Virus record (IMG/VR): IMGVR_UViG_3300024344_000002
Location: 1 to 64,000 of that record
Source: a virus
DNA length: 64,000 nucleotides
Reading direction: 5' to 3' (one strand)
Shown: piece by piece, positions 1 through 64,000 of the stretch
Position numbering within the stretch: position 1 is the first letter of the stretch
Layout: each line of letters starts with the position of its first letter
Notes under the pieces: model-generated
Databases searched by the model: none
What the model was told of the DNA's origin: nothing
The model's input: only the letters and a program-made list of their open reading frames with translations
Made by a program: the position numbers and the translations under genes

Positions 1-51
1 GTCAACTATCTCAAGCCACTCAATCCATTCCATAAAATAATCATTAGGCAT
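1..51 (-). CDS. 5' end of a small early-type gene running off the window (MPNDYFMEWIEWLEIVD...)
   Basis: ATG at 51-49 preceded by GGAGAAAATT, the same leader as the 62..316 gene; frame open to the window edge. Confidence 0.6.
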   Translation of the reverse strand, partial: MPNDYFMEWIEWLEIVD

Positions 52-61
52 AATTTTCTCC

Positions 62-316
62 CTATGTCCAACTTTCCCAACTACAACCGCACTCGTTACA
101 GGTTTCCTCAGTCTTAACGCTGTAGGTTCCTGACTTCTTGACCGTAAGGTCGTAACGCTTAACGGTACGAATCTCTTTTGACCGTGGGTCAGTAGCGTTA
201 TAGTTACCATTGCACCAAACAATTTCTTCTTCAGTACCACACTCAGCAAGATGCTTGGTGTATTCTGCTGGTGTTTCCTTCCAGCCGTTTGCAATTCCTA
301 AATACTTCTTAGTCAT
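62..316 (-). CDS. small hypothetical early protein, C-terminal CxxC
   Basis: 84-aa ORF with strong RBS AAGGAGAAAATTATG; ends ETCNECGCSW. Confidence 0.75.
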   Translation of the reverse strand: MTKKYLGIANGWKETPAEYTKHLAECGTEEEIVWCNGNYNATDPRSKEIRTVKRYDLTVKKSGTYSVKTEETCNECGCSWESWT

Positions 317-370
317 AATTTTCTCCTTTTGAACTATATATATTATCGACTAGGGGTGTGACACGTTAGG

Positions 371-541
371 TCACTCGGTCGCACTTAATTCTTTTTTTTC
401 TAGCTTTTTTTCTGCTTCTTTATCCATCAATACCATAACGTCAATAATGGCATATTTGACAGCCTTAGATAGTCCAGCAGCCTCAGCGCTATAGTATGCT
501 TCCCACAATTCTGACTTGATTTTTTTGATATTTTTTTTCAT
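371..541 (-). CDS. small hypothetical protein, 56 aa (MKKNIKKIKSELWEAYYSAEAAGLSKAVKYAIIDVMVLMDKEAEKKLEKKELSATE)
   Basis: Translated by hand (below the ORF-track cutoff); helical amphipathic composition; co-oriented with neighbours. Confidence 0.6.
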   Translation of the reverse strand: MKKNIKKIKSELWEAYYSAEAAGLSKAVKYAIIDVMVLMDKEAEKKLEKKELSATE

Positions 542-573
542 TTTATTTTTCCCGAAATAATGTCGTTTTTTTT

Positions 574-597
574 CTTATTGAGACCAGTCTCATTAAG
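574..597. promoter_or_regulatory. 11-2-11 inverted repeat, candidate operator
   Basis: CTTATTGAGAC-CA-GTCTCATTAAG, one mismatch, intergenic. Confidence 0.4.
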
Positions 598-607
598 CCC
601 CTCAAGC

Positions 608-665
608 CGCTTGCTTCACCTGATACAGTGAAGGCGAAGCAGGCGCCTAGTCCTACCTGACCTAT
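608..665. repeat. early-region hairpin element, copy 1
   Basis: ~14-bp stem (608-621/632-645) closing CCT-GATACAGTGA-AGG, followed by CCTACC..CCTAT. Confidence 0.55.
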
Positions 666-724
666 GTGAATAGGGCGCCATTGTTATAGTGTTAGGCTTC
701 ACTCAAGAATGGCCTACTGGCCAC

Positions 725-922
725 CTATCTAAACGCCCGCATGTCTCGCTGCACATCCCGAGCCTCTTGCGACCTGTTCCATTCCTCGACTGTACAGCCG
801 AATATCTCATGTATAGGACGCGAGGCTTCTGCCTCTTGCAATTCGCGTGATGCTTCCATCAGCTCGCCCATCTTAAAGGCGTCTGTTTCTTCTACGTTAA
901 TATTTTCGTTAAATTTTGTCAT
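725..922 (-). CDS. small hypothetical protein, PIHExFGCTxEEWN family (paralog of 1260..1463)
   Basis: ATG at 922 with GGAG RBS (track start 934 is TTG); shared C-terminal motif. Confidence 0.7.
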   Translation of the reverse strand: MTKFNENINVEETDAFKMGELMEASRELQEAEASRPIHEIFGCTVEEWNRSQEARDVQRDMRAFR

Positions 923-964
923 TTTTTTCTCCAAGTTGAAAAATGCAGGCGCTGCTCCCGTTGA

Positions 965-1031
965 AGCTGATTAGTACGCCTGAGACTATGAAGGCGTACT
1001 AGTCAGCTGGTATTACCCTACCCTAGCCTAT
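965..1031. repeat. early-region hairpin element, copy 2
   Basis: 17-bp stem (965-981/992-1008) closing CCT-GAGACTATGA-AGG, followed by CCTACC..CCTAT; 360 bp from copy 1. Confidence 0.6.
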
Positions 1032-1052
1032 AGCCTTCTATGTATGACGTAG

Positions 1053-1190
1053 CTAGCTAGCCGTGTGCCATGATGTGCGTAGTGCATTAGCCAATTTGTA
1101 TGCTGTAGCCCTATCTGAATACAAAGATACTTGTCTATTATTTATTACTACTACCCAGTTGTTCATAATCTTTACGACTTTGATGTTCAT
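1053..1190 (-). CDS. small hypothetical protein (MNIKVVKIMNNWVVVINNRQV...)
   Basis: Track ORF 1053..1250; ATG at 1190 with upstream GAGAG is the more plausible start. Confidence 0.55.
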   Translation of the reverse strand: MNIKVVKIMNNWVVVINNRQVSLYSDRATAYKLANALRTSWHTAS

Positions 1191-1259
1191 GGTGGGTTTG
1201 CTCTCGTTGTATGTATGCTGTCTGTTAGCGTGTTTGTTAGGCTGATACAATGCAGTATA

Positions 1260-1463
1260 CTACATATTGTGTAGTCCTACTGCATCGTGTCGTGCATCCC
1301 ATGCACTACAACTATTGTTCCATTCTTCAATAGTACAACCAAATTGTTCATGGATAGGTATATCCTTTGATTGTTCTTTGATGTAATCCTCTTGCATCTC
1401 ATACTTCTCACATGCAAGTAGTTCATCTGTTTGACGATTGTATGTATAAAAGAAACTTTTCAT
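1260..1463 (-). CDS. small hypothetical protein, PIHExFGCTxEEWN family
   Basis: 67 aa, AAGGA RBS; motif PIHEQFGCTIEEWNNS matches PIHEIFGCTVEEWNRS of 725..922. Confidence 0.75.
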   Translation of the reverse strand: MKSFFYTYNRQTDELLACEKYEMQEDYIKEQSKDIPIHEQFGCTIEEWNNSCSAWDARHDAVGLHNM

Positions 1464-1487
1464 ATTACTATATCCTTAGTGAATAGA

Positions 1488-1658
1488 CTATTTATTGATG
1501 ATGATAAGTAAAGCCTTCTTTACTTTCCATAACTGTTCAAGCTCACCCTCAACAATACTCTTGTTGTAGTTACCTAACTCATCTCTATGTTCAACAATCT
1601 TATTTTCGATTGTCACGTTAAGTTTATCTAATGTCGATTGTGCTTGTATCTTATTCAT
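1488..1658 (-). CDS. small hypothetical protein, 56 aa (MNKIQAQSTLDKLNVTIENKIVEHRDELGNYNKSIVEGELEQLWKVKKALLIIINK)
   Basis: Translated by hand; GAGG RBS; directly downstream of promoter 1692-1720. Confidence 0.65.
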   Translation of the reverse strand: MNKIQAQSTLDKLNVTIENKIVEHRDELGNYNKSIVEGELEQLWKVKKALLIIINK

Positions 1659-1691
1659 GATTACCTCTGATTGATTAATTGTTATGTATTA

Positions 1692-1720
1692 AGTATATTA
1701 TATATATCGTCGTTTGTCAA
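1692..1720 (-). promoter_or_regulatory. sigma70-type early promoter
   Basis: TTGACA-17 bp (aacGACGATatatataa)-TATACT on the minus strand, with AT-rich upstream sequence. Confidence 0.8.
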
Positions 1721-1750
1721 TAGTATTCTTAAATGAATATAGGAATAATC

Positions 1751-1834
1751 TTATTTATTATTAAGATTGTTTTCCCATAGTGTAAACACTAAGGGTAGTG
1801 TTACGATTGAACAAAGTAGTAATTCAGTAAACAT
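1751..1834 (-). CDS. 27-aa hydrophobic peptide (MFTELLLCSIVTLPLVFTLWENNLNNK)
   Basis: GAGG RBS, sits between the two early promoters; single TM-like segment. Confidence 0.45.
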   Translation of the reverse strand: MFTELLLCSIVTLPLVFTLWENNLNNK

Positions 1835-1882
1835 ATTTAATAACCTCATATAGTTAATTAATTGATTAATTGTTATACTATA

Positions 1883-1911
1883 AGTATATACTACTAATCG
1901 TCATATGTCAA
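1883..1911 (-). promoter_or_regulatory. sigma70-type early promoter
   Basis: TTGACA-17 bp (tatGACGATtagtagta)-TATACT; followed by ATAACAATTAATCAAT as in the 1692-1720 promoter. Confidence 0.8.
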
Positions 1912-2094
1912 GTATATTATCATTATATTATCTGATTATTCAATAATATTCTATTGTATTTTGAACTAATCCCATATTCGATTATTGTTACTATGGGGGT
2001 GTAGTTATTTGTTCATTCTTGTTGATACTTATTATCATTAAAAAAAAGGGGGTGGTGCAGACGAAACTAGCGAACCCTGCGCCCTTTGTCTTAG

Positions 2095-2289
2095 CTAAAT
2101 CAGCCTTGTAATAACTTCAGAGACTAATTTTATCAGATACGGACTGAACCACATGATGCAGATGATAGCGAACACGAAGAAAACATCCGCCCAATCAGTC
2201 GTTGGAGGTCTATGCCTCTCTCCCCACCTGTCTGAGGATGTTAGACGCCGCTCTGAATCTTCTTTTGGCGGCTCATATGGGTTATGCAT
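2095..2289 (-). CDS. small membrane protein with N-terminal NPYxxP motif
   Basis: MHNPYEPP..., C-terminal hydrophobic helix VFFVFAIICIMWF. Confidence 0.65.
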   Translation of the reverse strand: MHNPYEPPKEDSERRLTSSDRWGERHRPPTTDWADVFFVFAIICIMWFSPYLIKLVSEVITRLI

Positions 2290-2749
2290 CTAATGACCGT
2301 CGATTGCCGTTCTTCTTCATTGCAACTTCTGCGTCAATACCCTTCTTCAACCTGTTATAGAAAGCAGCATATGAAACTTCACATCGAGGATCTTCTACCC
2401 ATTGCCCAATATTTTTCTCTTCTCCAAATGCCTCAATCTTAACATTCGACTTCATGTTGTTAGCATTCTCTTTAGGAGTAAGCTCCCGTAGGTTATCACG
2501 GGTGTTATTAAGCCGGTCATTATCTACATGGTCAACAAACACGTATGGATTTATAGTACCCAATACCATCCTGTGCATGGCCTTATGCCGCCCTTTAATC
2601 TTAGTTATGGCATACCCTGCTTGATTTAGATGCCAACTATACTGACTCAGCAAGGGATAATCCTCTGGACTTACTAATGCATGTTTACCAGCTCCCAGCA
2701 CACCACCTAGATAAAGTCGGAAACCGTTTTCAGTTTGTTGCTCATTCAT
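2282..2749 (-). CDS. HNH endonuclease (HNH_3 type) with C-terminal DNA-binding domain
   Basis: MHRMVL...VDHVDNDRLNNTRDNLR motif; C-terminal IEAFGEEK..W..YNRLKKG; likely ATG at 2749 (track start 2785). Confidence 0.8.
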   Translation of the reverse strand: MNEQQTENGFRLYLGGVLGAGKHALVSPEDYPLLSQYSWHLNQAGYAITKIKGRHKAMHRMVLGTINPYVFVDHVDNDRLNNTRDNLRELTPKENANNMKSNVKIEAFGEEKNIGQWVEDPRCEVSYAAFYNRLKKGIDAEVAMKKNGNRRSLDA

Positions 2750-2963
2750 TTTCTCTTCTTCTTTCATTGATTTGACACTTACCACGACCTTGCCGTTTAG
2801 AAATACCCAGTTTGTAGCGAGCCTTTCTTACTTGGTCTATGGTAACCCTTTGATTTATTCCCCTCTCATATCTTATCCTACTAAGCTCAGACGCTAATTC
2901 GCTGTCTGTAACTATATTAGCCAACTCACTAATAAACTTTACTTCTGTTTCGTCTAGCTTCAT
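2742..2963 (-). CDS. putative small HTH DNA-binding protein
   Basis: TDSELASEL...VTIDQVRKARYKLGISKRQGRG; ATG at 2963 more likely than track start 3053. Confidence 0.55.
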   Translation of the reverse strand: MKLDETEVKFISELANIVTDSELASELSRIRYERGINQRVTIDQVRKARYKLGISKRQGRGKCQINERRRENE

Positions 2964-3051
2964 ATCGTAGAATGTGTATATGATGTTTCTTATTTGTATA
3001 ATAAAACTATAACTCTGAAAAAAAATTTCAGCACAGACAAAGAGGTAATAC

Positions 3052-3237
3052 ATGAATATTTACGATGTACTAAGCAAAGTACACACAAAGGCAACAGGGG
3101 AAGTTCAAGAGTCTGTAGAGGAGGATCTTAAGGTAGATGATCCGCCTGTAGAAGAAGCAAAGGCAATCTTAGCAGAAAAAACTGATGAAAGTACCAAAGG
3201 GAATGACGGAAAGCGAAGTTCTAAGCGTAATAAATAA
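3052..3237 (+). CDS. small acidic hypothetical protein
   Basis: 61 aa, GAGG RBS, first gene of the plus-strand block. Confidence 0.55.
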   Translation: MNIYDVLSKVHTKATGEVQESVEEDLKVDDPPVEEAKAILAEKTDESTKGNDGKRSSKRNK

Positions 3238-3727
3238 AATATGCGATAGATACGCCTACAAATTTCAATTTGGTTACTATACACCTGATGACATACGCCA
3301 AGAAGCCTTTATTATTGCTATAGATGCTTTAGATCGCTACGAAGAAGGTCGTCCACTAGAAAATTTTCTAGCGGTCCATGTGAAAAACAGGCTAAACAAC
3401 TTCAAGAGAGATAAATTTTATCGTCAGACAAAGAAGGATAACGACAAGCAGAAGCATATTAACAATAGTAAAAAATATCTAATGGAACCTCTCGATATAA
3501 GCAATATCAGGGACGAACACGAGAGGAACATGCGCTGCTCTGACGAGTTTATCGAAGATGTCTTAAACAACGAACTGTTCGATCTCATTGATCAAAACCT
3601 TTCTGTTGAATTTCGAGCCGACTATTTGCGGATACGGGACGGAGCTTACGTTCCAAAACCCAGAAGAGAGCAAATCATGCTTGAAATCAAGAAAATAATA
3701 GGAGAAGAACCCTATGAAGAAGGGTAG
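3185..3727 (+). CDS. phage sigma70-family factor (region 2; region 4 not evident), probable late sigma
   Basis: DDIRQEAFIIAIDALDRYEEGRPLENFLAVHVKNRLNNFKR resembles sigma70 region 2 (DLxQE...F..Y....I.N...D..R). Confidence 0.7.
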   Translation: MKVPKGMTESEVLSVINKICDRYAYKFQFGYYTPDDIRQEAFIIAIDALDRYEEGRPLENFLAVHVKNRLNNFKRDKFYRQTKKDNDKQKHINNSKKYLMEPLDISNIRDEHERNMRCSDEFIEDVLNNELFDLIDQNLSVEFRADYLRIRDGAYVPKPRREQIMLEIKKIIGEEPYEEG

Positions 3728-4508
3728 ATTCACAAAGACAGAGCAAGAATTTATCAAAAATAACCACCGAGAGATGTCAAATCTCGAAATGGCTACTCAT
3801 CTAGACCGTGACCCTATTTCCATACAGTCTTACGTGAAGGAAAAAATCGGGAACACCACGTTAGACGACCGTGAAATTGAAGCTTTGCACGATTTACAAG
3901 GTCGTCCCTTCTGGAAAGACCTCCAAAAGCAGTTTTCGGAAGAAGAATTACAATCCCTTCTCTACCACTGGAGTAGAATCATCACCCAATTCCGTGATGA
4001 CGTACTTCCTACAGAAGAATTACAGATAATTGATGCTATCAAACTGGAAATTCTCATGAACCGCGCTCTAATTTCCCAACAAACTAACATGACTCAGATA
4101 CAAAAGTATGAAGAACTCGTTACAGACGAGAAGGGAAAACCATTAGAGGTACAAGACAAAGACTATATCTTTAACTTAGAGAGACAAATCGCAGTTTGCA
4201 GAGCCGCACAAGAAACTTTGACTAGAGATTACAAAGACTTGCAAACAAAAAAGGCAGCAATGCTAAAAGATTTAAAGGCTACTCGTGAACAACGTATCAA
4301 AAGACTCGAAGATTCTAAACAAACCTTCATTGGCTGGGTAAGAAACCTTATGTCTAATCCAGATGTAAGACAAGAACTAGGCACTGAAATGGAAAAAATG
4401 CGTTTAGCAATGGAAAACGAGGCTGAAAGACTGTCTGAATACCACAAGTATGAAGATGGAACTATAGATCAACCATTTCTGACACCTGACAGTGTCAAGG
4501 ATGACTAA
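3714..4508 (+). CDS. HTH + coiled-coil protein, candidate terminase small subunit
   Basis: N-terminal FTKTEQEFIKNN...EMATHLDR HTH-like segment, long coiled coil, upstream of the packaging genes. Confidence 0.4.
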   Translation: MKKGRFTKTEQEFIKNNHREMSNLEMATHLDRDPISIQSYVKEKIGNTTLDDREIEALHDLQGRPFWKDLQKQFSEEELQSLLYHWSRIITQFRDDVLPTEELQIIDAIKLEILMNRALISQQTNMTQIQKYEELVTDEKGKPLEVQDKDYIFNLERQIAVCRAAQETLTRDYKDLQTKKAAMLKDLKATREQRIKRLEDSKQTFIGWVRNLMSNPDVRQELGTEMEKMRLAMENEAERLSEYHKYEDGTIDQPFLTPDSVKDD

Positions 4509-5248
4509 TGAAGACTGATCTTGTTACTGGTATGCATAGAACTGGACATCATGCTATAGCTGTTTGGTTATCTCATCAGTTTTCCGGTATATCTAATTTT
4601 TCTTTCTCTACTGTAGCTAGCTGGCTTATGGCTAATGAGACAGACAAAAGTTTAATACTAATGGCTAACAATCCTCTAAGAGAAGGCCGGAATGAAAACC
4701 CAGACAAGAAGAAGCTGCCCCTAATACTAAATGATGTAAAACCACAAAACCTGATAATCACTCACGAACAAGAGAGACTAGAAAGACTAACAACAATATT
4801 ACAACAATCGCCCTACTCTATTAATAAACCCATAGTTGTAATCCGTGACTTTAGAAACTGGGTAGCAAGCTGTATCAAAATGGCTCTACGGGATAATAAA
4901 ATCATAGAAGAAGTAATAAGCTATGAAAAAATAGAGGTCTACCATAACCATATTAAAAACTTCTGGAATGACGACTACTATTTCATTCTCTATAACAAAT
5001 GGGCTACAGACAAAAACTACAGACAAGAGATTTGTAAATACTTAGAATACTTTTTCACAGATGCTGCCAAAGAGCAATTGTCTATCTTCGGTGGCGGAAG
5101 CTCTTTCGATGCTTTAGACTATTTAAAGAACGCTTCCGGTATGGATGTCAATAACCGCTACCAAGAAATGGAAAAACATCCATACTACGAAACTATATTG
5201 GAAAAATACCAAGGAACCCTAAGACTAAGTAATAGAATATTCAAATGA
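4508..5248 (+). CDS. sulfotransferase-fold protein
   Basis: 5'-PSB-like GMHRTGHHAI and 3'-PB-like VVIRDFRNWVAS motifs. Confidence 0.6.
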   Translation: MKTDLVTGMHRTGHHAIAVWLSHQFSGISNFSFSTVASWLMANETDKSLILMANNPLREGRNENPDKKKLPLILNDVKPQNLIITHEQERLERLTTILQQSPYSINKPIVVIRDFRNWVASCIKMALRDNKIIEEVISYEKIEVYHNHIKNFWNDDYYFILYNKWATDKNYRQEICKYLEYFFTDAAKEQLSIFGGGSSFDALDYLKNASGMDVNNRYQEMEKHPYYETILEKYQGTLRLSNRIFK

Positions 5249-6270
5249 AAAAAGCAATCATATACGGTGTAACAGGACAAGATGGATCATACCTATCTGA
5301 ATTATTACTTTCTAAAGGATACATAGTATATGGAATAGCCCGTAGAACTTCCACTAACAACACTATCAGAATAAAACATTTGCTAATACAAAAGCAGTTT
5401 CATCTTATTCAGGGTGATGTTACAGACCCTACCAGTATTTTTAGGACTCTAAACGAAATACAACCTGACGAAGTGTATAACTTGGCGGCTCAATCGCATG
5501 TCGGGACTTCTTTTAATCAACCAACATTGACTTGGAATATAACCGCACAAGGATGCCTCAATATCCTCGAAGTGATTCGTCAGATGGTGAACCGGCCACG
5601 GTTCTATCAAGCGAGTTCGTCAGAAATGTTTGGCGACCAGTTTAGCCTCGACAGGAATGGATATAAGTATCAAGATGAAAAAACCAGATTCTCGCCTCAA
5701 TCTCCATACGCTATTGCTAAGCTTGCTGGTCACAGTGCAGTTTCCCTTTATCGCCGCTCTTATGATCTATACGCCTGTGGCGGTATTCTATTCAATCATG
5801 AATCGGAAAGAAGAGGCGAGCGATTTGTAACGAGGAAGGTCAGTCGCTATGTGGCTGATTTCTATTGGGCGACCCAGCAGGGTCGTAGTATTCCCAACCT
5901 AAAACTTGGGAATCTACATGTGCAAAGAGATTGGGGTCACGCTGAAGACTATGTAAAAGCCATGTGGATGATGCTGCAACAAGACAATCCTAAAGATTAT
6001 GTAATAGCTACCGGAAATACCTACTCGATAGAAGATATGGTAAAAGAAGCCTTTCAGTGTATAAATATTAATGAGTATGAAAAATATGTAGAAATAGATG
6101 ATAGCTTAAAAAGACCATCTGAAGTTCCATATCTTAAAGGCTCTCCTAAAAAGGCCAAGAAAGAGCTAGGGTGGGAAGAAAGCATCACTTTTGAACAACT
6201 AATAAGTCGGATGGTAGAAAATGATATTCAGAGTAGATGTGAATATGGAAAAGATGTATCCGCACCTTGA
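5245..6270 (+). CDS. gmd: GDP-mannose 4,6-dehydratase
   Basis: GVTGQDGSYL, YNLAAQSHV, FYQASSSEMFG, SPYAIAK, ILFNHES, RDWGHAEDYV. Confidence 0.96.
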   Translation: MKKAIIYGVTGQDGSYLSELLLSKGYIVYGIARRTSTNNTIRIKHLLIQKQFHLIQGDVTDPTSIFRTLNEIQPDEVYNLAAQSHVGTSFNQPTLTWNITAQGCLNILEVIRQMVNRPRFYQASSSEMFGDQFSLDRNGYKYQDEKTRFSPQSPYAIAKLAGHSAVSLYRRSYDLYACGGILFNHESERRGERFVTRKVSRYVADFYWATQQGRSIPNLKLGNLHVQRDWGHAEDYVKAMWMMLQQDNPKDYVIATGNTYSIEDMVKEAFQCININEYEKYVEIDDSLKRPSEVPYLKGSPKKAKKELGWEESITFEQLISRMVENDIQSRCEYGKDVSAP

Positions 6271-6481
6271 AGAAGTCGGGATACAAAAAAATCTGACTAG
6301 CGAAACATATTTTTTCATAAAGGCGGAAGATCCAGACGAAGCGTGCAGAAGTGCTGTCGTTTCTTTGACTAGGAGGATACTTGCTGAAAAGAGTACACCC
6401 GAAGTGATCGACGTTCTTGCTGACATAAGCCACGATGTATCTGTGACGAAAGTTAGAATAGTCAAACCATTAGGGTTCTAA
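6245..6481 (+). CDS. hypothetical protein
   Basis: ORF overlapping the gmd end; start uncertain (6221/6245/6254). Confidence 0.5.
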   Translation: MEKMYPHLEEVGIQKNLTSETYFFIKAEDPDEACRSAVVSLTRRILAEKSTPEVIDVLADISHDVSVTKVRIVKPLGF

Positions 6482-6555
6482 TCAATTTTCTAATAAACTT
6501 TTGAGCCAAACGGTTTTAGGATATTCGTTTGTCCAACAACATTGAGAGGCTTACT

Positions 6556-6834
6556 ATGAGAACTGTAAAGATTATTGGCGGTTTTCTGGTTTGTTTGATG
6601 TTAGCAAATATGCTGCTAATGAAACATTATTTTGATATATTAAACGAACCAAAACCCATAGAATTAAAATTGGATGCACCTAACTTAGTTCAAATGCAAC
6701 AACGAATAGATGCTATATACGAAGAGTGCAAATTACGCGACTCTGCAATATATAGAGAAGTATTGAACTTAAGAAATGATTTAAATGGACAAAAATCTAT
6801 AGATTCGAGGGATAAGATTGCGGGATTACAATAA
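6556..6834 (+). CDS. single-pass membrane protein with coiled coil
   Basis: GAGG RBS; N-terminal TM IIGGFLVCLMLANMLLM then heptad-like region (possibly spanin-like; unverified). Confidence 0.6.
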   Translation: MRTVKIIGGFLVCLMLANMLLMKHYFDILNEPKPIELKLDAPNLVQMQQRIDAIYEECKLRDSAIYREVLNLRNDLNGQKSIDSRDKIAGLQ

Positions 6835-7102
6835 TCCAGTCTATCAGGATTGGAGAAAAAGAGTATACAAGCGGGATAAGCATAAATGCCAAATGCCCGG
6901 CTGTGGATATAAGAGAGCATTAAATGCCCATCATATAAAACGTTGGGCAGATGCTCCTTACTTACGATATGATATTGATAATGGAATTACCCTTTGCTGG
7001 AAGTGTCACAAAGAGGTAACTGGTTCTGAGGGTAGTTACGAACCTTTATTCATGGATATCGTAAGGAAAAACAATGGGAAAGATACCAACTCTGATTCTT
7101 AG
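6818..7102 (+). CDS. HNH endonuclease, packaging-associated type
   Basis: WRKRVYKRD.HKCQMPGC...AHHIK...DNGITLCWKCH; TTG start with GAGG RBS; upstream of TerL. Confidence 0.85.
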   Translation: MRDYNNPVYQDWRKRVYKRDKHKCQMPGCGYKRALNAHHIKRWADAPYLRYDIDNGITLCWKCHKEVTGSEGSYEPLFMDIVRKNNGKDTNSDS

Positions 7103-7901
7103 TAAAGACAGAGCGCCTCAACTAAGACTTTTGATTGAAAGTCTCTACGCTAATGCCACTGGCATATTTGAGCCTTATGTTCTATGGAAGGCTACTACTC
7201 AAGAACACCAAAACGGATATTACAAACTACAATCCGAAAAACTTGGTGTAAATTGGAGTAGAGAAACATACATGCTAGAAAATCTTTATGCGTTTCTACA
7301 AATGTTTCAAGATCAGCATTTTGCATTGTTCATGGACGATTGCATATTCTATAAACCCCTCAGAAAGACTCCAGAAGAGCTTCTAAGCCTATTTGATGAT
7401 GATACTTGGTGTCTGAGCCTAAGACTGGGAGAGAACACTACAGAAAGCACTAAGAAGCCTCTACAGCCTGTGTATAAGAAAGACGGGTTTATTAAGTATA
7501 ACTTCAAAGAACATGAAGCATATGATAACTATGGATTTTACTTTAGTTGGGATGGCGTAGTATATAATACTAACGAAGTTTTAAAAATGTTTAATAACGA
7601 CGACTTTTGTGGAACAGATAATCAATACGCTATACTTCCACAAAAGATAGAAAACTTTATGTCGAACAAACGAGATGAGTGTGAAAAGGATCTTATTTGC
7701 TGCCCAACAGAAAGTCATGTTGTTTCTATGAATTACAACTCAACTCATCCTAATGCGAGCTTTAATGATGTTCCATTGGATGAATTGGTAAAAGCTTATC
7801 TTGAACAACATATGACAATTGACTTTGACACAATTGATTTTAATGACATAAATGGCACGCATGACAATAGATCATTTGCATTGAGACCAATAATGCTATG
7901 A
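7074..7901 (+). CDS. putative GT-A fold glycosyltransferase
   Basis: LILSKDRAPQLRLLIESL N-terminus, FALFMDD acidic motif, LSLRLG. Confidence 0.6.
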   Translation: MGKIPTLILSKDRAPQLRLLIESLYANATGIFEPYVLWKATTQEHQNGYYKLQSEKLGVNWSRETYMLENLYAFLQMFQDQHFALFMDDCIFYKPLRKTPEELLSLFDDDTWCLSLRLGENTTESTKKPLQPVYKKDGFIKYNFKEHEAYDNYGFYFSWDGVVYNTNEVLKMFNNDDFCGTDNQYAILPQKIENFMSNKRDECEKDLICCPTESHVVSMNYNSTHPNASFNDVPLDELVKAYLEQHMTIDFDTIDFNDINGTHDNRSFALRPIML

Positions 7902-8380
7902 AATATATAGTTCTTAGAGACACAAGAGAAAAAACTGGTTGGGATTTCAAGACTCACGACAAATGTAGAGCTGTAGTAGATTGGGGTCTGAAAACAGGAG
8001 ACTACACAGTTAGAGGTCTTGAAAAACATCTAGTCGTGGAAAGAAAGGCTAGTACCGGCGAGTTAGCTATGAACCTTGGCAAAAAGCGTTCTGCTTTTGA
8101 AGCTGAGATAAAACGAATGGATAACTTTAGATGGAAATATATACTATGCGAGTTTTCCATTGACGATCTTATGAATTTTCCTCAAAACTCTGGGATACCT
8201 AAGAAACAGCTACAATACGTTCGCATGAATGGTAAGTTTATGTGGAAAAAACTTTGCGAATACCAAGAACAGCATGGAGTTCAGATTGTCTTCTGCGACA
8301 ACAAAATAAACGCTCAAGAAAGAGCTATGTTCATATTTGATGAAGTTACGGAGATATTATTACGTGAAGACGCAAAGTGA
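7898..8380 (+). CDS. ERCC4/XPF-family nuclease
   Basis: DTREK, LKTGDY, VVERK signature (GDxnERKx3D-like). Confidence 0.85.
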   Translation: MKYIVLRDTREKTGWDFKTHDKCRAVVDWGLKTGDYTVRGLEKHLVVERKASTGELAMNLGKKRSAFEAEIKRMDNFRWKYILCEFSIDDLMNFPQNSGIPKKQLQYVRMNGKFMWKKLCEYQEQHGVQIVFCDNKINAQERAMFIFDEVTEILLREDAK

Positions 8381-10340
8381 TCATATCAAAGCTATAAGTG
8401 ATGCTTGGCTTAATATCAATGTAGATGATTCTAAAATAGTAAATCCATTTAGTGTTCCTACAGAAGAAGAGTTTACTACTAAGTTAACTTGGTTAATGAC
8501 TAACCCAGAATACTTTTCTTTTATATGTAAAGAACTTCTAAACATTGATATACTTCCGACACAGGCTCTTATGCTTAAAGAGATGTGGAATAGAAAATTC
8601 CCTATGCTTATTGCTAGTCGTGGTTTCGGTAAGTCTTTTATACTTTCTGTCTATGCAATCCTCAGAGCTTTATTAATGCCGGGGAGAAAAATAGTTATCG
8701 TTGGTGCTGCTTTCCGTCAATCTAAAGTTCTCTTTGAATACATGGATAGTGTGTGGCGTAATTCACCCCTATTAAGAGACATAGTTGGCGGAAGCGGCGG
8801 ACCAAGAAGAGATGTTGATATGTGTAGGCTAAAAATTGGTGATAGCCAAGTCACATGCCTACCTCTTGGTGACGGTAGTAAAATTCGTGGTCAACGTGCT
8901 AATGATATTATTGCTGATGAATTTGCATCTATTCCTAGAGAGATATTTGAGAATGTTGTTGCTGGTTTTGCCGCTGTTAGCGCTTCGCCTGTTGAAAATG
9001 TAAGAAGAATAGCTGCTGAGAAAAAAGCTATTGAACTTGGAAAACTTACAAAAGATGAACAACAAGCGCATGAAGAAGGTGCAAACCAAATTATTCTTTC
9101 TGGTACTGCATATTATGATTTCAATCATTTTGCTGAATACTGGAAAAAATGGAAAAGCTTTATAACAAGCCAAGGAGATCCTAAGAAGTTAGAAGAAATA
9201 TTTGGTGAAGATGGGGTTCCTGACGGTTTTGATTGGCGTCAGTATTCTATCATTCGAGTTCCTTTTGAGCTTTTACCGGAAGGTTTCATGGATGCTGCTC
9301 AGGTTGCTCGCTCAAAAGCCACAGTTCACTCAGGAATCTATCAAATGGAGTTTGGCGCGTGTTTCTCTACTGATAGTAATGGTTTCTTCAAACGCTCTTT
9401 GATTGAGTCTTGTGTTGTTTCTCCTCAAAAACCTGTCAATCTTCCAAGTGGAGAAGTCAATTTTAGGGCTATGTTAAGAGGTAATCCAAACTGTAGATAC
9501 GTTTATGGCATTGACCCTGCTTCCGAAGTGGACAACTTTTCCATCGTCATCATGGAGGTTCACGAAGACCATAGTAGAGTTGTATATTCTTGGACTACCA
9601 ATAGGAGTAGACATAAAGAGCAATTAAAAGCTGGTGTAGCAGACGAAACAGATTTCTATTCTTATTGTGCTAGAAAAATTAGAGATCTAATGAAAGTCTT
9701 TCCATGTCAAGAAATAGCATTAGATGCACAAGGTGGTGGTATAGCAATTATTGAAGCCTTGCACGACAAAGACAAGATACGAGAAGGTGAATTACCAATT
9801 TGGCCTACTATCGACGATAAAAAAGAAAAAGACACTGACGGCGAAGCAGGATTACATATTGTAGAAATGATACAGTTCGCTAAGGCTGATTGGGTATCAG
9901 AGGCAAATCACGGGCTTAGAAAAGACTTTGAAGATAAAACCGTATTGTTTCCCCATTTTGATACAGCGACTCTTGGGTTAGCTATATCTGATGACAAAAT
10001 AAAAAATAGACTATATGACACACTAGAAGATTGTGTAATGGAAATAGAAGAATTAAAAGATGAACTTTCTATGATTATTATTACACAGACAACTACTGGT
10101 AGAGATAAGTGGGATACTCCTGAAGTAAAACTTCCCGGCGGAAGAAAAGATAGACTAAGAAAGGACCGTTATTCATCTTTAATAATGGCAAACATGTCTG
10201 CAAGAAGAATTCTTAGAACAGCTCCACCTCCTGTATATGATACTATTGGTGGTTTTGCTGGTGGAATTAAAGGTGATATGTCTGGGCCTGAATACGTTGG
10301 TCCAGCTTGGTTTACCGAAGGAATGAAAGATGTTTATTGA
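8364..10340 (+). CDS. terL: terminase large subunit
   Basis: Walker A ASRGFGKS, Walker B IIADE, coupling motif LSGTA, RNase H-like YGIDPA and C-terminal KDRYSS; GTG at 8364 with GGAG RBS (track start 8337). Confidence 0.92.
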   Translation: MKTQSDHIKAISDAWLNINVDDSKIVNPFSVPTEEEFTTKLTWLMTNPEYFSFICKELLNIDILPTQALMLKEMWNRKFPMLIASRGFGKSFILSVYAILRALLMPGRKIVIVGAAFRQSKVLFEYMDSVWRNSPLLRDIVGGSGGPRRDVDMCRLKIGDSQVTCLPLGDGSKIRGQRANDIIADEFASIPREIFENVVAGFAAVSASPVENVRRIAAEKKAIELGKLTKDEQQAHEEGANQIILSGTAYYDFNHFAEYWKKWKSFITSQGDPKKLEEIFGEDGVPDGFDWRQYSIIRVPFELLPEGFMDAAQVARSKATVHSGIYQMEFGACFSTDSNGFFKRSLIESCVVSPQKPVNLPSGEVNFRAMLRGNPNCRYVYGIDPASEVDNFSIVIMEVHEDHSRVVYSWTTNRSRHKEQLKAGVADETDFYSYCARKIRDLMKVFPCQEIALDAQGGGIAIIEALHDKDKIREGELPIWPTIDDKKEKDTDGEAGLHIVEMIQFAKADWVSEANHGLRKDFEDKTVLFPHFDTATLGLAISDDKIKNRLYDTLEDCVMEIEELKDELSMIIITQTTTGRDKWDTPEVKLPGGRKDRLRKDRYSSLIMANMSARRILRTAPPPVYDTIGGFAGGIKGDMSGPEYVGPAWFTEGMKDVY

Positions 10341-10342
10341 TT

Positions 10343-10353
10343 TGGTGTATAAT
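10343..10353 (+). promoter_or_regulatory. putative late promoter TGGTGTATAAT (portal)
   Basis: Same motif recurs intergenically at 12681, 15851 and 33228. Confidence 0.7.
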
Positions 10354-10404
10354 CAATTAGATTAATTCCCCGATCATTCTAATTGCAATTCAATAGGTAT
10401 ATAG

Positions 10405-12654
10405 ATGGCTAACGACAACCCAATCAAAGATCAACAAAAGACTCAAGCGTTTGTCACTTGGTCTGATGATTCTGGAAAGAGACAAGCTCTTGCTGATACT
10501 TCAGATAATATAGATTCTTACGATGGAATTCAAAAGGCCGCAGCCTATAACCGCAGATCCTTTTTAGACCTTGAGCCTAACCGTTCGGTAAGAACTGGAT
10601 TTACCAGAGAAGACTATAACAGATTTAGATCTACCGAATCTGTCCCAAAGCAGCAAAAAGACGCAATAAGAATGTGTATGCAGGCTTATGACAAAGTTGG
10701 GATAATTAGAAATGTCATAGATCTTATGGCCGACTTTGCTGGTCAGGGAATTACTATTGTTCATCCAAATAAAAGAATAGAAAAGTTTTTTAGAGCTTGG
10801 TTCAACAAAGTTAATGGAAAAGAAAGAAGTGAACGTTTTTTAAACACTCTATATAGATGTGGAAATGTAATTGTAAAAAGAAGAACAGCTAAAATTAACA
10901 AAAGAGCTGAAAAGAATCTTCGGGCTTCTGGCGATACGGACATGGACATAATTGACCTAAAAGTACCCAGAAGAGAAATACCTTGGAGATTTGACTTTCT
11001 TAATCCACTATCTGTAGAAGTTATTGGAGATGAGCTAGCTACATTTGTTGGTCAACCTCGGTACGCTCTTAGAGTCTCTAAACTTGTAAGAAACCTAGCT
11101 AATAAGGGGATTGTTGGAGATAGTCCGCATCATAGAAACCTTACTGCGATGCTTCCTCCAGACATTTTGTCAGCAGTCAAAGATGGTCAGTCTGTTATAC
11201 CTTTAGACCCAGAAAAGGTTTCTGTACACTTTTACAAGAAAGACGATTGGCTTGTTTGGGCTAATCCTATGATTTATGCGATCTTAGACGATATTATTAT
11301 GCTAGAAAAAATGAAGCTAGCAGATATATCAGCTCTTGATGGTGCTATATCGAATATAAGACTTTGGACTCTTGGTGATTTAGATAATAAGATCTTACCT
11401 ACTAAATCTGCGATTAATAAGCTAAGAAACATTCTTGCTAGCAATGTTGGTGGCGGAACTATGGATTTAGTATGGGGTCCTGAACTTAACTTTACAGAAT
11501 CTAGCACTCAAGTATTTAAATTCTTAGGAAAAGAAAAATACGAACCTGTACTTACCAATATATATGCGGGTCTTGGTGTTCCTCCTACTCTTACTGGCGC
11601 TGCTGGCTCAAGTGGTGGGTTTACTAATAACTTTATAAGTTTAAAGACTCTTGTTGAAAGACTAGAGTATGGTCGTCAGGTTTTAGTTAATTGGTGGAAC
11701 CAAGAGCTTGAAGTCGTACAAAAGGCTATGGGTTTTAGACTACCTGCAAAAATCCACTTCGACCAGATGGTACTATCCGATGAAGCCTCTGAGAAGAATC
11801 TACTAATACAATTGGCTGACAGGAACATTATTAGTGCTGAAACTGTCATCGAAAGATTTGGAGAAATTCCTGAGATAGAAAAAATTAGAATTAGAAGAGA
11901 AGAAAAAGATAGAAAGGGAGAAGCTATGCCTCAAAAGGCTGGCCCATACCACAATCCTCAACATCGTAATGATCTTGAAAAGATTGCTTTGACCAAAGAT
12001 TCTATGAATCCAGAGGATTTTGGTTTAGTTCCTTCTCCAGATACTGGTGATCATCCTTTCACAGACCCCAAAGATAGAAGGGATAAAATCAGTATTGACA
12101 ACGAAAAAGAAGAAAAAGACGAAAAGAAGTTTGAGAAAGAACAAAAAAGAATGGAGTTGAAGAAGCAAGATGAACCAGCTCCAAAAGAGGATAAGTTTAA
12201 TCCTACCGGAAGACCTGAAGATGGAAGACCTAAAAATTCAAAGGACAAGATGAAGAGAAAAGAAAAAGAAGTTAAACCTCGTCAAACTGTTAATAGTGAG
12301 TTTGTTGGTATATCTTTGTGGGCTACTAAGGCACAAGAAGAAATTACCGAAGTGGTTAATCCCGCTATACTGGCTCACTTTCAAAAGAAGAGTATAAGGT
12401 CTCTAACAAAAAGCCAAATTGACCAATTAGAACATCTAAAACTATGCATACTATGCGGTATACAACCTTTTATTGATATAGATCCTTCAATGGTTGCGGC
12501 TTTACTTAACTCACCAGTTTCGGTCTCAAAAGAGGTGGCTTCTATCATAAAAAATCTGAAAGATGATTTTTCCGTAAGAAACGATAGACAACCAAACATA
12601 GATGAGCTTCGTCAAATCAATGTTTCTGCTTATGCTTTAAGTAAAACATCATAG
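10405..12654 (+). CDS. portal protein with long C-terminal extension
   Basis: Follows TerL; GIIRNVIDLMADFA, YRCGNV, IYAGLGVP, LEYGRQ...IHFDQMVLSD; GRP motifs in a charged tail. Confidence 0.82.
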   Translation: MANDNPIKDQQKTQAFVTWSDDSGKRQALADTSDNIDSYDGIQKAAAYNRRSFLDLEPNRSVRTGFTREDYNRFRSTESVPKQQKDAIRMCMQAYDKVGIIRNVIDLMADFAGQGITIVHPNKRIEKFFRAWFNKVNGKERSERFLNTLYRCGNVIVKRRTAKINKRAEKNLRASGDTDMDIIDLKVPRREIPWRFDFLNPLSVEVIGDELATFVGQPRYALRVSKLVRNLANKGIVGDSPHHRNLTAMLPPDILSAVKDGQSVIPLDPEKVSVHFYKKDDWLVWANPMIYAILDDIIMLEKMKLADISALDGAISNIRLWTLGDLDNKILPTKSAINKLRNILASNVGGGTMDLVWGPELNFTESSTQVFKFLGKEKYEPVLTNIYAGLGVPPTLTGAAGSSGGFTNNFISLKTLVERLEYGRQVLVNWWNQELEVVQKAMGFRLPAKIHFDQMVLSDEASEKNLLIQLADRNIISAETVIERFGEIPEIEKIRIRREEKDRKGEAMPQKAGPYHNPQHRNDLEKIALTKDSMNPEDFGLVPSPDTGDHPFTDPKDRRDKISIDNEKEEKDEKKFEKEQKRMELKKQDEPAPKEDKFNPTGRPEDGRPKNSKDKMKRKEKEVKPRQTVNSEFVGISLWATKAQEEITEVVNPAILAHFQKKSIRSLTKSQIDQLEHLKLCILCGIQPFIDIDPSMVAALLNSPVSVSKEVASIIKNLKDDFSVRNDRQPNIDELRQINVSAYALSKTS

Positions 12655-12680
12655 AGATATTAGTGATTTTTATTTGTATA

Positions 12681-12691
12681 TGGTGTATATT
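12681..12691 (+). promoter_or_regulatory. putative late promoter TGGTGTATATT (protease/scaffold)
   Basis: Variant of the recurring motif, intergenic. Confidence 0.6.
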
Positions 12692-12707
12692 TTTTTAGAG
12701 GTGATCT

Positions 12708-14222
12708 ATGAAAATATATGAATCAGAGATTACTGACGGTTTAGAAGAAGTTATTTCTACTAATGCAAGTGTGGCTTATTCTACTCCCGTTAGTATTTAT
12801 ATACCTAGTAAAAAACAAAAGAACGTTATTCAAAATTTGGTTGTTGCTAATGAAGCAGTTGCCGAAAACAAAGATCAATTTGATTTGTACTATTTGAATT
12901 CTGTTCTTGTTTCTACTGGATGGAATAAAAACGATGATGTTTTTCACCCTCAAGAAACTTGGGCGGCAAAAGACACTCCAGTAGACAAACAATTTAACTT
13001 TATGCATGATGAGTCAGATATCATTGGGCATATTACTGGAAGCTTAGTTGTTGATCAAGATGGCACTGAAATATCAGATACTTCTAACGCAGAAAAATTT
13101 GATATCATTACTAGCGCTGTTATCTACAACAGCTGGACTAATCCAGAATTAAAAGAAAGAATGACAAAAATCATTTCCGAAATAGAAGAAGGAAAATGGT
13201 TTGTGTCTATGGAATGCCTGTTTAATGATTTTGATTATGCAGTTATCACACCTGATGATGAACATAAGGTCATCGCTAGAGATGATGCATCTGCATTTTT
13301 AACAAAACATTTAAGGGCGTATGGAGGAAATGGAAAGTACGAAGGATACACGGTAGGAAGACTTTTGAGGAATATTGCGTTCTCTGGGAAGGGCTTAGTC
13401 AGCAATCCCGCTAATCCGCGAAGTGTGATTCTTAATGATGTCGAATCTTTTGCTGGGACGCAAGCAGAAGAAATAACTAACTCTAATATATATATGGAGA
13501 CTAATCATATGTCTGATGTTCTTAAAGAACAGGTTGAAGAGTTAAAGGCTGAATTAGCGACTGCTAAAGAAGAAGCCAAAGCTCTAGAGACCGAAATGAC
13601 TAAACAGAAAGAAGAAGAAATTCAATCCAAGATTGAAGCCTTTGAAGCTGTTGTTTCCGAAAAAGATTCAGCTATTGCTGAAGCTCAAGCTGCTGTTGAA
13701 GTTGCTGAAGCTAAAGTTGCTGAACTTGAAGAAACTATTGCGAAAAAGGACGAAGAATTGTCTGAAGCTAAAGCCAAGATTGAAGCTCATGAAGCAGAAG
13801 TCAAGACTTTGGCAAGAAAGGCTGCTCTCGTTGAAGCTGGCGCTACAGAAGAAGAAGTTGAAGAAACTTTGGCTGCTTTCTCTGATGCTACAGATGAAAT
13901 GTTTGAGCAAGTTGTTGCTCTCATGAAGAAAAAGGGCAATTTTCCCTTTAAGAAGAAAGAAGATAAAGAAGAAGATGAAGAAGAAGCTTTGAAAAAACCT
14001 AAAGCCGAAGAAGTTGAAGCAGAAGAAGCCGAAGAAGCTGAAGCTGAAGAAACAGATGAAGCTGAAGAAGAAGCTGAAGCTGAAATTCTTGAGGAAGTTG
14101 AAGAAGAAGCAGAAGCAGCCTTAGCTGATGCTGGTGACGATTCTATTGAAGAATTACGAACTAGTGCTAGTGATTGGCTTGAAAACAACGTTCTTCGTTC
14201 CACTGCAAGTATCAATAAGTAA
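12708..14222 (+). CDS. prohead protease fused to acidic coiled-coil scaffold
   Basis: NKNDDVF, FNFMHD..IIGH, VSMEC, FSGKGLVSNPA (HK97/herpes-type protease-like); E/A/K-rich C-terminal half; position between portal and capsid. Confidence 0.75.
   Translation: MKIYESEITDGLEEVISTNASVAYSTPVSIYIPSKKQKNVIQNLVVANEAVAENKDQFDLYYLNSVLVSTGWNKNDDVFHPQETWAAKDTPVDKQFNFMHDESDIIGHITGSLVVDQDGTEISDTSNAEKFDIITSAVIYNSWTNPELKERMTKIISEIEEGKWFVSMECLFNDFDYAVITPDDEHKVIARDDASAFLTKHLRAYGGNGKYEGYTVGRLLRNIAFSGKGLVSNPANPRSVILNDVESFAGTQAEEITNSNIYMETNHMSDVLKEQVEELKAELATAKEEAKALETEMTKQKEEEIQSKIEAFEAVVSEKDSAIAEAQAAVEVAEAKVAELEETIAKKDEELSEAKAKIEAHEAEVKTLARKAALVEAGATEEEVEETLAAFSDATDEMFEQVVALMKKKGNFPFKKKEDKEEDEEEALKKPKAEEVEAEEAEEAEAEETDEAEEEAEAEILEEVEEEAEAALADAGDDSIEELRTSASDWLENNVLRSTASINK
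13509..14222 (+). CDS. putative nested scaffolding protein (internal in-frame start)
   Basis: GGAG at 13496-13499 and in-frame ATG at 13509, where the coiled-coil begins. Confidence 0.55.
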   Translation: MSDVLKEQVEELKAELATAKEEAKALETEMTKQKEEEIQSKIEAFEAVVSEKDSAIAEAQAAVEVAEAKVAELEETIAKKDEELSEAKAKIEAHEAEVKTLARKAALVEAGATEEEVEETLAAFSDATDEMFEQVVALMKKKGNFPFKKKEDKEEDEEEALKKPKAEEVEAEEAEEAEAEETDEAEEEAEAEILEEVEEEAEAALADAGDDSIEELRTSASDWLENNVLRSTASINK

Positions 14223-14246
14223 TTTTATTTTTAAGGAGACATTCAA

Positions 14247-14747
14247 ATGGCTTTAAAAGCTGATAGAAATGAACTCGATGTCGATATTTCCTTTTTCTAC
14301 AATGCTGGTACTGCTACTCGCGGTGGTGTTGTATGTTTATCGACCGTTGGTTCTGGTGCAGCAATGGACCAAGCTGGCGCAAAGGTAGCTTATTCGGCAG
14401 GTACTGATTCGACTATTCCAGTTGGTATTTTGCTCAATGATGTTGTTAACCTTGACCTTACTCGTCAACATATTAATTGGCACAAGGATGAGGTTCAAAA
14501 AGGTGGTAAGGTTTCTGTACTTAAAAAAGGTACAATCGTTACCAATATGATTAAGACCACTGGTGCGGGCTACGGCACGCCAGCAGCTGGTTCTATTGCT
14601 TACGTTGCTTCTGGAGATGCTGGATACATTAGTTCAGTCGCTTCTAACGACAACAAAGCAAATCTCGCAATTGGTAGGTTCCTTTCCACGGCAGATGAAG
14701 ACGGATACTATAAAGTAGAAGTCAATCTTCCCGGAACCCAAGGTTAA
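14247..14747 (+). CDS. capsid decoration/cement protein
   Basis: 166 aa Gly/Ala-rich, PVGILLNDV...GRFLST..DG, directly upstream of the MCP with AAGGAG RBS. Confidence 0.65.
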   Translation: MALKADRNELDVDISFFYNAGTATRGGVVCLSTVGSGAAMDQAGAKVAYSAGTDSTIPVGILLNDVVNLDLTRQHINWHKDEVQKGGKVSVLKKGTIVTNMIKTTGAGYGTPAAGSIAYVASGDAGYISSVASNDNKANLAIGRFLSTADEDGYYKVEVNLPGTQG

Positions 14748-14780
14748 TTAACTAACAATCCTTAATAGGAGATATAAATA

Positions 14781-15788
14781 ATGAGTAGAATGACCAAACC
14801 TGATGATCATTTTATCGACCTCATTCAGCGCTCTGGTAGCTCTGAAAAAGAGGTTGCACTCGCTGCACAGCGAGAATTAGCTGTTGCTTTAGAGACTCCC
14901 TTGCGCAAGGGTGTTTTAGTTGGCGACGTTCTTGATGGAATCTTTGAAAAGATCCAGATGGCTCCCGGTTCAGCAGCTGAATTTCCACTAGACCTTCTTG
15001 CTCCGGGAACTGAAAATGAGCATGTTGCTTATACCAATCCCGGTCATGGTCGTATTCCAGAACGCGCAGTTGAAGGCGATTACGTCATGGTTCCAACCTA
15101 TACGGTTGCTTCCTCGATTGATTACCTTCTTCGCTACGCCCGTGAAGCCCGTTGGGATGTTGTCGGTCGTGCAATGCAAGTTCTTGAAGCTGGCTTTGTT
15201 AAGAAGATGAACGATGATGGCTGGCATACATTACTAGCTGCTGGTGTTGACCGAAACGTTTTGGTTTACGACGCCGATGCTTCTAATGGTCAGTTCACCA
15301 AGAGACTCATCTCTTTGATGAAAACTGTTATGCGACGTAATGCTGGTGGTAACACTGGTTCTTTGAATCGTGGCAAGCTTACTGACCTTTACCTGTCACC
15401 AGAAGCTCTTGAAGATATCCGCAACTGGGGTATTGATCAAGTTGACGAAGTTACTCGTCGTGAAATCTATCAAGCTGGTGACGATGGCGCAGCCATCACC
15501 CGTATCTTTGGTGTAAACCTTCACGATATGGATGAGCTTGGAGAAGGTCAAGAGTATCAGTTGTTCTTCAGCAACCAACTTTCCGGTAGCCTTAATGGTT
15601 CCGATCCTGAATTGGTTGTAGGTATCGACAGAACTGCTAATGACAGCTTTATCATGCCTGTCAAGCAAGATGTTCAGATCTTTGAAGACGATACTCTTCA
15701 TCGCCAACAGCGCGCTGGATTCTACGGTTGGGCTGAAGTAGGTTTTGCTGTTCTGGACAACAGACGCATCCTGCTCGGTTCTTTCTAA
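14781..15788 (+). CDS. major capsid protein (HK97 fold)
   Basis: 335 aa, strong RBS, highly biased codons, ends GFYGWAEVGFAVLDNRRILLG, followed by a terminator. Confidence 0.85.
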   Translation: MSRMTKPDDHFIDLIQRSGSSEKEVALAAQRELAVALETPLRKGVLVGDVLDGIFEKIQMAPGSAAEFPLDLLAPGTENEHVAYTNPGHGRIPERAVEGDYVMVPTYTVASSIDYLLRYAREARWDVVGRAMQVLEAGFVKKMNDDGWHTLLAAGVDRNVLVYDADASNGQFTKRLISLMKTVMRRNAGGNTGSLNRGKLTDLYLSPEALEDIRNWGIDQVDEVTRREIYQAGDDGAAITRIFGVNLHDMDELGEGQEYQLFFSNQLSGSLNGSDPELVVGIDRTANDSFIMPVKQDVQIFEDDTLHRQQRAGFYGWAEVGFAVLDNRRILLGSF

Positions 15789-15812
15789 GAATTTTAAGCA
15801 ACTTAGCTATAG

Positions 15813-15847
15813 AAACCGCCTCTATGATTTTAGGGGCGGTTTTTTTT
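15813..15847 (+). terminator. rho-independent terminator after the MCP
   Basis: AAACCGCCTCTA-tgattt-TAGGGGCGGTTT plus T-run. Confidence 0.88.
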
Positions 15848-15850
15848 ATA

Positions 15851-15861
15851 TGGTGTATAAT
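15851..15861 (+). promoter_or_regulatory. putative late promoter TGGTGTATAAT
   Basis: Immediately after the MCP terminator, ahead of the fibre genes. Confidence 0.72.
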
Positions 15862-15892
15862 ACAATAGAATATTCTACTAAATGGAGAACTT

Positions 15893-16177
15893 ATGACTAA
15901 AAGAACTAAGACTCAATTAGCTTCTGAAGTAAGCTCTCTATTACCCGATAATACATCTGCTTTGATAAGTCCAGATGATATCAGAAGTATATTTACTGAT
16001 GTAGGTGATTCAGTTACTTTTTGGGATAATAGCGTACCTTCTAGTGCTAGTGATACTTGTACCAAGGGGGAAATAAAGTTTGGCTCTACTGATTACGGTG
16101 GAGGAACTATAATACATCACCTTTATATTTGTGTAGATACTGATACTTGGAAAAGAGCAGAATTAGCAACTTTCTAG
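15893..16177 (+). CDS. small virion fibre/decoration protein
   Basis: N-terminal LPDNTSALISPDDIR; C-terminal PSSASD..KGEI...LYICVDTDTWKR typical of phage fibre tips. Confidence 0.6.
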   Translation: MTKRTKTQLASEVSSLLPDNTSALISPDDIRSIFTDVGDSVTFWDNSVPSSASDTCTKGEIKFGSTDYGGGTIIHHLYICVDTDTWKRAELATF

Positions 16178-16196
16178 AAAGAGGAGACATAAAGAT

Positions 16197-16613
16197 ATGT
16201 CAGCTATGTCTAATTACTTAGAAGCAAAGTTGGTAAACCATGTTTTAAGAAACACGGCATTTACCACTCCCGGAGACAGCATTTATGTTGGCTTAATAAA
16301 ATTTTACGAATCTAGTAAATTAGAAACTGGAGACGATGGTCAAGAAGCTAGTGGTGGATCATATGCTAGAGTTCAAGTTAATGGAACTAGTAACTGGGAT
16401 GATCCAAGTGGCGGTGGAGCAACTCAGAATAGCAACGCTATTACTTTTCCAACTGCAACTGGTGATTGGGGAATGATCTCTGGAGTAATCGTTTCAGACG
16501 CTTCTACCGATGGTAATGTTTTACTTCATGGCTCTCTGACTACTGCTAGAGATGTAAAGAGCGGCGACGTATTCAAGTTTAACGCTGGTGATTTAGATAT
16601 CACATTTGCATAA
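16197..16613 (+). CDS. virion structural protein (fibre-associated)
   Basis: MSNYLE...EASGGSYARVQV...ITFPTATGDWG...GD.FKF.AG.L, a widespread phage structural family. Confidence 0.7.
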   Translation: MSAMSNYLEAKLVNHVLRNTAFTTPGDSIYVGLIKFYESSKLETGDDGQEASGGSYARVQVNGTSNWDDPSGGGATQNSNAITFPTATGDWGMISGVIVSDASTDGNVLLHGSLTTARDVKSGDVFKFNAGDLDITFA

Positions 16614-16639
16614 TGACCTTTTAACTAAAGGAGGTTATT

Positions 16640-19600
16640 ATGGCTCTAGTAATAAAAGATAGAGTAAAAGAAACGACTACCACTACTGGTACTGGCACAA
16701 TTAATCTTGCTGGTGCTGCTAGTGGTTTTCAATCGTTTGTTAGTGGAGTTGGAGATGGTAATACTACATACTATGTTATCGAAGACGCTAATGGTACTGC
16801 ATGGGAAGTTGGCATCGGAACGATTACAGATGCTTCTCCAGACACACTTGCTCGAACCACTGTGCTTGCTAGTACAAATAGTAATAGCCAAATAAACCTA
16901 TCTTCTGGTACACACACTGTTTTTGGTACTTATCCTGCTGGCAAAGCTGTATATCTAGATGCTAGTGGTAATTTATCTCATACCGTAGCTTTAACAACAG
17001 ACACTAGCGGAAATTATGTTGCTACTATCACTGGTGGAACTGGCATAACGTCAACAGGAGCTACTAGTGGAGAAGGAATTGCGCACAGCTTAAGTGTAGA
17101 CGCTTCTCAGACACAAATTACTGCGGTTGGAACTATTGCTACTGGTACTTGGCAAGGAACCGCTATAGCTCAGGCTTATATAGCAAACGATGCTATCAAT
17201 GGCGATAAGATTGCTGATGACGCTGTTAATAGTGAACATTATGCCGCAGGTTCTATTGACGAAGAGCATTTAAATGCTACCAATACTCCTACTGACAATT
17301 ACGTTTTATCATACGATGATGCTAGTGGTGGATTCACTTGGGTCGCTGCTGGAGCTGGTGAAGCTAACGAATATTCTTTCAAAACTATATCAGTATCAGG
17401 GCAAGACGATGTTGTAGCGGACACTACAACCGACACTTTAACACTGACTGCTGGTTCTAATGTTACCATTACCACAACCGCTGCTAGTGACACCGTAACG
17501 ATAGCGGCTACCGACACTAATACACAGTTATCTCAGGAACAAGTAGAAGACTTTGTAGGTGGAATGCTTGGAGGAACGGAAACTCTTATCACCGTTACCT
17601 ATCAAGATGGTACTGGAGATATCGACTTCGTAGTTGATAATGATCTTTCTAACTATGATAACTCTTCTTCTGGTTTCATTACAGCTACTCTTACAGAGGA
17701 GCAAGTAGAAGATTTTGTTGGCGGTATGTTAGGGGGAACAGAGACTGGTATTACCGTCACCTATCAAGATGGCACTGGCGATATAGACTTTGTTGTCTCA
17801 GATACAACGGTAGCGGGCGATAGTGGTTCTACTGGCATAACTCCCGGCGACACTTTAACAATTGCTGGTGGGACTAACGTTACTACAGCTATGTCTGGTG
17901 ACACTTTAACAATCACAGCTACTGACAACAACACAACTTATACCGGCGGAACAAATCTAACGCTAGATGGAACCACCTTTAATGTAGATGATGCTTTTCT
18001 CAAAAATGATGCTAGTGACAGTACCACGGGTACAATTACCGCCGGTGGCTTTACTACTGCTGGCACTCTTACTGTAGATAGTGTTGGTATTTCTACCATT
18101 CAAAGTTCTGGTGAATCGTTTGCTGATAACGACACAAGTTTAATGACTTCTGCGGCCATTGATGACAGAATCAATTCTGCTGTAGCCAATGAAGACACTT
18201 TAGCTGAACTTAACGATACGAATATATCATCTGCTGCTGCTGGTCATTTGATTATTTATGACAACACCGCGTCTGTGTGGGATAATGCCGCCTTAACTGC
18301 TGGCAGTAATATCAGTATAACAAACGGTGATGGTTCTATTACTATTGCGGCTACTGATACCAATACCCAACTCACCACAGAACAAGTCGAAGACATTGTA
18401 GGTGGCATGGTAGCTGGAAACACAGAGACCGGAATTACAGTCACCTATGAAGATGGTGATGGTACTTTGGACTTTGTTGTTGGTACGCTTAATCAAGATA
18501 CTACCGGAAATGCAGCTACGGCTACAGCTTTGGAAACTGCCAGAACGATTAATGGAACTTCCTTTGATGGCACTGCAAACATAACCATAACTGCGGCAGG
18601 TAGCACTTTGTCTGATACTGTTACGGTTGCTAAAGGTGGTACTGGAGCAACCTCTCTTACCGATGGCGGTATCCTCTTGGGTAGTGGCACGGATGCTATT
18701 ACTGCAACAGCAGTTTTGGCAAATGGAGAGTTGCTGATTGGTGATAACTCTACAGATCCTACAGTTGCCACGCTGACGGCGGGTTCTAATGTTACCATTA
18801 CAAATGGTGCAGGCTCTATCACAATTGCTTCTACTGATACCAATACACAGCTTACTACAGAGCAAGTTCAAGATATAGCTGGAGGCATGTTCAGTAGTAA
18901 TACTGAGACTCTTATAACTGCTACATATCAAGATGCTGATGGCACTGTTGACTTAGTAGTAGACAACGATTTGTCAAATTATGATAACTCATCCTCTGGT
19001 TTTATAACTGCAACTTTGACTACCGAACAGGTTCAAGACATAGTTGGCGGAATGGTCACTGGCAATACAGAAACCGGGATTGCCGTTACCTATGAAGATG
19101 GAGATGGAACCTTAGATTTTGTCGTCGGGACTCTTAACCAAGACACGACTGGAAATGCAGCTACGGCTACAGCATTAGAAACGGCGAGAACTATTAATGG
19201 TACGTCTTTTGATGGTACTGCTAATATAACTGTAACCGCCGCTGGCTCAACGTTGTCTGACACAGTTACTGTTGCAAAAGGTGGCACTGGACAGACAAGC
19301 TACACAAACGGTCAATTGCTAATTGGTAATACGACTGGTAATACTTTGGCCAAGTCTACACTAACCGCTGGTTCTAATGTCACTATTACTAACGGAACTG
19401 GCAGCATTACTATTGCTGCTGATAATGACAACACTCAGCTGTCAGAAGAACAGGTCGAAGACTTTGTTGGAGGTATGGTTACAGGAAATACTGAAACTGG
19501 TATTGCTGTAACTTATGAAGACGGTGATGGAACACTAGACTTTGTTGTTTCTGACACAACAGTTGCTGGAGACAGTGGTTCTACAGGTATAACACCCGGT

Positions 19601-20143
19601 GACACGCTTACCATCGCTGGAGGCACAAATGCAACCACCGCAATGAGTGGAGATACTCTTACAGTTAATGTAGATGATGCTTTCCTAAAAAACAATGCTG
19701 ACGACACTACTAGCGGCACTGTTACTATGGCTAATCTCATAATTGGAGATGGTGGAAACATTGGATCTGCTAGTGATACAGACGCAGTGGCTATATCTGC
19801 TGGTGGAGTTGTTACTTTAGCTACAGCTCTTAAGACTACTCTTAAGTCAAATACTGATGCGTCTACTGTGACATTTGATCTAAATGTAGCTAACACACAC
19901 ACAGTTACTCTAGGCGACAATAGAACCTTAGCTATATCAAATGAAACTGCTGGACAAAAGTTTATTATTAATCTGGTCCAAGACGGAACTGGTAGCCGAA
20001 CAGTAACTTGGTTTGGCACAATCAAATGGGCTGGTGGATCTGCTCCAACCTTAACTACAACTGCTGACAAAGCAGATAGTTTTGGATTTTTATGTACAGG
20101 ATCAGATGCTTATTATGGCTTTGTTATAGGTCAAAACATATAA
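16640..20143 (+). CDS. long Thr/Gly/Asp-rich fibre protein built from shuffled repeats
   Basis: N-terminal DRVKETTTTTGTG...WEVGIGT; six EQV(E/Q)D.xGGM modules; ARTINGTSFDGTANI; C-terminal QDGTGSRTVTW domain. Confidence 0.8.
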   Translation: MALVIKDRVKETTTTTGTGTINLAGAASGFQSFVSGVGDGNTTYYVIEDANGTAWEVGIGTITDASPDTLARTTVLASTNSNSQINLSSGTHTVFGTYPAGKAVYLDASGNLSHTVALTTDTSGNYVATITGGTGITSTGATSGEGIAHSLSVDASQTQITAVGTIATGTWQGTAIAQAYIANDAINGDKIADDAVNSEHYAAGSIDEEHLNATNTPTDNYVLSYDDASGGFTWVAAGAGEANEYSFKTISVSGQDDVVADTTTDTLTLTAGSNVTITTTAASDTVTIAATDTNTQLSQEQVEDFVGGMLGGTETLITVTYQDGTGDIDFVVDNDLSNYDNSSSGFITATLTEEQVEDFVGGMLGGTETGITVTYQDGTGDIDFVVSDTTVAGDSGSTGITPGDTLTIAGGTNVTTAMSGDTLTITATDNNTTYTGGTNLTLDGTTFNVDDAFLKNDASDSTTGTITAGGFTTAGTLTVDSVGISTIQSSGESFADNDTSLMTSAAIDDRINSAVANEDTLAELNDTNISSAAAGHLIIYDNTASVWDNAALTAGSNISITNGDGSITIAATDTNTQLTTEQVEDIVGGMVAGNTETGITVTYEDGDGTLDFVVGTLNQDTTGNAATATALETARTINGTSFDGTANITITAAGSTLSDTVTVAKGGTGATSLTDGGILLGSGTDAITATAVLANGELLIGDNSTDPTVATLTAGSNVTITNGAGSITIASTDTNTQLTTEQVQDIAGGMFSSNTETLITATYQDADGTVDLVVDNDLSNYDNSSSGFITATLTTEQVQDIVGGMVTGNTETGIAVTYEDGDGTLDFVVGTLNQDTTGNAATATALETARTINGTSFDGTANITVTAAGSTLSDTVTVAKGGTGQTSYTNGQLLIGNTTGNTLAKSTLTAGSNVTITNGTGSITIAADNDNTQLSEEQVEDFVGGMVTGNTETGIAVTYEDGDGTLDFVVSDTTVAGDSGSTGITPGDTLTIAGGTNATTAMSGDTLTVNVDDAFLKNNADDTTSGTVTMANLIIGDGGNIGSASDTDAVAISAGGVVTLATALKTTLKSNTDASTVTFDLNVANTHTVTLGDNRTLAISNETAGQKFIINLVQDGTGSRTVTWFGTIKWAGGSAPTLTTTADKADSFGFLCTGSDAYYGFVIGQNI

Positions 20144-20144
20144 G

Positions 20145-20783
20145 ATGAAACCTAAAAAGTGTGCTTTAGTAAGCACGCCTAGAGCGGGTACACATTATTT
20201 AAGAATGAGTTTGGACAACCATCCAAAAGTTAGATGGGGAGGAGAACTTTTTAGACCAGAAGTAAAGTGGTCAAAAGAAGAAGAGGAAATAAGAAGTTAT
20301 ATCTATGACGATGTATCTTTTGAAAATATAAATAGCTTTAATTATATTGGTTTTGTTTGGCATTTGTGTCTTGAGAGCGATTTATCGCCATCTAATGTAG
20401 ACAAGTTCATTTTATTAAAAAGGAGAAACAGTTTACTTCAAATGGCATCACTTCTTATAGCAAGTGAAACTGGTAATTGGAGAGACACTAAAGCGACCGA
20501 AAAAATAAAGCTAAATATAGCACAACTGGAATGGTTTATAGAACGTCAAGAAAACTATTACAAAAACTTTGAAAGTTGGCAAGTAGAACACAAAGTAGTT
20601 TTTTATGAAGATCTTTGTAATTCGTTTGAAGAAACAATAAGATCAATACAAGAATACTTGGAATTGGACTACTGTAGGTTAGAACCTGCTAAACTAATAA
20701 AACAGGAAACAAGACCGCTACAAAAAATTATATCCAACTACGAGGAAGTCAAATGGATTTTGCAAGATATGAATTTACTTTGA
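20145..20783 (+). CDS. Stf0-like sulfotransferase
   Basis: STPRAGTHYL..L..HP, LKRRN.L.Q..S, FYEDL, KQ..RPL...ISNYEEV. Confidence 0.75.
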   Translation: MKPKKCALVSTPRAGTHYLRMSLDNHPKVRWGGELFRPEVKWSKEEEEIRSYIYDDVSFENINSFNYIGFVWHLCLESDLSPSNVDKFILLKRRNSLLQMASLLIASETGNWRDTKATEKIKLNIAQLEWFIERQENYYKNFESWQVEHKVVFYEDLCNSFEETIRSIQEYLELDYCRLEPAKLIKQETRPLQKIISNYEEVKWILQDMNLL

Positions 20784-21373
20784 ATTGCGATCATCCTGAG
20801 TGGTTAACAGATATAAGACATATAAATATTATATATGAATTTTTGATGGCAAATGATTTCCAAAGAGTCCTTGAAATAGGTTCGTATTCTGGGGTTTCGA
20901 CTGCTGCTTTTATTGAAGCTATGAATCAAGGTAAAGATTTCAAGTTTCATATCTCTGAGCCTAACCCGACAAGACAATTACAAGCTTTGATTTCGATGTG
21001 CAAAAAGCCCGATAATATTATTCTGCACACACAGTCAGGTGAAGATGTTTTGAGCTACTGGAGAGACTTTAACTTTGTTTTTGTAGACGGTAGTCATGAT
21101 TTAGAAGGCGCTGGTGCAGAACTGTTAATGATTCTCAGACATAGTATTCCAAACGTTATGGCTCACGATACAAACCTTTCTGAAATAAAAAGCGACTATT
21201 GTGGAAGAGGTACTGAGCTACTATCTAGAGTATTTAAGTCACATAAAGATTACTACTGGATAGAAGATAAAAAAGAAAGACCCAACGAAAGAACAGATAG
21301 AGGATTTTTGTTTGCAACTAGAGAAAAAGAGAAATACAACAAAACAACAAAGATATTTGAAAAGCTATGTTAA
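20753..21373 (+). CDS. class I SAM-dependent methyltransferase (Methyltransf_24-like)
   Basis: VLEIGSYSGVST, FVFVDGSH, AHD. Confidence 0.8.
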   Translation: MDFARYEFTLNCDHPEWLTDIRHINIIYEFLMANDFQRVLEIGSYSGVSTAAFIEAMNQGKDFKFHISEPNPTRQLQALISMCKKPDNIILHTQSGEDVLSYWRDFNFVFVDGSHDLEGAGAELLMILRHSIPNVMAHDTNLSEIKSDYCGRGTELLSRVFKSHKDYYWIEDKKERPNERTDRGFLFATREKEKYNKTTKIFEKLC

Positions 21374-22047
21374 TATATTTGACTGATATTAAACAGATGC
21401 CTAAGTGGACTAAAATACACGGAACTTTAGAGGAGATTTTTGACTACGGCTCTAAACAAGGACATAAAGATATACAACACTTAAAACTTTTTGGTCTTCA
21501 TAAAGATGAAAAGCGAGATGTAAGACATAACATTTATCATCCGATAGATTACGTTTCTCATAATGTTAGGACAGTGATAGGAGAGTTTGACTCAATAGAA
21601 CACTTAGATAAATTTAGACCAGATAATTCAAGAGTAGTAAGGGAACTAGATAGAGAAAATAATGTCTCTATAATGAAAGTAAAATTTCCAATAATGCAAC
21701 AGAAGCATAAAGATTATTGCGATGATGCATATACAAATAAACTATTTAACAAATTAAGTAAAGACGAAAGAATACTTTTTTGTTATGTGACAACTAGCGG
21801 AAAGGGCATAAGGTTCGGTTTTAAGTTAAACGAAAGAGTAGAGAGTGATTTGGAGTACATTTCAAATTACTACTTTTACGGTAAGGAGTTCTTAAAGCAC
21901 GATGAGGAAAACAGGTTTGGCATTGAGCATAATGCTAGTAGTACAGGTAGTTTTTATGAGCTTGGCAATGTCGCTAGCGTATATTGGTTCTTACCTAATA
22001 CAGATAAGTGGCATGTTAGAAACTCTGTAGAACTTAAAAAATTATAA
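21367..22047 (+). CDS. hypothetical protein, weak VirE-N/BT4734-like (AEP-related) similarity
   Basis: VIGEFDSI...ILFCYVTTSGKGIRFGF resembles the (F)xSPSGxGxK motif. Confidence 0.4.
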   Translation: MLIYLTDIKQMPKWTKIHGTLEEIFDYGSKQGHKDIQHLKLFGLHKDEKRDVRHNIYHPIDYVSHNVRTVIGEFDSIEHLDKFRPDNSRVVRELDRENNVSIMKVKFPIMQQKHKDYCDDAYTNKLFNKLSKDERILFCYVTTSGKGIRFGFKLNERVESDLEYISNYYFYGKEFLKHDEENRFGIEHNASSTGSFYELGNVASVYWFLPNTDKWHVRNSVELKKL

Positions 22048-22634
22048 TGGATTATAAATTTACGGAAGATTGGTTTTCTGAAAACAACCCAGAAAAAGTA
22101 GTTCGTCAATTTGACGAGTTTTTATCTGAGTTCAAGGATAAACCTTCGACATTTCTTGAGATTGGATCTTTCGAGGGGATGTCAACTATATGGATGTTAG
22201 AAAATATACTAACAAACAAAGAGTCAAGACTTTTTTGTATTGATGCTTGGGCTGAATGGACTGAAGATGCCTTTGTAAGATTTGTAGAAAATATAAATAA
22301 AACAGGACTTAAAGACAAAGTCCGTATTGTCAAAGGAGATTCTTCAGAGGAGTTAAGAATATTTCCAAAAGAATACTTTGATTTCATCTATGTAGATGGA
22401 GATCATGACGAAAAGGCTGTTATCAAAGATGTGATAGGATCTTTTAGAGTTTTGAAAAAGGGAGGAATAATAGCTTTTGACGATTATTTATTAGGAATAA
22501 GGTATCCAAATAGTCCCGGATCAAAGGCTATGAATGGGTCAACAAAAAAAGCAATTGATTATTTTCTTGATGTATTTCAAGATGAACTTGAAATTATACA
22601 CAAAGATTATCAGGTGTGGATCAGAAAGAAATGA
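22047..22634 (+). CDS. class I SAM-dependent methyltransferase (Methyltransf_24-like)
   Basis: FTEDWF, FLEIGSFEGMST, FDFIYVDGDH, LKKGGIIAFDDY. Confidence 0.88.
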   Translation: MDYKFTEDWFSENNPEKVVRQFDEFLSEFKDKPSTFLEIGSFEGMSTIWMLENILTNKESRLFCIDAWAEWTEDAFVRFVENINKTGLKDKVRIVKGDSSEELRIFPKEYFDFIYVDGDHDEKAVIKDVIGSFRVLKKGGIIAFDDYLLGIRYPNSPGSKAMNGSTKKAIDYFLDVFQDELEIIHKDYQVWIRKK

Positions 22635-23395
22635 AGATAGCAATAGCACAACTATATACAGAAAGTCTTGACGATTGGGCTTATATAGCCGTAGATAATA
22701 AACAAAAATACTGTAGACTGCATGGATATGACTTAGTCAATAGAAGAGGACTTTATAATACTAAGCTTGATGTAAGACATCCTAGTTGGCATAGCGTCAA
22801 ATTAATATTAGAAATTTTAGAAACTTCAAATGTGGATTGGGTTTTTTGGTCTGATGTGGATGCGTTAGTAATGGATTACACGGTAAAGCTAGAAAGCTTT
22901 ATTAAACCTAAATATGATATGGTAATACCAGATCAAGGACAGGGGGAATACTGCGGAATAAAAACTAACAGTTGTCTTTGTTGCGGTCACTACTTTGTAA
23001 AAAACACAGAGTGGTCAAAACAATTTTTAAAAACTCTTTGGCGATGGCCACAGGGAGAATTTGAAAAATATAAAGAAGAGAACTATTGGGAGCAATGTGG
23101 CATGAACTATCTCTATAATAAAAATGAGATGGATTTTGATAAACATGTTTATATAGAGTCAAGAAACAGAGCATTTAACTCATTTTATTACCAGACAAAA
23201 GATGGAGATCCAATGGAGTTTTGTCAATGGGGTGAGGGATGGTTCAGAACAGAAAAATCACAAAAAGCTTTGGATGATGGCTTGGGGTCTTCCTATGTTA
23301 AAGGTGATTTCATAGTTCATTTTGCAGGAGCGCATTGCATCCCTCAAAGAAAAGAACTCATGGAAAAATATTCAGAGAAAGTAAAATGGAACTAA
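22631..23395 (+). CDS. glycosyltransferase family 34 (GMA12/MNN10-like)
   Basis: NKQKYCRLHGY, PSWHSVK, WVFWSDVDA (DxD), WEQ, GDFIVHFAG; ATGA overlap with the upstream gene. Confidence 0.82.
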   Translation: MKIAIAQLYTESLDDWAYIAVDNKQKYCRLHGYDLVNRRGLYNTKLDVRHPSWHSVKLILEILETSNVDWVFWSDVDALVMDYTVKLESFIKPKYDMVIPDQGQGEYCGIKTNSCLCCGHYFVKNTEWSKQFLKTLWRWPQGEFEKYKEENYWEQCGMNYLYNKNEMDFDKHVYIESRNRAFNSFYYQTKDGDPMEFCQWGEGWFRTEKSQKALDDGLGSSYVKGDFIVHFAGAHCIPQRKELMEKYSEKVKWN

Positions 23396-24213
23396 TAGTA
23401 AAAATTAAATCCGATGGGTCTAACCCGCGATATCAAGACGGCGACGTAGTTGATGCCATGTCTCTTGATCGTATTTATTTAGCTCATGCAGAGATGATAT
23501 GCCATCCTAATAACTTTGGTTTTAATACTAATGGGACTAGAGACTTAAATACTTTATTTCAGAAGTTTCAAGAGGCTACTCATATTTATAAGTTTGAGAG
23601 AGTTAATAGCAATGATGTTAAAAGAACTAATCTATTAACTAGTGAAGAAGATATTCTTAACACTATCCCAAATGCAGACGGCGAGGCTATCAATGCATAC
23701 AAATATATATCTAGGAGACTTAAAAGCCCTAGACACAAAATATTTGGGCCTAGTGGTAGTGAAATATGGTATGGCAAAATGAGAAGTGACGCTGAGGTTT
23801 TTATTCCAGTAGTTTGGAATCATATAGAGACCGAAAGCGATAATTTGCAAAGTGGTCATAATAGCTGGCCTTTTACAGACCTAGAAAAAAGACATTTTAT
23901 CTGCATTAACACTTCGGGAAGAAACTATGATGGCGATTCCTTTACTAGAGTTGAACTTTCTGGAGATACAGTCACCACTAGGGCTTTACCTGCTGTAGAA
24001 GATCCTCCAGAAGATCCCTCAGAAGATTATAGCCCTGTTATTCTAGCTAAAAGAAAGTGGTTTGTTCCATATTGGGACTTAAGCACAGAGCTTGGAAGTT
24101 CTGTAGATGATTTAAGAAATCCAGATCATATGTGTGATTGTAGAAAAGCAATGGACGAAAGAGAGCATATTGATATTTTGACTTATGACAAAGTCTCAGA
24201 AGGAGTATTGTAA
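23386..24213 (+). CDS. hypothetical (probably virion-associated) protein
   Basis: ORF coupled to both neighbours; ATG at 23386 (track start 23335). Confidence 0.6.
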   Translation: MELIVKIKSDGSNPRYQDGDVVDAMSLDRIYLAHAEMICHPNNFGFNTNGTRDLNTLFQKFQEATHIYKFERVNSNDVKRTNLLTSEEDILNTIPNADGEAINAYKYISRRLKSPRHKIFGPSGSEIWYGKMRSDAEVFIPVVWNHIETESDNLQSGHNSWPFTDLEKRHFICINTSGRNYDGDSFTRVELSGDTVTTRALPAVEDPPEDPSEDYSPVILAKRKWFVPYWDLSTELGSSVDDLRNPDHMCDCRKAMDEREHIDILTYDKVSEGVL

Positions 24214-25334
24214 TGGCTACCGTAACAAAAAGTATAGGAACAAGCTCCAGAGATTACTCTACTATTAATGCATGGGAAGCAGATTTAAATAGCGGTACTA
24301 TATATTCAAACGGAGATACTGCTGTTGGTGAAATGTATGCAGACTCTACTTTTACAGGTGCTACTAGCACTATAGAAAACGGAAGTGCGATAGGTGGTAG
24401 CTCTGGACATGATCTTGCATTAATTAAGCTCACCGTCCATGCAGACAGTAGGCATGATGGAACAGCGGAGAGTGGAGCGTTATTAAAACCGACAGCTGAT
24501 TCTGGTCATAACCAAGGCATTATTAGAATAAATGTAGATAATGTAATAGTTGAATGGTTAGATATAAGCTTAGACAGTTTAGACTCTAAGAATACTAATA
24601 AGGCAATAGTCCTTACGGGGACTAACGATGATTGCATTCTTAGGAATATACTGATTCATGACAAAGGAGGAAACCCCGGAGGTACTGGCCCATTCATGAT
24701 CCATCTACTCGGAGCAGGTGCTTCTAGTGATACGCTGACTATTCAGAATAATATTATCTATAACATAGTTGAAGGTAGCGGCGATAATGCCGCCGCCATG
24801 CTTTTAAATCTATGGGCTGGTACTGTGAATGTATATAACAATACCATATATAATATAGAATCTCAGGGTGGTTCTAAAGTAGCTATTGGAATTAGAAGCG
24901 CCCACACTAGCGGTTCTACATCAAATGTTAAAAACAATATAGTCGCAAAACTAGTTTCCGCAGCATCAAATGGAGAAAGAGCTTTTGAGGATGGAATAGC
25001 CAATGGGAGTGCTGGAACTTTCAATGAAGCTTATAACCTGTCAGATGACACGTCGGCAACCGCATACGATGCCCGTGGAACAGGGTCTCTCGCAAATAAA
25101 ACACTAGCTGAAATAAGTTTTGTTTCAACTACTGGCGGCTCAGAAGATCTTCATATAGATGCAGATTCGGATTGCGTGGACGCTGGAGTAGACTTAGGAA
25201 CTACTAACGGCGTAGAGATAGATATTAATGGGAGAAACAGAGACTCCAATGGAGACACTTGGGATATTGGCGCACATGAGTTTGTAGCAGATGCTGACAC
25301 TACTGGCGCTGCATTCATTATGTTTGTGGACTAA
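24213..25334 (+). CDS. right-handed beta-helix (pectin-lyase-like) spike/fibre protein
   Basis: DYSTINAWEAD, repeated IQNNIIY/VYNNTIY/VKNNIV strands, DLHI..DS.CVDAG...WDIGAHEF. Confidence 0.7.
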   Translation: MATVTKSIGTSSRDYSTINAWEADLNSGTIYSNGDTAVGEMYADSTFTGATSTIENGSAIGGSSGHDLALIKLTVHADSRHDGTAESGALLKPTADSGHNQGIIRINVDNVIVEWLDISLDSLDSKNTNKAIVLTGTNDDCILRNILIHDKGGNPGGTGPFMIHLLGAGASSDTLTIQNNIIYNIVEGSGDNAAAMLLNLWAGTVNVYNNTIYNIESQGGSKVAIGIRSAHTSGSTSNVKNNIVAKLVSAASNGERAFEDGIANGSAGTFNEAYNLSDDTSATAYDARGTGSLANKTLAEISFVSTTGGSEDLHIDADSDCVDAGVDLGTTNGVEIDINGRNRDSNGDTWDIGAHEFVADADTTGAAFIMFVD

Positions 25335-26132
25335 ATGGAAAAAAATATAACCATAATAATACAAGGGCCTCTTTGCGAAGATGGATTAAGACCAATAAAG
25401 CATTATCAAAGCTTTGGTAATGTGGTCGTTTCTTGCTGGAATACAGATCAACCTCACCTAACCACTAAAATACCTAAAGAAGCTAGACTTGCTATAAACA
25501 AATACAAGCAAAATATTGGCTATAATTTTCAAAACATAAAATATCAAATACAAACAACACTTGCGGGCTTAGACCTTTGCAAAACAGGATATGCAATCAA
25601 AGTAAGATCAGATGAGTATTTTACAGACATATTTAAAATTGTTGAGTCTATAAAAGAAAACCCAGACAAGCTTACTGTCTCAAACTTCTTTTTTAGAAAA
25701 GATGTTCTTTTCCATCCGTCAGATCATATTATTGGGGGAAAGGCTGAAAACATAAGGCATATGTTTGAAAATGCTCTTGAGTTCATAAAAGACTTTGAAG
25801 CAAACCAAATAGTCACTATAGAAGAAATTGGATTAGATAGAGCCTACACTTTTTCTGTTTTAACTGCCGAGATAGTATTTTGTTTGTCTTACTTAAAAAG
25901 TAAGGGAGTTGATGTAATATCTGATGTTAAGGGAATGAAGCCAGAAGAAGTGTATATATATCATAGAGAGATTGTCAAGGAAAACTACTCACTTGTAAGA
26001 GCTTCAGACTTAGGCCATTTTTTGATGAGGTTTAAGAGCAACCCGAACCCATATGGGCCTACAGCTTTTACTAACGAAGACGACTTTTTAGGATATGAAA
26101 TCGGTTCAATAAAATCCTTAGAAGAGTTGTAA
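25335..26132 (+). CDS. WavE-like lipopolysaccharide/glycan synthesis protein
   Basis: ITIIIQGP, VVSCW, NIKYQIQTTLAGL, AIKVRSD, FHPSDHIIGG. Confidence 0.7.
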   Translation: MEKNITIIIQGPLCEDGLRPIKHYQSFGNVVVSCWNTDQPHLTTKIPKEARLAINKYKQNIGYNFQNIKYQIQTTLAGLDLCKTGYAIKVRSDEYFTDIFKIVESIKENPDKLTVSNFFFRKDVLFHPSDHIIGGKAENIRHMFENALEFIKDFEANQIVTIEEIGLDRAYTFSVLTAEIVFCLSYLKSKGVDVISDVKGMKPEEVYIYHREIVKENYSLVRASDLGHFLMRFKSNPNPYGPTAFTNEDDFLGYEIGSIKSLEEL

Positions 26133-26133
26133 T

Positions 26134-27735
26134 ATGCTTAGTTTTCATGCTGTAAGTGAGCATCCTATATCCAGCATCCCCGCTGTTGGTGTAGAACGCA
26201 CAGGTGCTAGTTCTCTAAGTGCAGCTGGAAGTGTTTCTTCTAGTGGCATAGTGCAAATTGCTGCTGTATCTTCTGCATCTTCTTCTGCTTCTACTTCTAT
26301 CTCTCAAGAATTGCAGATAGCTGCCAAATCTTCTTTAAGCAGTTCGGTTTCTTTATCTGCATCGGGAATAAAGACTAGCACAGCATCTGCGTCTTTGTCT
26401 TGTTCTGGAGCAACTCTTTCTGTTGGCGTCAAAGATATATTTGGCTCTACGTCAATGAGTTGTTCTGCCTCTGTTTCTTCTAAGTTAGTTGGAACTTGCA
26501 TACTAGAATCAAGAATGACAAATGGTTCCACTACGAGTGGATCAGGAGCTTTGGTACATCCGGGGCTTTCTTCTTTGTCAACTTCTTCTTCAGTTTCTGG
26601 TTCTTCCGTTATGGTGAACACTGGTGCTGCCAGCATAGAAACTGATGGAGCTATAGTTTCAGCATTGGTGGGTGATCAATTACTTGCCTCTATAATCAGC
26701 GGGCCATCATCTGTAACAGCATCGCCTTCTTTACATATTGGCGCAGTAGATGCTTTATCTGGAACTTGTTCTGTTTCTTCAAATGGAATTGTAGACAAGC
26801 TTGGTCAATCCTCTTTGTCATCAAGCATTTCTACTTCTGTATCTGGAATAGTTAATATAGCTTCCTTGTCTTCGCTCAGTTGTTCAGCGTCGATGACTTC
26901 TACATCTGTATCTGACCTTGTTGCCGCTTCTCTTACAATAGGATCTGCAAGTTTTAGTTCAGATGGATTTGTTGAAATAGGATCTACATCTTCTATTGCA
27001 TGTGCTGGAACTACTCTAAGCGTAGGTGTAAATGAAACATCAGGATCTGCTAGTTTATCTTCTTCGGTTTCTGTAAGTGGAAAATTAGTAGGAACTGCAC
27101 TTATAAAAAGTTCCCTTAGCTCTAGTGTTTCTACTAGCAATGCCCCAGAACTTACAATTAAATCTGTTTCTTCACTATCATCTTCTGGGTCTTTGTCCAG
27201 TGATGGTGTTGTAAATAAACTTGGACAGTCGCATATATCCAGCGGAAATCCATATACGACAGGGTTTGATTTTGGGTTTAATGGAGGTACTTCTGTTATA
27301 GCCCACGCTACTGTTAGGCAGAATCATTTAGATTGCTTTGCAACGCTTTCTTCTAGTGGTATGCTTGAACAGTCTAACAAATCATCACTATCAACTTCTG
27401 TGTCTGTAGATTTTAGTCATGCTTTAGTTGCTACTCTCAAAAGTACGGCATTTTTAACTGGAAACAGTGTATTATCTAATAGAGCAATTGCTCATTTGCA
27501 GGCTATTAGCAGTATACAGCCTATACTTTCTACGGATTATGATAATCCTGACATAGTATCAGTTACGTTGTATATTGATAAAGGATTACTCATAACTGGC
27601 AATATAAACAAGGTAAAAGATATTGCTGGCTATATAGATAAACAAAGATCAATAACTGCGACGATAGATAAAAGCAGCGGAATGACAGGCTATATAGATA
27701 AAATAGTAGAAAAAACACTTGTCAGAGAAAGATAA
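26134..27735 (+). CDS. Ser-rich repetitive virion fibre protein
   Basis: ~20-aa periodic S/A/G-rich repeats; C-terminal 10-aa xxIDK repeats. Confidence 0.65.
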   Translation: MLSFHAVSEHPISSIPAVGVERTGASSLSAAGSVSSSGIVQIAAVSSASSSASTSISQELQIAAKSSLSSSVSLSASGIKTSTASASLSCSGATLSVGVKDIFGSTSMSCSASVSSKLVGTCILESRMTNGSTTSGSGALVHPGLSSLSTSSSVSGSSVMVNTGAASIETDGAIVSALVGDQLLASIISGPSSVTASPSLHIGAVDALSGTCSVSSNGIVDKLGQSSLSSSISTSVSGIVNIASLSSLSCSASMTSTSVSDLVAASLTIGSASFSSDGFVEIGSTSSIACAGTTLSVGVNETSGSASLSSSVSVSGKLVGTALIKSSLSSSVSTSNAPELTIKSVSSLSSSGSLSSDGVVNKLGQSHISSGNPYTTGFDFGFNGGTSVIAHATVRQNHLDCFATLSSSGMLEQSNKSSLSTSVSVDFSHALVATLKSTAFLTGNSVLSNRAIAHLQAISSIQPILSTDYDNPDIVSVTLYIDKGLLITGNINKVKDIAGYIDKQRSITATIDKSSGMTGYIDKIVEKTLVRER

Positions 27736-27737
27736 AC

Positions 27738-28046
27738 ATGGCCGCTAACGAAATTCACGTAAATGACATTGGAACACAGTTCTTAGTAACCGTACAAGAT
27801 GGGTCTAGTGCTGTTGATATTTCAAGTTCTTCAACCAAGCAAATAATAATCAAGAAACCATCTGGAGCAAAGATCACCGGATCAGCGGTGTTTAGCAGCG
27901 ACGGAACAGATGGAAAGATGTATTACAACACTGTATCTGGAGACTTAGACGAAGCTGGGTCTTACAAGATTCAAGGAAAAGTCATCGTATCTGATGGTAC
28001 TTTTTATACAGACATAACCAGCTTCAAAGTCCACAGAAATCTATAG
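27738..28046 (+). CDS. BppU-like Ig-fold virion protein
   Basis: IHVNDIGT.F.VTV.D...IIKKPSG...DG...Y....GDLDEAG.YKIQ. Confidence 0.6.
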   Translation: MAANEIHVNDIGTQFLVTVQDGSSAVDISSSSTKQIIIKKPSGAKITGSAVFSSDGTDGKMYYNTVSGDLDEAGSYKIQGKVIVSDGTFYTDITSFKVHRNL

Positions 28047-28056
28047 GAGATGATAA

Positions 28057-28566
28057 ATGGCTTGGCAAAATGAAATGACAGTTATTGTTCGTCACCTAGT
28101 TAATGATTTAGACTCATCGAGCTATGAATACAATGACGACAGAGTAGAAGAATCTATTTTAGTAGCGGCACAGCTATCTTCTTTAGAAATAGACTTTGAA
28201 AGTGTCTATACAGTAGATGTAGATTCGCTTAGTTTGTCCCCTGATCCTACTGATTCAACAAACAAAGATGATTCTTTTATCAACCTTGTTTGTTTAAAAA
28301 CGGCTCAAATGCTAATAGGTAGTGAATTAAAGACACATTCATTAAATGCTATTTCTTTGAGAGATGGCCCTTCTGCGTTAGATCTTAGAGGAATAGTTTC
28401 TGGTCTTAAAATTTTGTTTGACGATATAAACAGAAGATTTGAAGAAGCTAAGACTCAATACAAACTAGATGGGGTTGTTGGTCAAGCTATACTTGGTCCA
28501 TACTCTCCCGGTAGTGACGCCATAGCAAGAACACATATGAATCAAAGGTCAGGGTGGTTTGAATAA
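28057..28566 (+). CDS. putative head-tail adaptor
   Basis: VRHLVNDLD....Y.D helical N-terminus typical of neck adaptors; position. Confidence 0.5.
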   Translation: MAWQNEMTVIVRHLVNDLDSSSYEYNDDRVEESILVAAQLSSLEIDFESVYTVDVDSLSLSPDPTDSTNKDDSFINLVCLKTAQMLIGSELKTHSLNAISLRDGPSALDLRGIVSGLKILFDDINRRFEEAKTQYKLDGVVGQAILGPYSPGSDAIARTHMNQRSGWFE

Positions 28567-30782
28567 TGGCAGAATATAAAGAACAAGATTTAAAAGCAAA
28601 GATAGAAGCGGATTTAGCCGACAATAGTAAAGGTCAAATAACAGCTAAGGTGCTACGAGACAGTATGTTGCATATTGTTGACTCTGTAGTACCTATCGTT
28701 GCTAGTGGAACTGACATGTATTTTGTCAACCCTATCAATATTAAAGATAGCGGTGTAGGCGCTGGAAATGCGCAGCTTGGTGTTATAAACGCTAAGTGGA
28801 ATGACAATACTGTTTCTTCTGTAAAGTTTCATACTGGCGATGATGCTACACATAAGAAAAATGGTCATATTACTTTTCACACATCTGCTTCTGGAATAGA
28901 TGTTGGCGGAGATGGCTTAAAAAGAAGAGTCTCTATAGAACCAGATGGACAATTTATTGTATATGGTAGTGGAACCAAACCTGCGTTTCGTTTGATAAAC
29001 AACTACAGTCCTTCTGGTGTTGGAATGCTCATAGAGCAGACGCACAAAACTTTGGCAGTTCCTAGTGGTCAAAACATAGAAATTGGTCACTTGGATACTA
29101 GAACAGAATTTTTCCATGAAAGACTGACTTTAGACGATAGAGGATATCTTGGTTTAGGTGTAAGAAATCCAGCTGAACCAATGCATATTAGAAGTTCTGG
29201 AAATGCTATAAGGTTTGATGTTAAGTCTCGTCCGAACTCGGTTAAAAATACAGCTGATATTTTAATTTCTAAATACAGTGGTGGCGAAGCTTATTCACAG
29301 AACAATTTATTTTCTAGCTTTGGTCTCGGTGTCGATACTAATGCTAGTGGAGTTGGTAGGTTCTTTGTTGGTTATGATGACGACAGAAAGAACCAAGTTG
29401 ACTTTGGAGATTCATTATTTGTCATAGCTAGTGGCGGTAATGCTTCATTAGGATCTCTCTATCCACAAGAACGATTAGTCGTAGGTGATGATCTTGGTAA
29501 GCATACAGTCGCCAGTGGTGACATAGCAGCTGTAGTAGGTGCTAATTACGGTGATGCCTCTATACTTGTTGGGTCGGGCAATGCAAATACAAACTTGTCC
29601 AACTTTGCTCAATCTAAGTGGGATAGCTCCACAAAACAGTTTATTATCCAATCAAAATCAAATGGCATAACAAGAAGTAATCAGCTTGTTCTGGACTCTA
29701 CAAATGGAAACGTAGGGTTTGCTAGTTCTGGCACAGCTTACGATACATGGAGACCACTCTTTAATACACATGTTTATGCGAGTGGCACTTCTACTGCTGG
29801 TGTAGAAACCCCGATGGGTAATGAGTCTGCTATTTATATTGGCAAGAATACTTCTGGTAGTGGCGATCCAACTATTGGACATTGGTCTTCCATTGGTTAC
29901 AAAAGTGCTAGCGAAGTACTAAAAATTAACAACTCTGGCTCATTGTCTCCAAACAATTTAACGATTGATAGAATTGGAAACGTAGGTATTGGTACAGACT
30001 CTCCCTACGACAATTTTGCCGCTGGCAATAATAGGCTTCATGTTTTTGGAAGCAATTCTTCTTTGCTGGTTGGAGAAATGGTAACTGATTCTGCAATTAG
30101 AATCTTTGGCTCAAGAAGTACTACAAACACTGCGTACATTCAAGCTGGTACAAGTGCAGCTGATGCTGATGCTAAACTTGCAATTAGCAGAATGGATAGT
30201 GATACCAGTAATATTTCTGAACTTCATTTAAGATCTGACAAAACTACTGTTTATGGAAACATTGCTTTAAATGATAAGTGGCTGAGTAATGATGGTGGTG
30301 ATGAAGGAATTAAGGTTACTAACGATGGTAAAGTTGGTATCAATATTGGGTCTCCAACACACGAACTTCAGTTGAGTACTAACTCAGCTGGAAAACCAAT
30401 TAGTTCTGTTTGGACTGTTGTTTCTGACTCTCGTGTTAAGGAAGACATAAGTGATATCACTGGAGCTTTAGACAAGATTGATGCGCTAAGACCAGTTAAG
30501 TTCAAGTATACACATGACTATTGCAATTGTGATCATTCTGGAAATATAGATGACGACACTTATTACTACAACTTTATAGCGCAAGAAGTTGAGACGCATC
30601 TTCCTGAAGCTGTTACGACAACTAACATTGACGTACACAATCATGATACTGACGAAGTGTTGGTTGAAAACATAAAAACTCTAGATGCACATATTATTAA
30701 CGTTTACTTAGTTTCCGCAATCAAAGAGCTTAAGGCAGAACTTGATGCGGCTAAAGCGAGAATAACTGAATTAGAATCCTAA
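28566..30782 (+). CDS. tail fibre/spike with C-terminal intramolecular chaperone (Peptidase S74)
   Basis: GNVGIGT repeats; SDSRVKEDI...LRPVKFKY...FIAQEVE...LVSAIKELKAE. Confidence 0.85.
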   Translation: MAEYKEQDLKAKIEADLADNSKGQITAKVLRDSMLHIVDSVVPIVASGTDMYFVNPINIKDSGVGAGNAQLGVINAKWNDNTVSSVKFHTGDDATHKKNGHITFHTSASGIDVGGDGLKRRVSIEPDGQFIVYGSGTKPAFRLINNYSPSGVGMLIEQTHKTLAVPSGQNIEIGHLDTRTEFFHERLTLDDRGYLGLGVRNPAEPMHIRSSGNAIRFDVKSRPNSVKNTADILISKYSGGEAYSQNNLFSSFGLGVDTNASGVGRFFVGYDDDRKNQVDFGDSLFVIASGGNASLGSLYPQERLVVGDDLGKHTVASGDIAAVVGANYGDASILVGSGNANTNLSNFAQSKWDSSTKQFIIQSKSNGITRSNQLVLDSTNGNVGFASSGTAYDTWRPLFNTHVYASGTSTAGVETPMGNESAIYIGKNTSGSGDPTIGHWSSIGYKSASEVLKINNSGSLSPNNLTIDRIGNVGIGTDSPYDNFAAGNNRLHVFGSNSSLLVGEMVTDSAIRIFGSRSTTNTAYIQAGTSAADADAKLAISRMDSDTSNISELHLRSDKTTVYGNIALNDKWLSNDGGDEGIKVTNDGKVGINIGSPTHELQLSTNSAGKPISSVWTVVSDSRVKEDISDITGALDKIDALRPVKFKYTHDYCNCDHSGNIDDDTYYYNFIAQEVETHLPEAVTTTNIDVHNHDTDEVLVENIKTLDAHIINVYLVSAIKELKAELDAAKARITELES

Positions 30783-30795
30783 AAGGGAGATAAAA

Positions 30796-30990
30796 ATGGC
30801 TGACGTAGCAACAAATATAAGTGGTTCAACTGAAAAGAATGGAACAGTTGTAACCGGAGTCGATAGATGTGGCAATTACAAAACTATAGATGCTGTTCAA
30901 AATGACGCTGCTGACGTAGCTGGTTTAGACAGTAAATATACAAACAGATTTGACGATCCTAGATACTATTCCGGTGATGCAATTGGTTAA
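30796..30990 (+). CDS. small virion-associated hypothetical protein
   Basis: 64 aa, GGGAG RBS. Confidence 0.6.
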   Translation: MADVATNISGSTEKNGTVVTGVDRCGNYKTIDAVQNDAADVAGLDSKYTNRFDDPRYYSGDAIG

Positions 30991-31000
30991 GGTGTAAAAA

Positions 31001-31492
31001 ATGGCTTTGAAATTACCCGCAAGTGCATTTACGAAATTGAACGAAGCTATACTTTTGTTCAACCGTACTTGTACTATAGTTTATCCAGAAAAAAAGGAAA
31101 AATGCGGAAATTGTGTTGCAAATACAATAGGTGGAAGATCTACCAACTTTTATAGAAGTGGTGGTCCTGTGCCTTTTGAAAGAGGAAATAACTGTCCACT
31201 TTGTGGTGGGTCAGGGTTTAAGTCAATTGAAAGTACCGATTCAGTTGAGCTTAGGATTTATTACAACCGAAGAGATTTTATAGATGTTGGGTTTAACGCG
31301 GATATTCCTAACAATGTAGTTCAAACGGTTGGATATGCTGATGATTATCAAAAACTTACAAAGTGCAAGGAATTACTTGTTGATGTAGGTAAGCATAATC
31401 AAGGAAGGTATAAAAGGATTTCTGAGCCATATAACCAAGGCTTCAAACAAAACCCTACACAATACATTGTTTTGTTTTGGGAAAGAGTTTAA
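31001..31492 (+). CDS. putative head-closure/neck protein with Zn-finger-like CxxC pairs
   Basis: CGNC...CPLCGGSG insertion; beta-rich remainder; position. Confidence 0.5.
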   Translation: MALKLPASAFTKLNEAILLFNRTCTIVYPEKKEKCGNCVANTIGGRSTNFYRSGGPVPFERGNNCPLCGGSGFKSIESTDSVELRIYYNRRDFIDVGFNADIPNNVVQTVGYADDYQKLTKCKELLVDVGKHNQGRYKRISEPYNQGFKQNPTQYIVLFWERV

Positions 31493-32184
31493 TGTCTAAA
31501 GGTTTATGGGTTGAAATAAAAGAGAGTTCAAGCGATTTTGACAAAATTATAAGAGCAAGTATAGGAAGGGTTTTGTCAAAGGCTTTTAGCGCTGCTTATC
31601 CAGCGATAGTAAAAGAATTAAAAACATTAGTACATCATCATGTTTCAAATGCAGATGTCATAAAAGATTTGATGTCTGGTGGAATGCTAAGAGGAGAACT
31701 TGGTTTATCATCAGGTTCTGCTAGCTCTGCTGCTAAAGCTATAGCTCAAGAAATAGGCAATAGCGTTGAAGCTGAGTTTACAGGATTTGATCTTACTCGT
31801 GGAAGTAGTCTGGGCGGCGGAGCGATTAACCGTGGAGGCTTGACTATATATATTCAAAAGTCTGACTTTACTAATATACTTAGTTTAGCTCAGTCAAGTA
31901 TTTCTTATTACTCTAAAAAGTATAAAACAACTGTCAAACTTGATTGGCTTAATTGGTTGTTGACTCAGGGTGATAAGATTATAGTTGCAAAATATCACTA
32001 CGCTCCCAACAAAGGAAAAGGTAGATCGGGACTTGGAAGAATGAAGAAAAAAGGTGCTTGGAGAGTAGATCCAAACTTTTCAGGTACAGTAGAAAACAAT
32101 TTTATTACAAGAGCCTTAGATAACGATACCTTCAAAAAAGATATATCAGATTTAATATCAAAAGAATTAACAAAGCATCTGTAA
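31492..32184 (+). CDS. putative neck/tail-completion protein
   Basis: LRGELG, WLNWLL.QGD, GRSG.G.M, NNFITRA; position between neck and terminator genes. Confidence 0.5.
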   Translation: MSKGLWVEIKESSSDFDKIIRASIGRVLSKAFSAAYPAIVKELKTLVHHHVSNADVIKDLMSGGMLRGELGLSSGSASSAAKAIAQEIGNSVEAEFTGFDLTRGSSLGGGAINRGGLTIYIQKSDFTNILSLAQSSISYYSKKYKTTVKLDWLNWLLTQGDKIIVAKYHYAPNKGKGRSGLGRMKKKGAWRVDPNFSGTVENNFITRALDNDTFKKDISDLISKELTKHL

Positions 32185-32185
32185 T

Positions 32186-33214
32186 ATGCAAGACCACACA
32201 AGATTAAACAAAATAGAAAATGTTGGCGATAGTACCCTATCACCTCTAATGCAAGACAATGTAATAGAGTTTTTTGATTGGGCTATTATAAACGCTGGTG
32301 GTTTTTACAACGTAGAAATACCAACCTCCGGCCACTACGGAGGCGACAAACACAAATTAAGATTGGTAGACGATCCTAGATATAATTCTGGGCAAGTCTG
32401 GGAAGGCTTTAGATCTAATTGGGTTTGGCAAAGTGGGCTGGCTTCAGCTACGCAACCAAACACAATAACAAAAGTAAAGCCAGATGCTGGAACTTATCCT
32501 AATGCAAAAAACTATCCCGGAGTATCTGGGATATTTGTAGATGGTAATTTTCAACCAGCTTCTGGTGCAGGCACTTATGCATATCACATAGACTATCCCA
32601 ATGGGAGAGTAGTATTTGATACAGCTATTAGCACTACTAGTACTGTTACTGCTGAGTTTAGTCATAAGTGGGTTGATGTTATTAGAGCTAATAGTGATTT
32701 TTTTAGAGAAGTTCAATATAGATCTTTCCGAGCGGACGGAGACTTTACATTGACTGGATCTGGAGATTATTCACAATTAGCGGAAAATAGACTACAACTG
32801 CCCGTTATTGCTGTAGAAATGGTCCAAGGGAGGAATTTAGAACCTTACGCGCTAGGTACAATGACTCATTATGTTAATACAGATGTATTGTTTCATGTAA
32901 TGGCCGAAGAGGATTATACAAGAGACAAACTTCTTGACATTGTCTCTTTACAAGAGGAAAAAACTATCCTTATGTTTGATAGTGATAGAATCGGTAGAAA
33001 TGATGCATTTCCGCTGGATTATAGAGGTATGGTCAAGAATGATGCTCTTAGGTATCCAGAATTGGTAAAACCTAGTGGAGAATCAGGATATAGATATGGC
33101 GGTGTTTCTGGCAGCGTTATGACTTTTAAGGAGGCTACAGTACAAGTTTCTGATGCATTTAACGAAAATCTGTATCATGGCGTTGTAAGGATGAACACAG
33201 AGGTAATTACTTAG
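32186..33214 (+). CDS. putative tail terminator protein
   Basis: QLPVIAVE...DVLFHV.AE....RDKL.D motif; immediately upstream of the tail tube. Confidence 0.5.
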   Translation: MQDHTRLNKIENVGDSTLSPLMQDNVIEFFDWAIINAGGFYNVEIPTSGHYGGDKHKLRLVDDPRYNSGQVWEGFRSNWVWQSGLASATQPNTITKVKPDAGTYPNAKNYPGVSGIFVDGNFQPASGAGTYAYHIDYPNGRVVFDTAISTTSTVTAEFSHKWVDVIRANSDFFREVQYRSFRADGDFTLTGSGDYSQLAENRLQLPVIAVEMVQGRNLEPYALGTMTHYVNTDVLFHVMAEEDYTRDKLLDIVSLQEEKTILMFDSDRIGRNDAFPLDYRGMVKNDALRYPELVKPSGESGYRYGGVSGSVMTFKEATVQVSDAFNENLYHGVVRMNTEVIT

Positions 33215-33227
33215 TTTTTACCTTAAT

Positions 33228-33238
33228 TGGTGTATAAT
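33228..33238 (+). promoter_or_regulatory. putative late promoter TGGTGTATAAT (tail tube)
   Basis: Fourth intergenic copy of the motif. Confidence 0.72.
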
Positions 33239-33276
33239 AACTTAGAAAACAAAACTCACTTTTGGGAGAGATTATA

Positions 33277-34404
33277 ATGGCAGCAAATAGAATTTACTGG
33301 GCTATTACTGCGCTTAGTACTGCTCCTGAATCTACTGGTGCAGCTGGTCCGGGTGGCGAAAAAGCCATTACCGCAGCCAACTTTGTGCCGGGCGTTCAGA
33401 GTGTCGGTATTACTACTACATTTAATCTAGAACAGGTTTTTGAACTTGGTCAATTAGAATTGTACCAAGACGTTGAAGAAGTACCTGATATCGAAGTTTC
33501 TGTAGAGCGCGTAATAGATGAACATATACTTTTATATACTAGGTGTGTAGATCCTGCAACACCAAGTGGCAATAAGACTATTTCAGCAATCCAAAACAAT
33601 AAGGTGGATGTATTTATGAATGTACATCCAGACTCAGCCGATAATGCTGGTGATAGTGTACCAGATGCTATCGTTCATTGTTCTGGTATGTATTTATCAA
33701 GTGTTTCATTTAACATGGCAACTGATGGTAACTTAACTGAATCTATTACTCTTGTTGGAAACCACAAGAGATGGAGACAGGGTAAGGCGCACGAGACTGG
33801 TACAAATACTCACTGGAGTAGCAAAACTCCATTCGTAGTAACTGATGTTCCTCGTGGTATGCCTACAGCTACGAACATTGATGCTAAAGCAACTGGTGCT
33901 GTTGTAAAACGTCGTCAAAACGTTCACATCACACCTCCTGCTAGTGCTGGTGGTTCAGATGCAAAAGTTACAAGTGCTAGTGTAAGTTGTGACTTTGGTC
34001 GTGAACAAATTAATGTTCTTGGCGCTAGACTGCCATATCATAGATATGTTAGTTATCCTGTTGAAGTTACTTGTGATTTGGAAGTTGTAATTACTGATAT
34101 TAATGATCAAGGTATTACAGCTTTGCCAGAGTCTGACAATCTTAGCGAAGAAACTCTTAAGTTTGAAATTAAAGACGACGCAGGAGTTGCAATTGCTACT
34201 ATTGACCTTGGCACTAAAAACAAACTTACATCTGTTACTTGGGGCGGTGGAGATACTGGTGGTGGTAATGCTACCTTTAGTTACTCATACCGTAACTTTA
34301 ACAAGATGGATGTTCACAGTCATAAAACAACATATAGTATTGTTGAATGTGGCGATGACGCCAATAAGAATGTTACTGACTACACAAGTTCTATTAGTTG
34401 TTAG
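33277..34404 (+). CDS. major tail (tube) protein
   Basis: GVQSVGITTTFNLEQVFELGQ and second half SVSCDFGREQINVLG (duplicated tube-fold halves); own promoter and terminator. Confidence 0.7.
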   Translation: MAANRIYWAITALSTAPESTGAAGPGGEKAITAANFVPGVQSVGITTTFNLEQVFELGQLELYQDVEEVPDIEVSVERVIDEHILLYTRCVDPATPSGNKTISAIQNNKVDVFMNVHPDSADNAGDSVPDAIVHCSGMYLSSVSFNMATDGNLTESITLVGNHKRWRQGKAHETGTNTHWSSKTPFVVTDVPRGMPTATNIDAKATGAVVKRRQNVHITPPASAGGSDAKVTSASVSCDFGREQINVLGARLPYHRYVSYPVEVTCDLEVVITDINDQGITALPESDNLSEETLKFEIKDDAGVAIATIDLGTKNKLTSVTWGGGDTGGGNATFSYSYRNFNKMDVHSHKTTYSIVECGDDANKNVTDYTSSISC

Positions 34405-34421
34405 TAGTCTGAAATCTGACT

Positions 34422-34455
34422 TGATAAGGGGTTGGTTTTCCAGCCCCTTTTGTCA
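34422..34455 (+). terminator. terminator-like hairpin after the tail tube gene
   Basis: AAGGGGTTGG-tttt-CCAGCCCCTT-TTG. Confidence 0.7.
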
Positions 34456-34564
34456 GTTCACATAGCGATAGCCACAAAATTAGGATAGGCGAGTGAATGA
34501 GCTGACTTTTTATACGTATGGGATTATAAGGATCGGGAAGCAAAAAACCCGATAGTAGAATTCT

Positions 34565-35599
34565 ATGGAATTTTATGAACGGGATTTTTTTGTATCAAGG
34601 CTACTAGCCGGATATGTAAAACTAGACTTCAAAAAGCTGAAGCTCTATGTTCATCCACCTACTCCTGAAGTTAATTATGAATCTCAGGAGATTTTTATGG
34701 AAGCTTACGAAGAAGCTTTTATGTCGGGTGTTTTCACAAGACAAGAAATGCGCAACTACATGCTTCAAAACGGCTTGTGGTCAAAAGCGGAAGAAAAAGA
34801 AAAAGAAAAAGTAAAAAAAGAAGCAGAAGATTTAAAAATACAGCTTTATAAAAACTTTGTAAACCCAGTAAAGAAAAAAGCAATAAGAAGCTTGATTAGG
34901 GAAGCTGAACAAAAATTATTGAATCTAGCAATAAAGGAGTCAACGTATAATCATACTGACTGTGAAGGTTTAGCGACCTATGCAAGATTGAATTGGTTAA
35001 CGCAGAATACAACAAAAAATCTAGATGGTTCTTTGTATAGTTTTAATGAAATTGATGTATCAAGTGTATTAAAAAGATATCAAGCAGAACTGTTAGATGA
35101 TTTAGAAGCAAGGGAGATAGCTAGGACTGAACCTTGGAGGAACAATTGGAATAGCTCCAAATATACCAACGGGTTATTTAATGTGAGTTCTCCAATACAG
35201 TTAAACCAAGAACAAAAGTCGGTTTTAGCATATTCTCAGATGTACGATAATATATCTGAATCTCATGAATCACCAGTTGATGACATTATACAAGATGATG
35301 ATGCTTTAGATGGCTGGTTAATAAAACAAAGAAGAGAATCAGAAAAAAGAAAGAATCAAAAAGGAAACGAAGACAGACTTGGCGCACATAGTGGAGCTGA
35401 CGAAGTCTACGTTATTACAGAAGGAAAAGAAGAGGCCGAAGCTGTATACGATATGAATGATGGCGAAGCAATGTACAATGTTTCTGAGCGATTTGCCACT
35501 TTGGAAAGAGATGGCGAAATTGACTACACGGCTTTTGGGGATGTTAAAAGAAGACTAAATGAGCAAATGAATGACATGATGAAATCAAGGAGAGGTTGA
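34565..35599 (+). CDS. putative tail assembly chaperone-region protein
   Basis: Helical, acidic; lies between tail tube and tape measure. Confidence 0.5.
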   Translation: MEFYERDFFVSRLLAGYVKLDFKKLKLYVHPPTPEVNYESQEIFMEAYEEAFMSGVFTRQEMRNYMLQNGLWSKAEEKEKEKVKKEAEDLKIQLYKNFVNPVKKKAIRSLIREAEQKLLNLAIKESTYNHTDCEGLATYARLNWLTQNTTKNLDGSLYSFNEIDVSSVLKRYQAELLDDLEAREIARTEPWRNNWNSSKYTNGLFNVSSPIQLNQEQKSVLAYSQMYDNISESHESPVDDIIQDDDALDGWLIKQRRESEKRKNQKGNEDRLGAHSGADEVYVITEGKEEAEAVYDMNDGEAMYNVSERFATLERDGEIDYTAFGDVKRRLNEQMNDMMKSRRG

Positions 35600-36000
35600 T
35601 GGAAGAATCATACGCAGAACTTGTCAGAAAATCTGATAAGTTTAAAACAGACAAAGATAAAAAGTACAAAGACGTTTCAAAAGATCGTCTTTTAAAAATA
35701 TCCAAGAAAAAAGTTCAAACAACTATGATTGGCGCTTTAAGCACAATCGAGCGAGTTTTTGGTTTTTTATGGGGTCATGGTTCTCAAGAAGAACTTACTC
35801 CAGAACAAGAACACATGAAAGAGCTTTTTGAAGAAGTTAGATCGGAAATATTGGACAGGGGCAACAATCAGTCTAGAAATCTCGAAGCTGAATTTGCTAA
35901 TTATGAAATTAATTGGTTGAGGTATCAAATGACGTTACCCGTTAAACCACTAAATACATTAGAAGGAGATAAAGATGGCCAAGCAGAAACAGCTGGATAA
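35599..36000 (+). CDS. hypothetical protein (tail assembly region)
   Basis: TGATG overlap, GGAG RBS. Confidence 0.6.
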   Translation: MEESYAELVRKSDKFKTDKDKKYKDVSKDRLLKISKKKVQTTMIGALSTIERVFGFLWGHGSQEELTPEQEHMKELFEEVRSEILDRGNNQSRNLEAEFANYEINWLRYQMTLPVKPLNTLEGDKDGQAETAG

Positions 36001-36916
36001 GATCGAAGTAAAAAGTGTTGACTCAAGAGGTAAAGACAGAACTGTTTATCTTAAACTACCTGACTCGAAAGTAAATAAGGAAGCTCAGTTAGCATACAAC
36101 AAGGCTTTCCGAAATGCACTTCAAGACGGCGCAATACTCAGACAAAAACTGAACAGCGTCATGAGAGAGCAAGGAGTTTGGAGTGACAAAAAACAAGACG
36201 AATACGATAAAGTACTCAAAGAGATTAATGATAGCGAACTAAGAATTAAAAAGGGTGGTATTTCACTTGCGGAAGCTAAAAAAGTGGCAATGTCCCTTAG
36301 AGATCTTAGAGACCGCTTCAGAGTGCTTATTGCAGAACGATCTTCGATGGATAGTAACACCGCAGAAGGCTTAGCAGATAATGAAAGATTTGGTTATCTA
36401 GTCTATGCTTGTTTGGTAAACGAAAAAGGTCATAGACTTTTTGATGATTATGATTCGTATCAAACAAACGAAGCAGAACCATTTGTGGTGGAAGCAGCTG
36501 GAGCTTTGGCAGAAAAGTTGTATGGATTAGATCCAGACTACGATAAAAATTTACCAGAAAATAAGTTTTTAGTTGATTATAGTTTTGCTGATGAAGAACT
36601 AAGACTTGTTAATGAAGAAGGCCATCTAGTTGACAGAGAGGGTAGACTCATCAACGAAGACGGTAGATTCATTGCCTATAATGATGACGGTGAACCATAT
36701 TTTATAGACAAAGACGGTAAACTAGTTACTGAAGATGGCGAATACGATATTGAATTTTCACCATTCTTGGACGACTCAGGAGATGCAGTTCCTGTACCCG
36801 GCCAAGAAGAAGAAAAGAAAGAAGAAGAGGAAGAAGTCGCTGTAGTAGAAGAAAAGCCTAAACCTAAAACTACAAGACGACGCAGGACAACTAAGCAAAA
36901 AGCAGATACCGAATAG
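35975..36916 (+). CDS. putative tail assembly chaperone with xxDxxG hairpin repeats
   Basis: Directly precedes the TMP; LVNEEGHLVDREGRLINEDGRF..NDDGE..IDKDGKLVTEDGE. Confidence 0.5.
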   Translation: MAKQKQLDKIEVKSVDSRGKDRTVYLKLPDSKVNKEAQLAYNKAFRNALQDGAILRQKLNSVMREQGVWSDKKQDEYDKVLKEINDSELRIKKGGISLAEAKKVAMSLRDLRDRFRVLIAERSSMDSNTAEGLADNERFGYLVYACLVNEKGHRLFDDYDSYQTNEAEPFVVEAAGALAEKLYGLDPDYDKNLPENKFLVDYSFADEELRLVNEEGHLVDREGRLINEDGRFIAYNDDGEPYFIDKDGKLVTEDGEYDIEFSPFLDDSGDAVPVPGQEEEKKEEEEEVAVVEEKPKPKTTRRRRTTKQKADTE

Positions 36917-36924
36917 TTAACTGG

Positions 36925-36971
36925 AAAGTGGGTATATCGTAGAACTGTCTAACGATATGCCCATTTTTTTT
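36925..36971 (+). terminator. terminator-like hairpin directly upstream of the tape measure RBS
   Basis: GTGGGTATATCGT-agaactgtcta-ACGATATGCCCAT plus T-run. Confidence 0.65.
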
Positions 36972-36981
36972 GAGGTAGAAG

Positions 36982-39900
36982 ATGTCCGACAAGTTTCTTT
37001 TAACAGCACAATTACACTTACAAGCCCCTACTAATACAAAACAGGTATTGAAACAGATTCAAAACCAGTTGAAAGGTGCTAATGTAAATGTTCAACTCAA
37101 AAATGCTAAGCAGACTGTTACTCAGTTAAAGCAGACAGCTAAACAACTGCAAACTGTACAAAAACAAGCTAAAGGTGCTGAAACTCAAATGGACCGGCTT
37201 GGAAAAGCTTTCGGTCAAACTTTAAAGTATATTGTTCGATACGACCTTGCTCGTAGAGTTTTTAGTCTATTTACAAATGCTATTGAACAAGGTACTAGAG
37301 ATGCTATAGCCTTTGAAAGAGAAATGGTAAAAGTTTCTCAGGTTACTGGCAAGTCAATGAGGCAACTTTCTGGCCTTACCAAAGAAATTGGAAACCTTGC
37401 TAAAGCATATGGTACTTCATCTGCTCAATTAGTAAAGACTGCTCGTGTTTTGTCTCAAACAGGTATGGCTGCTAGAGATGTAGAAATGGCTATGAAGTCT
37501 TTAGCCAAAAGTACATTAGCTCCAACCTTTGACAATATTACAGATACTGCTGAAACTGCTATTGCAGCTATGAGGCAGTTTAGATTGGAAGCCAATCAGT
37601 TAGAGGGTCTCTTAAATAAGATCAATGTTGTCGCCGGTAACTTTGCTGTTGAAGCTTCTGATATTGGTGCTGCTATTAAGCGTGCCGGTGGTGCGTTTGC
37701 TTCTGCTGGTGGACAAGTAGAAGAGTTCATAGCACTCTTCACTTCTGTCCGTGCTACAACGCGAGAAACTGCTGAAACGATTGCTACTGGTATGAGAACT
37801 ATCTTTACCAGAATACAAAGACCTAAAACAATACAATTTCTAAAACAGTTTGGTGTAGAGCTGCAAAACTTAGAAGGTCAGTTTATTGGGCCTTACCAAG
37901 CTGTAGAACAATTAAACAAAGCTCTAGCTGGTCTAGACCCTAAAGATGTTCGTTATTCAATGATTATTGAACAGCTTGGTGGTTTTAGACAAGTTTCTAA
38001 AGTTATTCCACTTATTCAACAATTTGGTACTGCCCAAGATGCTTTGAATAAACAAATGTCTTCCCAAGGAAGTTTGTCCGCAGATGCTGCCAAAGCTCAA
38101 AAAACTCTTGCTGTTCAGATCGCCCAGTTAACTGAAAATGTTAAAGAGCTATTTAGAAATATAACTTCCTCTGCCACTTTTCAAGTCCTTGCTAAAGGCG
38201 CTGTTGCATTTTCTAATGCTATTGTAAAAGCCGCTGATGCTATCTCTGGATTGATACCTATTCTTGGAGCCTTGTTTGCTGTTAAAGGTATGAAGTGGTT
38301 AATGGGAGGAGGTATGTCAACGATACTGGGTTCTGGTGGTGGAAGACCTAGACCCTATGGACCTGCACCTCAAGGATTTAGTCAGGGTGGTTGGGTTCCC
38401 GGAACTGGTAGTGGTGATACTGTACCAGCATACTTAGAACCGGGTGAATTTGTTATTCGTAAACGTTCTGCTCAAAAACTTGGTCCTAGATTAAACTCTC
38501 TTAACAAGTATGCTGGTGGCGGTGTTGTTTCTGCAAAACACACCGGGACGGTAGATGGCGATACTTATAGAGCAACTTTGAGAAATAGTGGAAAACCGTA
38601 TAGTAGTCGTACTAGACTCAAAGGTTATGACGCTGCTGAAATGCCAATTGAGCGTGAGAAAGAAATATGGAAAGCGCATGGAATAAATCCTGATACTGAT
38701 CATCCGGGTATCGTAGCTAAAGGCATAGCAGAGAGTTATGCTAGCAAATTAACTCCTAAAAAATTCACAGCGATGTTTACAGGTAAAGATGGATCAGGGC
38801 ATGGGATGGGTGCTTTTGATAGACCTCATTATAAAGCTGACGATCTTGGTGAACAGCTAGTAGGTGCGGGAGTTGGTGCAAAAGGTAAGTTTAGTATTTA
38901 TGACTGGCTTGTAAAAAATAAAGGGCAGAAGAAAGCAGACGCTATAGTGAAGGCGGGTAAAGCAACTAAGGATAAAAGTGTTCGTTCAAGAGGAGATAAG
39001 TACAACAGAGGCGGTAAAGTACGCGCTCCTAACTCTTTGTTAACTCCCGGTGAGTTTGTTGTTAACAAAAAGTCTGCTAAAAGAATTGGTTATGGCACGC
39101 TTGGCTCTCTGAATAGATATGCTGTTGGTGGTGTGGCAGGCGGTGGCTTAGGATTCGCAGGTGGTGGACTTAACGCAGAACAGGCTCAAGCGTTAATTGA
39201 CGCAATAACAAAACTAGTTCCTTCTTTTGAGAGACTACAACTAGCTACTGGAAAAGTTGGTGATGTTTTTGAGGCCACAAAAAATGCAGGAAAAGAATTA
39301 ACTAAATTTGCCGCTTCTACAGCTGAAGCTGGAGCTGAAGTTGGTCTACAGTACGCTAAGTTTAAGGCTTTTGGCGGTGCTGTTAATGCAGGTCTAGATT
39401 CTATAGGTTTGCAGAATACTGCTTTTGAATCTCTCGTAGATACTACGTTTCAAGTAAAAGCTAATTTAGCCGCTATGGGTGAAGCAGCCAATCAACTAAA
39501 AGGTGACTTCGGAGATGCTGCTCAAGGATTTTTTGAAACTTTAGCTGGTAGTGGAAAGCTAGGCAAAAAAGCTAAAGGGTTTGCAGAGGGTGGAGGCATT
39601 GGAAAGATTCGAGATAGGCTTACACAAGATGCAGAAGCTGCCGGTAGGTTTGGTGTGGGTGGCAAAGGATCTAGAGATGCTCTAAAAATGGAGCAAGAAA
39701 AACTTCCACAGATGCGAAAACAGGTGGAATCAAAACAAAAAGAATTAGACGCATCAAATAAAGCGTTAGAAAAAGCTAAGCGCGCTCAAGCATATAAAGC
39801 TCCCGGTGACACTGGAAAGCTAGACAGAGCGAGATACGAACAACAACAAGCTCAAGAAAGCTTAGGTAAAGCGAAAGGTCGTGTAGCTGGGGGAGAAAAA

Positions 39901-42900
39901 TCAGTTAGAAAAGCGCAGATGAAGGGCATGGCCATTCAAGCTGCTGCTGCTTTAGCTACTAGTGTTGGTAAAAAACTTGAAGCTACAGGAATGGCCGCAG
40001 CAGAGGCGGGTGAAGGAACTGGTATGCAAGCTGCTGCTGGTAGATCTTTAGGAATGGCTGGACAGGGTGCGCAAATGGGTGCTATGTTTGGTCCTATGGG
40101 TGCTGCTGCTGGTGCTGTTACCGGTGCGCTTATTGGTTTTGTCACAGGTCTTAGAGATGCTAAGTTAGCTCTCGCAAAAGCAAGACTTGGCGAAGTTATG
40201 GAAGACACTGCTGAAACGATGCAAAAGTTCCGTGATGGAACAGCAACAGCAGCTGAAGTGCAGGCAAAATTAAATACGCAATCTACTGCTATTGATGATT
40301 TTAAGGCTGAAGGAATGGGGGGATATGCTGGAAGCACTGCTGGAAATAATGCAACGAATATTGTTGCCGGAGCGACTTCTGGTGCAGCTATTGGTGCGGC
40401 TATTGGAAGTATCGTTCCTATCTTTGGAACTGCTGCTGGTGCAATTGTCGGTGGTATCACTGGTGCAGTTACTGGTTTCTTCGCGGATTGGGCAGGACCA
40501 GACACAGAAGCTGTCACTGCTGAATGGGCTAAATCAACGCTAGAAATGCAGAAAAATATAAAAGAATTCCGAACTGGCGTTATTAATACCTCTAAGTCTT
40601 TTTCACAATTTGAATCTAATTTTGGAAGTGAAAATATAGATAGAATTGCCAAGATGGAGGGCAAGACTAGACAACAAGTAGTAAAAGAAATAACGAAAGA
40701 AATAAACGAAAGGAACAAACAAAGAGAAGCAGCTGAAAGACTAGTTGAAGCTCAAAATGAAGCAACTAAACAAATGATTAGGATGCAGCAATTGGGTCAA
40801 GTCTTTGATGAGCTGTCTTTTAGAATGGAAGGTTTTGGTAATGTACTAGATGGATTATCTAACATCACCGGAAGTGTCAAAATAGGATCTATAGGTTCAG
40901 CTCTTTCTGACGAAAGAATGGCTTCTAGAGATCAAGCTTCAAGAGATAGATATACAGGCAACGTTGATGCACTCACTAATATGGCTGGTGAGGGCGACAT
41001 GGGCTTAAAGAATTTTGCAGATAGTGCAAAGGGTGGCGCAATACTATCTCAAGAACTTGGAAGAGCCTTGACTATGAATCGAAAAGGCATTGGTGTTACA
41101 AGAAAGTTAGACGACGAAGGCAATATGTCTATCGTCGAAGGTAGCTTCGCTCAGAATGTAATGGACACCATACCTAAAGAGCTTGCCGATAAAATTCCAC
41201 CGGATATGTACGATCAGGTTAAAGACAACATAGCTGACATGGTTGTCGCTGAAGGTGGTTTAGAAAACCTACAGAAGAAGATACAAGAAGATCCAGATGC
41301 TCTAGTGAAAGAGCTTACAGGCGGATTGACTGAATCTAATAAAGCGTTTGAACAAGCTGGTAAAATGCTTGATTCTCATAATGCTAAGCTCCAAGAAGCG
41401 TATGCTAAACGCAACTCAATGGAGATGAGCTTTATAAAAACTCTACAAGATTTAAATACTCGTAGAGCATCATTAGTTGCCGATGACAGGGTGAGAAGAG
41501 GCGGTAAAGGAATGAGTACCGCAGAAGCTAGGGCTTTAGACGCTAAAAACAGAGGCGTAGCCATGAATGCAGTTTCTGCCGGTACTATGGCTTCAACTGG
41601 TTTAACAGCTGGTTCTGGACCAAAAGAAATTGCTAAAGCTATGGCTAAAGTTCGTGAAGACATAAAACAGAGCGATGAACAATTAGCAACCCAAGGAGTG
41701 ACGGGCGTTGGTATGGACTCTTCGCAGGGGTTGGCTGATTCACAAAAAGATCTAATAAAAGCGAACGCAGACTTAAAATCTGATTATGAAAAACTGCAAG
41801 GGGTTATGCAGCAATATGCTTCTTCTCAACAAGAGATGATCGCTCTTAACAAAGAGTTAGAGCAGCAGCAAAAGAAACAAAAGACATTAGAGCAATTAGC
41901 TGAAGATATGGCTTTTGGTACTGCTGAGCAAAAAGGTGAAGCCGCCAAGGTGATGAATGAGCTTGCTAAAGCTAAGACTATGGGAATTGGCGCTGTAGAT
42001 CCTGAATATCAAAGACAAATAGTAGGTCTTCTCAAACAAACTGGTAACGAAGACTTAGTTACTTCAACTATAAATCAAACCGCAGCAAATGCTGGAGTAA
42101 TGTTAGATCCAAAGACTGGTGGTATCAAAGGGGTGACAACCGCTAGCGATAAACGTAATGAAATTGCTGACAGGATGAAAGAGCTTGACGAACAAGGTCT
42201 AGCAGCCGCAGAAGGTTTAGCTTCTGAAGAAGGTCAGATACTAGCTGACTTCTCTGCTGGTATTGAGTCTCTTCATCAGAAGTTCTTAAGTGAACTCTTT
42301 AACATGTTAGCAGAAGCAAGAAAGAGAGAGTTAGAAGATAGAAAAGCCGACTTAGAAGCAGAACAAGAGGTTACACAAAAGCAGTTAGACTTCTTCGGAA
42401 AAGATGCAGCTGCTGCCTTGGGAATAGAAGATATAAGCAAGCTCAAGTTCAAAGATGGAGATACAGAACTTACTGGAGCTGCTGCTATGGAAAGAATTAT
42501 TCAAGGAGGATTTCTGGGGCAAGTCACTCAAGCTCAAAATATACAATCAAATATGGCAGGTAACCCTCTCGCAGCAGCTGTCATGGGAGGTATGGGAACC
42601 GAAGTATTAGATGACTTCCGTGACGGAAGCCATAATGCCATTCTTGAACAGCTTGGAATTACGGCAGCGGATGTTTACTCCACAGGATCTGACGCAAATG
42701 AAGATACTGACTTAGATGCAGCTAATACAGATATGGCGCAGCATATAGCAGCTAGAATGGGAGAAGAGCTAAGCAAAGCAGGTTTTGATATTGATGGTGA
42801 TACGCTACAAAAAAGATTGCTGGACAGACTTTCACCCGAAAAAATGGAATCTCTTGGCGGCTTTGACTTTGATGATTGGATAAGTGGTCAATTAGAAGCA

Positions 42901-44673
42901 ATAGGTAGAGGCGCTAGAAATCAAGTAAAACTCACTGGCAAGAATCAAGAAGCTCTTCAAGCTTTACAAGGGGCTAATGCTACAAACTTAGGTTCAGGTG
43001 CGCAGTCCCAAATAGACAAACTGCAAGCAGAAGCTGGCATCGAAGCAGGCATACAATTTGACATAGGCAAAGCAAACGAAGAATTAGATAAATCTATTGA
43101 GAAGCTTGCTACTACAGTCAATGAAATGGCTGACCTTGATAAAAAGACAGGAGCCAAAAAAGTTGAACAAGCCGAAGCTGAAGCAAAGATTGAACAAAAG
43201 AGACAAGAAGAAAACAAAAAAGTAACAGATCAAATCAAAGGTGATACAGGAGTTCCAGTAGCTTCTGTTGGTGGAAGTGCAGCACCAATAGCTGCTACAA
43301 CATTTAATGCAAGTCCAATAGTAGGAATGAAACAGGATCTGCCAACTCCTATGTCATTATCAGACATGCCAGATGGAGAGTGGGTAGGGCCTTCATTAAG
43401 TCAAACTGGACCCGAAGCAGAAGCAAAAGTTATAGCTCAAGAAATGACTAAACAGCAGAGCATTGCTCCTAGTGCTGCAAGCGGAGGAGGAGCATCTTCG
43501 TTTATCAGTAATATGGGTAAAGGTTTATCTAATGCACTTTCAAAGGGTAGCGAGTTAATTTCCCAAGTAGACCCAACAAGCATGAAGAAGGCTATGGTAG
43601 CTGCTCAGTCATCAAGTAGACGCGAAAGATTAGCCGAACTCAAAGAACAGATAAAAGGTACTACAGAACAACAAAGTAGATTTAAATCCATTCACAAAGA
43701 GGGAACAAGCACGAATATGCTTGAAACTCTGAATAGCTATAATCCGATGACGGGGTTTGGCATGATAGGTCCGAATAGTGACTTCCAAAGCAAAACTGGC
43801 ATGAGCAAAGATTTTGTTGAAAGAGAGATGGGTAAAGGTGCAGAACAATTAAAGGGTCTAAAAGCAGAACAAGCATCTTTGTTAGCTGAAGAAAAAATGG
43901 CAGCAGAAGTAGCTGCACAAGAACAAGCAGCAGCAGACGAGGCTGCAAAGTTTGAACCTTTGATTCTAGCTATTACTGACGGTAGCTTGGCGATAGTAGA
44001 AGCGATTGAAAATTCTGCTATGAGCGCAGAGCAAAAAAGAGCTGAGGCTGAACAAGCAGCCCAAGAACAAGCAATCGCAGAACAGACAAAGACTCCAGAG
44101 CAATTAGCTCAAGAGGCGGCAAAGTCAGCATCAATGTCAACTGCGCAATCACAAGTAGATAGCTTGTCGAAATATGGACTAAACACTGGAATATCCACTG
44201 CTTCTAATACACTAAGAAGAGAACAGGAAAGACAAGCAGCAGAAGCAGAAGCTGTTAAGAAACAAGAAGAACTAGCAAAACAATTAAAGAATGGAGCGGG
44301 AGATGCCTTAGCTCAAGCTGGTGCGAGTGATCTAACGCCTGATCAACAAAAACAACTTTCCTCAAAATTAGAAGCGCCGGGTTCAGAAGGGTTATTGTCA
44401 GCTCTAGGTGTTGAACCATTACAAGAGCAAGTAGAAAGACTTGGTTCTATATTTGAAAATGCGCTTCAAGTTGAAGTTGGTGGTACTATAGATGTAAACG
44501 TTAATATGAATGGTGCTGAAGCATTAGCGAATGCTGAAAAAGCATTTGGATCATTAGCTTCTAAGAAAGCTACTGATGCAATAAATAACTTTATTAGTGA
44601 AATGAATAAAGGCGGCAATAACGCAAGACCTAAACAGAAGGAAAATTGGACTGGTAATGGAGAGGCAAGCTAA
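36982..44673 (+). CDS. tail tape measure protein (2563 aa) with embedded SNase-like domain
   Basis: N-terminal TP901-type core (FEREMVKVSQVTG, ETIATGMRTIFTRI, GGFRQVSK), glycine-zipper hydrophobic stretches, long Ala/Gln/Lys helices; VDGDT/RLKGYDAAE insert. Confidence 0.9.
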   Translation: MSDKFLLTAQLHLQAPTNTKQVLKQIQNQLKGANVNVQLKNAKQTVTQLKQTAKQLQTVQKQAKGAETQMDRLGKAFGQTLKYIVRYDLARRVFSLFTNAIEQGTRDAIAFEREMVKVSQVTGKSMRQLSGLTKEIGNLAKAYGTSSAQLVKTARVLSQTGMAARDVEMAMKSLAKSTLAPTFDNITDTAETAIAAMRQFRLEANQLEGLLNKINVVAGNFAVEASDIGAAIKRAGGAFASAGGQVEEFIALFTSVRATTRETAETIATGMRTIFTRIQRPKTIQFLKQFGVELQNLEGQFIGPYQAVEQLNKALAGLDPKDVRYSMIIEQLGGFRQVSKVIPLIQQFGTAQDALNKQMSSQGSLSADAAKAQKTLAVQIAQLTENVKELFRNITSSATFQVLAKGAVAFSNAIVKAADAISGLIPILGALFAVKGMKWLMGGGMSTILGSGGGRPRPYGPAPQGFSQGGWVPGTGSGDTVPAYLEPGEFVIRKRSAQKLGPRLNSLNKYAGGGVVSAKHTGTVDGDTYRATLRNSGKPYSSRTRLKGYDAAEMPIEREKEIWKAHGINPDTDHPGIVAKGIAESYASKLTPKKFTAMFTGKDGSGHGMGAFDRPHYKADDLGEQLVGAGVGAKGKFSIYDWLVKNKGQKKADAIVKAGKATKDKSVRSRGDKYNRGGKVRAPNSLLTPGEFVVNKKSAKRIGYGTLGSLNRYAVGGVAGGGLGFAGGGLNAEQAQALIDAITKLVPSFERLQLATGKVGDVFEATKNAGKELTKFAASTAEAGAEVGLQYAKFKAFGGAVNAGLDSIGLQNTAFESLVDTTFQVKANLAAMGEAANQLKGDFGDAAQGFFETLAGSGKLGKKAKGFAEGGGIGKIRDRLTQDAEAAGRFGVGGKGSRDALKMEQEKLPQMRKQVESKQKELDASNKALEKAKRAQAYKAPGDTGKLDRARYEQQQAQESLGKAKGRVAGGEKSVRKAQMKGMAIQAAAALATSVGKKLEATGMAAAEAGEGTGMQAAAGRSLGMAGQGAQMGAMFGPMGAAAGAVTGALIGFVTGLRDAKLALAKARLGEVMEDTAETMQKFRDGTATAAEVQAKLNTQSTAIDDFKAEGMGGYAGSTAGNNATNIVAGATSGAAIGAAIGSIVPIFGTAAGAIVGGITGAVTGFFADWAGPDTEAVTAEWAKSTLEMQKNIKEFRTGVINTSKSFSQFESNFGSENIDRIAKMEGKTRQQVVKEITKEINERNKQREAAERLVEAQNEATKQMIRMQQLGQVFDELSFRMEGFGNVLDGLSNITGSVKIGSIGSALSDERMASRDQASRDRYTGNVDALTNMAGEGDMGLKNFADSAKGGAILSQELGRALTMNRKGIGVTRKLDDEGNMSIVEGSFAQNVMDTIPKELADKIPPDMYDQVKDNIADMVVAEGGLENLQKKIQEDPDALVKELTGGLTESNKAFEQAGKMLDSHNAKLQEAYAKRNSMEMSFIKTLQDLNTRRASLVADDRVRRGGKGMSTAEARALDAKNRGVAMNAVSAGTMASTGLTAGSGPKEIAKAMAKVREDIKQSDEQLATQGVTGVGMDSSQGLADSQKDLIKANADLKSDYEKLQGVMQQYASSQQEMIALNKELEQQQKKQKTLEQLAEDMAFGTAEQKGEAAKVMNELAKAKTMGIGAVDPEYQRQIVGLLKQTGNEDLVTSTINQTAANAGVMLDPKTGGIKGVTTASDKRNEIADRMKELDEQGLAAAEGLASEEGQILADFSAGIESLHQKFLSELFNMLAEARKRELEDRKADLEAEQEVTQKQLDFFGKDAAAALGIEDISKLKFKDGDTELTGAAAMERIIQGGFLGQVTQAQNIQSNMAGNPLAAAVMGGMGTEVLDDFRDGSHNAILEQLGITAADVYSTGSDANEDTDLDAANTDMAQHIAARMGEELSKAGFDIDGDTLQKRLLDRLSPEKMESLGGFDFDDWISGQLEAIGRGARNQVKLTGKNQEALQALQGANATNLGSGAQSQIDKLQAEAGIEAGIQFDIGKANEELDKSIEKLATTVNEMADLDKKTGAKKVEQAEAEAKIEQKRQEENKKVTDQIKGDTGVPVASVGGSAAPIAATTFNASPIVGMKQDLPTPMSLSDMPDGEWVGPSLSQTGPEAEAKVIAQEMTKQQSIAPSAASGGGASSFISNMGKGLSNALSKGSELISQVDPTSMKKAMVAAQSSSRRERLAELKEQIKGTTEQQSRFKSIHKEGTSTNMLETLNSYNPMTGFGMIGPNSDFQSKTGMSKDFVEREMGKGAEQLKGLKAEQASLLAEEKMAAEVAAQEQAAADEAAKFEPLILAITDGSLAIVEAIENSAMSAEQKRAEAEQAAQEQAIAEQTKTPEQLAQEAAKSASMSTAQSQVDSLSKYGLNTGISTASNTLRREQERQAAEAEAVKKQEELAKQLKNGAGDALAQAGASDLTPDQQKQLSSKLEAPGSEGLLSALGVEPLQEQVERLGSIFENALQVEVGGTIDVNVNMNGAEALANAEKAFGSLASKKATDAINNFISEMNKGGNNARPKQKENWTGNGEAS

Positions 44674-44679
44674 GACAAG

Positions 44680-47277
44680 ATGGCTACTTATATAGGTTCA
44701 TCATTAATAAACGCAAGAGCAAGAATGCTCAGCAATGTACATGCTAGCGGAAATCTTCCTGTTTCCGTTGGTACTGTAGGTACATTGCATAGACCCGGTG
44801 AAACTAATGACATTGGACTTGTAATGTTTGGGGAGGTTGAAAGAGCGCCTCAAAGGTTTGTTGCACCAAGTGGTACAAATAGAGAGTATGCATATTGGAG
44901 AGGAAACCAAAACAAACAAACAGTTCAAAAATTTGATCAAGCTTATATGGCTTTAGAAGGTAGTGGAATATATGGTTCTGCACCTCAAGTGATAGTAGAA
45001 ACAGGTGACTCTTCAGGCAGTGGAACCTGTTCTGAAGGCAGTGGTCAGGGTGGCTGTACTTGGTTTTGGGATTTATATAGTGGTGGTTGGATATCTTATG
45101 GAAGCGTATGTCCCGATGGTTGTGGTTGTGGTAATCCACCATCTTACAATGGGTCAATGTATGGAGAAATAACTAACACTGATTGTACTGGCTCAACAGC
45201 AACCCAAACCGGACAAGGTGTAGGAGATGATGTCGGTTACGCTAGATGGTTCAAAGCCGGAGAAACAAAAGACTACCTTGGGGATGAAGCTATTACTCAA
45301 AGATCTCTTTATCTTAGTGAGAGATCGTTCATCAATGTTGGCAGTGGTGTTGATATTGGGCAGACTTCAGGATACACAGCATTTGCTAAGTTTGTGCCTA
45401 GTGGAGACATGTCTAACACCGTCTTAGTATCTCAACATAAAGAAAATCCAGCCTTATTTGTTTTGGGTTGTGACTTTGATGGCAAATTTTACATCAGATC
45501 TGACAGTTCATCAACCGAGTTAGGCCGAGACAATATAGCCCAATTTGCTAAGTCAAGAGAAACATACGAACAATACAAGTATCCAGTACACTTGATGGGT
45601 GTATACGCTTCTGGAGATTCAAGATTAAAGCTCTATGTTAATGGAAAGCTAGAAGGCGAATCAGAAACATTCACTAGAATCACAAATAAATCAGCTAACA
45701 CTAATATGATTTTGGGCAAACGAGAGTTTGCTATGACTCAAAAAGGTTTTACTGGGTGGATAGATGAGATTGGAATATCTTCAAGATCTCTTGGTTCTAC
45801 TGAAGTGCAGTCTTTTTATGATAGCACATTCTCAATATCAGATTTAATATTCAACGCTGATGTTACTCCAACAGGAGGTGCGTTAGAAGGTACTGCATTT
45901 GGTGACTCTGGTATAGACGCTTTCAATGAAACTTATGCAGAGTTACATATTGAATCTGGAAATCCTTATAACGCAAAAGGAGGAGCTTACGATTTAAAAT
46001 CTTGGGGTGGTACTAACAATGCGGTATCATCAGTTCTTACATTTGATTTAACTCAAATAGACCCTAGATTTCATCAGTTAGAATCTCTTTCTGTTGACAT
46101 GTGGGTGGAACACAACACCACGCATCCAAGCGGAGCTGATGTGTCTGTTGTGGTAGAAAATCAGAAAACGCCGAATGTTAACTTAGCTTGGGCAGCATCT
46201 GGGATAAATATCCCGTCTGGTCAAAAAAGGCTATTATCTTTTAATAAACCTTTAAGTCAGAACTTGTATACTAAGACTGGTAAAGAGTCTTATAACTTGT
46301 CATTGGATAGACACAAGCTAAAAATTATCGTTTCGTATCCTGCCTTAGATAGTTTGTACAATGCTGAGTTTAGAATTTTCTCCAGTAAATTAATGTATGA
46401 CGGCTTTGACATACTTTCTAAGTATAATAGTAAGGATGGATTGTCTATAGGTCCTACAATCTATGGGCATGGAGTTTTGGATGAAGATGGCTATTATGCA
46501 TCATATGACACTGGCGATAAAAGCTTAACATTTTTCACTGAAGGTGGAACTCCCACTGCCGCAAGTGGAAACTTAGCTTTATTTGTTGACGCTGATACTG
46601 CTGCACAAAGCTTAAACTTAGTATTGAATCATGATCCTCAAACAAGCCTTGGTAACACTGCTACCGGTTCTTTAGCAGCTAATGCTGGTGTTACAATGAA
46701 CACCACTCTTGGTTTGTTTACTAAGTTTGGACCAGCTTCTGGAAACCTTAATTTATTCTTGAAGCAAAAAGAATTTAGAAAAGCAGTTCCCGGTACATTG
46801 AATTTTGACATTACCGGCTCTGAATTTGTATATCCATACAATCAGAAAAATATGCCTTTGTTCCTTCTTTCTTCTGCTGGAACTGGGATACATGCAGCTG
46901 AAATGTTTTTGACTATGCCAAAAACTATAGCTCCTCCTATATTCGATAAACGCTTACTGTTTATTGAAGGTAGGCAACCAGTAGCTGATATACCTTTATG
47001 GATACAAACAGCTTCTGGAATTAATAGATTTTCCACTTTGTATGTGTTAGCTCCTAATGCTGCATCTACAAATACAAATATGAATCTATTTTTGAAAGAT
47101 AAAAATATATTTTCTACGTCATCATTGAAGGCTAATGCCGGTATTGTAATGAGTGGCGTTCCTCCATTGTTTGTCAGTGGTCTAGGACTTGGAAGCGGTT
47201 TATTAAATTTGAGTATACCAAACACTATTGGTTCTGGTACTTCCAACACAACACTAACTACAAAAGGTATATTTTAA
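44680..47277 (+). CDS. tail protein with LamG/concanavalin A-like domain and Cys-rich insert
   Basis: HLMGVY....LKLYVNGKLEG...ILGK....FTGWIDEIGI..R.L...EVQ; C-terminal LxLF repeats. Confidence 0.7.
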   Translation: MATYIGSSLINARARMLSNVHASGNLPVSVGTVGTLHRPGETNDIGLVMFGEVERAPQRFVAPSGTNREYAYWRGNQNKQTVQKFDQAYMALEGSGIYGSAPQVIVETGDSSGSGTCSEGSGQGGCTWFWDLYSGGWISYGSVCPDGCGCGNPPSYNGSMYGEITNTDCTGSTATQTGQGVGDDVGYARWFKAGETKDYLGDEAITQRSLYLSERSFINVGSGVDIGQTSGYTAFAKFVPSGDMSNTVLVSQHKENPALFVLGCDFDGKFYIRSDSSSTELGRDNIAQFAKSRETYEQYKYPVHLMGVYASGDSRLKLYVNGKLEGESETFTRITNKSANTNMILGKREFAMTQKGFTGWIDEIGISSRSLGSTEVQSFYDSTFSISDLIFNADVTPTGGALEGTAFGDSGIDAFNETYAELHIESGNPYNAKGGAYDLKSWGGTNNAVSSVLTFDLTQIDPRFHQLESLSVDMWVEHNTTHPSGADVSVVVENQKTPNVNLAWAASGINIPSGQKRLLSFNKPLSQNLYTKTGKESYNLSLDRHKLKIIVSYPALDSLYNAEFRIFSSKLMYDGFDILSKYNSKDGLSIGPTIYGHGVLDEDGYYASYDTGDKSLTFFTEGGTPTAASGNLALFVDADTAAQSLNLVLNHDPQTSLGNTATGSLAANAGVTMNTTLGLFTKFGPASGNLNLFLKQKEFRKAVPGTLNFDITGSEFVYPYNQKNMPLFLLSSAGTGIHAAEMFLTMPKTIAPPIFDKRLLFIEGRQPVADIPLWIQTASGINRFSTLYVLAPNAASTNTNMNLFLKDKNIFSTSSLKANAGIVMSGVPPLFVSGLGLGSGLLNLSIPNTIGSGTSNTTLTTKGIF

Positions 47278-49847
47278 TGCCAGTTACTATAACAGATACT
47301 AGAACAGACCGAAAAAACTATTTAATTCCTGCACCTTTTGTCAATATAACAAAAAACTTTGACAAACAGGGTGATGGTGAAATTATAGGTGCTACGTACA
47401 GCATAACACTAACAGGTACTTTATTAGCTGATAGAGGGTCTCCTTTAAATCACCTAGGAATTGACACTCTAGGTATTAAAGCGGACGTATTGGCCGGTAA
47501 AAGAACTGGGTTTATTGACGACCAAATTATGACCACCCTTGTTAGCCGTGCAGCGCCTTGTAACTACAAAGACTATATACACGGTCATTGCGGTGCTGCA
47601 AATTTGGGAGAAGAATATTACAGAGCATTGCAAGTAAAGCAAAAAGCTTTATTGAATATGTTCAGTAAACTTAATGAAGGTGCTTTGTTAGAAGTAAGTC
47701 CTCCAGAAGAATCTATGGATCCTGACGTTGACGGGTTTAGAGCTTTTGTAAAATTTGAGTCTATAGACATACCAGCACACAATCCCGGAGACCCTGTTAA
47801 ATCTCAATATACTATTAATCTTAAAGCTGATTATCTTGTAGGCCCAAATGGGCAGATAGACCAAGAAGACTGGGAAAATTTAGGTAGATGGCTAGTATCT
47901 TCAGCAAGCGAAACTTGGGATATAGCAGAGATTGATGGAAAACATGTTGTAGAAAGAGCAGATGGTACTAGTGGTTATGAAAGAAATGCTTTTAACAGAA
48001 ATGATAATGCATATGAAGACATGTCAAGAGACATGCATAATGGAGAAGCTGTAGGTCATCATAAAGTGTATACTTTGACACATACTATTTCTTCAACTGG
48101 TAAATCTAAATTTGATAGAACAGCGAATAATGCAGCTGGAATACCCGGACATAAAATAATGGACGATGGTAACTATATTGAGAGTGGATCTATAGAAAAT
48201 CAAAATGGAGAAAATGTAACAACTGGAACATCTAGCACAAAAAGTATAAAAGATGGATTCAGTTCTATGTATGCACCAAATGGAAGAGCTTGGCAGCAGG
48301 CAAGAGGTTTTGTATACGATGTAATCAAATACGGAGAAAGGTTTTTAGCTGGTGATAATGGAGCTTTTGTTGACAATGCTGCTAGCACTACTTTAAAAGA
48401 AAATAGCACAAAAACTACTGAAGTTGATTATGACAATTATGACACATTTGGAATGAATCTACCTAAAAAGTCAGATGGAAGTCATATATACAAAGCATAC
48501 AATTATAAAAGAACACAAAATGTAGACAAAAGAGGAGGATCTTTTAGTGTAACAGAAACTTGGACTCTTGCTCCAGAAGATTTTTTGGCGCTAGAAAGTT
48601 TTGATGTTAGCATTTCCGAGTCTGACCAAGCAGGCGGAATCATTGAAGTGAGCATCAATGGAACAATAGAAGGTCTTTTAAACAACGCTGTAGATAACAG
48701 TGCGGCTGACAATAACACGACCGACGATAAAGAAAAGTCAATGCTCACAGATACAACGCAAGACTCAAGAGAGACTAACGTTGATATAACTGGTAAGGGT
48801 ACAGAAAAGGCCGTAGAACTTCCAGAGCCGCATCACGGGGTTATGGTTTATTCTAAGCATGAAAACGCAAAGCTGCATTACAACACTAAAGTGCAGCCTA
48901 ATCTCTATAACACTGCCCAGAAGATGATTGATGATTTGTTTGGTTATGAACAAATTGGATATGCAGGCGTAGAGGATGGAGATGCATGGACCGACAAAGG
49001 TCTTATTGTTAATCCTCTTCCAGTAAATAAGAGTATAACTCAGCAGCCCGGAACTGGAACAATAACGTATAATTTTACTTTCAGTACTAAACCAATTGGA
49101 AACATACCGTTTTGTAGTAATGAAACTATATCAGTTTCTACTAACTATCCGGGAATGGTAGTTGCTCAACATCAAGTAATAGGTAGACCATTAGGTCCGG
49201 TTCTACAAAGTCTTGGAACTCAAACGGCAGCAACAAGAAGTTTAAGCTTAAGTTGTAATGTTGATGTTAGAAGAAAATATTTGTGTATTGATAGTTTGTA
49301 CTATACTGTACATCCATATTCAAACTCAGATGCGTGTACTGCTGCTAAAGGACCAGAAGGTCAATCTTTAATATGGATAAAGAATCCTAACTATGTAAAC
49401 ACTAGAGCTTCTATTCATGGCACAGCTACTGCTGGAGCCAATTATGACGCATTGAGACCAAGAGCAACTGAAGCTATGTCTAGTGCTAGACCAAGCACTC
49501 AAAGAAATAGCTATTGGGGTACTACTGCTGTTGAACCAAATGCAACTTATAAATTATCTCAACACAATGGAATAGCTCGAATAGTAAGTTCTTTTGATCC
49601 TTTTGCTTATAGAACTTTGTACGATTCAGCAAACAAAAATTATACTGCTCATTATAGAGAGCATGGTGTTAGAAAATCGTACCATGATGCGCCTAGTGAA
49701 AGTTGGGATCCTACAACTGGAGCATGGAGTTATAGTATTACTTGGACATACGAAATGGATGATCCATACACCCAACCTTCAACAACTTACTTGAACGGGG
49801 CAAATGCAGATGCATCGGCTTCGCCTTGGCCGGGAGATGAGATGTAA
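47277..49847 (+). CDS. large tail-tip/baseplate-hub-like protein
   Basis: 856 aa beta-rich, YSITLTGTL, GSFSVTETW, GTITYNFTF; coupled to neighbours after the TMP. Confidence 0.55.
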   Translation: MPVTITDTRTDRKNYLIPAPFVNITKNFDKQGDGEIIGATYSITLTGTLLADRGSPLNHLGIDTLGIKADVLAGKRTGFIDDQIMTTLVSRAAPCNYKDYIHGHCGAANLGEEYYRALQVKQKALLNMFSKLNEGALLEVSPPEESMDPDVDGFRAFVKFESIDIPAHNPGDPVKSQYTINLKADYLVGPNGQIDQEDWENLGRWLVSSASETWDIAEIDGKHVVERADGTSGYERNAFNRNDNAYEDMSRDMHNGEAVGHHKVYTLTHTISSTGKSKFDRTANNAAGIPGHKIMDDGNYIESGSIENQNGENVTTGTSSTKSIKDGFSSMYAPNGRAWQQARGFVYDVIKYGERFLAGDNGAFVDNAASTTLKENSTKTTEVDYDNYDTFGMNLPKKSDGSHIYKAYNYKRTQNVDKRGGSFSVTETWTLAPEDFLALESFDVSISESDQAGGIIEVSINGTIEGLLNNAVDNSAADNNTTDDKEKSMLTDTTQDSRETNVDITGKGTEKAVELPEPHHGVMVYSKHENAKLHYNTKVQPNLYNTAQKMIDDLFGYEQIGYAGVEDGDAWTDKGLIVNPLPVNKSITQQPGTGTITYNFTFSTKPIGNIPFCSNETISVSTNYPGMVVAQHQVIGRPLGPVLQSLGTQTAATRSLSLSCNVDVRRKYLCIDSLYYTVHPYSNSDACTAAKGPEGQSLIWIKNPNYVNTRASIHGTATAGANYDALRPRATEAMSSARPSTQRNSYWGTTAVEPNATYKLSQHNGIARIVSSFDPFAYRTLYDSANKNYTAHYREHGVRKSYHDAPSESWDPTTGAWSYSITWTYEMDDPYTQPSTTYLNGANADASASPWPGDEM

Positions 49848-52800
49848 TGTCAACTGTCTATACTTATCCATTACGAGAAAGAAATATAAACGAATCCATC
49901 CTCCCTTACTATTCAGGAGATACGGGAGATGATGGTTTTGTTATTTTTCAACAGACTTTTCTTGGGGCTTCTATAAGTCAATTTGCATTAAATTTAGGTT
50001 TTAATGGAAATTCTTCCACCCTCAATGTTAGTCTCGTAGAGGACGAATGGAATTTAGACAGTAAGATGACTGCTAATACTGTAAGAGATGCAATTACAGA
50101 AGGTTATCATCATTGGGATCCTACTGCTTTTCCTGTAGGTCTTGTTAGAGACAATGGTAGGCAATTAGGCTTGGACCCTTTTGTTGCTGGTGATAGATCA
50201 AGCGTTGGTACTCATGTTTATAGAAATGGAAACAATCTAAATTTACCAGCCGGAGACTTATTCTGGGCGACAACACCCGGAGAGCCAGTTTATTTCAGGT
50301 ATTATGATGGTGCTAGACTTTCCTCCGCTTGTGTATCAAATAGAACTTGTGCAAATTCTAATACTGGCGATGCTTCTACAAGTCCTCTAACGTTTGAGTT
50401 TAATGGAATATTAAAAAGCTATAAAAGAGATTGGAGTGGAAATGGTCAAACTTATAGCGTAGTTGTAGAAGACCCAAGAGTAATACTAGAGAATACTACT
50501 GTAATATTAGATTCTTTTCAGGGTCATACAGCACCAGCTGATGCTTGGTATATGGATCAACATTATCATCCAAACGAAAAAGCGATAACTCCTAAAGAAA
50601 CGCTTGAAGCTCTTGGACAAGATGCAAAGTTTCAAAGAAAATTTGAAGAGGGTTATAACGGTTATTATAACGTAGTAAATGTATTTGGATATTATGAGGA
50701 AGCTGGAGGTTTTGGTCAGTCTGACACGAATGAGCATGGGATACCTTGGTTCGCTGCAACGGCTGATTATATTAATGCTTGGGGTTATAAACATAATAAA
50801 GGCATATTGCCAGCATTAGATATGATTCTTTCTGGAACTATGAAAGAGTATATAAAAGATGAAGAGCCTTATGGTGGCCCTCTTTACTATGGTTTAAATT
50901 CTAGACCTACTACTTTTGGCTCAAGTACTTCTTACGAAAATTCTCCAACTGGATTTCCCAATAACGCAGGAGTCCATAAGTACGCCATAGACCTTAGCCC
51001 GTTGTACAACTTAAACAACATTTACAACCCAACACCAAAAGACGTTGACTATGGTGATAGTATTGGGATGGGTACTGTTGGTGATGATTTTAGAATAAAA
51101 GGTACAAAAAATTTATTGCAATTGATACAAGAAATTTGTACAGCCGCTGGCGCTGACTTTTTTGTAGACTTGTACGTTCCTAGAAATGGAACTGGTAATC
51201 CAGCAGAACAAAAATTGTTTGATATGCACAAACATAAAGCTGGAATCATAAGAGTTATACCAATACCAAAAAATGCAGACATACAACCGGGTATTATAAA
51301 AACAGTATTAGATCAGTCTCTCTTTCTAAAGATAGGTCCTTGGGCTGATAAAATAATTAGTGCTGATGTTGGTTATGAACATACAGATCCTACAACTGGA
51401 ATGTTTACCATAGGCGCTCCATTGACCAGAGTTATTGGAGTTTCAATGACCGGAGGTCAAAGATCTAAACCTTCTGACAATTGGAGAGGGAAGGGTAAGA
51501 TACTAGGTAGTAGACGTAGAGAAGACTTCTTCTTCAATAAAGATACTGAAAAGTATTTCGATGGTGATGTTGATCCAGAACGCGATGATGTTCTTATAGA
51601 TTCAGGTCCTTTTTTAGAATTAGATGGCGCTGCACTTCAAGGCTATGCAACCACTCTTTATGACGGTCATATGTGGGGCGTATGGCGACATCCTAGCAAG
51701 AGAGACGCAGATGGCGATTTTTCACATTTCAAGGACTACAATGCTGATTGGGGTGGGAAAAAAGGAACTATTCCAAACTTCTTTGACGCAGTTGATGGCA
51801 GACCTATTCTAAAAGATGAAATAGCTGATTTAGTAGACAATGATTATTTTGATGCTAGGCCAGTTCCTATTGGTCGTTTGAAAATGGGAGCGGATAACAA
51901 CAACAACGGCGTTATAGTAAATAAAGTTGATCCATTTATGTTCAACATACCTAACAATAAAGATGTTGACAAATGGTTCACAGAAAATAGCGGCGACTAT
52001 GAAGGAGTACCAGACAAAAACCCAAGCCTATACGATAACGAGGGCAATGAACTTGAATGGCCTCAACATCCTATGGATGGTTATATAGATTTGTTTCCAG
52101 CTTGGGGATTTACTTCAAAAAGATTTGTACAAAAGTCTGAATTTGGACAACAAATTGATATACAAACAAAAGGGGAACCTATCATGGGTATGTTCCATGA
52201 TGATGACCCTTATAGAGACTTTCATCCTTACGATGGTCTTTTTGGAGGTATAGCGTTTTTCAATCCCGGTTTAGGTAAATGCGTAAGTAAACCAAAATGT
52301 ACTTATAGCGATGGGTCTTATGCTACTAAAGAAGGCATAGAAAATGGCGAGCTTTGCAATACTAAAGAATCGTGTGAAGCTGGATACAATAATACAAGAA
52401 GTTATTGTGATAAAGGTCAATACAATAATCAAGGTGATTGTGTAAACAATGGTGGTACATGGTACAGCAACGTAAAAGATCCGGGTTGCAATGGGCCTAA
52501 TGAAAAAGCATCTACTTGGGATGGTGGTATGCAACCAAAAACAGCTTGCGATAACATGCCTGAAATTTGTCAGTGTGATCCAGAGCAGGAGTTTAAAGAC
52601 AATGGAGGTGAAGATCCAGAAAATGAATGTACTACAGCTAGAAATGGTCACCCAATAGGATGTGCTGGAATATTTAAATATGATTGTATTCCTTGGGCTA
52701 ATTGTGTTACTTCGGCTGGAGACTCTATTACTGGAAGCATACCCGGTGCGCCTCCGTTAGGAGCTGGTTTATATTTGCCCGGTTCAGATTGGGGTCGTGA

Positions 52801-55800
52801 CGAGTGGTCTTGTACGCAAGCTTGTTTTCAAGTTGAAAATCTAGAAGCTTTGACTCCAGCAGATAGGCAACAAAGAACAAATATAGACGTTAAAGGGGCG
52901 ACTGTTGGAGATTTATTAGAGACGGCTCCTGTGCTTGCTGTAGATGAGAACGATGAACCAGCAGATTTAGGTGCTGAGGGTAGAAAGTTAATTAATAAGC
53001 CAAGCCTATGCTCCGCTTTGGAAGAAAAAGATTACACTGGTTACATAGACGGTGGTAGTTCAGGAGAAAGAGTTCCTGCTTGGGTAGGCGCTGTGATGTA
53101 TATAGATTCTACCACAGGACATCCAAGCCCTAGTCAGTCAACAGCTAGATTAAATGGAACACAAGGAAATAGTTTTGAAGGGAATGACAATGGTCCATAC
53201 GCTGAAGATTGTACTTGGAGAAACTTCCGACAGCCTAACGGAGGTTGGTGTAAAGACAATGATACCAACGATCACGCTTTAGGTCATACTGGATCTCATA
53301 GGTATACAAGAGAAGATGTAGATCAAACTTTTAATACTAGAGCAGAATGTGAACAAACATTAGTAGATGAAACTATAGTAAATGATGATGGTAGTTCAGT
53401 TACTAAAGGTGTAAAAAGAGAAAGAAGCGAGAATCCGCAATTATATGGTAACTTTGAATGGATAACAAAAGTTTGGGATCCGTTATGCACAAGAGCAGAA
53501 CCAAATACTCCCGATGCAGTAGATCCAAAGAAAAATAACCCCGGTCCGGGATATATCAATCCAGTTGTAGCACTAGAAGGTTCATGTACAGATCCACAAT
53601 GGACTAACAGACAAGACTGTGTTGGACTGGGAGAGACATGGGATCAAAAGAAAACAGCAGGCTCAAGAGACTTAAAAGGATTCCCTAAAATACCAAACAC
53701 TGCTACTATTCCTGTAGATTTGAGTAGTACTCAGTTTGTTGGTTTTAAAGGAGGTCCATCTAGTATAAATATAGACAACGCTAGTGGTTACTATATGGCG
53801 ACGGTCACAGAATTGAGACATGCTTCTATAGGTTTTGACAACTACTTCAACTATTTGAGAGTTTTCCAGCCTTTCTTGCCATGTTATTATTGCCAAGCTC
53901 AAGGTGGAAAATGGTGCAACTACTGCCCTACAGAAGCCAACATTGCAATGAACGGAATTACTCCTGAGCAAGCAGCAGGGTGGCAAAACCTAGCAGCTAT
54001 GGGTAATGACAAGCCAATGAACCCAATTGAAGATGGTCTTTCAAGGGGTACAGACGAAAGAGAAGGTCAAACAGAAGCAGGCTTAGTTTGCGGAAGAAAG
54101 AAAATAAAATGGAACGAATACGAAGCATCTGGCGTGACAATGCAAGATGCATTCAAGAAAGTTCAAGACTTAGCAAATAATTTCTACGGCAGAAAGTATT
54201 TAATGCCACTTCCTTTTAATCCACCTACAGTAGTTGGATGTGCCAATCCTTGGATTGAAACACAGGCAGAATGTGAAGAAACAAAAAGCACTTGCTTAGA
54301 TGATATGGGAAACATAATTCATCAACTAGACGATGACGGTGATTATATAGTGCCATTCGTACCCGTGACAGATGAGACTGAATGTGGACAACGGAATGGT
54401 GTATTCTCAGAAGTTGGTGGTTTTGATTGGGGCGCTCATGGATTGTTGAGTGAGTGGTTTAGAAAATTCGGAGTAGGTACTTGCAAGAAGGGGGCTGGTA
54501 GTGAAGAAGTTGTTGCTTGGGTTCCAGATAGAGCAGAATGTGAAAAAATCAAAGGAATTTGGATAGACCCATTACAAACAGAACAAAAATGGGATATCGT
54601 TGGTGCTGGATGGCCGGGAGAAGGTTATGACCCAGATTGGGAAAAACAGACATGGATGAATACTACTTACCCACAAGATGTAAACTTCTGGGAGGGTGGC
54701 AACTTAGCATCTTTTGTAGCTTTTCCTCATAAAGAAACAAGAAGACTGCAAGGAGACAAGGTAGATTTAAATTTTGGCGACATTGATCCAGAGAGAATGT
54801 CTAACCCAGACGAAAGGATGTTTACCCGTGAGGAACTAGAAAAAAATAAACATCACAATAATATTCACAAAGGGTATACAGGTAAAGTTTTTGTTAGAGC
54901 TGATGTTGACCCTAAAACTTATTGGTTGAAAACTAGACCAATGTGGGAACTTTTACATGCTAAAACATATCCTATTAGAAGCCCCAAACACAGACAGCCA
55001 AGGCAAGCTCCTGAGTTTATTAAAGAAAGTAGGAAGTTACTTACTAGAGATACTCTTCATAAGTATATTCCTCAAGACGAGAAGTGGCGAGCAGACGAAT
55101 TAACTGAGTTCGCATTTTATAAACCTTATGCTTTGATTACCATCCCGAATGCTGTTAGATATGGTCATGTAGATTATGCAAAAGCTGTTGATGATATGGG
55201 TGAGGGTGAAATTTGTATACCATTAATACATCATAAAAATTCAAATTGTTTGCAAAGAGCTTGGGCTAGATCTAGTGGTGTTAGTCCAGAAATAGCTGCG
55301 TGGCAAAACTTGGCAGCGTTTGGTAATGACACTTTAACCCATCCAATGATAGCTCCTGATGGATCTAAGAGCCAGATTGCAGATGCTGCTTATAAACCTT
55401 TTTATGCTGGAGTTCCTCAACAAAGTACAAGATACACTTGGGGTCCTTGGGCTATAGGAACTGGATTTGGCAAAACAGAGTATAAGCAAGATACTTCTCT
55501 ACATCCTGCTACGTTTGGTAGTGAAAGAGAATTGAACCGTTTTGCACTTGCTCAGGCTAAAAGAGCTTTAATACAGCAACAAAACACACTTGAAACTGGA
55601 ACAGTTAGTTTAGCTGGTTTACCAACTTATTTTGCTGGCACTCAGATAATGCTTACGATTGCTGACGGAACAGACGCTAATGGCAATCCTGCCTTTAAGC
55701 AGGTACAAGGTCCATATGTAACAGATGTCAATGTGCAAATAGGATCTGGAGGTGTTACCACTACGTATAATCTTACTACTGCTAGAAAGTTTGGAGATCT

Positions 55801-55924
55801 TTCGCAAAGAAATGAAGAAAGAATTAAAAACATGGAAGCAAAAATGTTTGCAAATGAGAAGGCTTTTGAGGACTTTATTGTGAGAATTCGCAGAGACTTA
55901 TTATCAGAAACTGGGAAAAACTAA
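49847..55924 (+). CDS. very large tail-tip protein with Cys-rich modules (2025 aa)
   Basis: N-terminal QTFLGASI..F.LNLGF...STLNVSLVED, VVVEDPR; C-terminal GPYVTDVNVQIGSGGVTTTY typical of Tal/hub-like proteins; central C..xGGxW modules. Confidence 0.6.
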   Translation: MSTVYTYPLRERNINESILPYYSGDTGDDGFVIFQQTFLGASISQFALNLGFNGNSSTLNVSLVEDEWNLDSKMTANTVRDAITEGYHHWDPTAFPVGLVRDNGRQLGLDPFVAGDRSSVGTHVYRNGNNLNLPAGDLFWATTPGEPVYFRYYDGARLSSACVSNRTCANSNTGDASTSPLTFEFNGILKSYKRDWSGNGQTYSVVVEDPRVILENTTVILDSFQGHTAPADAWYMDQHYHPNEKAITPKETLEALGQDAKFQRKFEEGYNGYYNVVNVFGYYEEAGGFGQSDTNEHGIPWFAATADYINAWGYKHNKGILPALDMILSGTMKEYIKDEEPYGGPLYYGLNSRPTTFGSSTSYENSPTGFPNNAGVHKYAIDLSPLYNLNNIYNPTPKDVDYGDSIGMGTVGDDFRIKGTKNLLQLIQEICTAAGADFFVDLYVPRNGTGNPAEQKLFDMHKHKAGIIRVIPIPKNADIQPGIIKTVLDQSLFLKIGPWADKIISADVGYEHTDPTTGMFTIGAPLTRVIGVSMTGGQRSKPSDNWRGKGKILGSRRREDFFFNKDTEKYFDGDVDPERDDVLIDSGPFLELDGAALQGYATTLYDGHMWGVWRHPSKRDADGDFSHFKDYNADWGGKKGTIPNFFDAVDGRPILKDEIADLVDNDYFDARPVPIGRLKMGADNNNNGVIVNKVDPFMFNIPNNKDVDKWFTENSGDYEGVPDKNPSLYDNEGNELEWPQHPMDGYIDLFPAWGFTSKRFVQKSEFGQQIDIQTKGEPIMGMFHDDDPYRDFHPYDGLFGGIAFFNPGLGKCVSKPKCTYSDGSYATKEGIENGELCNTKESCEAGYNNTRSYCDKGQYNNQGDCVNNGGTWYSNVKDPGCNGPNEKASTWDGGMQPKTACDNMPEICQCDPEQEFKDNGGEDPENECTTARNGHPIGCAGIFKYDCIPWANCVTSAGDSITGSIPGAPPLGAGLYLPGSDWGRDEWSCTQACFQVENLEALTPADRQQRTNIDVKGATVGDLLETAPVLAVDENDEPADLGAEGRKLINKPSLCSALEEKDYTGYIDGGSSGERVPAWVGAVMYIDSTTGHPSPSQSTARLNGTQGNSFEGNDNGPYAEDCTWRNFRQPNGGWCKDNDTNDHALGHTGSHRYTREDVDQTFNTRAECEQTLVDETIVNDDGSSVTKGVKRERSENPQLYGNFEWITKVWDPLCTRAEPNTPDAVDPKKNNPGPGYINPVVALEGSCTDPQWTNRQDCVGLGETWDQKKTAGSRDLKGFPKIPNTATIPVDLSSTQFVGFKGGPSSINIDNASGYYMATVTELRHASIGFDNYFNYLRVFQPFLPCYYCQAQGGKWCNYCPTEANIAMNGITPEQAAGWQNLAAMGNDKPMNPIEDGLSRGTDEREGQTEAGLVCGRKKIKWNEYEASGVTMQDAFKKVQDLANNFYGRKYLMPLPFNPPTVVGCANPWIETQAECEETKSTCLDDMGNIIHQLDDDGDYIVPFVPVTDETECGQRNGVFSEVGGFDWGAHGLLSEWFRKFGVGTCKKGAGSEEVVAWVPDRAECEKIKGIWIDPLQTEQKWDIVGAGWPGEGYDPDWEKQTWMNTTYPQDVNFWEGGNLASFVAFPHKETRRLQGDKVDLNFGDIDPERMSNPDERMFTREELEKNKHHNNIHKGYTGKVFVRADVDPKTYWLKTRPMWELLHAKTYPIRSPKHRQPRQAPEFIKESRKLLTRDTLHKYIPQDEKWRADELTEFAFYKPYALITIPNAVRYGHVDYAKAVDDMGEGEICIPLIHHKNSNCLQRAWARSSGVSPEIAAWQNLAAFGNDTLTHPMIAPDGSKSQIADAAYKPFYAGVPQQSTRYTWGPWAIGTGFGKTEYKQDTSLHPATFGSERELNRFALAQAKRALIQQQNTLETGTVSLAGLPTYFAGTQIMLTIADGTDANGNPAFKQVQGPYVTDVNVQIGSGGVTTTYNLTTARKFGDLSQRNEERIKNMEAKMFANEKAFEDFIVRIRRDLLSETGKN

Positions 55925-57726
55925 TGGCAAATACCAATAATCCAAGAAATGTTGACGCTGGCAAAAATGCCGAGAGCGATATTAGTCATATGTTTTTAGT
56001 CGGTGCTTATTACACCGAAGAAACAAATATGAGAAACGCTAAAGGTATGCCCGTTAGCTATGGTACTGATCATCCAGTAGAAGGTAAACAGGGACAATTA
56101 AAAAGAATTGGCACTGGTAAAGCTGCTATTGCTACCACCCCAACTTCTAATCTTATGAAGAGTTTTCCTAGTAACCCAGCTTGGCAAAGAAGTGCTGGTG
56201 TTAGTCTAGATGGTTTGTTTGTTCCATTTTCAACTACTTTTAAAATTGTAAGTGAAGAAGGTAGTGACAAAGACGCAAACGTTGAAGTTGGAACTCATGA
56301 ATACTTTCCAACCTTTGAACGTCCATTTTCAACGTTAGATCCAAAAGGTGTAGTAAAAGATAGCATTGATAATTGGTGGCATAACGGTGGTAATGCTTTT
56401 GGGTCTTTGGCTGGCAATTTTTCTTATGTAACATCGGCTAGTTTAAATCCATATGCTTCTGGTCATAGTATTTCAGCAGTTGTAAAAAACAAAACCATTG
56501 GGAATCCTAGTATATCTGCGGGTGGTTACGCTGGAGATGCTCCGCAACAGGGAAGTGCCGAGGGAACATTTGAAAATGTTGCTAGACCTATGGGTTTAAG
56601 AGGGCCAATGGTCATGGCTGGTTGGGGCTATGATACTGATGGTATGCCTGTTCCAAATGCAAGGTTTGAAGCTGAGCGTAAAGATGCCGACCCCGAATCT
56701 CATACCTATGGTATGCCTGTAGGTGTTCATGCTAGCGAAAAATTCAAATCAACGTCTTCAAGTCCACCGCAAGACCATAAACACTTTTTGCCATATTATA
56801 TGTCTAGGCAAGACCAATGGAAAGCTGGCCCAATCGACTTAAGATGGGATAGAGATAGAAAAGTTTGGGTTGGTGGTCAATTCAATCAAATATATCTCAC
56901 AAAAGCTACTCGATGTATACTTCCTGAAACGGGCATGGATGGTGCAAACTCTTTTCATTTTGGTGTTGGAGGTCTTAGTAGTCCCGGAAGACTATATAGA
57001 AATCCATGTCCTACACAAGAATGTAAGTACACATCATACTTCCCTAAAAGTATGTATTATCCAGATATAGAAATATTTGACCCAGAGGATCATGCTTGGT
57101 GTGGTAGATGTAGAACATATGGGAGTATAACAGCCTGTTCCGACTTTAAAGATGGATGTCAACCATTTTATCATGGAATTTTATTAAGATCTGTTCATCA
57201 TCAAGTAGGATCAAAAAATGCTCCTTCAAACTGCACAGACAAGTTTAGAAAAAGTTCTGGAGGATATCCCGGCAATAGAAGAGCTGGAAACCCTTGTCAT
57301 GGATGGGGTGATAGCTATTTTGGAAATCCAGAAGGTATTGGAGAAAAAATAGCAGATGGAACAATGACAGAACGAGCAAGAAGTATGCTCTATCAAAAAG
57401 TCTTCCTAGAAAACCCACTTGGACAAGGTTTAATGGTCGGAGATTCATTTTTTAGTTATGATACTGGTAAGAAGATAACTTATGAATATACAAGAACGGA
57501 CGCTGCAACTTGCGGACAAAAAGTAGGAAAACCTATCACTGTAAAAGAGACTATACCTGTTCACATAATTTTACAAGGTGAATTTTACGGTATGGAAATT
57601 ATATCTAATGCTGGATGTGAAAGAGGGTCTATGACAGCTTGCACTAGAAAATTCTTTGCTCAGGGTTTTGCTACCGCAGAAGATTGCGGACCAGATGATG
57701 ATTATCCAAGAACAGCAGCATTATAA
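55924..57726 (+). CDS. tail-associated protein, Cys-rich C-terminal half
   Basis: GLRGPMVMAGWGYD, WKAGPIDLRWDRDRKVW; coupled to the upstream gene. Confidence 0.55.
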   Translation: MANTNNPRNVDAGKNAESDISHMFLVGAYYTEETNMRNAKGMPVSYGTDHPVEGKQGQLKRIGTGKAAIATTPTSNLMKSFPSNPAWQRSAGVSLDGLFVPFSTTFKIVSEEGSDKDANVEVGTHEYFPTFERPFSTLDPKGVVKDSIDNWWHNGGNAFGSLAGNFSYVTSASLNPYASGHSISAVVKNKTIGNPSISAGGYAGDAPQQGSAEGTFENVARPMGLRGPMVMAGWGYDTDGMPVPNARFEAERKDADPESHTYGMPVGVHASEKFKSTSSSPPQDHKHFLPYYMSRQDQWKAGPIDLRWDRDRKVWVGGQFNQIYLTKATRCILPETGMDGANSFHFGVGGLSSPGRLYRNPCPTQECKYTSYFPKSMYYPDIEIFDPEDHAWCGRCRTYGSITACSDFKDGCQPFYHGILLRSVHHQVGSKNAPSNCTDKFRKSSGGYPGNRRAGNPCHGWGDSYFGNPEGIGEKIADGTMTERARSMLYQKVFLENPLGQGLMVGDSFFSYDTGKKITYEYTRTDAATCGQKVGKPITVKETIPVHIILQGEFYGMEIISNAGCERGSMTACTRKFFAQGFATAEDCGPDDDYPRTAAL

Positions 57727-57735
57727 GGTAGGAAA

Positions 57736-60700
57736 ATGGGCGTAGGAGATCCTTGGGATACATCGTATGATCCGACTAATCCGAAAAAAAGAAACAGAGC
57801 TTCTGGCAAGTTAGCTTGGGGTCCTGATGTTTCTGATGAGTATAGCTATACAGAGGCTCACGAACATCGAGGTGCGGGAAGATTCTGTAAAGAAGGGTGC
57901 GGGTGTGTAGATCTTAGCTGTAATAGTATTACTGGTGCAACATGTTCATTACCACCGGAAATAGTCATTACGTTAGTGAAAGGTGAGACTGGAAGAGTAG
58001 AAGCAAGAGCTGGAGTTTCAGGTGGGGATGTATGGCACTTAAAATACACTAACGGTCTCTATAGAGGTAGAAAATGCTGCACTAGTGATGACACTAAAGT
58101 TACTGGTGATGTTGATAATTTTGATGAGTTTGGTAATCAAAAAGAATTTGATGAATCTACTGCGCCATTTAGTTTAAGAACTCCAAGAAACTGTGACCCC
58201 TGCAAGGTTACAACTTTACCAAACGGAAAAGAATCGCAATGTTGGCGTGGTCAGAACAAGTATTTGGGAGAAGTTAGCGCTAGTGAAGACGGGAATGGAA
58301 CATCAGAATGGGAAGGTGAGTATACAGGTAGACCAGATTATGAGAAAGCTCTTTCAGGAGAAGGCACATGGCCAAGATCATTTGAAGAACTTTCTCTAAC
58401 CCCGGATGAATGGGGCCAAGCACTTAATTCCGATTCTAAGACCGATGTAGACCATGTGATAAATGAAGATGGAACTATAACCGTAACAGAAGAAGAAGAT
58501 AGTCTACACAAAAACGACCTATACACTGGAAGTTCTTTAATAGAAGATGCTCATTATGTTTGTTATAACGAAGATGGTCATGTTATAACTGCAAGCAGTG
58601 GGCGTTGTGGTCGTGGTACTCCCGTCTTTGATGAACCAGCTCATAAACGTCAAATAACACATATAAGTAAGTGTTTTCATGACGGGCAAATTCCGGCTGC
58701 TAAAAAGCCTAAATGTAGAAACATCCAAACCGGAAAAGACATCGAAGTTTCTGGCTACAACTATTGCACTGGCTCTATGCAATATACATACGCTTTTGCG
58801 CATTGTGTAAAAAAAGATACGCAATTCGAGCCAACTGAGGCAGGTGTCGGTACTGACAAAAAATCATGTGAATCGGGTGGCGACAGATGGATAACTCTAA
58901 ATGAAATAATAAATCATTGCCAGTCTAAATTTGACGAAAGTGGCGTTTCTTCTGTCTGGCTTGATAGTGAAGCCGGATGTCAATTGAGAGGTGTTTGTAA
59001 AGCTAAAAACACCGGAGAAATTATAGAGGGTATTGATAACGAAAAAGAGTGTAGAGAAGAAGAACCAAAGAATCATTTTCTAGCTCACCAATGGGTAGAC
59101 TGGGAAAGAGACCCTGAAAGTTGTTGCGGTGGCATGATGACATCTGAAAGTCATCCAAGTCATACACCTCAAGTTTCTGGTGGCTTTGCTAATACTAGAA
59201 AAAACAACGTTTGCTTTACACCTTACAGGGAGTTAGTTCTTACTCCAGATGGCATTTCTGGTACTGATGCTCCTATACATGCTGAGGCTGGTTGTGTTGC
59301 TATACAGAACCAAGAAGAAAGAATAACGATACATGCCGATACTGAGTCTTATTGGACTGTGACATTACGAGAGTGTGGTTTTTGGGCTGATTGCTTTAAC
59401 GATCAAGGCGAAAGAAACACTAGTGTTTATGGCAAAAATCAAATGGGGTGTGGGGAAGAATTAATGCTTTACTTCCCTATGGATCAGTTCTTGAACTGTT
59501 CTGATTTTAATCTCACACTTAGCGACAAAAACACTCTTAATAGTGGCTGGAGTGAAGTACAACAAAGATGGAACAGTAATATGTCCCATTACTTTGGTAA
59601 TCCTGCTGGCTTTTTCCCCGGAAACCCTGAAGACCCAGAAGATGGAAAACATTGGTGTGCTTGGCCTAACCCTCAATTTCTTGAAAGTAGTGAAGATGCT
59701 ATTTGTGAAAGATACACGTATCAAGAAAGTGGAAAACCAATACCACGAAATCATAATCCACTAGGACATCTAAAACTAAAAGCTTTTAACTATAGACCTC
59801 AACCATTTAAAGCCACTGAAAAAACACAAAATTATGCTAAAGGAGTAGAACAAGCAGTAAACGACCACAGGTATTGGCAAAAATGCGCCGCGCAAAAAGC
59901 AGGTGGTGGAGGAAAGTGGTTTATAAATATGGGGTTGGACTATTGGTTCACCCATGACTTCCTCTATAAAAACGCTACTCCAGCCGTATGTGAATCAGTA
60001 AGTCAGGGAGTTAGAGATGCAATAGATGGATTGGAAGGTAGTCTCACTAGCCATGCTTGTGGGATTAGTCTAGGTTGGGATGCTTGGCAAAAATCAGAAG
60101 CTAATCTAGAAGCGTGCGACTGTGGCGGAGAGGCCGGAAAATCTCCAATACCCAGTAGATGCAAAACAGAAAATGAAGATAGTTCTACGTTTTCTTACAA
60201 GACTCTAAGCGATGAATTTACTGAAGACGATTGTAAAAGAGGTGGTGGAGAAGTACAAATATGTTGCGAGGATGAAAGAGGTTGTAGTCGTCCAATTACA
60301 TGGACGTTAGACCTAGTAAAAGAAGGTTCTAAATGTAGAGTTCCTCCCGTGTTTAACGAGACTGTTAATACTGGAACATGTCGGTGTGTAGTCGAAGTTG
60401 AAGGCGAAGGTGACGTTCCTGAATATAGAGTAGAAGAGAGTCAATTACCATCACAGCCTGAGTCAGAAGACGATGAAGCCGAAAATTGCAAGTCTAAAGG
60501 TCTTGAAGAAGGAAAAACTTGTATTTGGTTTGGAGATGAAATAATTGATGATGAAGGAAATGCTCTTCCCCCAACCGATGAAGACCTGTGTCGAGAGGTA
60601 GGAGAAAGCCAAGATACTGGAGGCGAAATATTTACAGCATCTGCACTAACCAGACCCGCTAATGATGAAGGCGAATGTACATGTACACTCAGTAAAGAAT

Positions 60701-63700
60701 GCGCTCAAGGAGAATGGACAGAAAGAAGAAGTTTTTCTCAAGCAGTTTTGACGGTTGACGCTCATTGCGAACCAGTATTTCCTGTTCCTTCAAATATTGT
60801 GGCCGCAGCAACAGATTCAAGGATTGTTGGAGAAAGAGGTATAACAATAAGTGGTCATACAGCTGATCAAGTAGGCCAAAATGATGGAGATAGAGTACAC
60901 GCAATTCATAATGATTCTTTAGACTATTGGGGAAAAACAGGTTTATTCCCAAAAGGTGAAGGTTTAATCAGCTTTGTTAATAATCATTGTATTGGAACTG
61001 GAAGAGAAGTATCAGTCCAAGATGCTAGTAACACATCTCCTATAACCGTAACCTCAAGAAATCACAGGCTGGTCGAAGGTACAAAGGTTATGACCTATGG
61101 CATCATAGGTAACTTTGCAGCTAACGTGCTGTCAAACAGAGACTGGCAAGAGATGCAGTACCAAGACAAAATTTACACTCCTTGTACTGGAGACTCATGC
61201 GACGACATAATGTTTCCGGGGGCAAAATGTCCGGGTGTCTACAAAGAAGATGGAACGTATGAGTGTCCCGATGAATTTTTGGCTTGTTATGGTTCTGTAA
61301 TAATGGGTAGAGACCCAGATCCAGCACCTTGGTTCGTGGCTAAAAATATTACGAGAGATACGTTTGACTTGTTTGCCTGCGACGGAAAGCCTATTGACGG
61401 AACAATAAACGCTTTTGCTAATTTACCAGAACTAGAACGTCTTGGTTGCGATGACGGCGTTTGCATAATGGGTGATATTGAGCAAACGATACTACAAGAA
61501 CAAAAGACTGAACTCACACTCAAATATACAGATGGTACTATAGTTCCATTTGCCGAAGCAGATGAAGAAAAATTAAATGGGGAACTTCCAAAAATAACAA
61601 GCTTCCCAGATATTTGTGTATCGAAGAGAAACTTCTTAGAGAAGAAAGTTCGTGACAAAAAATTAGGCGAAGTTCGTTTAACTCCTGAGCAATTAAAAGA
61701 ACAAGAATTTTGCAAAACAAAAAGAAATGAGGAAGATGAAGATCTTGAAGGACCTTTCAAGATAACAAATGTCATAGGTATTTATGACGATCCTGAAACA
61801 CCCGAAAAAGAAGGCGGTGGAAGACAGTCTTGTGAGCGTTATGGCTTTTGCAAAGTCATGAAAAAAACTGGTGAAAAAACCACTCATGAAATGTCTATGA
61901 CTAAAGAAGAATGTTTTGAACTAGCTAAGCATTATAGGTTGTATCCTAATGAAGGTACTGCTTCTTGTGAACGAGATGATACTAGATGCGTACATCCAAC
62001 GAAAAAATCTTGCATAATTGATAATACAATTCAGGTTGAACCTTATGGGGATTGTGGGACATGTAGTGAAGGAGATCACAAACATAAAGCAGACTGTTTA
62101 GAGGAAAGTGGAGATCCAGTATGGACTCCCGGAAAGCTAGTTGACTTTGAAATACAGCAAGAATTTAAAACCCAGTCAAATTGCCAAGTCGAAAAAGAAG
62201 GAACTTGGATTGAAGAAAAAACTTTATTACCACAAATAGATAAAGATAGCTGTACTGGAACTCAAAGGCATAACGGAAAAGATAGAATTCTTGCATGGTC
62301 TGAAGGCAACTATCATACCTGCGTTCAAAATAACGGCGAGGGAGATGGCGCATTTTCAGGATGTTGGGCGCAGCATAGATTTGGTCCTGCTCCTCCTGAG
62401 TCAAATATGGAAATTGACACTGATGTAGATGCGCACAGCTTTATTTCTTACAAAACCTGTCCATACACTGGTGCTTTTGCAGTGATGTTAGACGATGAAG
62501 GAGTAAATGCTGGATATGTTTCTCATTACACAAAAGAAGAGATAGATGAATTGTATCATCCGGGATGGGATGGCATTGGCTACAAGTATGAACATAGAGC
62601 GCAAGATTGGTATATGCAGGTTGAACAAAAAGGAACATGTCCTGTTTGTTGTGACCATTTCTTGCCCCACACTTTAAATGCTACTTTAACTGCACAAGAT
62701 AGTAGTTGGAATCGTGTTGGGTGTGGACGAGATATATGCAGACCAGAATTTGTAGGACATCAAGGTTATTGTTGTTCAGATACCTTTCATGGTTGTAATA
62801 TTAGTGACATTCCACATTGTGAAACTGGATTCTGTGATAAACCAGATAACCATAGTAAGGTTGAATGTGAAGCTGCCGAGGGAACATGGAAAGGAAACTG
62901 GGAAACTTATGGAAAATGTATACATGGGGAAACCGGAGAAAGGTTAATCAGATATAGAAAAGATGACTGTGATAAAGTTGTTGACAGTGATGGCGAAATA
63001 ATAGGTGAGTTTGAACCTCTTAAACGTCCAGAAGACTGTGACATGTTTATTAGAAAACGCCCTAATGTAATGGGGACTACAAACTGTAGGGATTGTGGAT
63101 GCATTTATAGAGATAGCCAGAATGCACCAATCAAAAATGATCCATGTTGTCCTAATTGTGAATGCATGACAAATGATCAAGATGTGCGACTGTTCGCAAT
63201 GGACTATCCTTATTGGACATGTCGTGAAATAGAAGACTACATGATTAATGAGGGTATTGAATGTGGTTTAGATGAAGTAGGTGTAGAGCATAATTTTGGG
63301 CTAACAACAGCAACTTGCAAATTTTATTCTGGTAGTGATGATAACTGTGCGGGTGTTAGTTGTGGTAACTTTTTTGATGAAGCAAATTGTGTAGACGATG
63401 ATGTGAATAACTGTTGTCAATGGCACGGTTTTGACGCGCCAGAAGACGACGGGAAATGTTGTGTAACACATGATGGAGTGCCTGACTGTGCAGAAATATG
63501 TAGAAATGAAGATACACAAGCTAGAATAGGTAATTTTGTTACTGATGAAGCTACATGTTCTGCAAGCGGAGGTGTGATAGCATCTGGTGAAACTGGTAGC
63601 GATTATGACACTTGCGAAATTGACGAAGATGGTGATCCTACGGGAAATTCGTGGACGACAGGGGAGTGTAAAAAAGCGCCAGCGGGTGAAGAAGATGGAA

Positions 63701-64000
63701 GATACGATTGGTCTTACGAGCCTTGTATTTGTTATCCCGAGAAAGTATCTCATGATTGTCATCCCGGACAGCTATGTACTGAAGGTTTTGAAGGAAGCTG
63801 TTTAAGAGATGGGATAAGCTCAAGCCCAAAAGATAATTGTTTAGGAGTTGGTGGAAAATGTGATTGTTCAAGTGCTTCTGATCCAACAGCTTGTGGAGAT
63901 GCAGAAACTTCGACAGAAGAAACCTGTAAAGAGGCTGGTGGAAAATTTTATTATCCACAAGGTTGTGGACCAAGACACATATCAACTGATTTTCAACTTG
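57736..64000 (+). CDS. giant Cys-rich acidic virion protein, >2088 aa, runs off the window (absent from the ORF track)
   Basis: ATG at 57736 after AGGTAGGA; frame 1 was open in every line I translated (e.g. RFCKEGCGCVDLSC, CGNFFDEANCVDDDVNNCCQW, ending GCGPRHISTDFQL); the track shows no closed frame-1 ORF here. Confidence 0.85.
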   Translation, partial: MGVGDPWDTSYDPTNPKKRNRASGKLAWGPDVSDEYSYTEAHEHRGAGRFCKEGCGCVDLSCNSITGATCSLPPEIVITLVKGETGRVEARAGVSGGDVWHLKYTNGLYRGRKCCTSDDTKVTGDVDNFDEFGNQKEFDESTAPFSLRTPRNCDPCKVTTLPNGKESQCWRGQNKYLGEVSASEDGNGTSEWEGEYTGRPDYEKALSGEGTWPRSFEELSLTPDEWGQALNSDSKTDVDHVINEDGTITVTEEEDSLHKNDLYTGSSLIEDAHYVCYNEDGHVITASSGRCGRGTPVFDEPAHKRQITHISKCFHDGQIPAAKKPKCRNIQTGKDIEVSGYNYCTGSMQYTYAFAHCVKKDTQFEPTEAGVGTDKKSCESGGDRWITLNEIINHCQSKFDESGVSSVWLDSEAGCQLRGVCKAKNTGEIIEGIDNEKECREEEPKNHFLAHQWVDWERDPESCCGGMMTSESHPSHTPQVSGGFANTRKNNVCFTPYRELVLTPDGISGTDAPIHAEAGCVAIQNQEERITIHADTESYWTVTLRECGFWADCFNDQGERNTSVYGKNQMGCGEELMLYFPMDQFLNCSDFNLTLSDKNTLNSGWSEVQQRWNSNMSHYFGNPAGFFPGNPEDPEDGKHWCAWPNPQFLESSEDAICERYTYQESGKPIPRNHNPLGHLKLKAFNYRPQPFKATEKTQNYAKGVEQAVNDHRYWQKCAAQKAGGGGKWFINMGLDYWFTHDFLYKNATPAVCESVSQGVRDAIDGLEGSLTSHACGISLGWDAWQKSEANLEACDCGGEAGKSPIPSRCKTENEDSSTFSYKTLSDEFTEDDCKRGGGEVQICCEDERGCSRPITWTLDLVKEGSKCRVPPVFNETVNTGTCRCVVEVEGEGDVPEYRVEESQLPSQPESEDDEAENCKSKGLEEGKTCIWFGDEIIDDEGNALPPTDEDLCREVGESQDTGGEIFTASALTRPANDEGECTCTLSKECAQGEWTERRSFSQAVLTVDAHCEPVFPVPSNIVAAATDSRIVGERGITISGHTADQVGQNDGDRVHAIHNDSLDYWGKTGLFPKGEGLISFVNNHCIGTGREVSVQDASNTSPITVTSRNHRLVEGTKVMTYGIIGNFAANVLSNRDWQEMQYQDKIYTPCTGDSCDDIMFPGAKCPGVYKEDGTYECPDEFLACYGSVIMGRDPDPAPWFVAKNITRDTFDLFACDGKPIDGTINAFANLPELERLGCDDGVCIMGDIEQTILQEQKTELTLKYTDGTIVPFAEADEEKLNGELPKITSFPDICVSKRNFLEKKVRDKKLGEVRLTPEQLKEQEFCKTKRNEEDEDLEGPFKITNVIGIYDDPETPEKEGGGRQSCERYGFCKVMKKTGEKTTHEMSMTKEECFELAKHYRLYPNEGTASCERDDTRCVHPTKKSCIIDNTIQVEPYGDCGTCSEGDHKHKADCLEESGDPVWTPGKLVDFEIQQEFKTQSNCQVEKEGTWIEEKTLLPQIDKDSCTGTQRHNGKDRILAWSEGNYHTCVQNNGEGDGAFSGCWAQHRFGPAPPESNMEIDTDVDAHSFISYKTCPYTGAFAVMLDDEGVNAGYVSHYTKEEIDELYHPGWDGIGYKYEHRAQDWYMQVEQKGTCPVCCDHFLPHTLNATLTAQDSSWNRVGCGRDICRPEFVGHQGYCCSDTFHGCNISDIPHCETGFCDKPDNHSKVECEAAEGTWKGNWETYGKCIHGETGERLIRYRKDDCDKVVDSDGEIIGEFEPLKRPEDCDMFIRKRPNVMGTTNCRDCGCIYRDSQNAPIKNDPCCPNCECMTNDQDVRLFAMDYPYWTCREIEDYMINEGIECGLDEVGVEHNFGLTTATCKFYSGSDDNCAGVSCGNFFDEANCVDDDVNNCCQWHGFDAPEDDGKCCVTHDGVPDCAEICRNEDTQARIGNFVTDEATCSASGGVIASGETGSDYDTCEIDEDGDPTGNSWTTGECKKAPAGEEDGRYDWSYEPCICYPEKVSHDCHPGQLCTEGFEGSCLRDGISSSPKDNCLGVGGKCDCSSASDPTACGDAETSTEETCKEAGGKFYYPQGCGPRHISTDFQL

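What the first reader, a model, noticed from the sequence alone, without database searches (positions are those of the whole stretch)
38377..39600. Staphylococcal-nuclease-like cargo domain inside the tape measure, bracketed by duplicated PGEFV / [FY]xxGG cassettes
Seen: after the TMP core are two copies of one cassette, FSQGGWVPGTGSGDTVPAYLEPGEFVIRKRSAQKLGPRLNSLNKYAGGG (aa ~466-514) and YNRGGKVRAPNSLLTPGEFVVNKKSAKRIGYGTLGSLNRYAVGG (aa ~674-717). Between them (~38524-39000) is a non-helical ~160-aa segment with VDGDT...RTRLKGYDAAEM...GAFDR...DLGEQLVGAG. Established: SNase/thermonuclease has DGDT (D21), R35, D40/E43, R87 and a C-terminal 'NEALVRQGLA' helix in this order, and TMPs are ejected into the host and often proteolytically processed. 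[FY]xxGG recurs at aa ~466, 510, 674, 713, 725 and 867. Inference: the cassettes are insertion/processing boundaries that let the TMP carry an exchangeable enzyme. The enzyme would be delivered at injection and possibly released by cleavage (host nucleic-acid attack or anti-defence), making this a modular effector-delivery system built into the tail ruler.
Basis: partly seen in the sequence, partly recalled or inferred. Interest (0 to 1): 0.82.

Follow-up and report, generated by a model that had tools for sequence, protein, structure and literature searches.

The report
Nuclease cargo slot in giant tape measure
A giant phage tail tape measure protein carries a staphylococcal-nuclease-like domain between two copies of a conserved 50-residue element, and in related phages that same bracketed slot holds quite different domains, which suggests a swappable cargo site in a protein expelled at infection.

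Summary
ORF 36982-44673 (+) encodes a 2563-aa tape measure protein (TMP; PF10145 at aa 139-334). Two copies of one ~50-aa cassette (aa 466-514 and 671-717) bracket a globular insert.

The insert (aa 514-645) is a divergent SNase-fold domain:
- An alignment-based AlphaFold model has pLDDT >90 over the insert.
- All 50 Foldseek rows shown are staphylococcal nuclease.
- An independent all-against-all search ranks SNase first (Z 8.9).
- Profile-profile comparison aligns it to real PF00565 proteins (P 2e-5; 21 controls fail).
- The six residues at SNase catalytic positions are invariant in 26 of 26 relatives.
- It does not reach Pfam's SNase threshold.

The cassette is an old TMP element. It is present in lambda gpH (aa 733-782), JBD30 gp46 and Douge gp16. 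It occurs 2-7 times in each of 121 giant TMPs examined.

The slot is exchangeable. TMPs with 92-98% identical N-terminal parts carry unrelated slot sequences, and homology breaks exactly at the cassette edges. Other slots hold ADP-ribosyltransferase or lytic transglycosylase domains.

Cleavage at [FY]xxGG, release of the domain and nuclease activity were not tested; they rest only on analogy with lambda and T5.

Verdict: a real feature, a new variant of a known kind (TMP-embedded enzymes), of fairly high interest.

The parts
36982..44673 (+). Giant tape measure protein gene, 2563 aa
   Evidence: Single open frame. PF10145 E 3.3e-27. PHROG tape-measure families phrog_28, 4211, 1533 and 4704. 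733 relatives, nearly all carrying PF10145.
37396..37983 (+). PhageMin_Tail (PF10145) core, aa 139-334
   Evidence: 96.1 bits against a cut-off of 33.2.
38200..38307 (+). Hydrophobic segment aa 407-442, followed by a Gly/Pro-rich linker (aa 443-465, nt 38308-38376)
   Evidence: Kyte-Doolittle window >1.3. Same order (hydrophobic, Gly-rich, cassette) as lambda gpH 691-782.
38377..38523 (+). Cassette 1, aa 466-514 (FxxGG...VPGxGxGDTVPAxLxPGEFV...YxxGG)
   Evidence: Custom profile hit. Invariant columns in alignment A1. In the model it forms a beta-hairpin plus helix at pLDDT 55-66 only.
38521..38916 (+). SNase-fold domain, aa 514-645. Residues at catalytic positions: D525, D527, R545, D550, E553, R614 (nt 38554-38556, 38560-38562, 38614-38616, 38629-38631, 38638-38640, 38821-38823)
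   Evidence: AlphaFold pLDDT >90. Foldseek E 5.6e-4, prob 1.00. VIA-align Z 8.9 to 1sta_A. hhalign P 2.1e-5. Invariant in 26 of 26.
38917..38991 (+). Lys-rich linker, aa 646-670. Variable in length among relatives.
   Evidence: Alignment A1, columns about 215-290. Model pLDDT falls from 74 to below 40 after about fragment residue 190.
38992..39132 (+). Cassette 2, aa 671-717
39133..39171 (+). Gly-rich stretch after cassette 2, containing FAGGG (aa 725)
39580..39663 (+). Two further [FY]xxGG motifs (FAEGG at aa 867, FGVGG at aa 890). Not recognised as a cassette by the profile.
40078..40488 (+). Two glycine-zipper-like hydrophobic segments (aa 1033-1057 and 1126-1169) in the long C-terminal extension
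   Evidence: A similar region in relative P0074 weakly matches Gly-zipper families.

Best explanation
The gene encodes a giant tape measure protein whose N-terminal quarter is laid out like a complete lambda-type TMP: PF10145 core, hydrophobic segment, Gly-rich linker, then a conserved ~50-aa cassette.

Right after that cassette comes a divergent staphylococcal-nuclease-fold domain with a full set of residues at the Ca2+-binding and catalytic positions, a short basic linker, and a second cassette.

The cassettes are module boundaries. Within this TMP family the stretch between cassette 1 and cassette 2 is replaced wholesale between otherwise near-identical proteins, so the slot behaves as an exchangeable cargo site. 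The nuclease is one cargo among many; others include ADP-ribosyltransferase and lytic transglycosylase.

Inferred mechanism (not shown here):
- The TMP lies extended in the tail lumen and is expelled when the tail tip opens.
- Its hydrophobic segments enter the envelope.
- The nuclease domain folds once outside the tube, probably in the Ca2+-rich periplasm of a marine host, and cuts nucleic acid early in infection (host or competitor DNA or RNA).
- The cassette, predicted here and by the JBD30 authors as a beta-hairpin/helix 'hook', acts as a docking or stop element and possibly marks processing, as in lambda gpH.
For: TMP identity.

Cassette:
- There are 2-7 copies in each of 121 of 121 giant TMPs.
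- The four best PDB sequence hits of a cassette-only profile, out of 177,635 sequences, are all tape measure proteins: Douge gp16 at E 6.6e-10 with two copies, then 8vjh_Q, lambda gpH (8iyk_H) and JBD30 gp46.
- Lambda gpH aa 733-782 matches the profile end to end at 23.2 bits, against a maximum of 8.4 in 500 shuffles.
- The JBD30 authors predict a hook for residues 1022-1066 (PMC11445458 passages).

SNase fold:
- The single-sequence model was useless. The alignment-based model has pLDDT >90 for aa 514-660.
- All 50 Foldseek PDB rows shown are staphylococcal nuclease.
- In VIA-align over 48,161 chains, ranks 1-15 are all SNase-fold proteins, the best at Z 8.9, rmsd 4.3, 108 residues aligned.
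- In the ESM Atlas, 25 of 30 hits fall in the PF00565 set.
- hhalign of 26 inserts against 10 real PF00565 proteins gives Prob 76.7, P 2.1e-5 over 110 columns. It pairs DGDT, RLxGxDAxE, the GR arginine and the LVxxG helix.
- The reversed and 20 column-shuffled controls reach at most Prob 0.9.
- D525, D527, R545, D550, E553 and R614 are invariant in 26 of 26.

Exchange:
- The first slots of 120 TMPs form 67 clusters.
- Of 106 pairs with at least 80% identical N-terminal cores, 47 have slot sequences with no BLAST similarity.
- P0028/P0111 are 98.4% identical over aa 1-515 and resume at the start of cassette 2.
- P0069/P0078 (homology resumes at the start of cassette 2) and P0023/P0105 (resumes about 14-17 aa before cassette 2) behave alike.

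Other cargo: ART PF03496 in P0117, P0115, P0021 (slot 1) and P0074 (slot 2). SLT and PG-binding domains between cassettes of P0082. Cassette followed by SLT in P0180 and by a cell-wall hydrolase in a cyanomyovirus protein.
Against: - No member reaches Pfam PF00565: 0 of 20 scanned, even at E 10.
- A profile of cassette-insert-cassette found no SNase among PDB sequences at E 10.
- hhalign probability is only moderate (76.7).
- No free-standing relative of the insert was found, so its descent from cellular or phage SNases cannot be traced.
- The window's own copy has DAAE where SNase relatives have DxPE.
- The spacing between DGDT and the arginine is longer than in the bona fide PF00565 proteins aligned.
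- Cassette structure in the model is low confidence (pLDDT 55-66).
- No solved structure resolves a cassette (passages).
- T5 pb2, the only TMP with a mapped cleavage site and anchoring segment, has no detectable cassette.
- The 120 relatives are the best of 733 hits of a search seeded with this very region. Frequencies such as 29 of 121 with SNase are therefore biased.
- In one of the four pairs inspected (P0034/P0046), BLAST returned a single long alignment, so no breakpoint could be read.
- Ejection, refolding, cleavage and activity are untested.
Confidence: 0.7

Rival explanations
1. The insert has an SNase/OB fold but is not a nuclease in vivo. It serves as a nucleic-acid-binding or structural module of the TMP, for example holding the leading DNA end in the tail, or acting as a spacer. 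Many SNase-fold domains, such as Tudor-SN and extended Tudor domains, are non-catalytic.
For: - 14 of the 15 top VIA-align matches are SND1/Tudor-SN or extended Tudor domains rather than SNase itself.
- No Pfam SNase hit.
- The domain sits in the head-proximal quarter of the TMP. The structural papers place TMP-DNA contact in the tail tube or near the connector/neck (passages).
Against: All six residues at catalytic or Ca2+-binding positions are invariant in 26 of 26 relatives that are otherwise 36-52% identical. That pattern is hard to explain without catalysis. The slot also holds true enzymes in relatives (ART, SLT).
Confidence: 0.2
2. The cassettes are not cargo or processing boundaries. 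They are repeated assembly elements of the ruler, for example binding sites for the tail assembly chaperone, the tube or the hub. The stretches between them are merely fast-evolving linkers that sometimes pick up domains.
For: - Cassettes recur 2-7 times, often about 1000-1100 aa apart.
- Single cassettes occur in ordinary TMPs with no enzyme next to them, such as lambda gpH and JBD30 gp46.
- Most slot sequences have no Pfam match.
Against: - Slot contents differ in length and show no similarity while the flanks are 92-98% identical. That is replacement, not drift.
- Recognisable enzymes start within about 3-60 aa after a cassette in several members: SNase at 3 aa, SLT in P0180 at 8-16 aa, ART in P0117 at 20 aa and in P0074 at 58 aa.
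- The two readings are not exclusive. An assembly or anchoring role for the cassette is compatible with its serving as a recombination boundary.
Confidence: 0.25
3. The SNase resemblance and the cassette duplication are chance features of a long, low-complexity protein.
For: The protein is long and rich in Gly, Ala and Lys. The single-sequence model was poor.
Against: each reject chance independently.
Confidence: 0.02

Closest known systems
Staphylococcal nuclease / thermonuclease superfamily (Pfam PF00565)
   Same: Same fold in the model. Same order and spacing of the DGD[ST], R-x4-D-x2-E and G-R motifs and of the C-terminal LVxxG helix.
   Different: - Below Pfam threshold.
- Embedded in a 2563-aa virion protein instead of being a secreted or free enzyme.
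- A longer loop between the first strands and a larger helical insertion (about aa 555-605).
- No free-standing relatives found.
Phage lambda gpH (tape measure protein, 853 aa), cleaved to gpH* and gpHC
   Same: Contains one cassette at aa 733-782, directly after a hydrophobic, Gly-rich stretch. [quoted passage not shown]
   Different: Lambda has a single cassette and no enzyme domain, and only about 70 residues follow the cassette. Here two cassettes bracket an enzyme and 1846 residues follow.
Phage T5 pb2 (TMP with a C-terminal metallopeptidase domain)
   Same: A TMP with the layout hydrophobic stretch, then a roughly 43-aa anchoring segment, then an enzyme domain. The enzyme part is separated by cleavage (after R1127) and proposed to act in the periplasm after expulsion and refolding (PMC10038345 passages).
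   Different: No sequence-detectable cassette in pb2. The enzyme is muralytic, not a nuclease. There is a single C-terminal cargo, not an internal bracketed slot.
Pseudomonas phage JBD30 gp46 and mycobacteriophage Douge gp16 tape measure proteins
   Same: They carry the cassette: JBD30 at 1018-1068, Douge at 964-1009 and 1411-1457. The JBD30 authors predict residues 1022-1066 to be a two-helix plus beta-hairpin 'hook' that may hold the TMP in the opened baseplate (PMC11445458 passages).
   Different: Whether an enzyme lies between Douge's two copies was not examined. The cassette region is unresolved in both structures. The hook role is the authors' speculation. Their Appendix Fig. S8 could not be seen, because supplements were closed.
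TMP-embedded peptidoglycan hydrolase motifs (mycobacteriophage TM4) and 'polyvalent proteins' of phages
   Same: Virion proteins expelled at infection that carry enzymatic modules. Polyvalent proteins combine ART, GNAT and other effector domains (PMC7824862 passages; the TM4 paper PMC1796659 was seen only in a search listing).
   Different: A nuclease in a TMP, and a conserved repeated boundary element around the variable module, were not found in print. From recall, polyvalent proteins are mostly head-associated (MuF-linked) rather than tail rulers.

Membership tests
SNase / thermonuclease (Pfam PF00565) | Score above Pfam's gathering cut-off for PF00565 | tested here: not met
   No hit for the whole TMP or for two sub-fragments at E 1. 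0 of 20 aligned relatives hit at E 10. No match in the 73-kb record at E 10. Note that the Pfam model starts only at the R-L-x-G-I-D-A-P-E strand.
SNase / thermonuclease (Pfam PF00565) | OB-type beta-barrel plus helices, superposable on staphylococcal nuclease | tested here: met
   The model has pLDDT >90 over the domain. All 50 Foldseek rows shown are SNase, best E 5.6e-4, prob 1.00, TM about 0.5 on target length. VIA-align rank 1 is 1sta_A, Z 8.9, rmsd 4.3, 108 of 137 residues, and ranks 1-15 are all SNase-fold. This rests on a predicted model, not a solved structure.
SNase / thermonuclease (Pfam PF00565) | Ca2+-binding and catalytic residues in order (SNase D21, R35, D40, E43, R87; numbering recalled from memory) | tested here: met
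   hhalign pairs D525/D527, R545, D550, E553 and R614 with the conserved DGDT, R, D, E and R columns of 10 real PF00565 proteins. All six are invariant in 26 of 26 relatives.
SNase / thermonuclease (Pfam PF00565) | Profile-profile similarity to family members | tested here: met
   Prob 76.7, P 2.1e-5, score 37.1 over 110 columns. The reversed and 20 shuffled controls reach at most Prob 0.9 and score 17.1. Moderate, not strong.
SNase / thermonuclease (Pfam PF00565) | Ca2+-dependent hydrolysis of DNA and RNA | not testable with these tools
   Needs an enzyme assay.
Phage tail tape measure protein (TP901/PF10145 type) | PF10145 domain near the N-terminus; very long, largely helical protein with hydrophobic segments | tested here: met
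   PF10145 at 96.1 bits. Tape-measure PHROGs. Hydrophobic segments.
Phage tail tape measure protein (TP901/PF10145 type) | Position in a tail gene module, after the tail tube and chaperone genes and before tip or fibre genes | tested here: inconclusive
   The upstream ORFs (33262-36916) have no family match apart from an Ig-like domain below cut-off. Downstream ORFs are large, one with Laminin_G_3, and a fibre with an S74 chaperone domain lies at 28566-30782. The layout is compatible but unproven.
Phage tail tape measure protein (TP901/PF10145 type) | Sets tail length; lies in the tail lumen; is expelled at infection | not testable with these tools
   Uncultured virus record, CheckV completeness 48%.
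Lambda-gpH-type TMP cassette (unnamed; no Pfam model) | About 50 aa: FxxGG, G-x-G-x-x-D-x-V/I-P-A, x-L-x-P/x-GEFV, K-x-x-A, G-x-x-L, YxxGG | tested here: met
   Both copies match the profile built from 121 TMPs. The same profile matches lambda gpH 733-782 end to end. No Pfam family covers it.
Polyvalent proteins (multi-effector proteins injected by phages) | Several unrelated effector or enzyme domains in one giant virion-delivered protein | tested here: inconclusive
   Only one enzyme domain was recognised in this TMP. Relatives carry ART, or SLT plus PG-binding domains. The family definition is recalled from memory and from passages of PMC7824862.

The most novel reading that the evidence does not exclude
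Giant tape measure proteins of marine and environmental phages are plug-and-play effector carriers. A conserved 50-residue cassette, homologous to the element next to the unmapped processing site of lambda gpH, both marks where the ruler is cut or docked during expulsion and serves as the recombination joint that lets phages swap cargo enzymes: nuclease, ADP-ribosyltransferase, lytic transglycosylase and dozens of unknown domains. The nuclease here would be released in the envelope or cytoplasm ahead of the genome, to destroy host or rival nucleic acids or defence molecules.
Probability: 0.3. Interest if true: 0.85.

Novelty: new variant of a known kind. Interest (0 to 1): 0.72.

Why it matters
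TMPs were already known to carry a few cell-wall-degrading motifs. Two things appear not to be described, judging by six literature searches: a nuclease inside the ruler, and a conserved boundary element that lets whole domains be swapped.

If the reading holds, it would:
- define a large, mostly unannotated reservoir of early-delivered phage effectors (67 sequence clusters in one slot of 120 proteins);
- give a sequence landmark for the still-unmapped cleavage region of lambda gpH;
- offer a natural insertion site for engineering cargo into siphophage tails.

Tried and rejected
Negative or uninformative searches:
- Single-sequence AlphaFold model: useless (pLDDT 38.7).
- phmmer of the region against PDB sequences: nothing.
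- Profile A1 against PDB sequences: no SNase.
- Pfam on the region and on 20 relatives: no SNase.
- phmmer of the insert against 1.84 billion representatives: 4 hits, three TMPs or TMP fragments and P0005, which was not inspected.
- Insert-only profile against proteins of 69-258 aa: one fragment only, so no free-standing relative was found.
- IMG/VR scan: only 4 of 80 loci carry the insert.
- Cultured-phage search: cassette hits only, and none covers 80% of the query. The apparent extension into the insert in the cyanophage hit H1 turned out to be a cassette followed by a cell-wall hydrolase.
- T5 pb2 has no cassette even at E 100, so the idea that the T5 anchoring segment is homologous was dropped.
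- Pfam on ten inter-cassette segments from bacterial genome contigs, and on P0031, P0050 and P0120: no domain.
- PHROGs and Pfam on neighbouring ORFs: almost nothing.

- No complex-prediction job was sent, because no binding claim is made.
- Supplements were closed, so JBD30 Appendix Fig. S8 (the hook model) and T5 fig. S5G could not be checked.
Full report
**What is there.** The window comes from a 73,324-bp uncultured virus record; CheckV estimates it at 48% complete. ORF 36982-44673 (+) is a single 2563-aa frame.
- It carries PF10145 (PhageMin_Tail) at aa 139-334, E 3.3e-27, and matches tape-measure PHROGs.
- A search with aa 460-725 found 733 relatives of 1409-4486 aa. Of the 120 listed, nearly all carry PF10145.
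- It is therefore a giant tape measure protein (TMP).
- The neighbouring ORFs gave almost no family matches. The exceptions are a fibre with an S74 chaperone domain (28566-30782) and a Laminin_G_3 protein (44680-47277).
- The tail-module context is compatible with this reading but not proven.

**The observation.**
- A profile built iteratively from the relatives places the two cassettes at aa 466-514 and 671-717.
- The two copies are 55% identical over 33 aa, E 5e-10 for the single comparison.
- They are not similar at the DNA level, so the likeness is maintained by selection on the protein.
- [FY]xxGG occurs at 466, 510, 674, 713, 725 and 867, and also at 890. That is 7 against 1.28 expected (P about 5e-4).
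- Four of the seven are the conserved first and last residues of the cassettes themselves.

**The insert is an SNase-fold domain.**

Sequence methods alone fail:
- Pfam gives no SNase hit for the TMP, its fragments or 20 relatives.
- phmmer and a profile against PDB sequences give none.
- The single-sequence model was poor.

With a 20-sequence alignment (A1) the picture changes:
- AlphaFold gave pLDDT >90 for fragment residues about 50-195.
- All 50 Foldseek rows shown against the PDB are staphylococcal nuclease; the best has E 5.6e-4 and prob 1.00.
- VIA-align does not rely on Foldseek. Against 48,161 chains it ranked SNase first: 1sta_A, Z 8.9, rmsd 4.3, 108 residues, model 49-180.
- Its ranks 1-15 are all SNase-fold proteins (SND1/Tudor-SN and extended Tudor). 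Z then drops to 3.7.
- In the ESM Atlas, 25 of 30 hits fall in the PF00565 set.

For a sequence-level test I took 10 real PF00565 proteins from three bacterial genomes. I compared their alignment with 26 insert sequences using hhalign.
- The result was Prob 76.7, P 2.1e-5, 110 columns.
- DGDT pairs with DGDT. TRLxGyDAxE pairs with iRLxcIDAPE. R614 pairs with the second arginine of D-R-Y-x-R. LVxAG pairs with mVxxGxA.
- A reversed control and 20 column-shuffled controls gave at most Prob 0.9.
- D525, D527, R545, D550, E553 and R614 are invariant in 26 of 26 relatives that are otherwise 36-52% identical to the window.
- The correspondence to SNase D21, R35, D40, E43 and R87 uses residue numbers recalled from memory.
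- No free-standing relative of this lineage was found.

I conclude that this is a divergent SNase-superfamily domain, probably catalytic. By Pfam's threshold it is not a PF00565 member.

**The cassette is an old TMP element.** No Pfam family covers it.
- The profile finds 2-7 copies in each of the 121 giant TMPs. The split is 20 proteins with 2 copies, 13 with 3, 36 with 4, 36 with 5, 15 with 6 and 1 with 7.
- It also occurs in ordinary-length TMPs and in contigs assigned to many bacterial phyla.
- Among cultured phages it is found in Gordonia, Ralstonia and Bacteroides phages and in cyanophages.
- A cassette-only profile (A3, 42 sequences) was run against 177,635 PDB sequences. The four best hits are all tape measure proteins.
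- Those four are Douge gp16 (E 6.6e-10, two copies), 8vjh_Q, lambda gpH (8iyk_H, aa 732-782) and JBD30 gp46 (aa 1018-1068).
- The larger profile matches lambda gpH 733-782 end to end at 23.2 bits. The maximum in 500 shuffles of gpH is 8.4 bits.
- None of the structures resolves the cassette (passages read).

Two points from the literature bear on its role.
- The JBD30 authors predict residues 1022-1066 to be a hook of two helices and a beta-hairpin. They speculate that it holds the TMP in the opened baseplate (PMC11445458).
- The model here also shows a hairpin plus helix, at low confidence.
- In lambda the cassette follows a hydrophobic, Gly-rich stretch. gpH is cleaved to gpH* somewhere around residues 690-730.
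- Both the site and the protease are unknown (PMC12617516).
- The window's TMP has the same order: hydrophobic aa 407-442, Gly/Pro-rich 443-465, cassette 466-514.
- T5 pb2 has a mapped cleavage site (after R1127) and an anchoring segment (PMC10038345). It has no detectable cassette, so that parallel is architectural only.

**The slot is exchangeable.**
- Among the 121 proteins, the SNase domain is found in 29: 26 full-length and 3 partial. It is always in the first slot, starting a few residues after cassette 1.
- The first slots of 120 proteins range from 106 to 1256 aa. They form 67 clusters at 70% mutual coverage, 48 of them singletons.
- 115 proteins have complete N-termini. Among them, 106 pairs have pre-cassette cores at least 80% identical.
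- In 47 of those 106 pairs the slot sequences share no BLAST hit at E 1e-3.

Pairwise alignments show where homology stops:
- P0028/P0111 are 98.4% identical over aa 1-515, which is exactly the end of cassette 1. They resume at 710/684, the start of cassette 2, at only 54%.
- P0069/P0078 are 91.9% identical to aa 521/530 and resume at 846/825, the start of cassette 2.
- P0023/P0105 are 95.9% identical to aa 518 and resume at 701/721, about 14-17 aa before cassette 2.
- The fourth pair (P0034/P0046) came back as one long alignment and is uninformative.

Recognisable enzymes lie between, or just after, cassettes in other members:
- ADP-ribosyltransferase PF03496 in P0117 (538-691, slot 1), P0115 and P0021 (slot 1) and P0074 (923-1135, tightly bracketed in slot 2).
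- SLT and PG-binding domains in P0082.
- SLT 8-16 aa after the cassette in P0180.
- A cell-wall hydrolase after the single cassette of a 659-aa protein next to the baseplate-hub genes of a cyanomyovirus.

Caveat: these 120 proteins are the best of 733 hits of a search seeded with this region. The frequencies are therefore not population estimates. Most slot sequences have no annotation.

**How it most likely works.**

Shown here:
- a TMP with an SNase-fold domain that keeps the catalytic residue set;
- a position in a slot delimited by two copies of a conserved TMP element;
- wholesale replacement of the slot between close relatives, with joints at the cassette edges.

Inferred from what is established for lambda and T5 (passages):
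- The TMP lies extended in the tail lumen.
- It is expelled when the tip opens.
- Its hydrophobic segments enter the envelope.
- Embedded enzyme domains must fold after leaving the tube.

Further inference:
- From recalled knowledge, SNase-type enzymes need millimolar Ca2+. I therefore favour action in the periplasm or envelope of a marine host, where Ca2+ is abundant. Delivery to the cytoplasm cannot be excluded.
- The closest relatives come from Tara ocean samples.
- The target (host, rival phage or other nucleic acid) is unknown.
- Whether the domain is cut free at the cassettes is untested. The only support is the lambda analogy.

**Novelty.** Enzymatic motifs inside TMPs are known, and so are multi-effector injected 'polyvalent' proteins. 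Examples are the T5 pb2 peptidase, peptidoglycan hydrolase motifs in mycobacteriophage TMPs, and the polyvalent proteins described in PMC7824862 (passages).
- I found no paper describing a nuclease within a TMP, or this cassette as a repeated boundary of exchangeable modules.
- The library does not cover most subscription journals.
- I rate this a new variant of a known kind.

**Not available.** Paper supplements were closed, so the JBD30 hook figure could not be checked.

Noticed in passing
L141:2439-2588 (lambda gpH aa 733-782): Lambda gpH contains a full-length copy of the cassette directly after its hydrophobic, Gly-rich stretch. This is next to the region where gpH is cut to gpH*, and that cleavage site is still unmapped according to PMC12617516. 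The cassette could serve as a landmark for mapping it.
   Followed up: partly
L126:3044-5023 (Synechococcus phage SynMITS9220M01, gene 011): A 659-aa 'hypothetical protein' beside the baseplate-hub genes of a T4-like cyanophage has a hydrophobic region, one cassette (aa 320-369) and a Hydrolase_2 cell-wall hydrolase domain (aa 444-510). The cassette is therefore not confined to siphophage rulers.
   Followed up: partly
P0031 slot 1 (aa 581-1052) and P0050 slot 1 (aa 511-1243): Two relatives have a Walker-A-like motif (GxxGxGKTT) near the start of their first slot, but no Pfam family matched. This may be an unrecognised P-loop cargo.
   Followed up: partly
L099-L106, L110, L112, L113, L120, L121 (mostly Burkholderiales contigs; L112 Myxococcota, L102 Methylolobus, L105 Steroidobacteraceae), about nt 3154-3537 of each: A group of TMP genes in bacterial genome contigs, probably prophages, has two cassettes 128-130 aa apart. 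The conserved slot sequence matches no Pfam family and is not the SNase profile.
   Followed up: partly
window 49847-55924 and 57736-63999: Two very large ORFs (2025 aa and more than 2088 aa, the second running off the window) lie downstream of the TMP. They were not analysed and are presumably tail tip or fibre proteins.
   Followed up: no
window 28566-30782: A 738-aa tail fibre protein with a C-terminal Peptidase_S74 intramolecular chaperone domain (aa 620-684) lies upstream of the presumed tail tube genes.
   Followed up: partly
window 1-64000: All long ORFs from about nt 3185 onward are on the + strand, and cumulative GC skew rises steadily across the window. G+C is about 34-43%, slightly higher (about 42-43%) across the TMP gene.
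   Followed up: no
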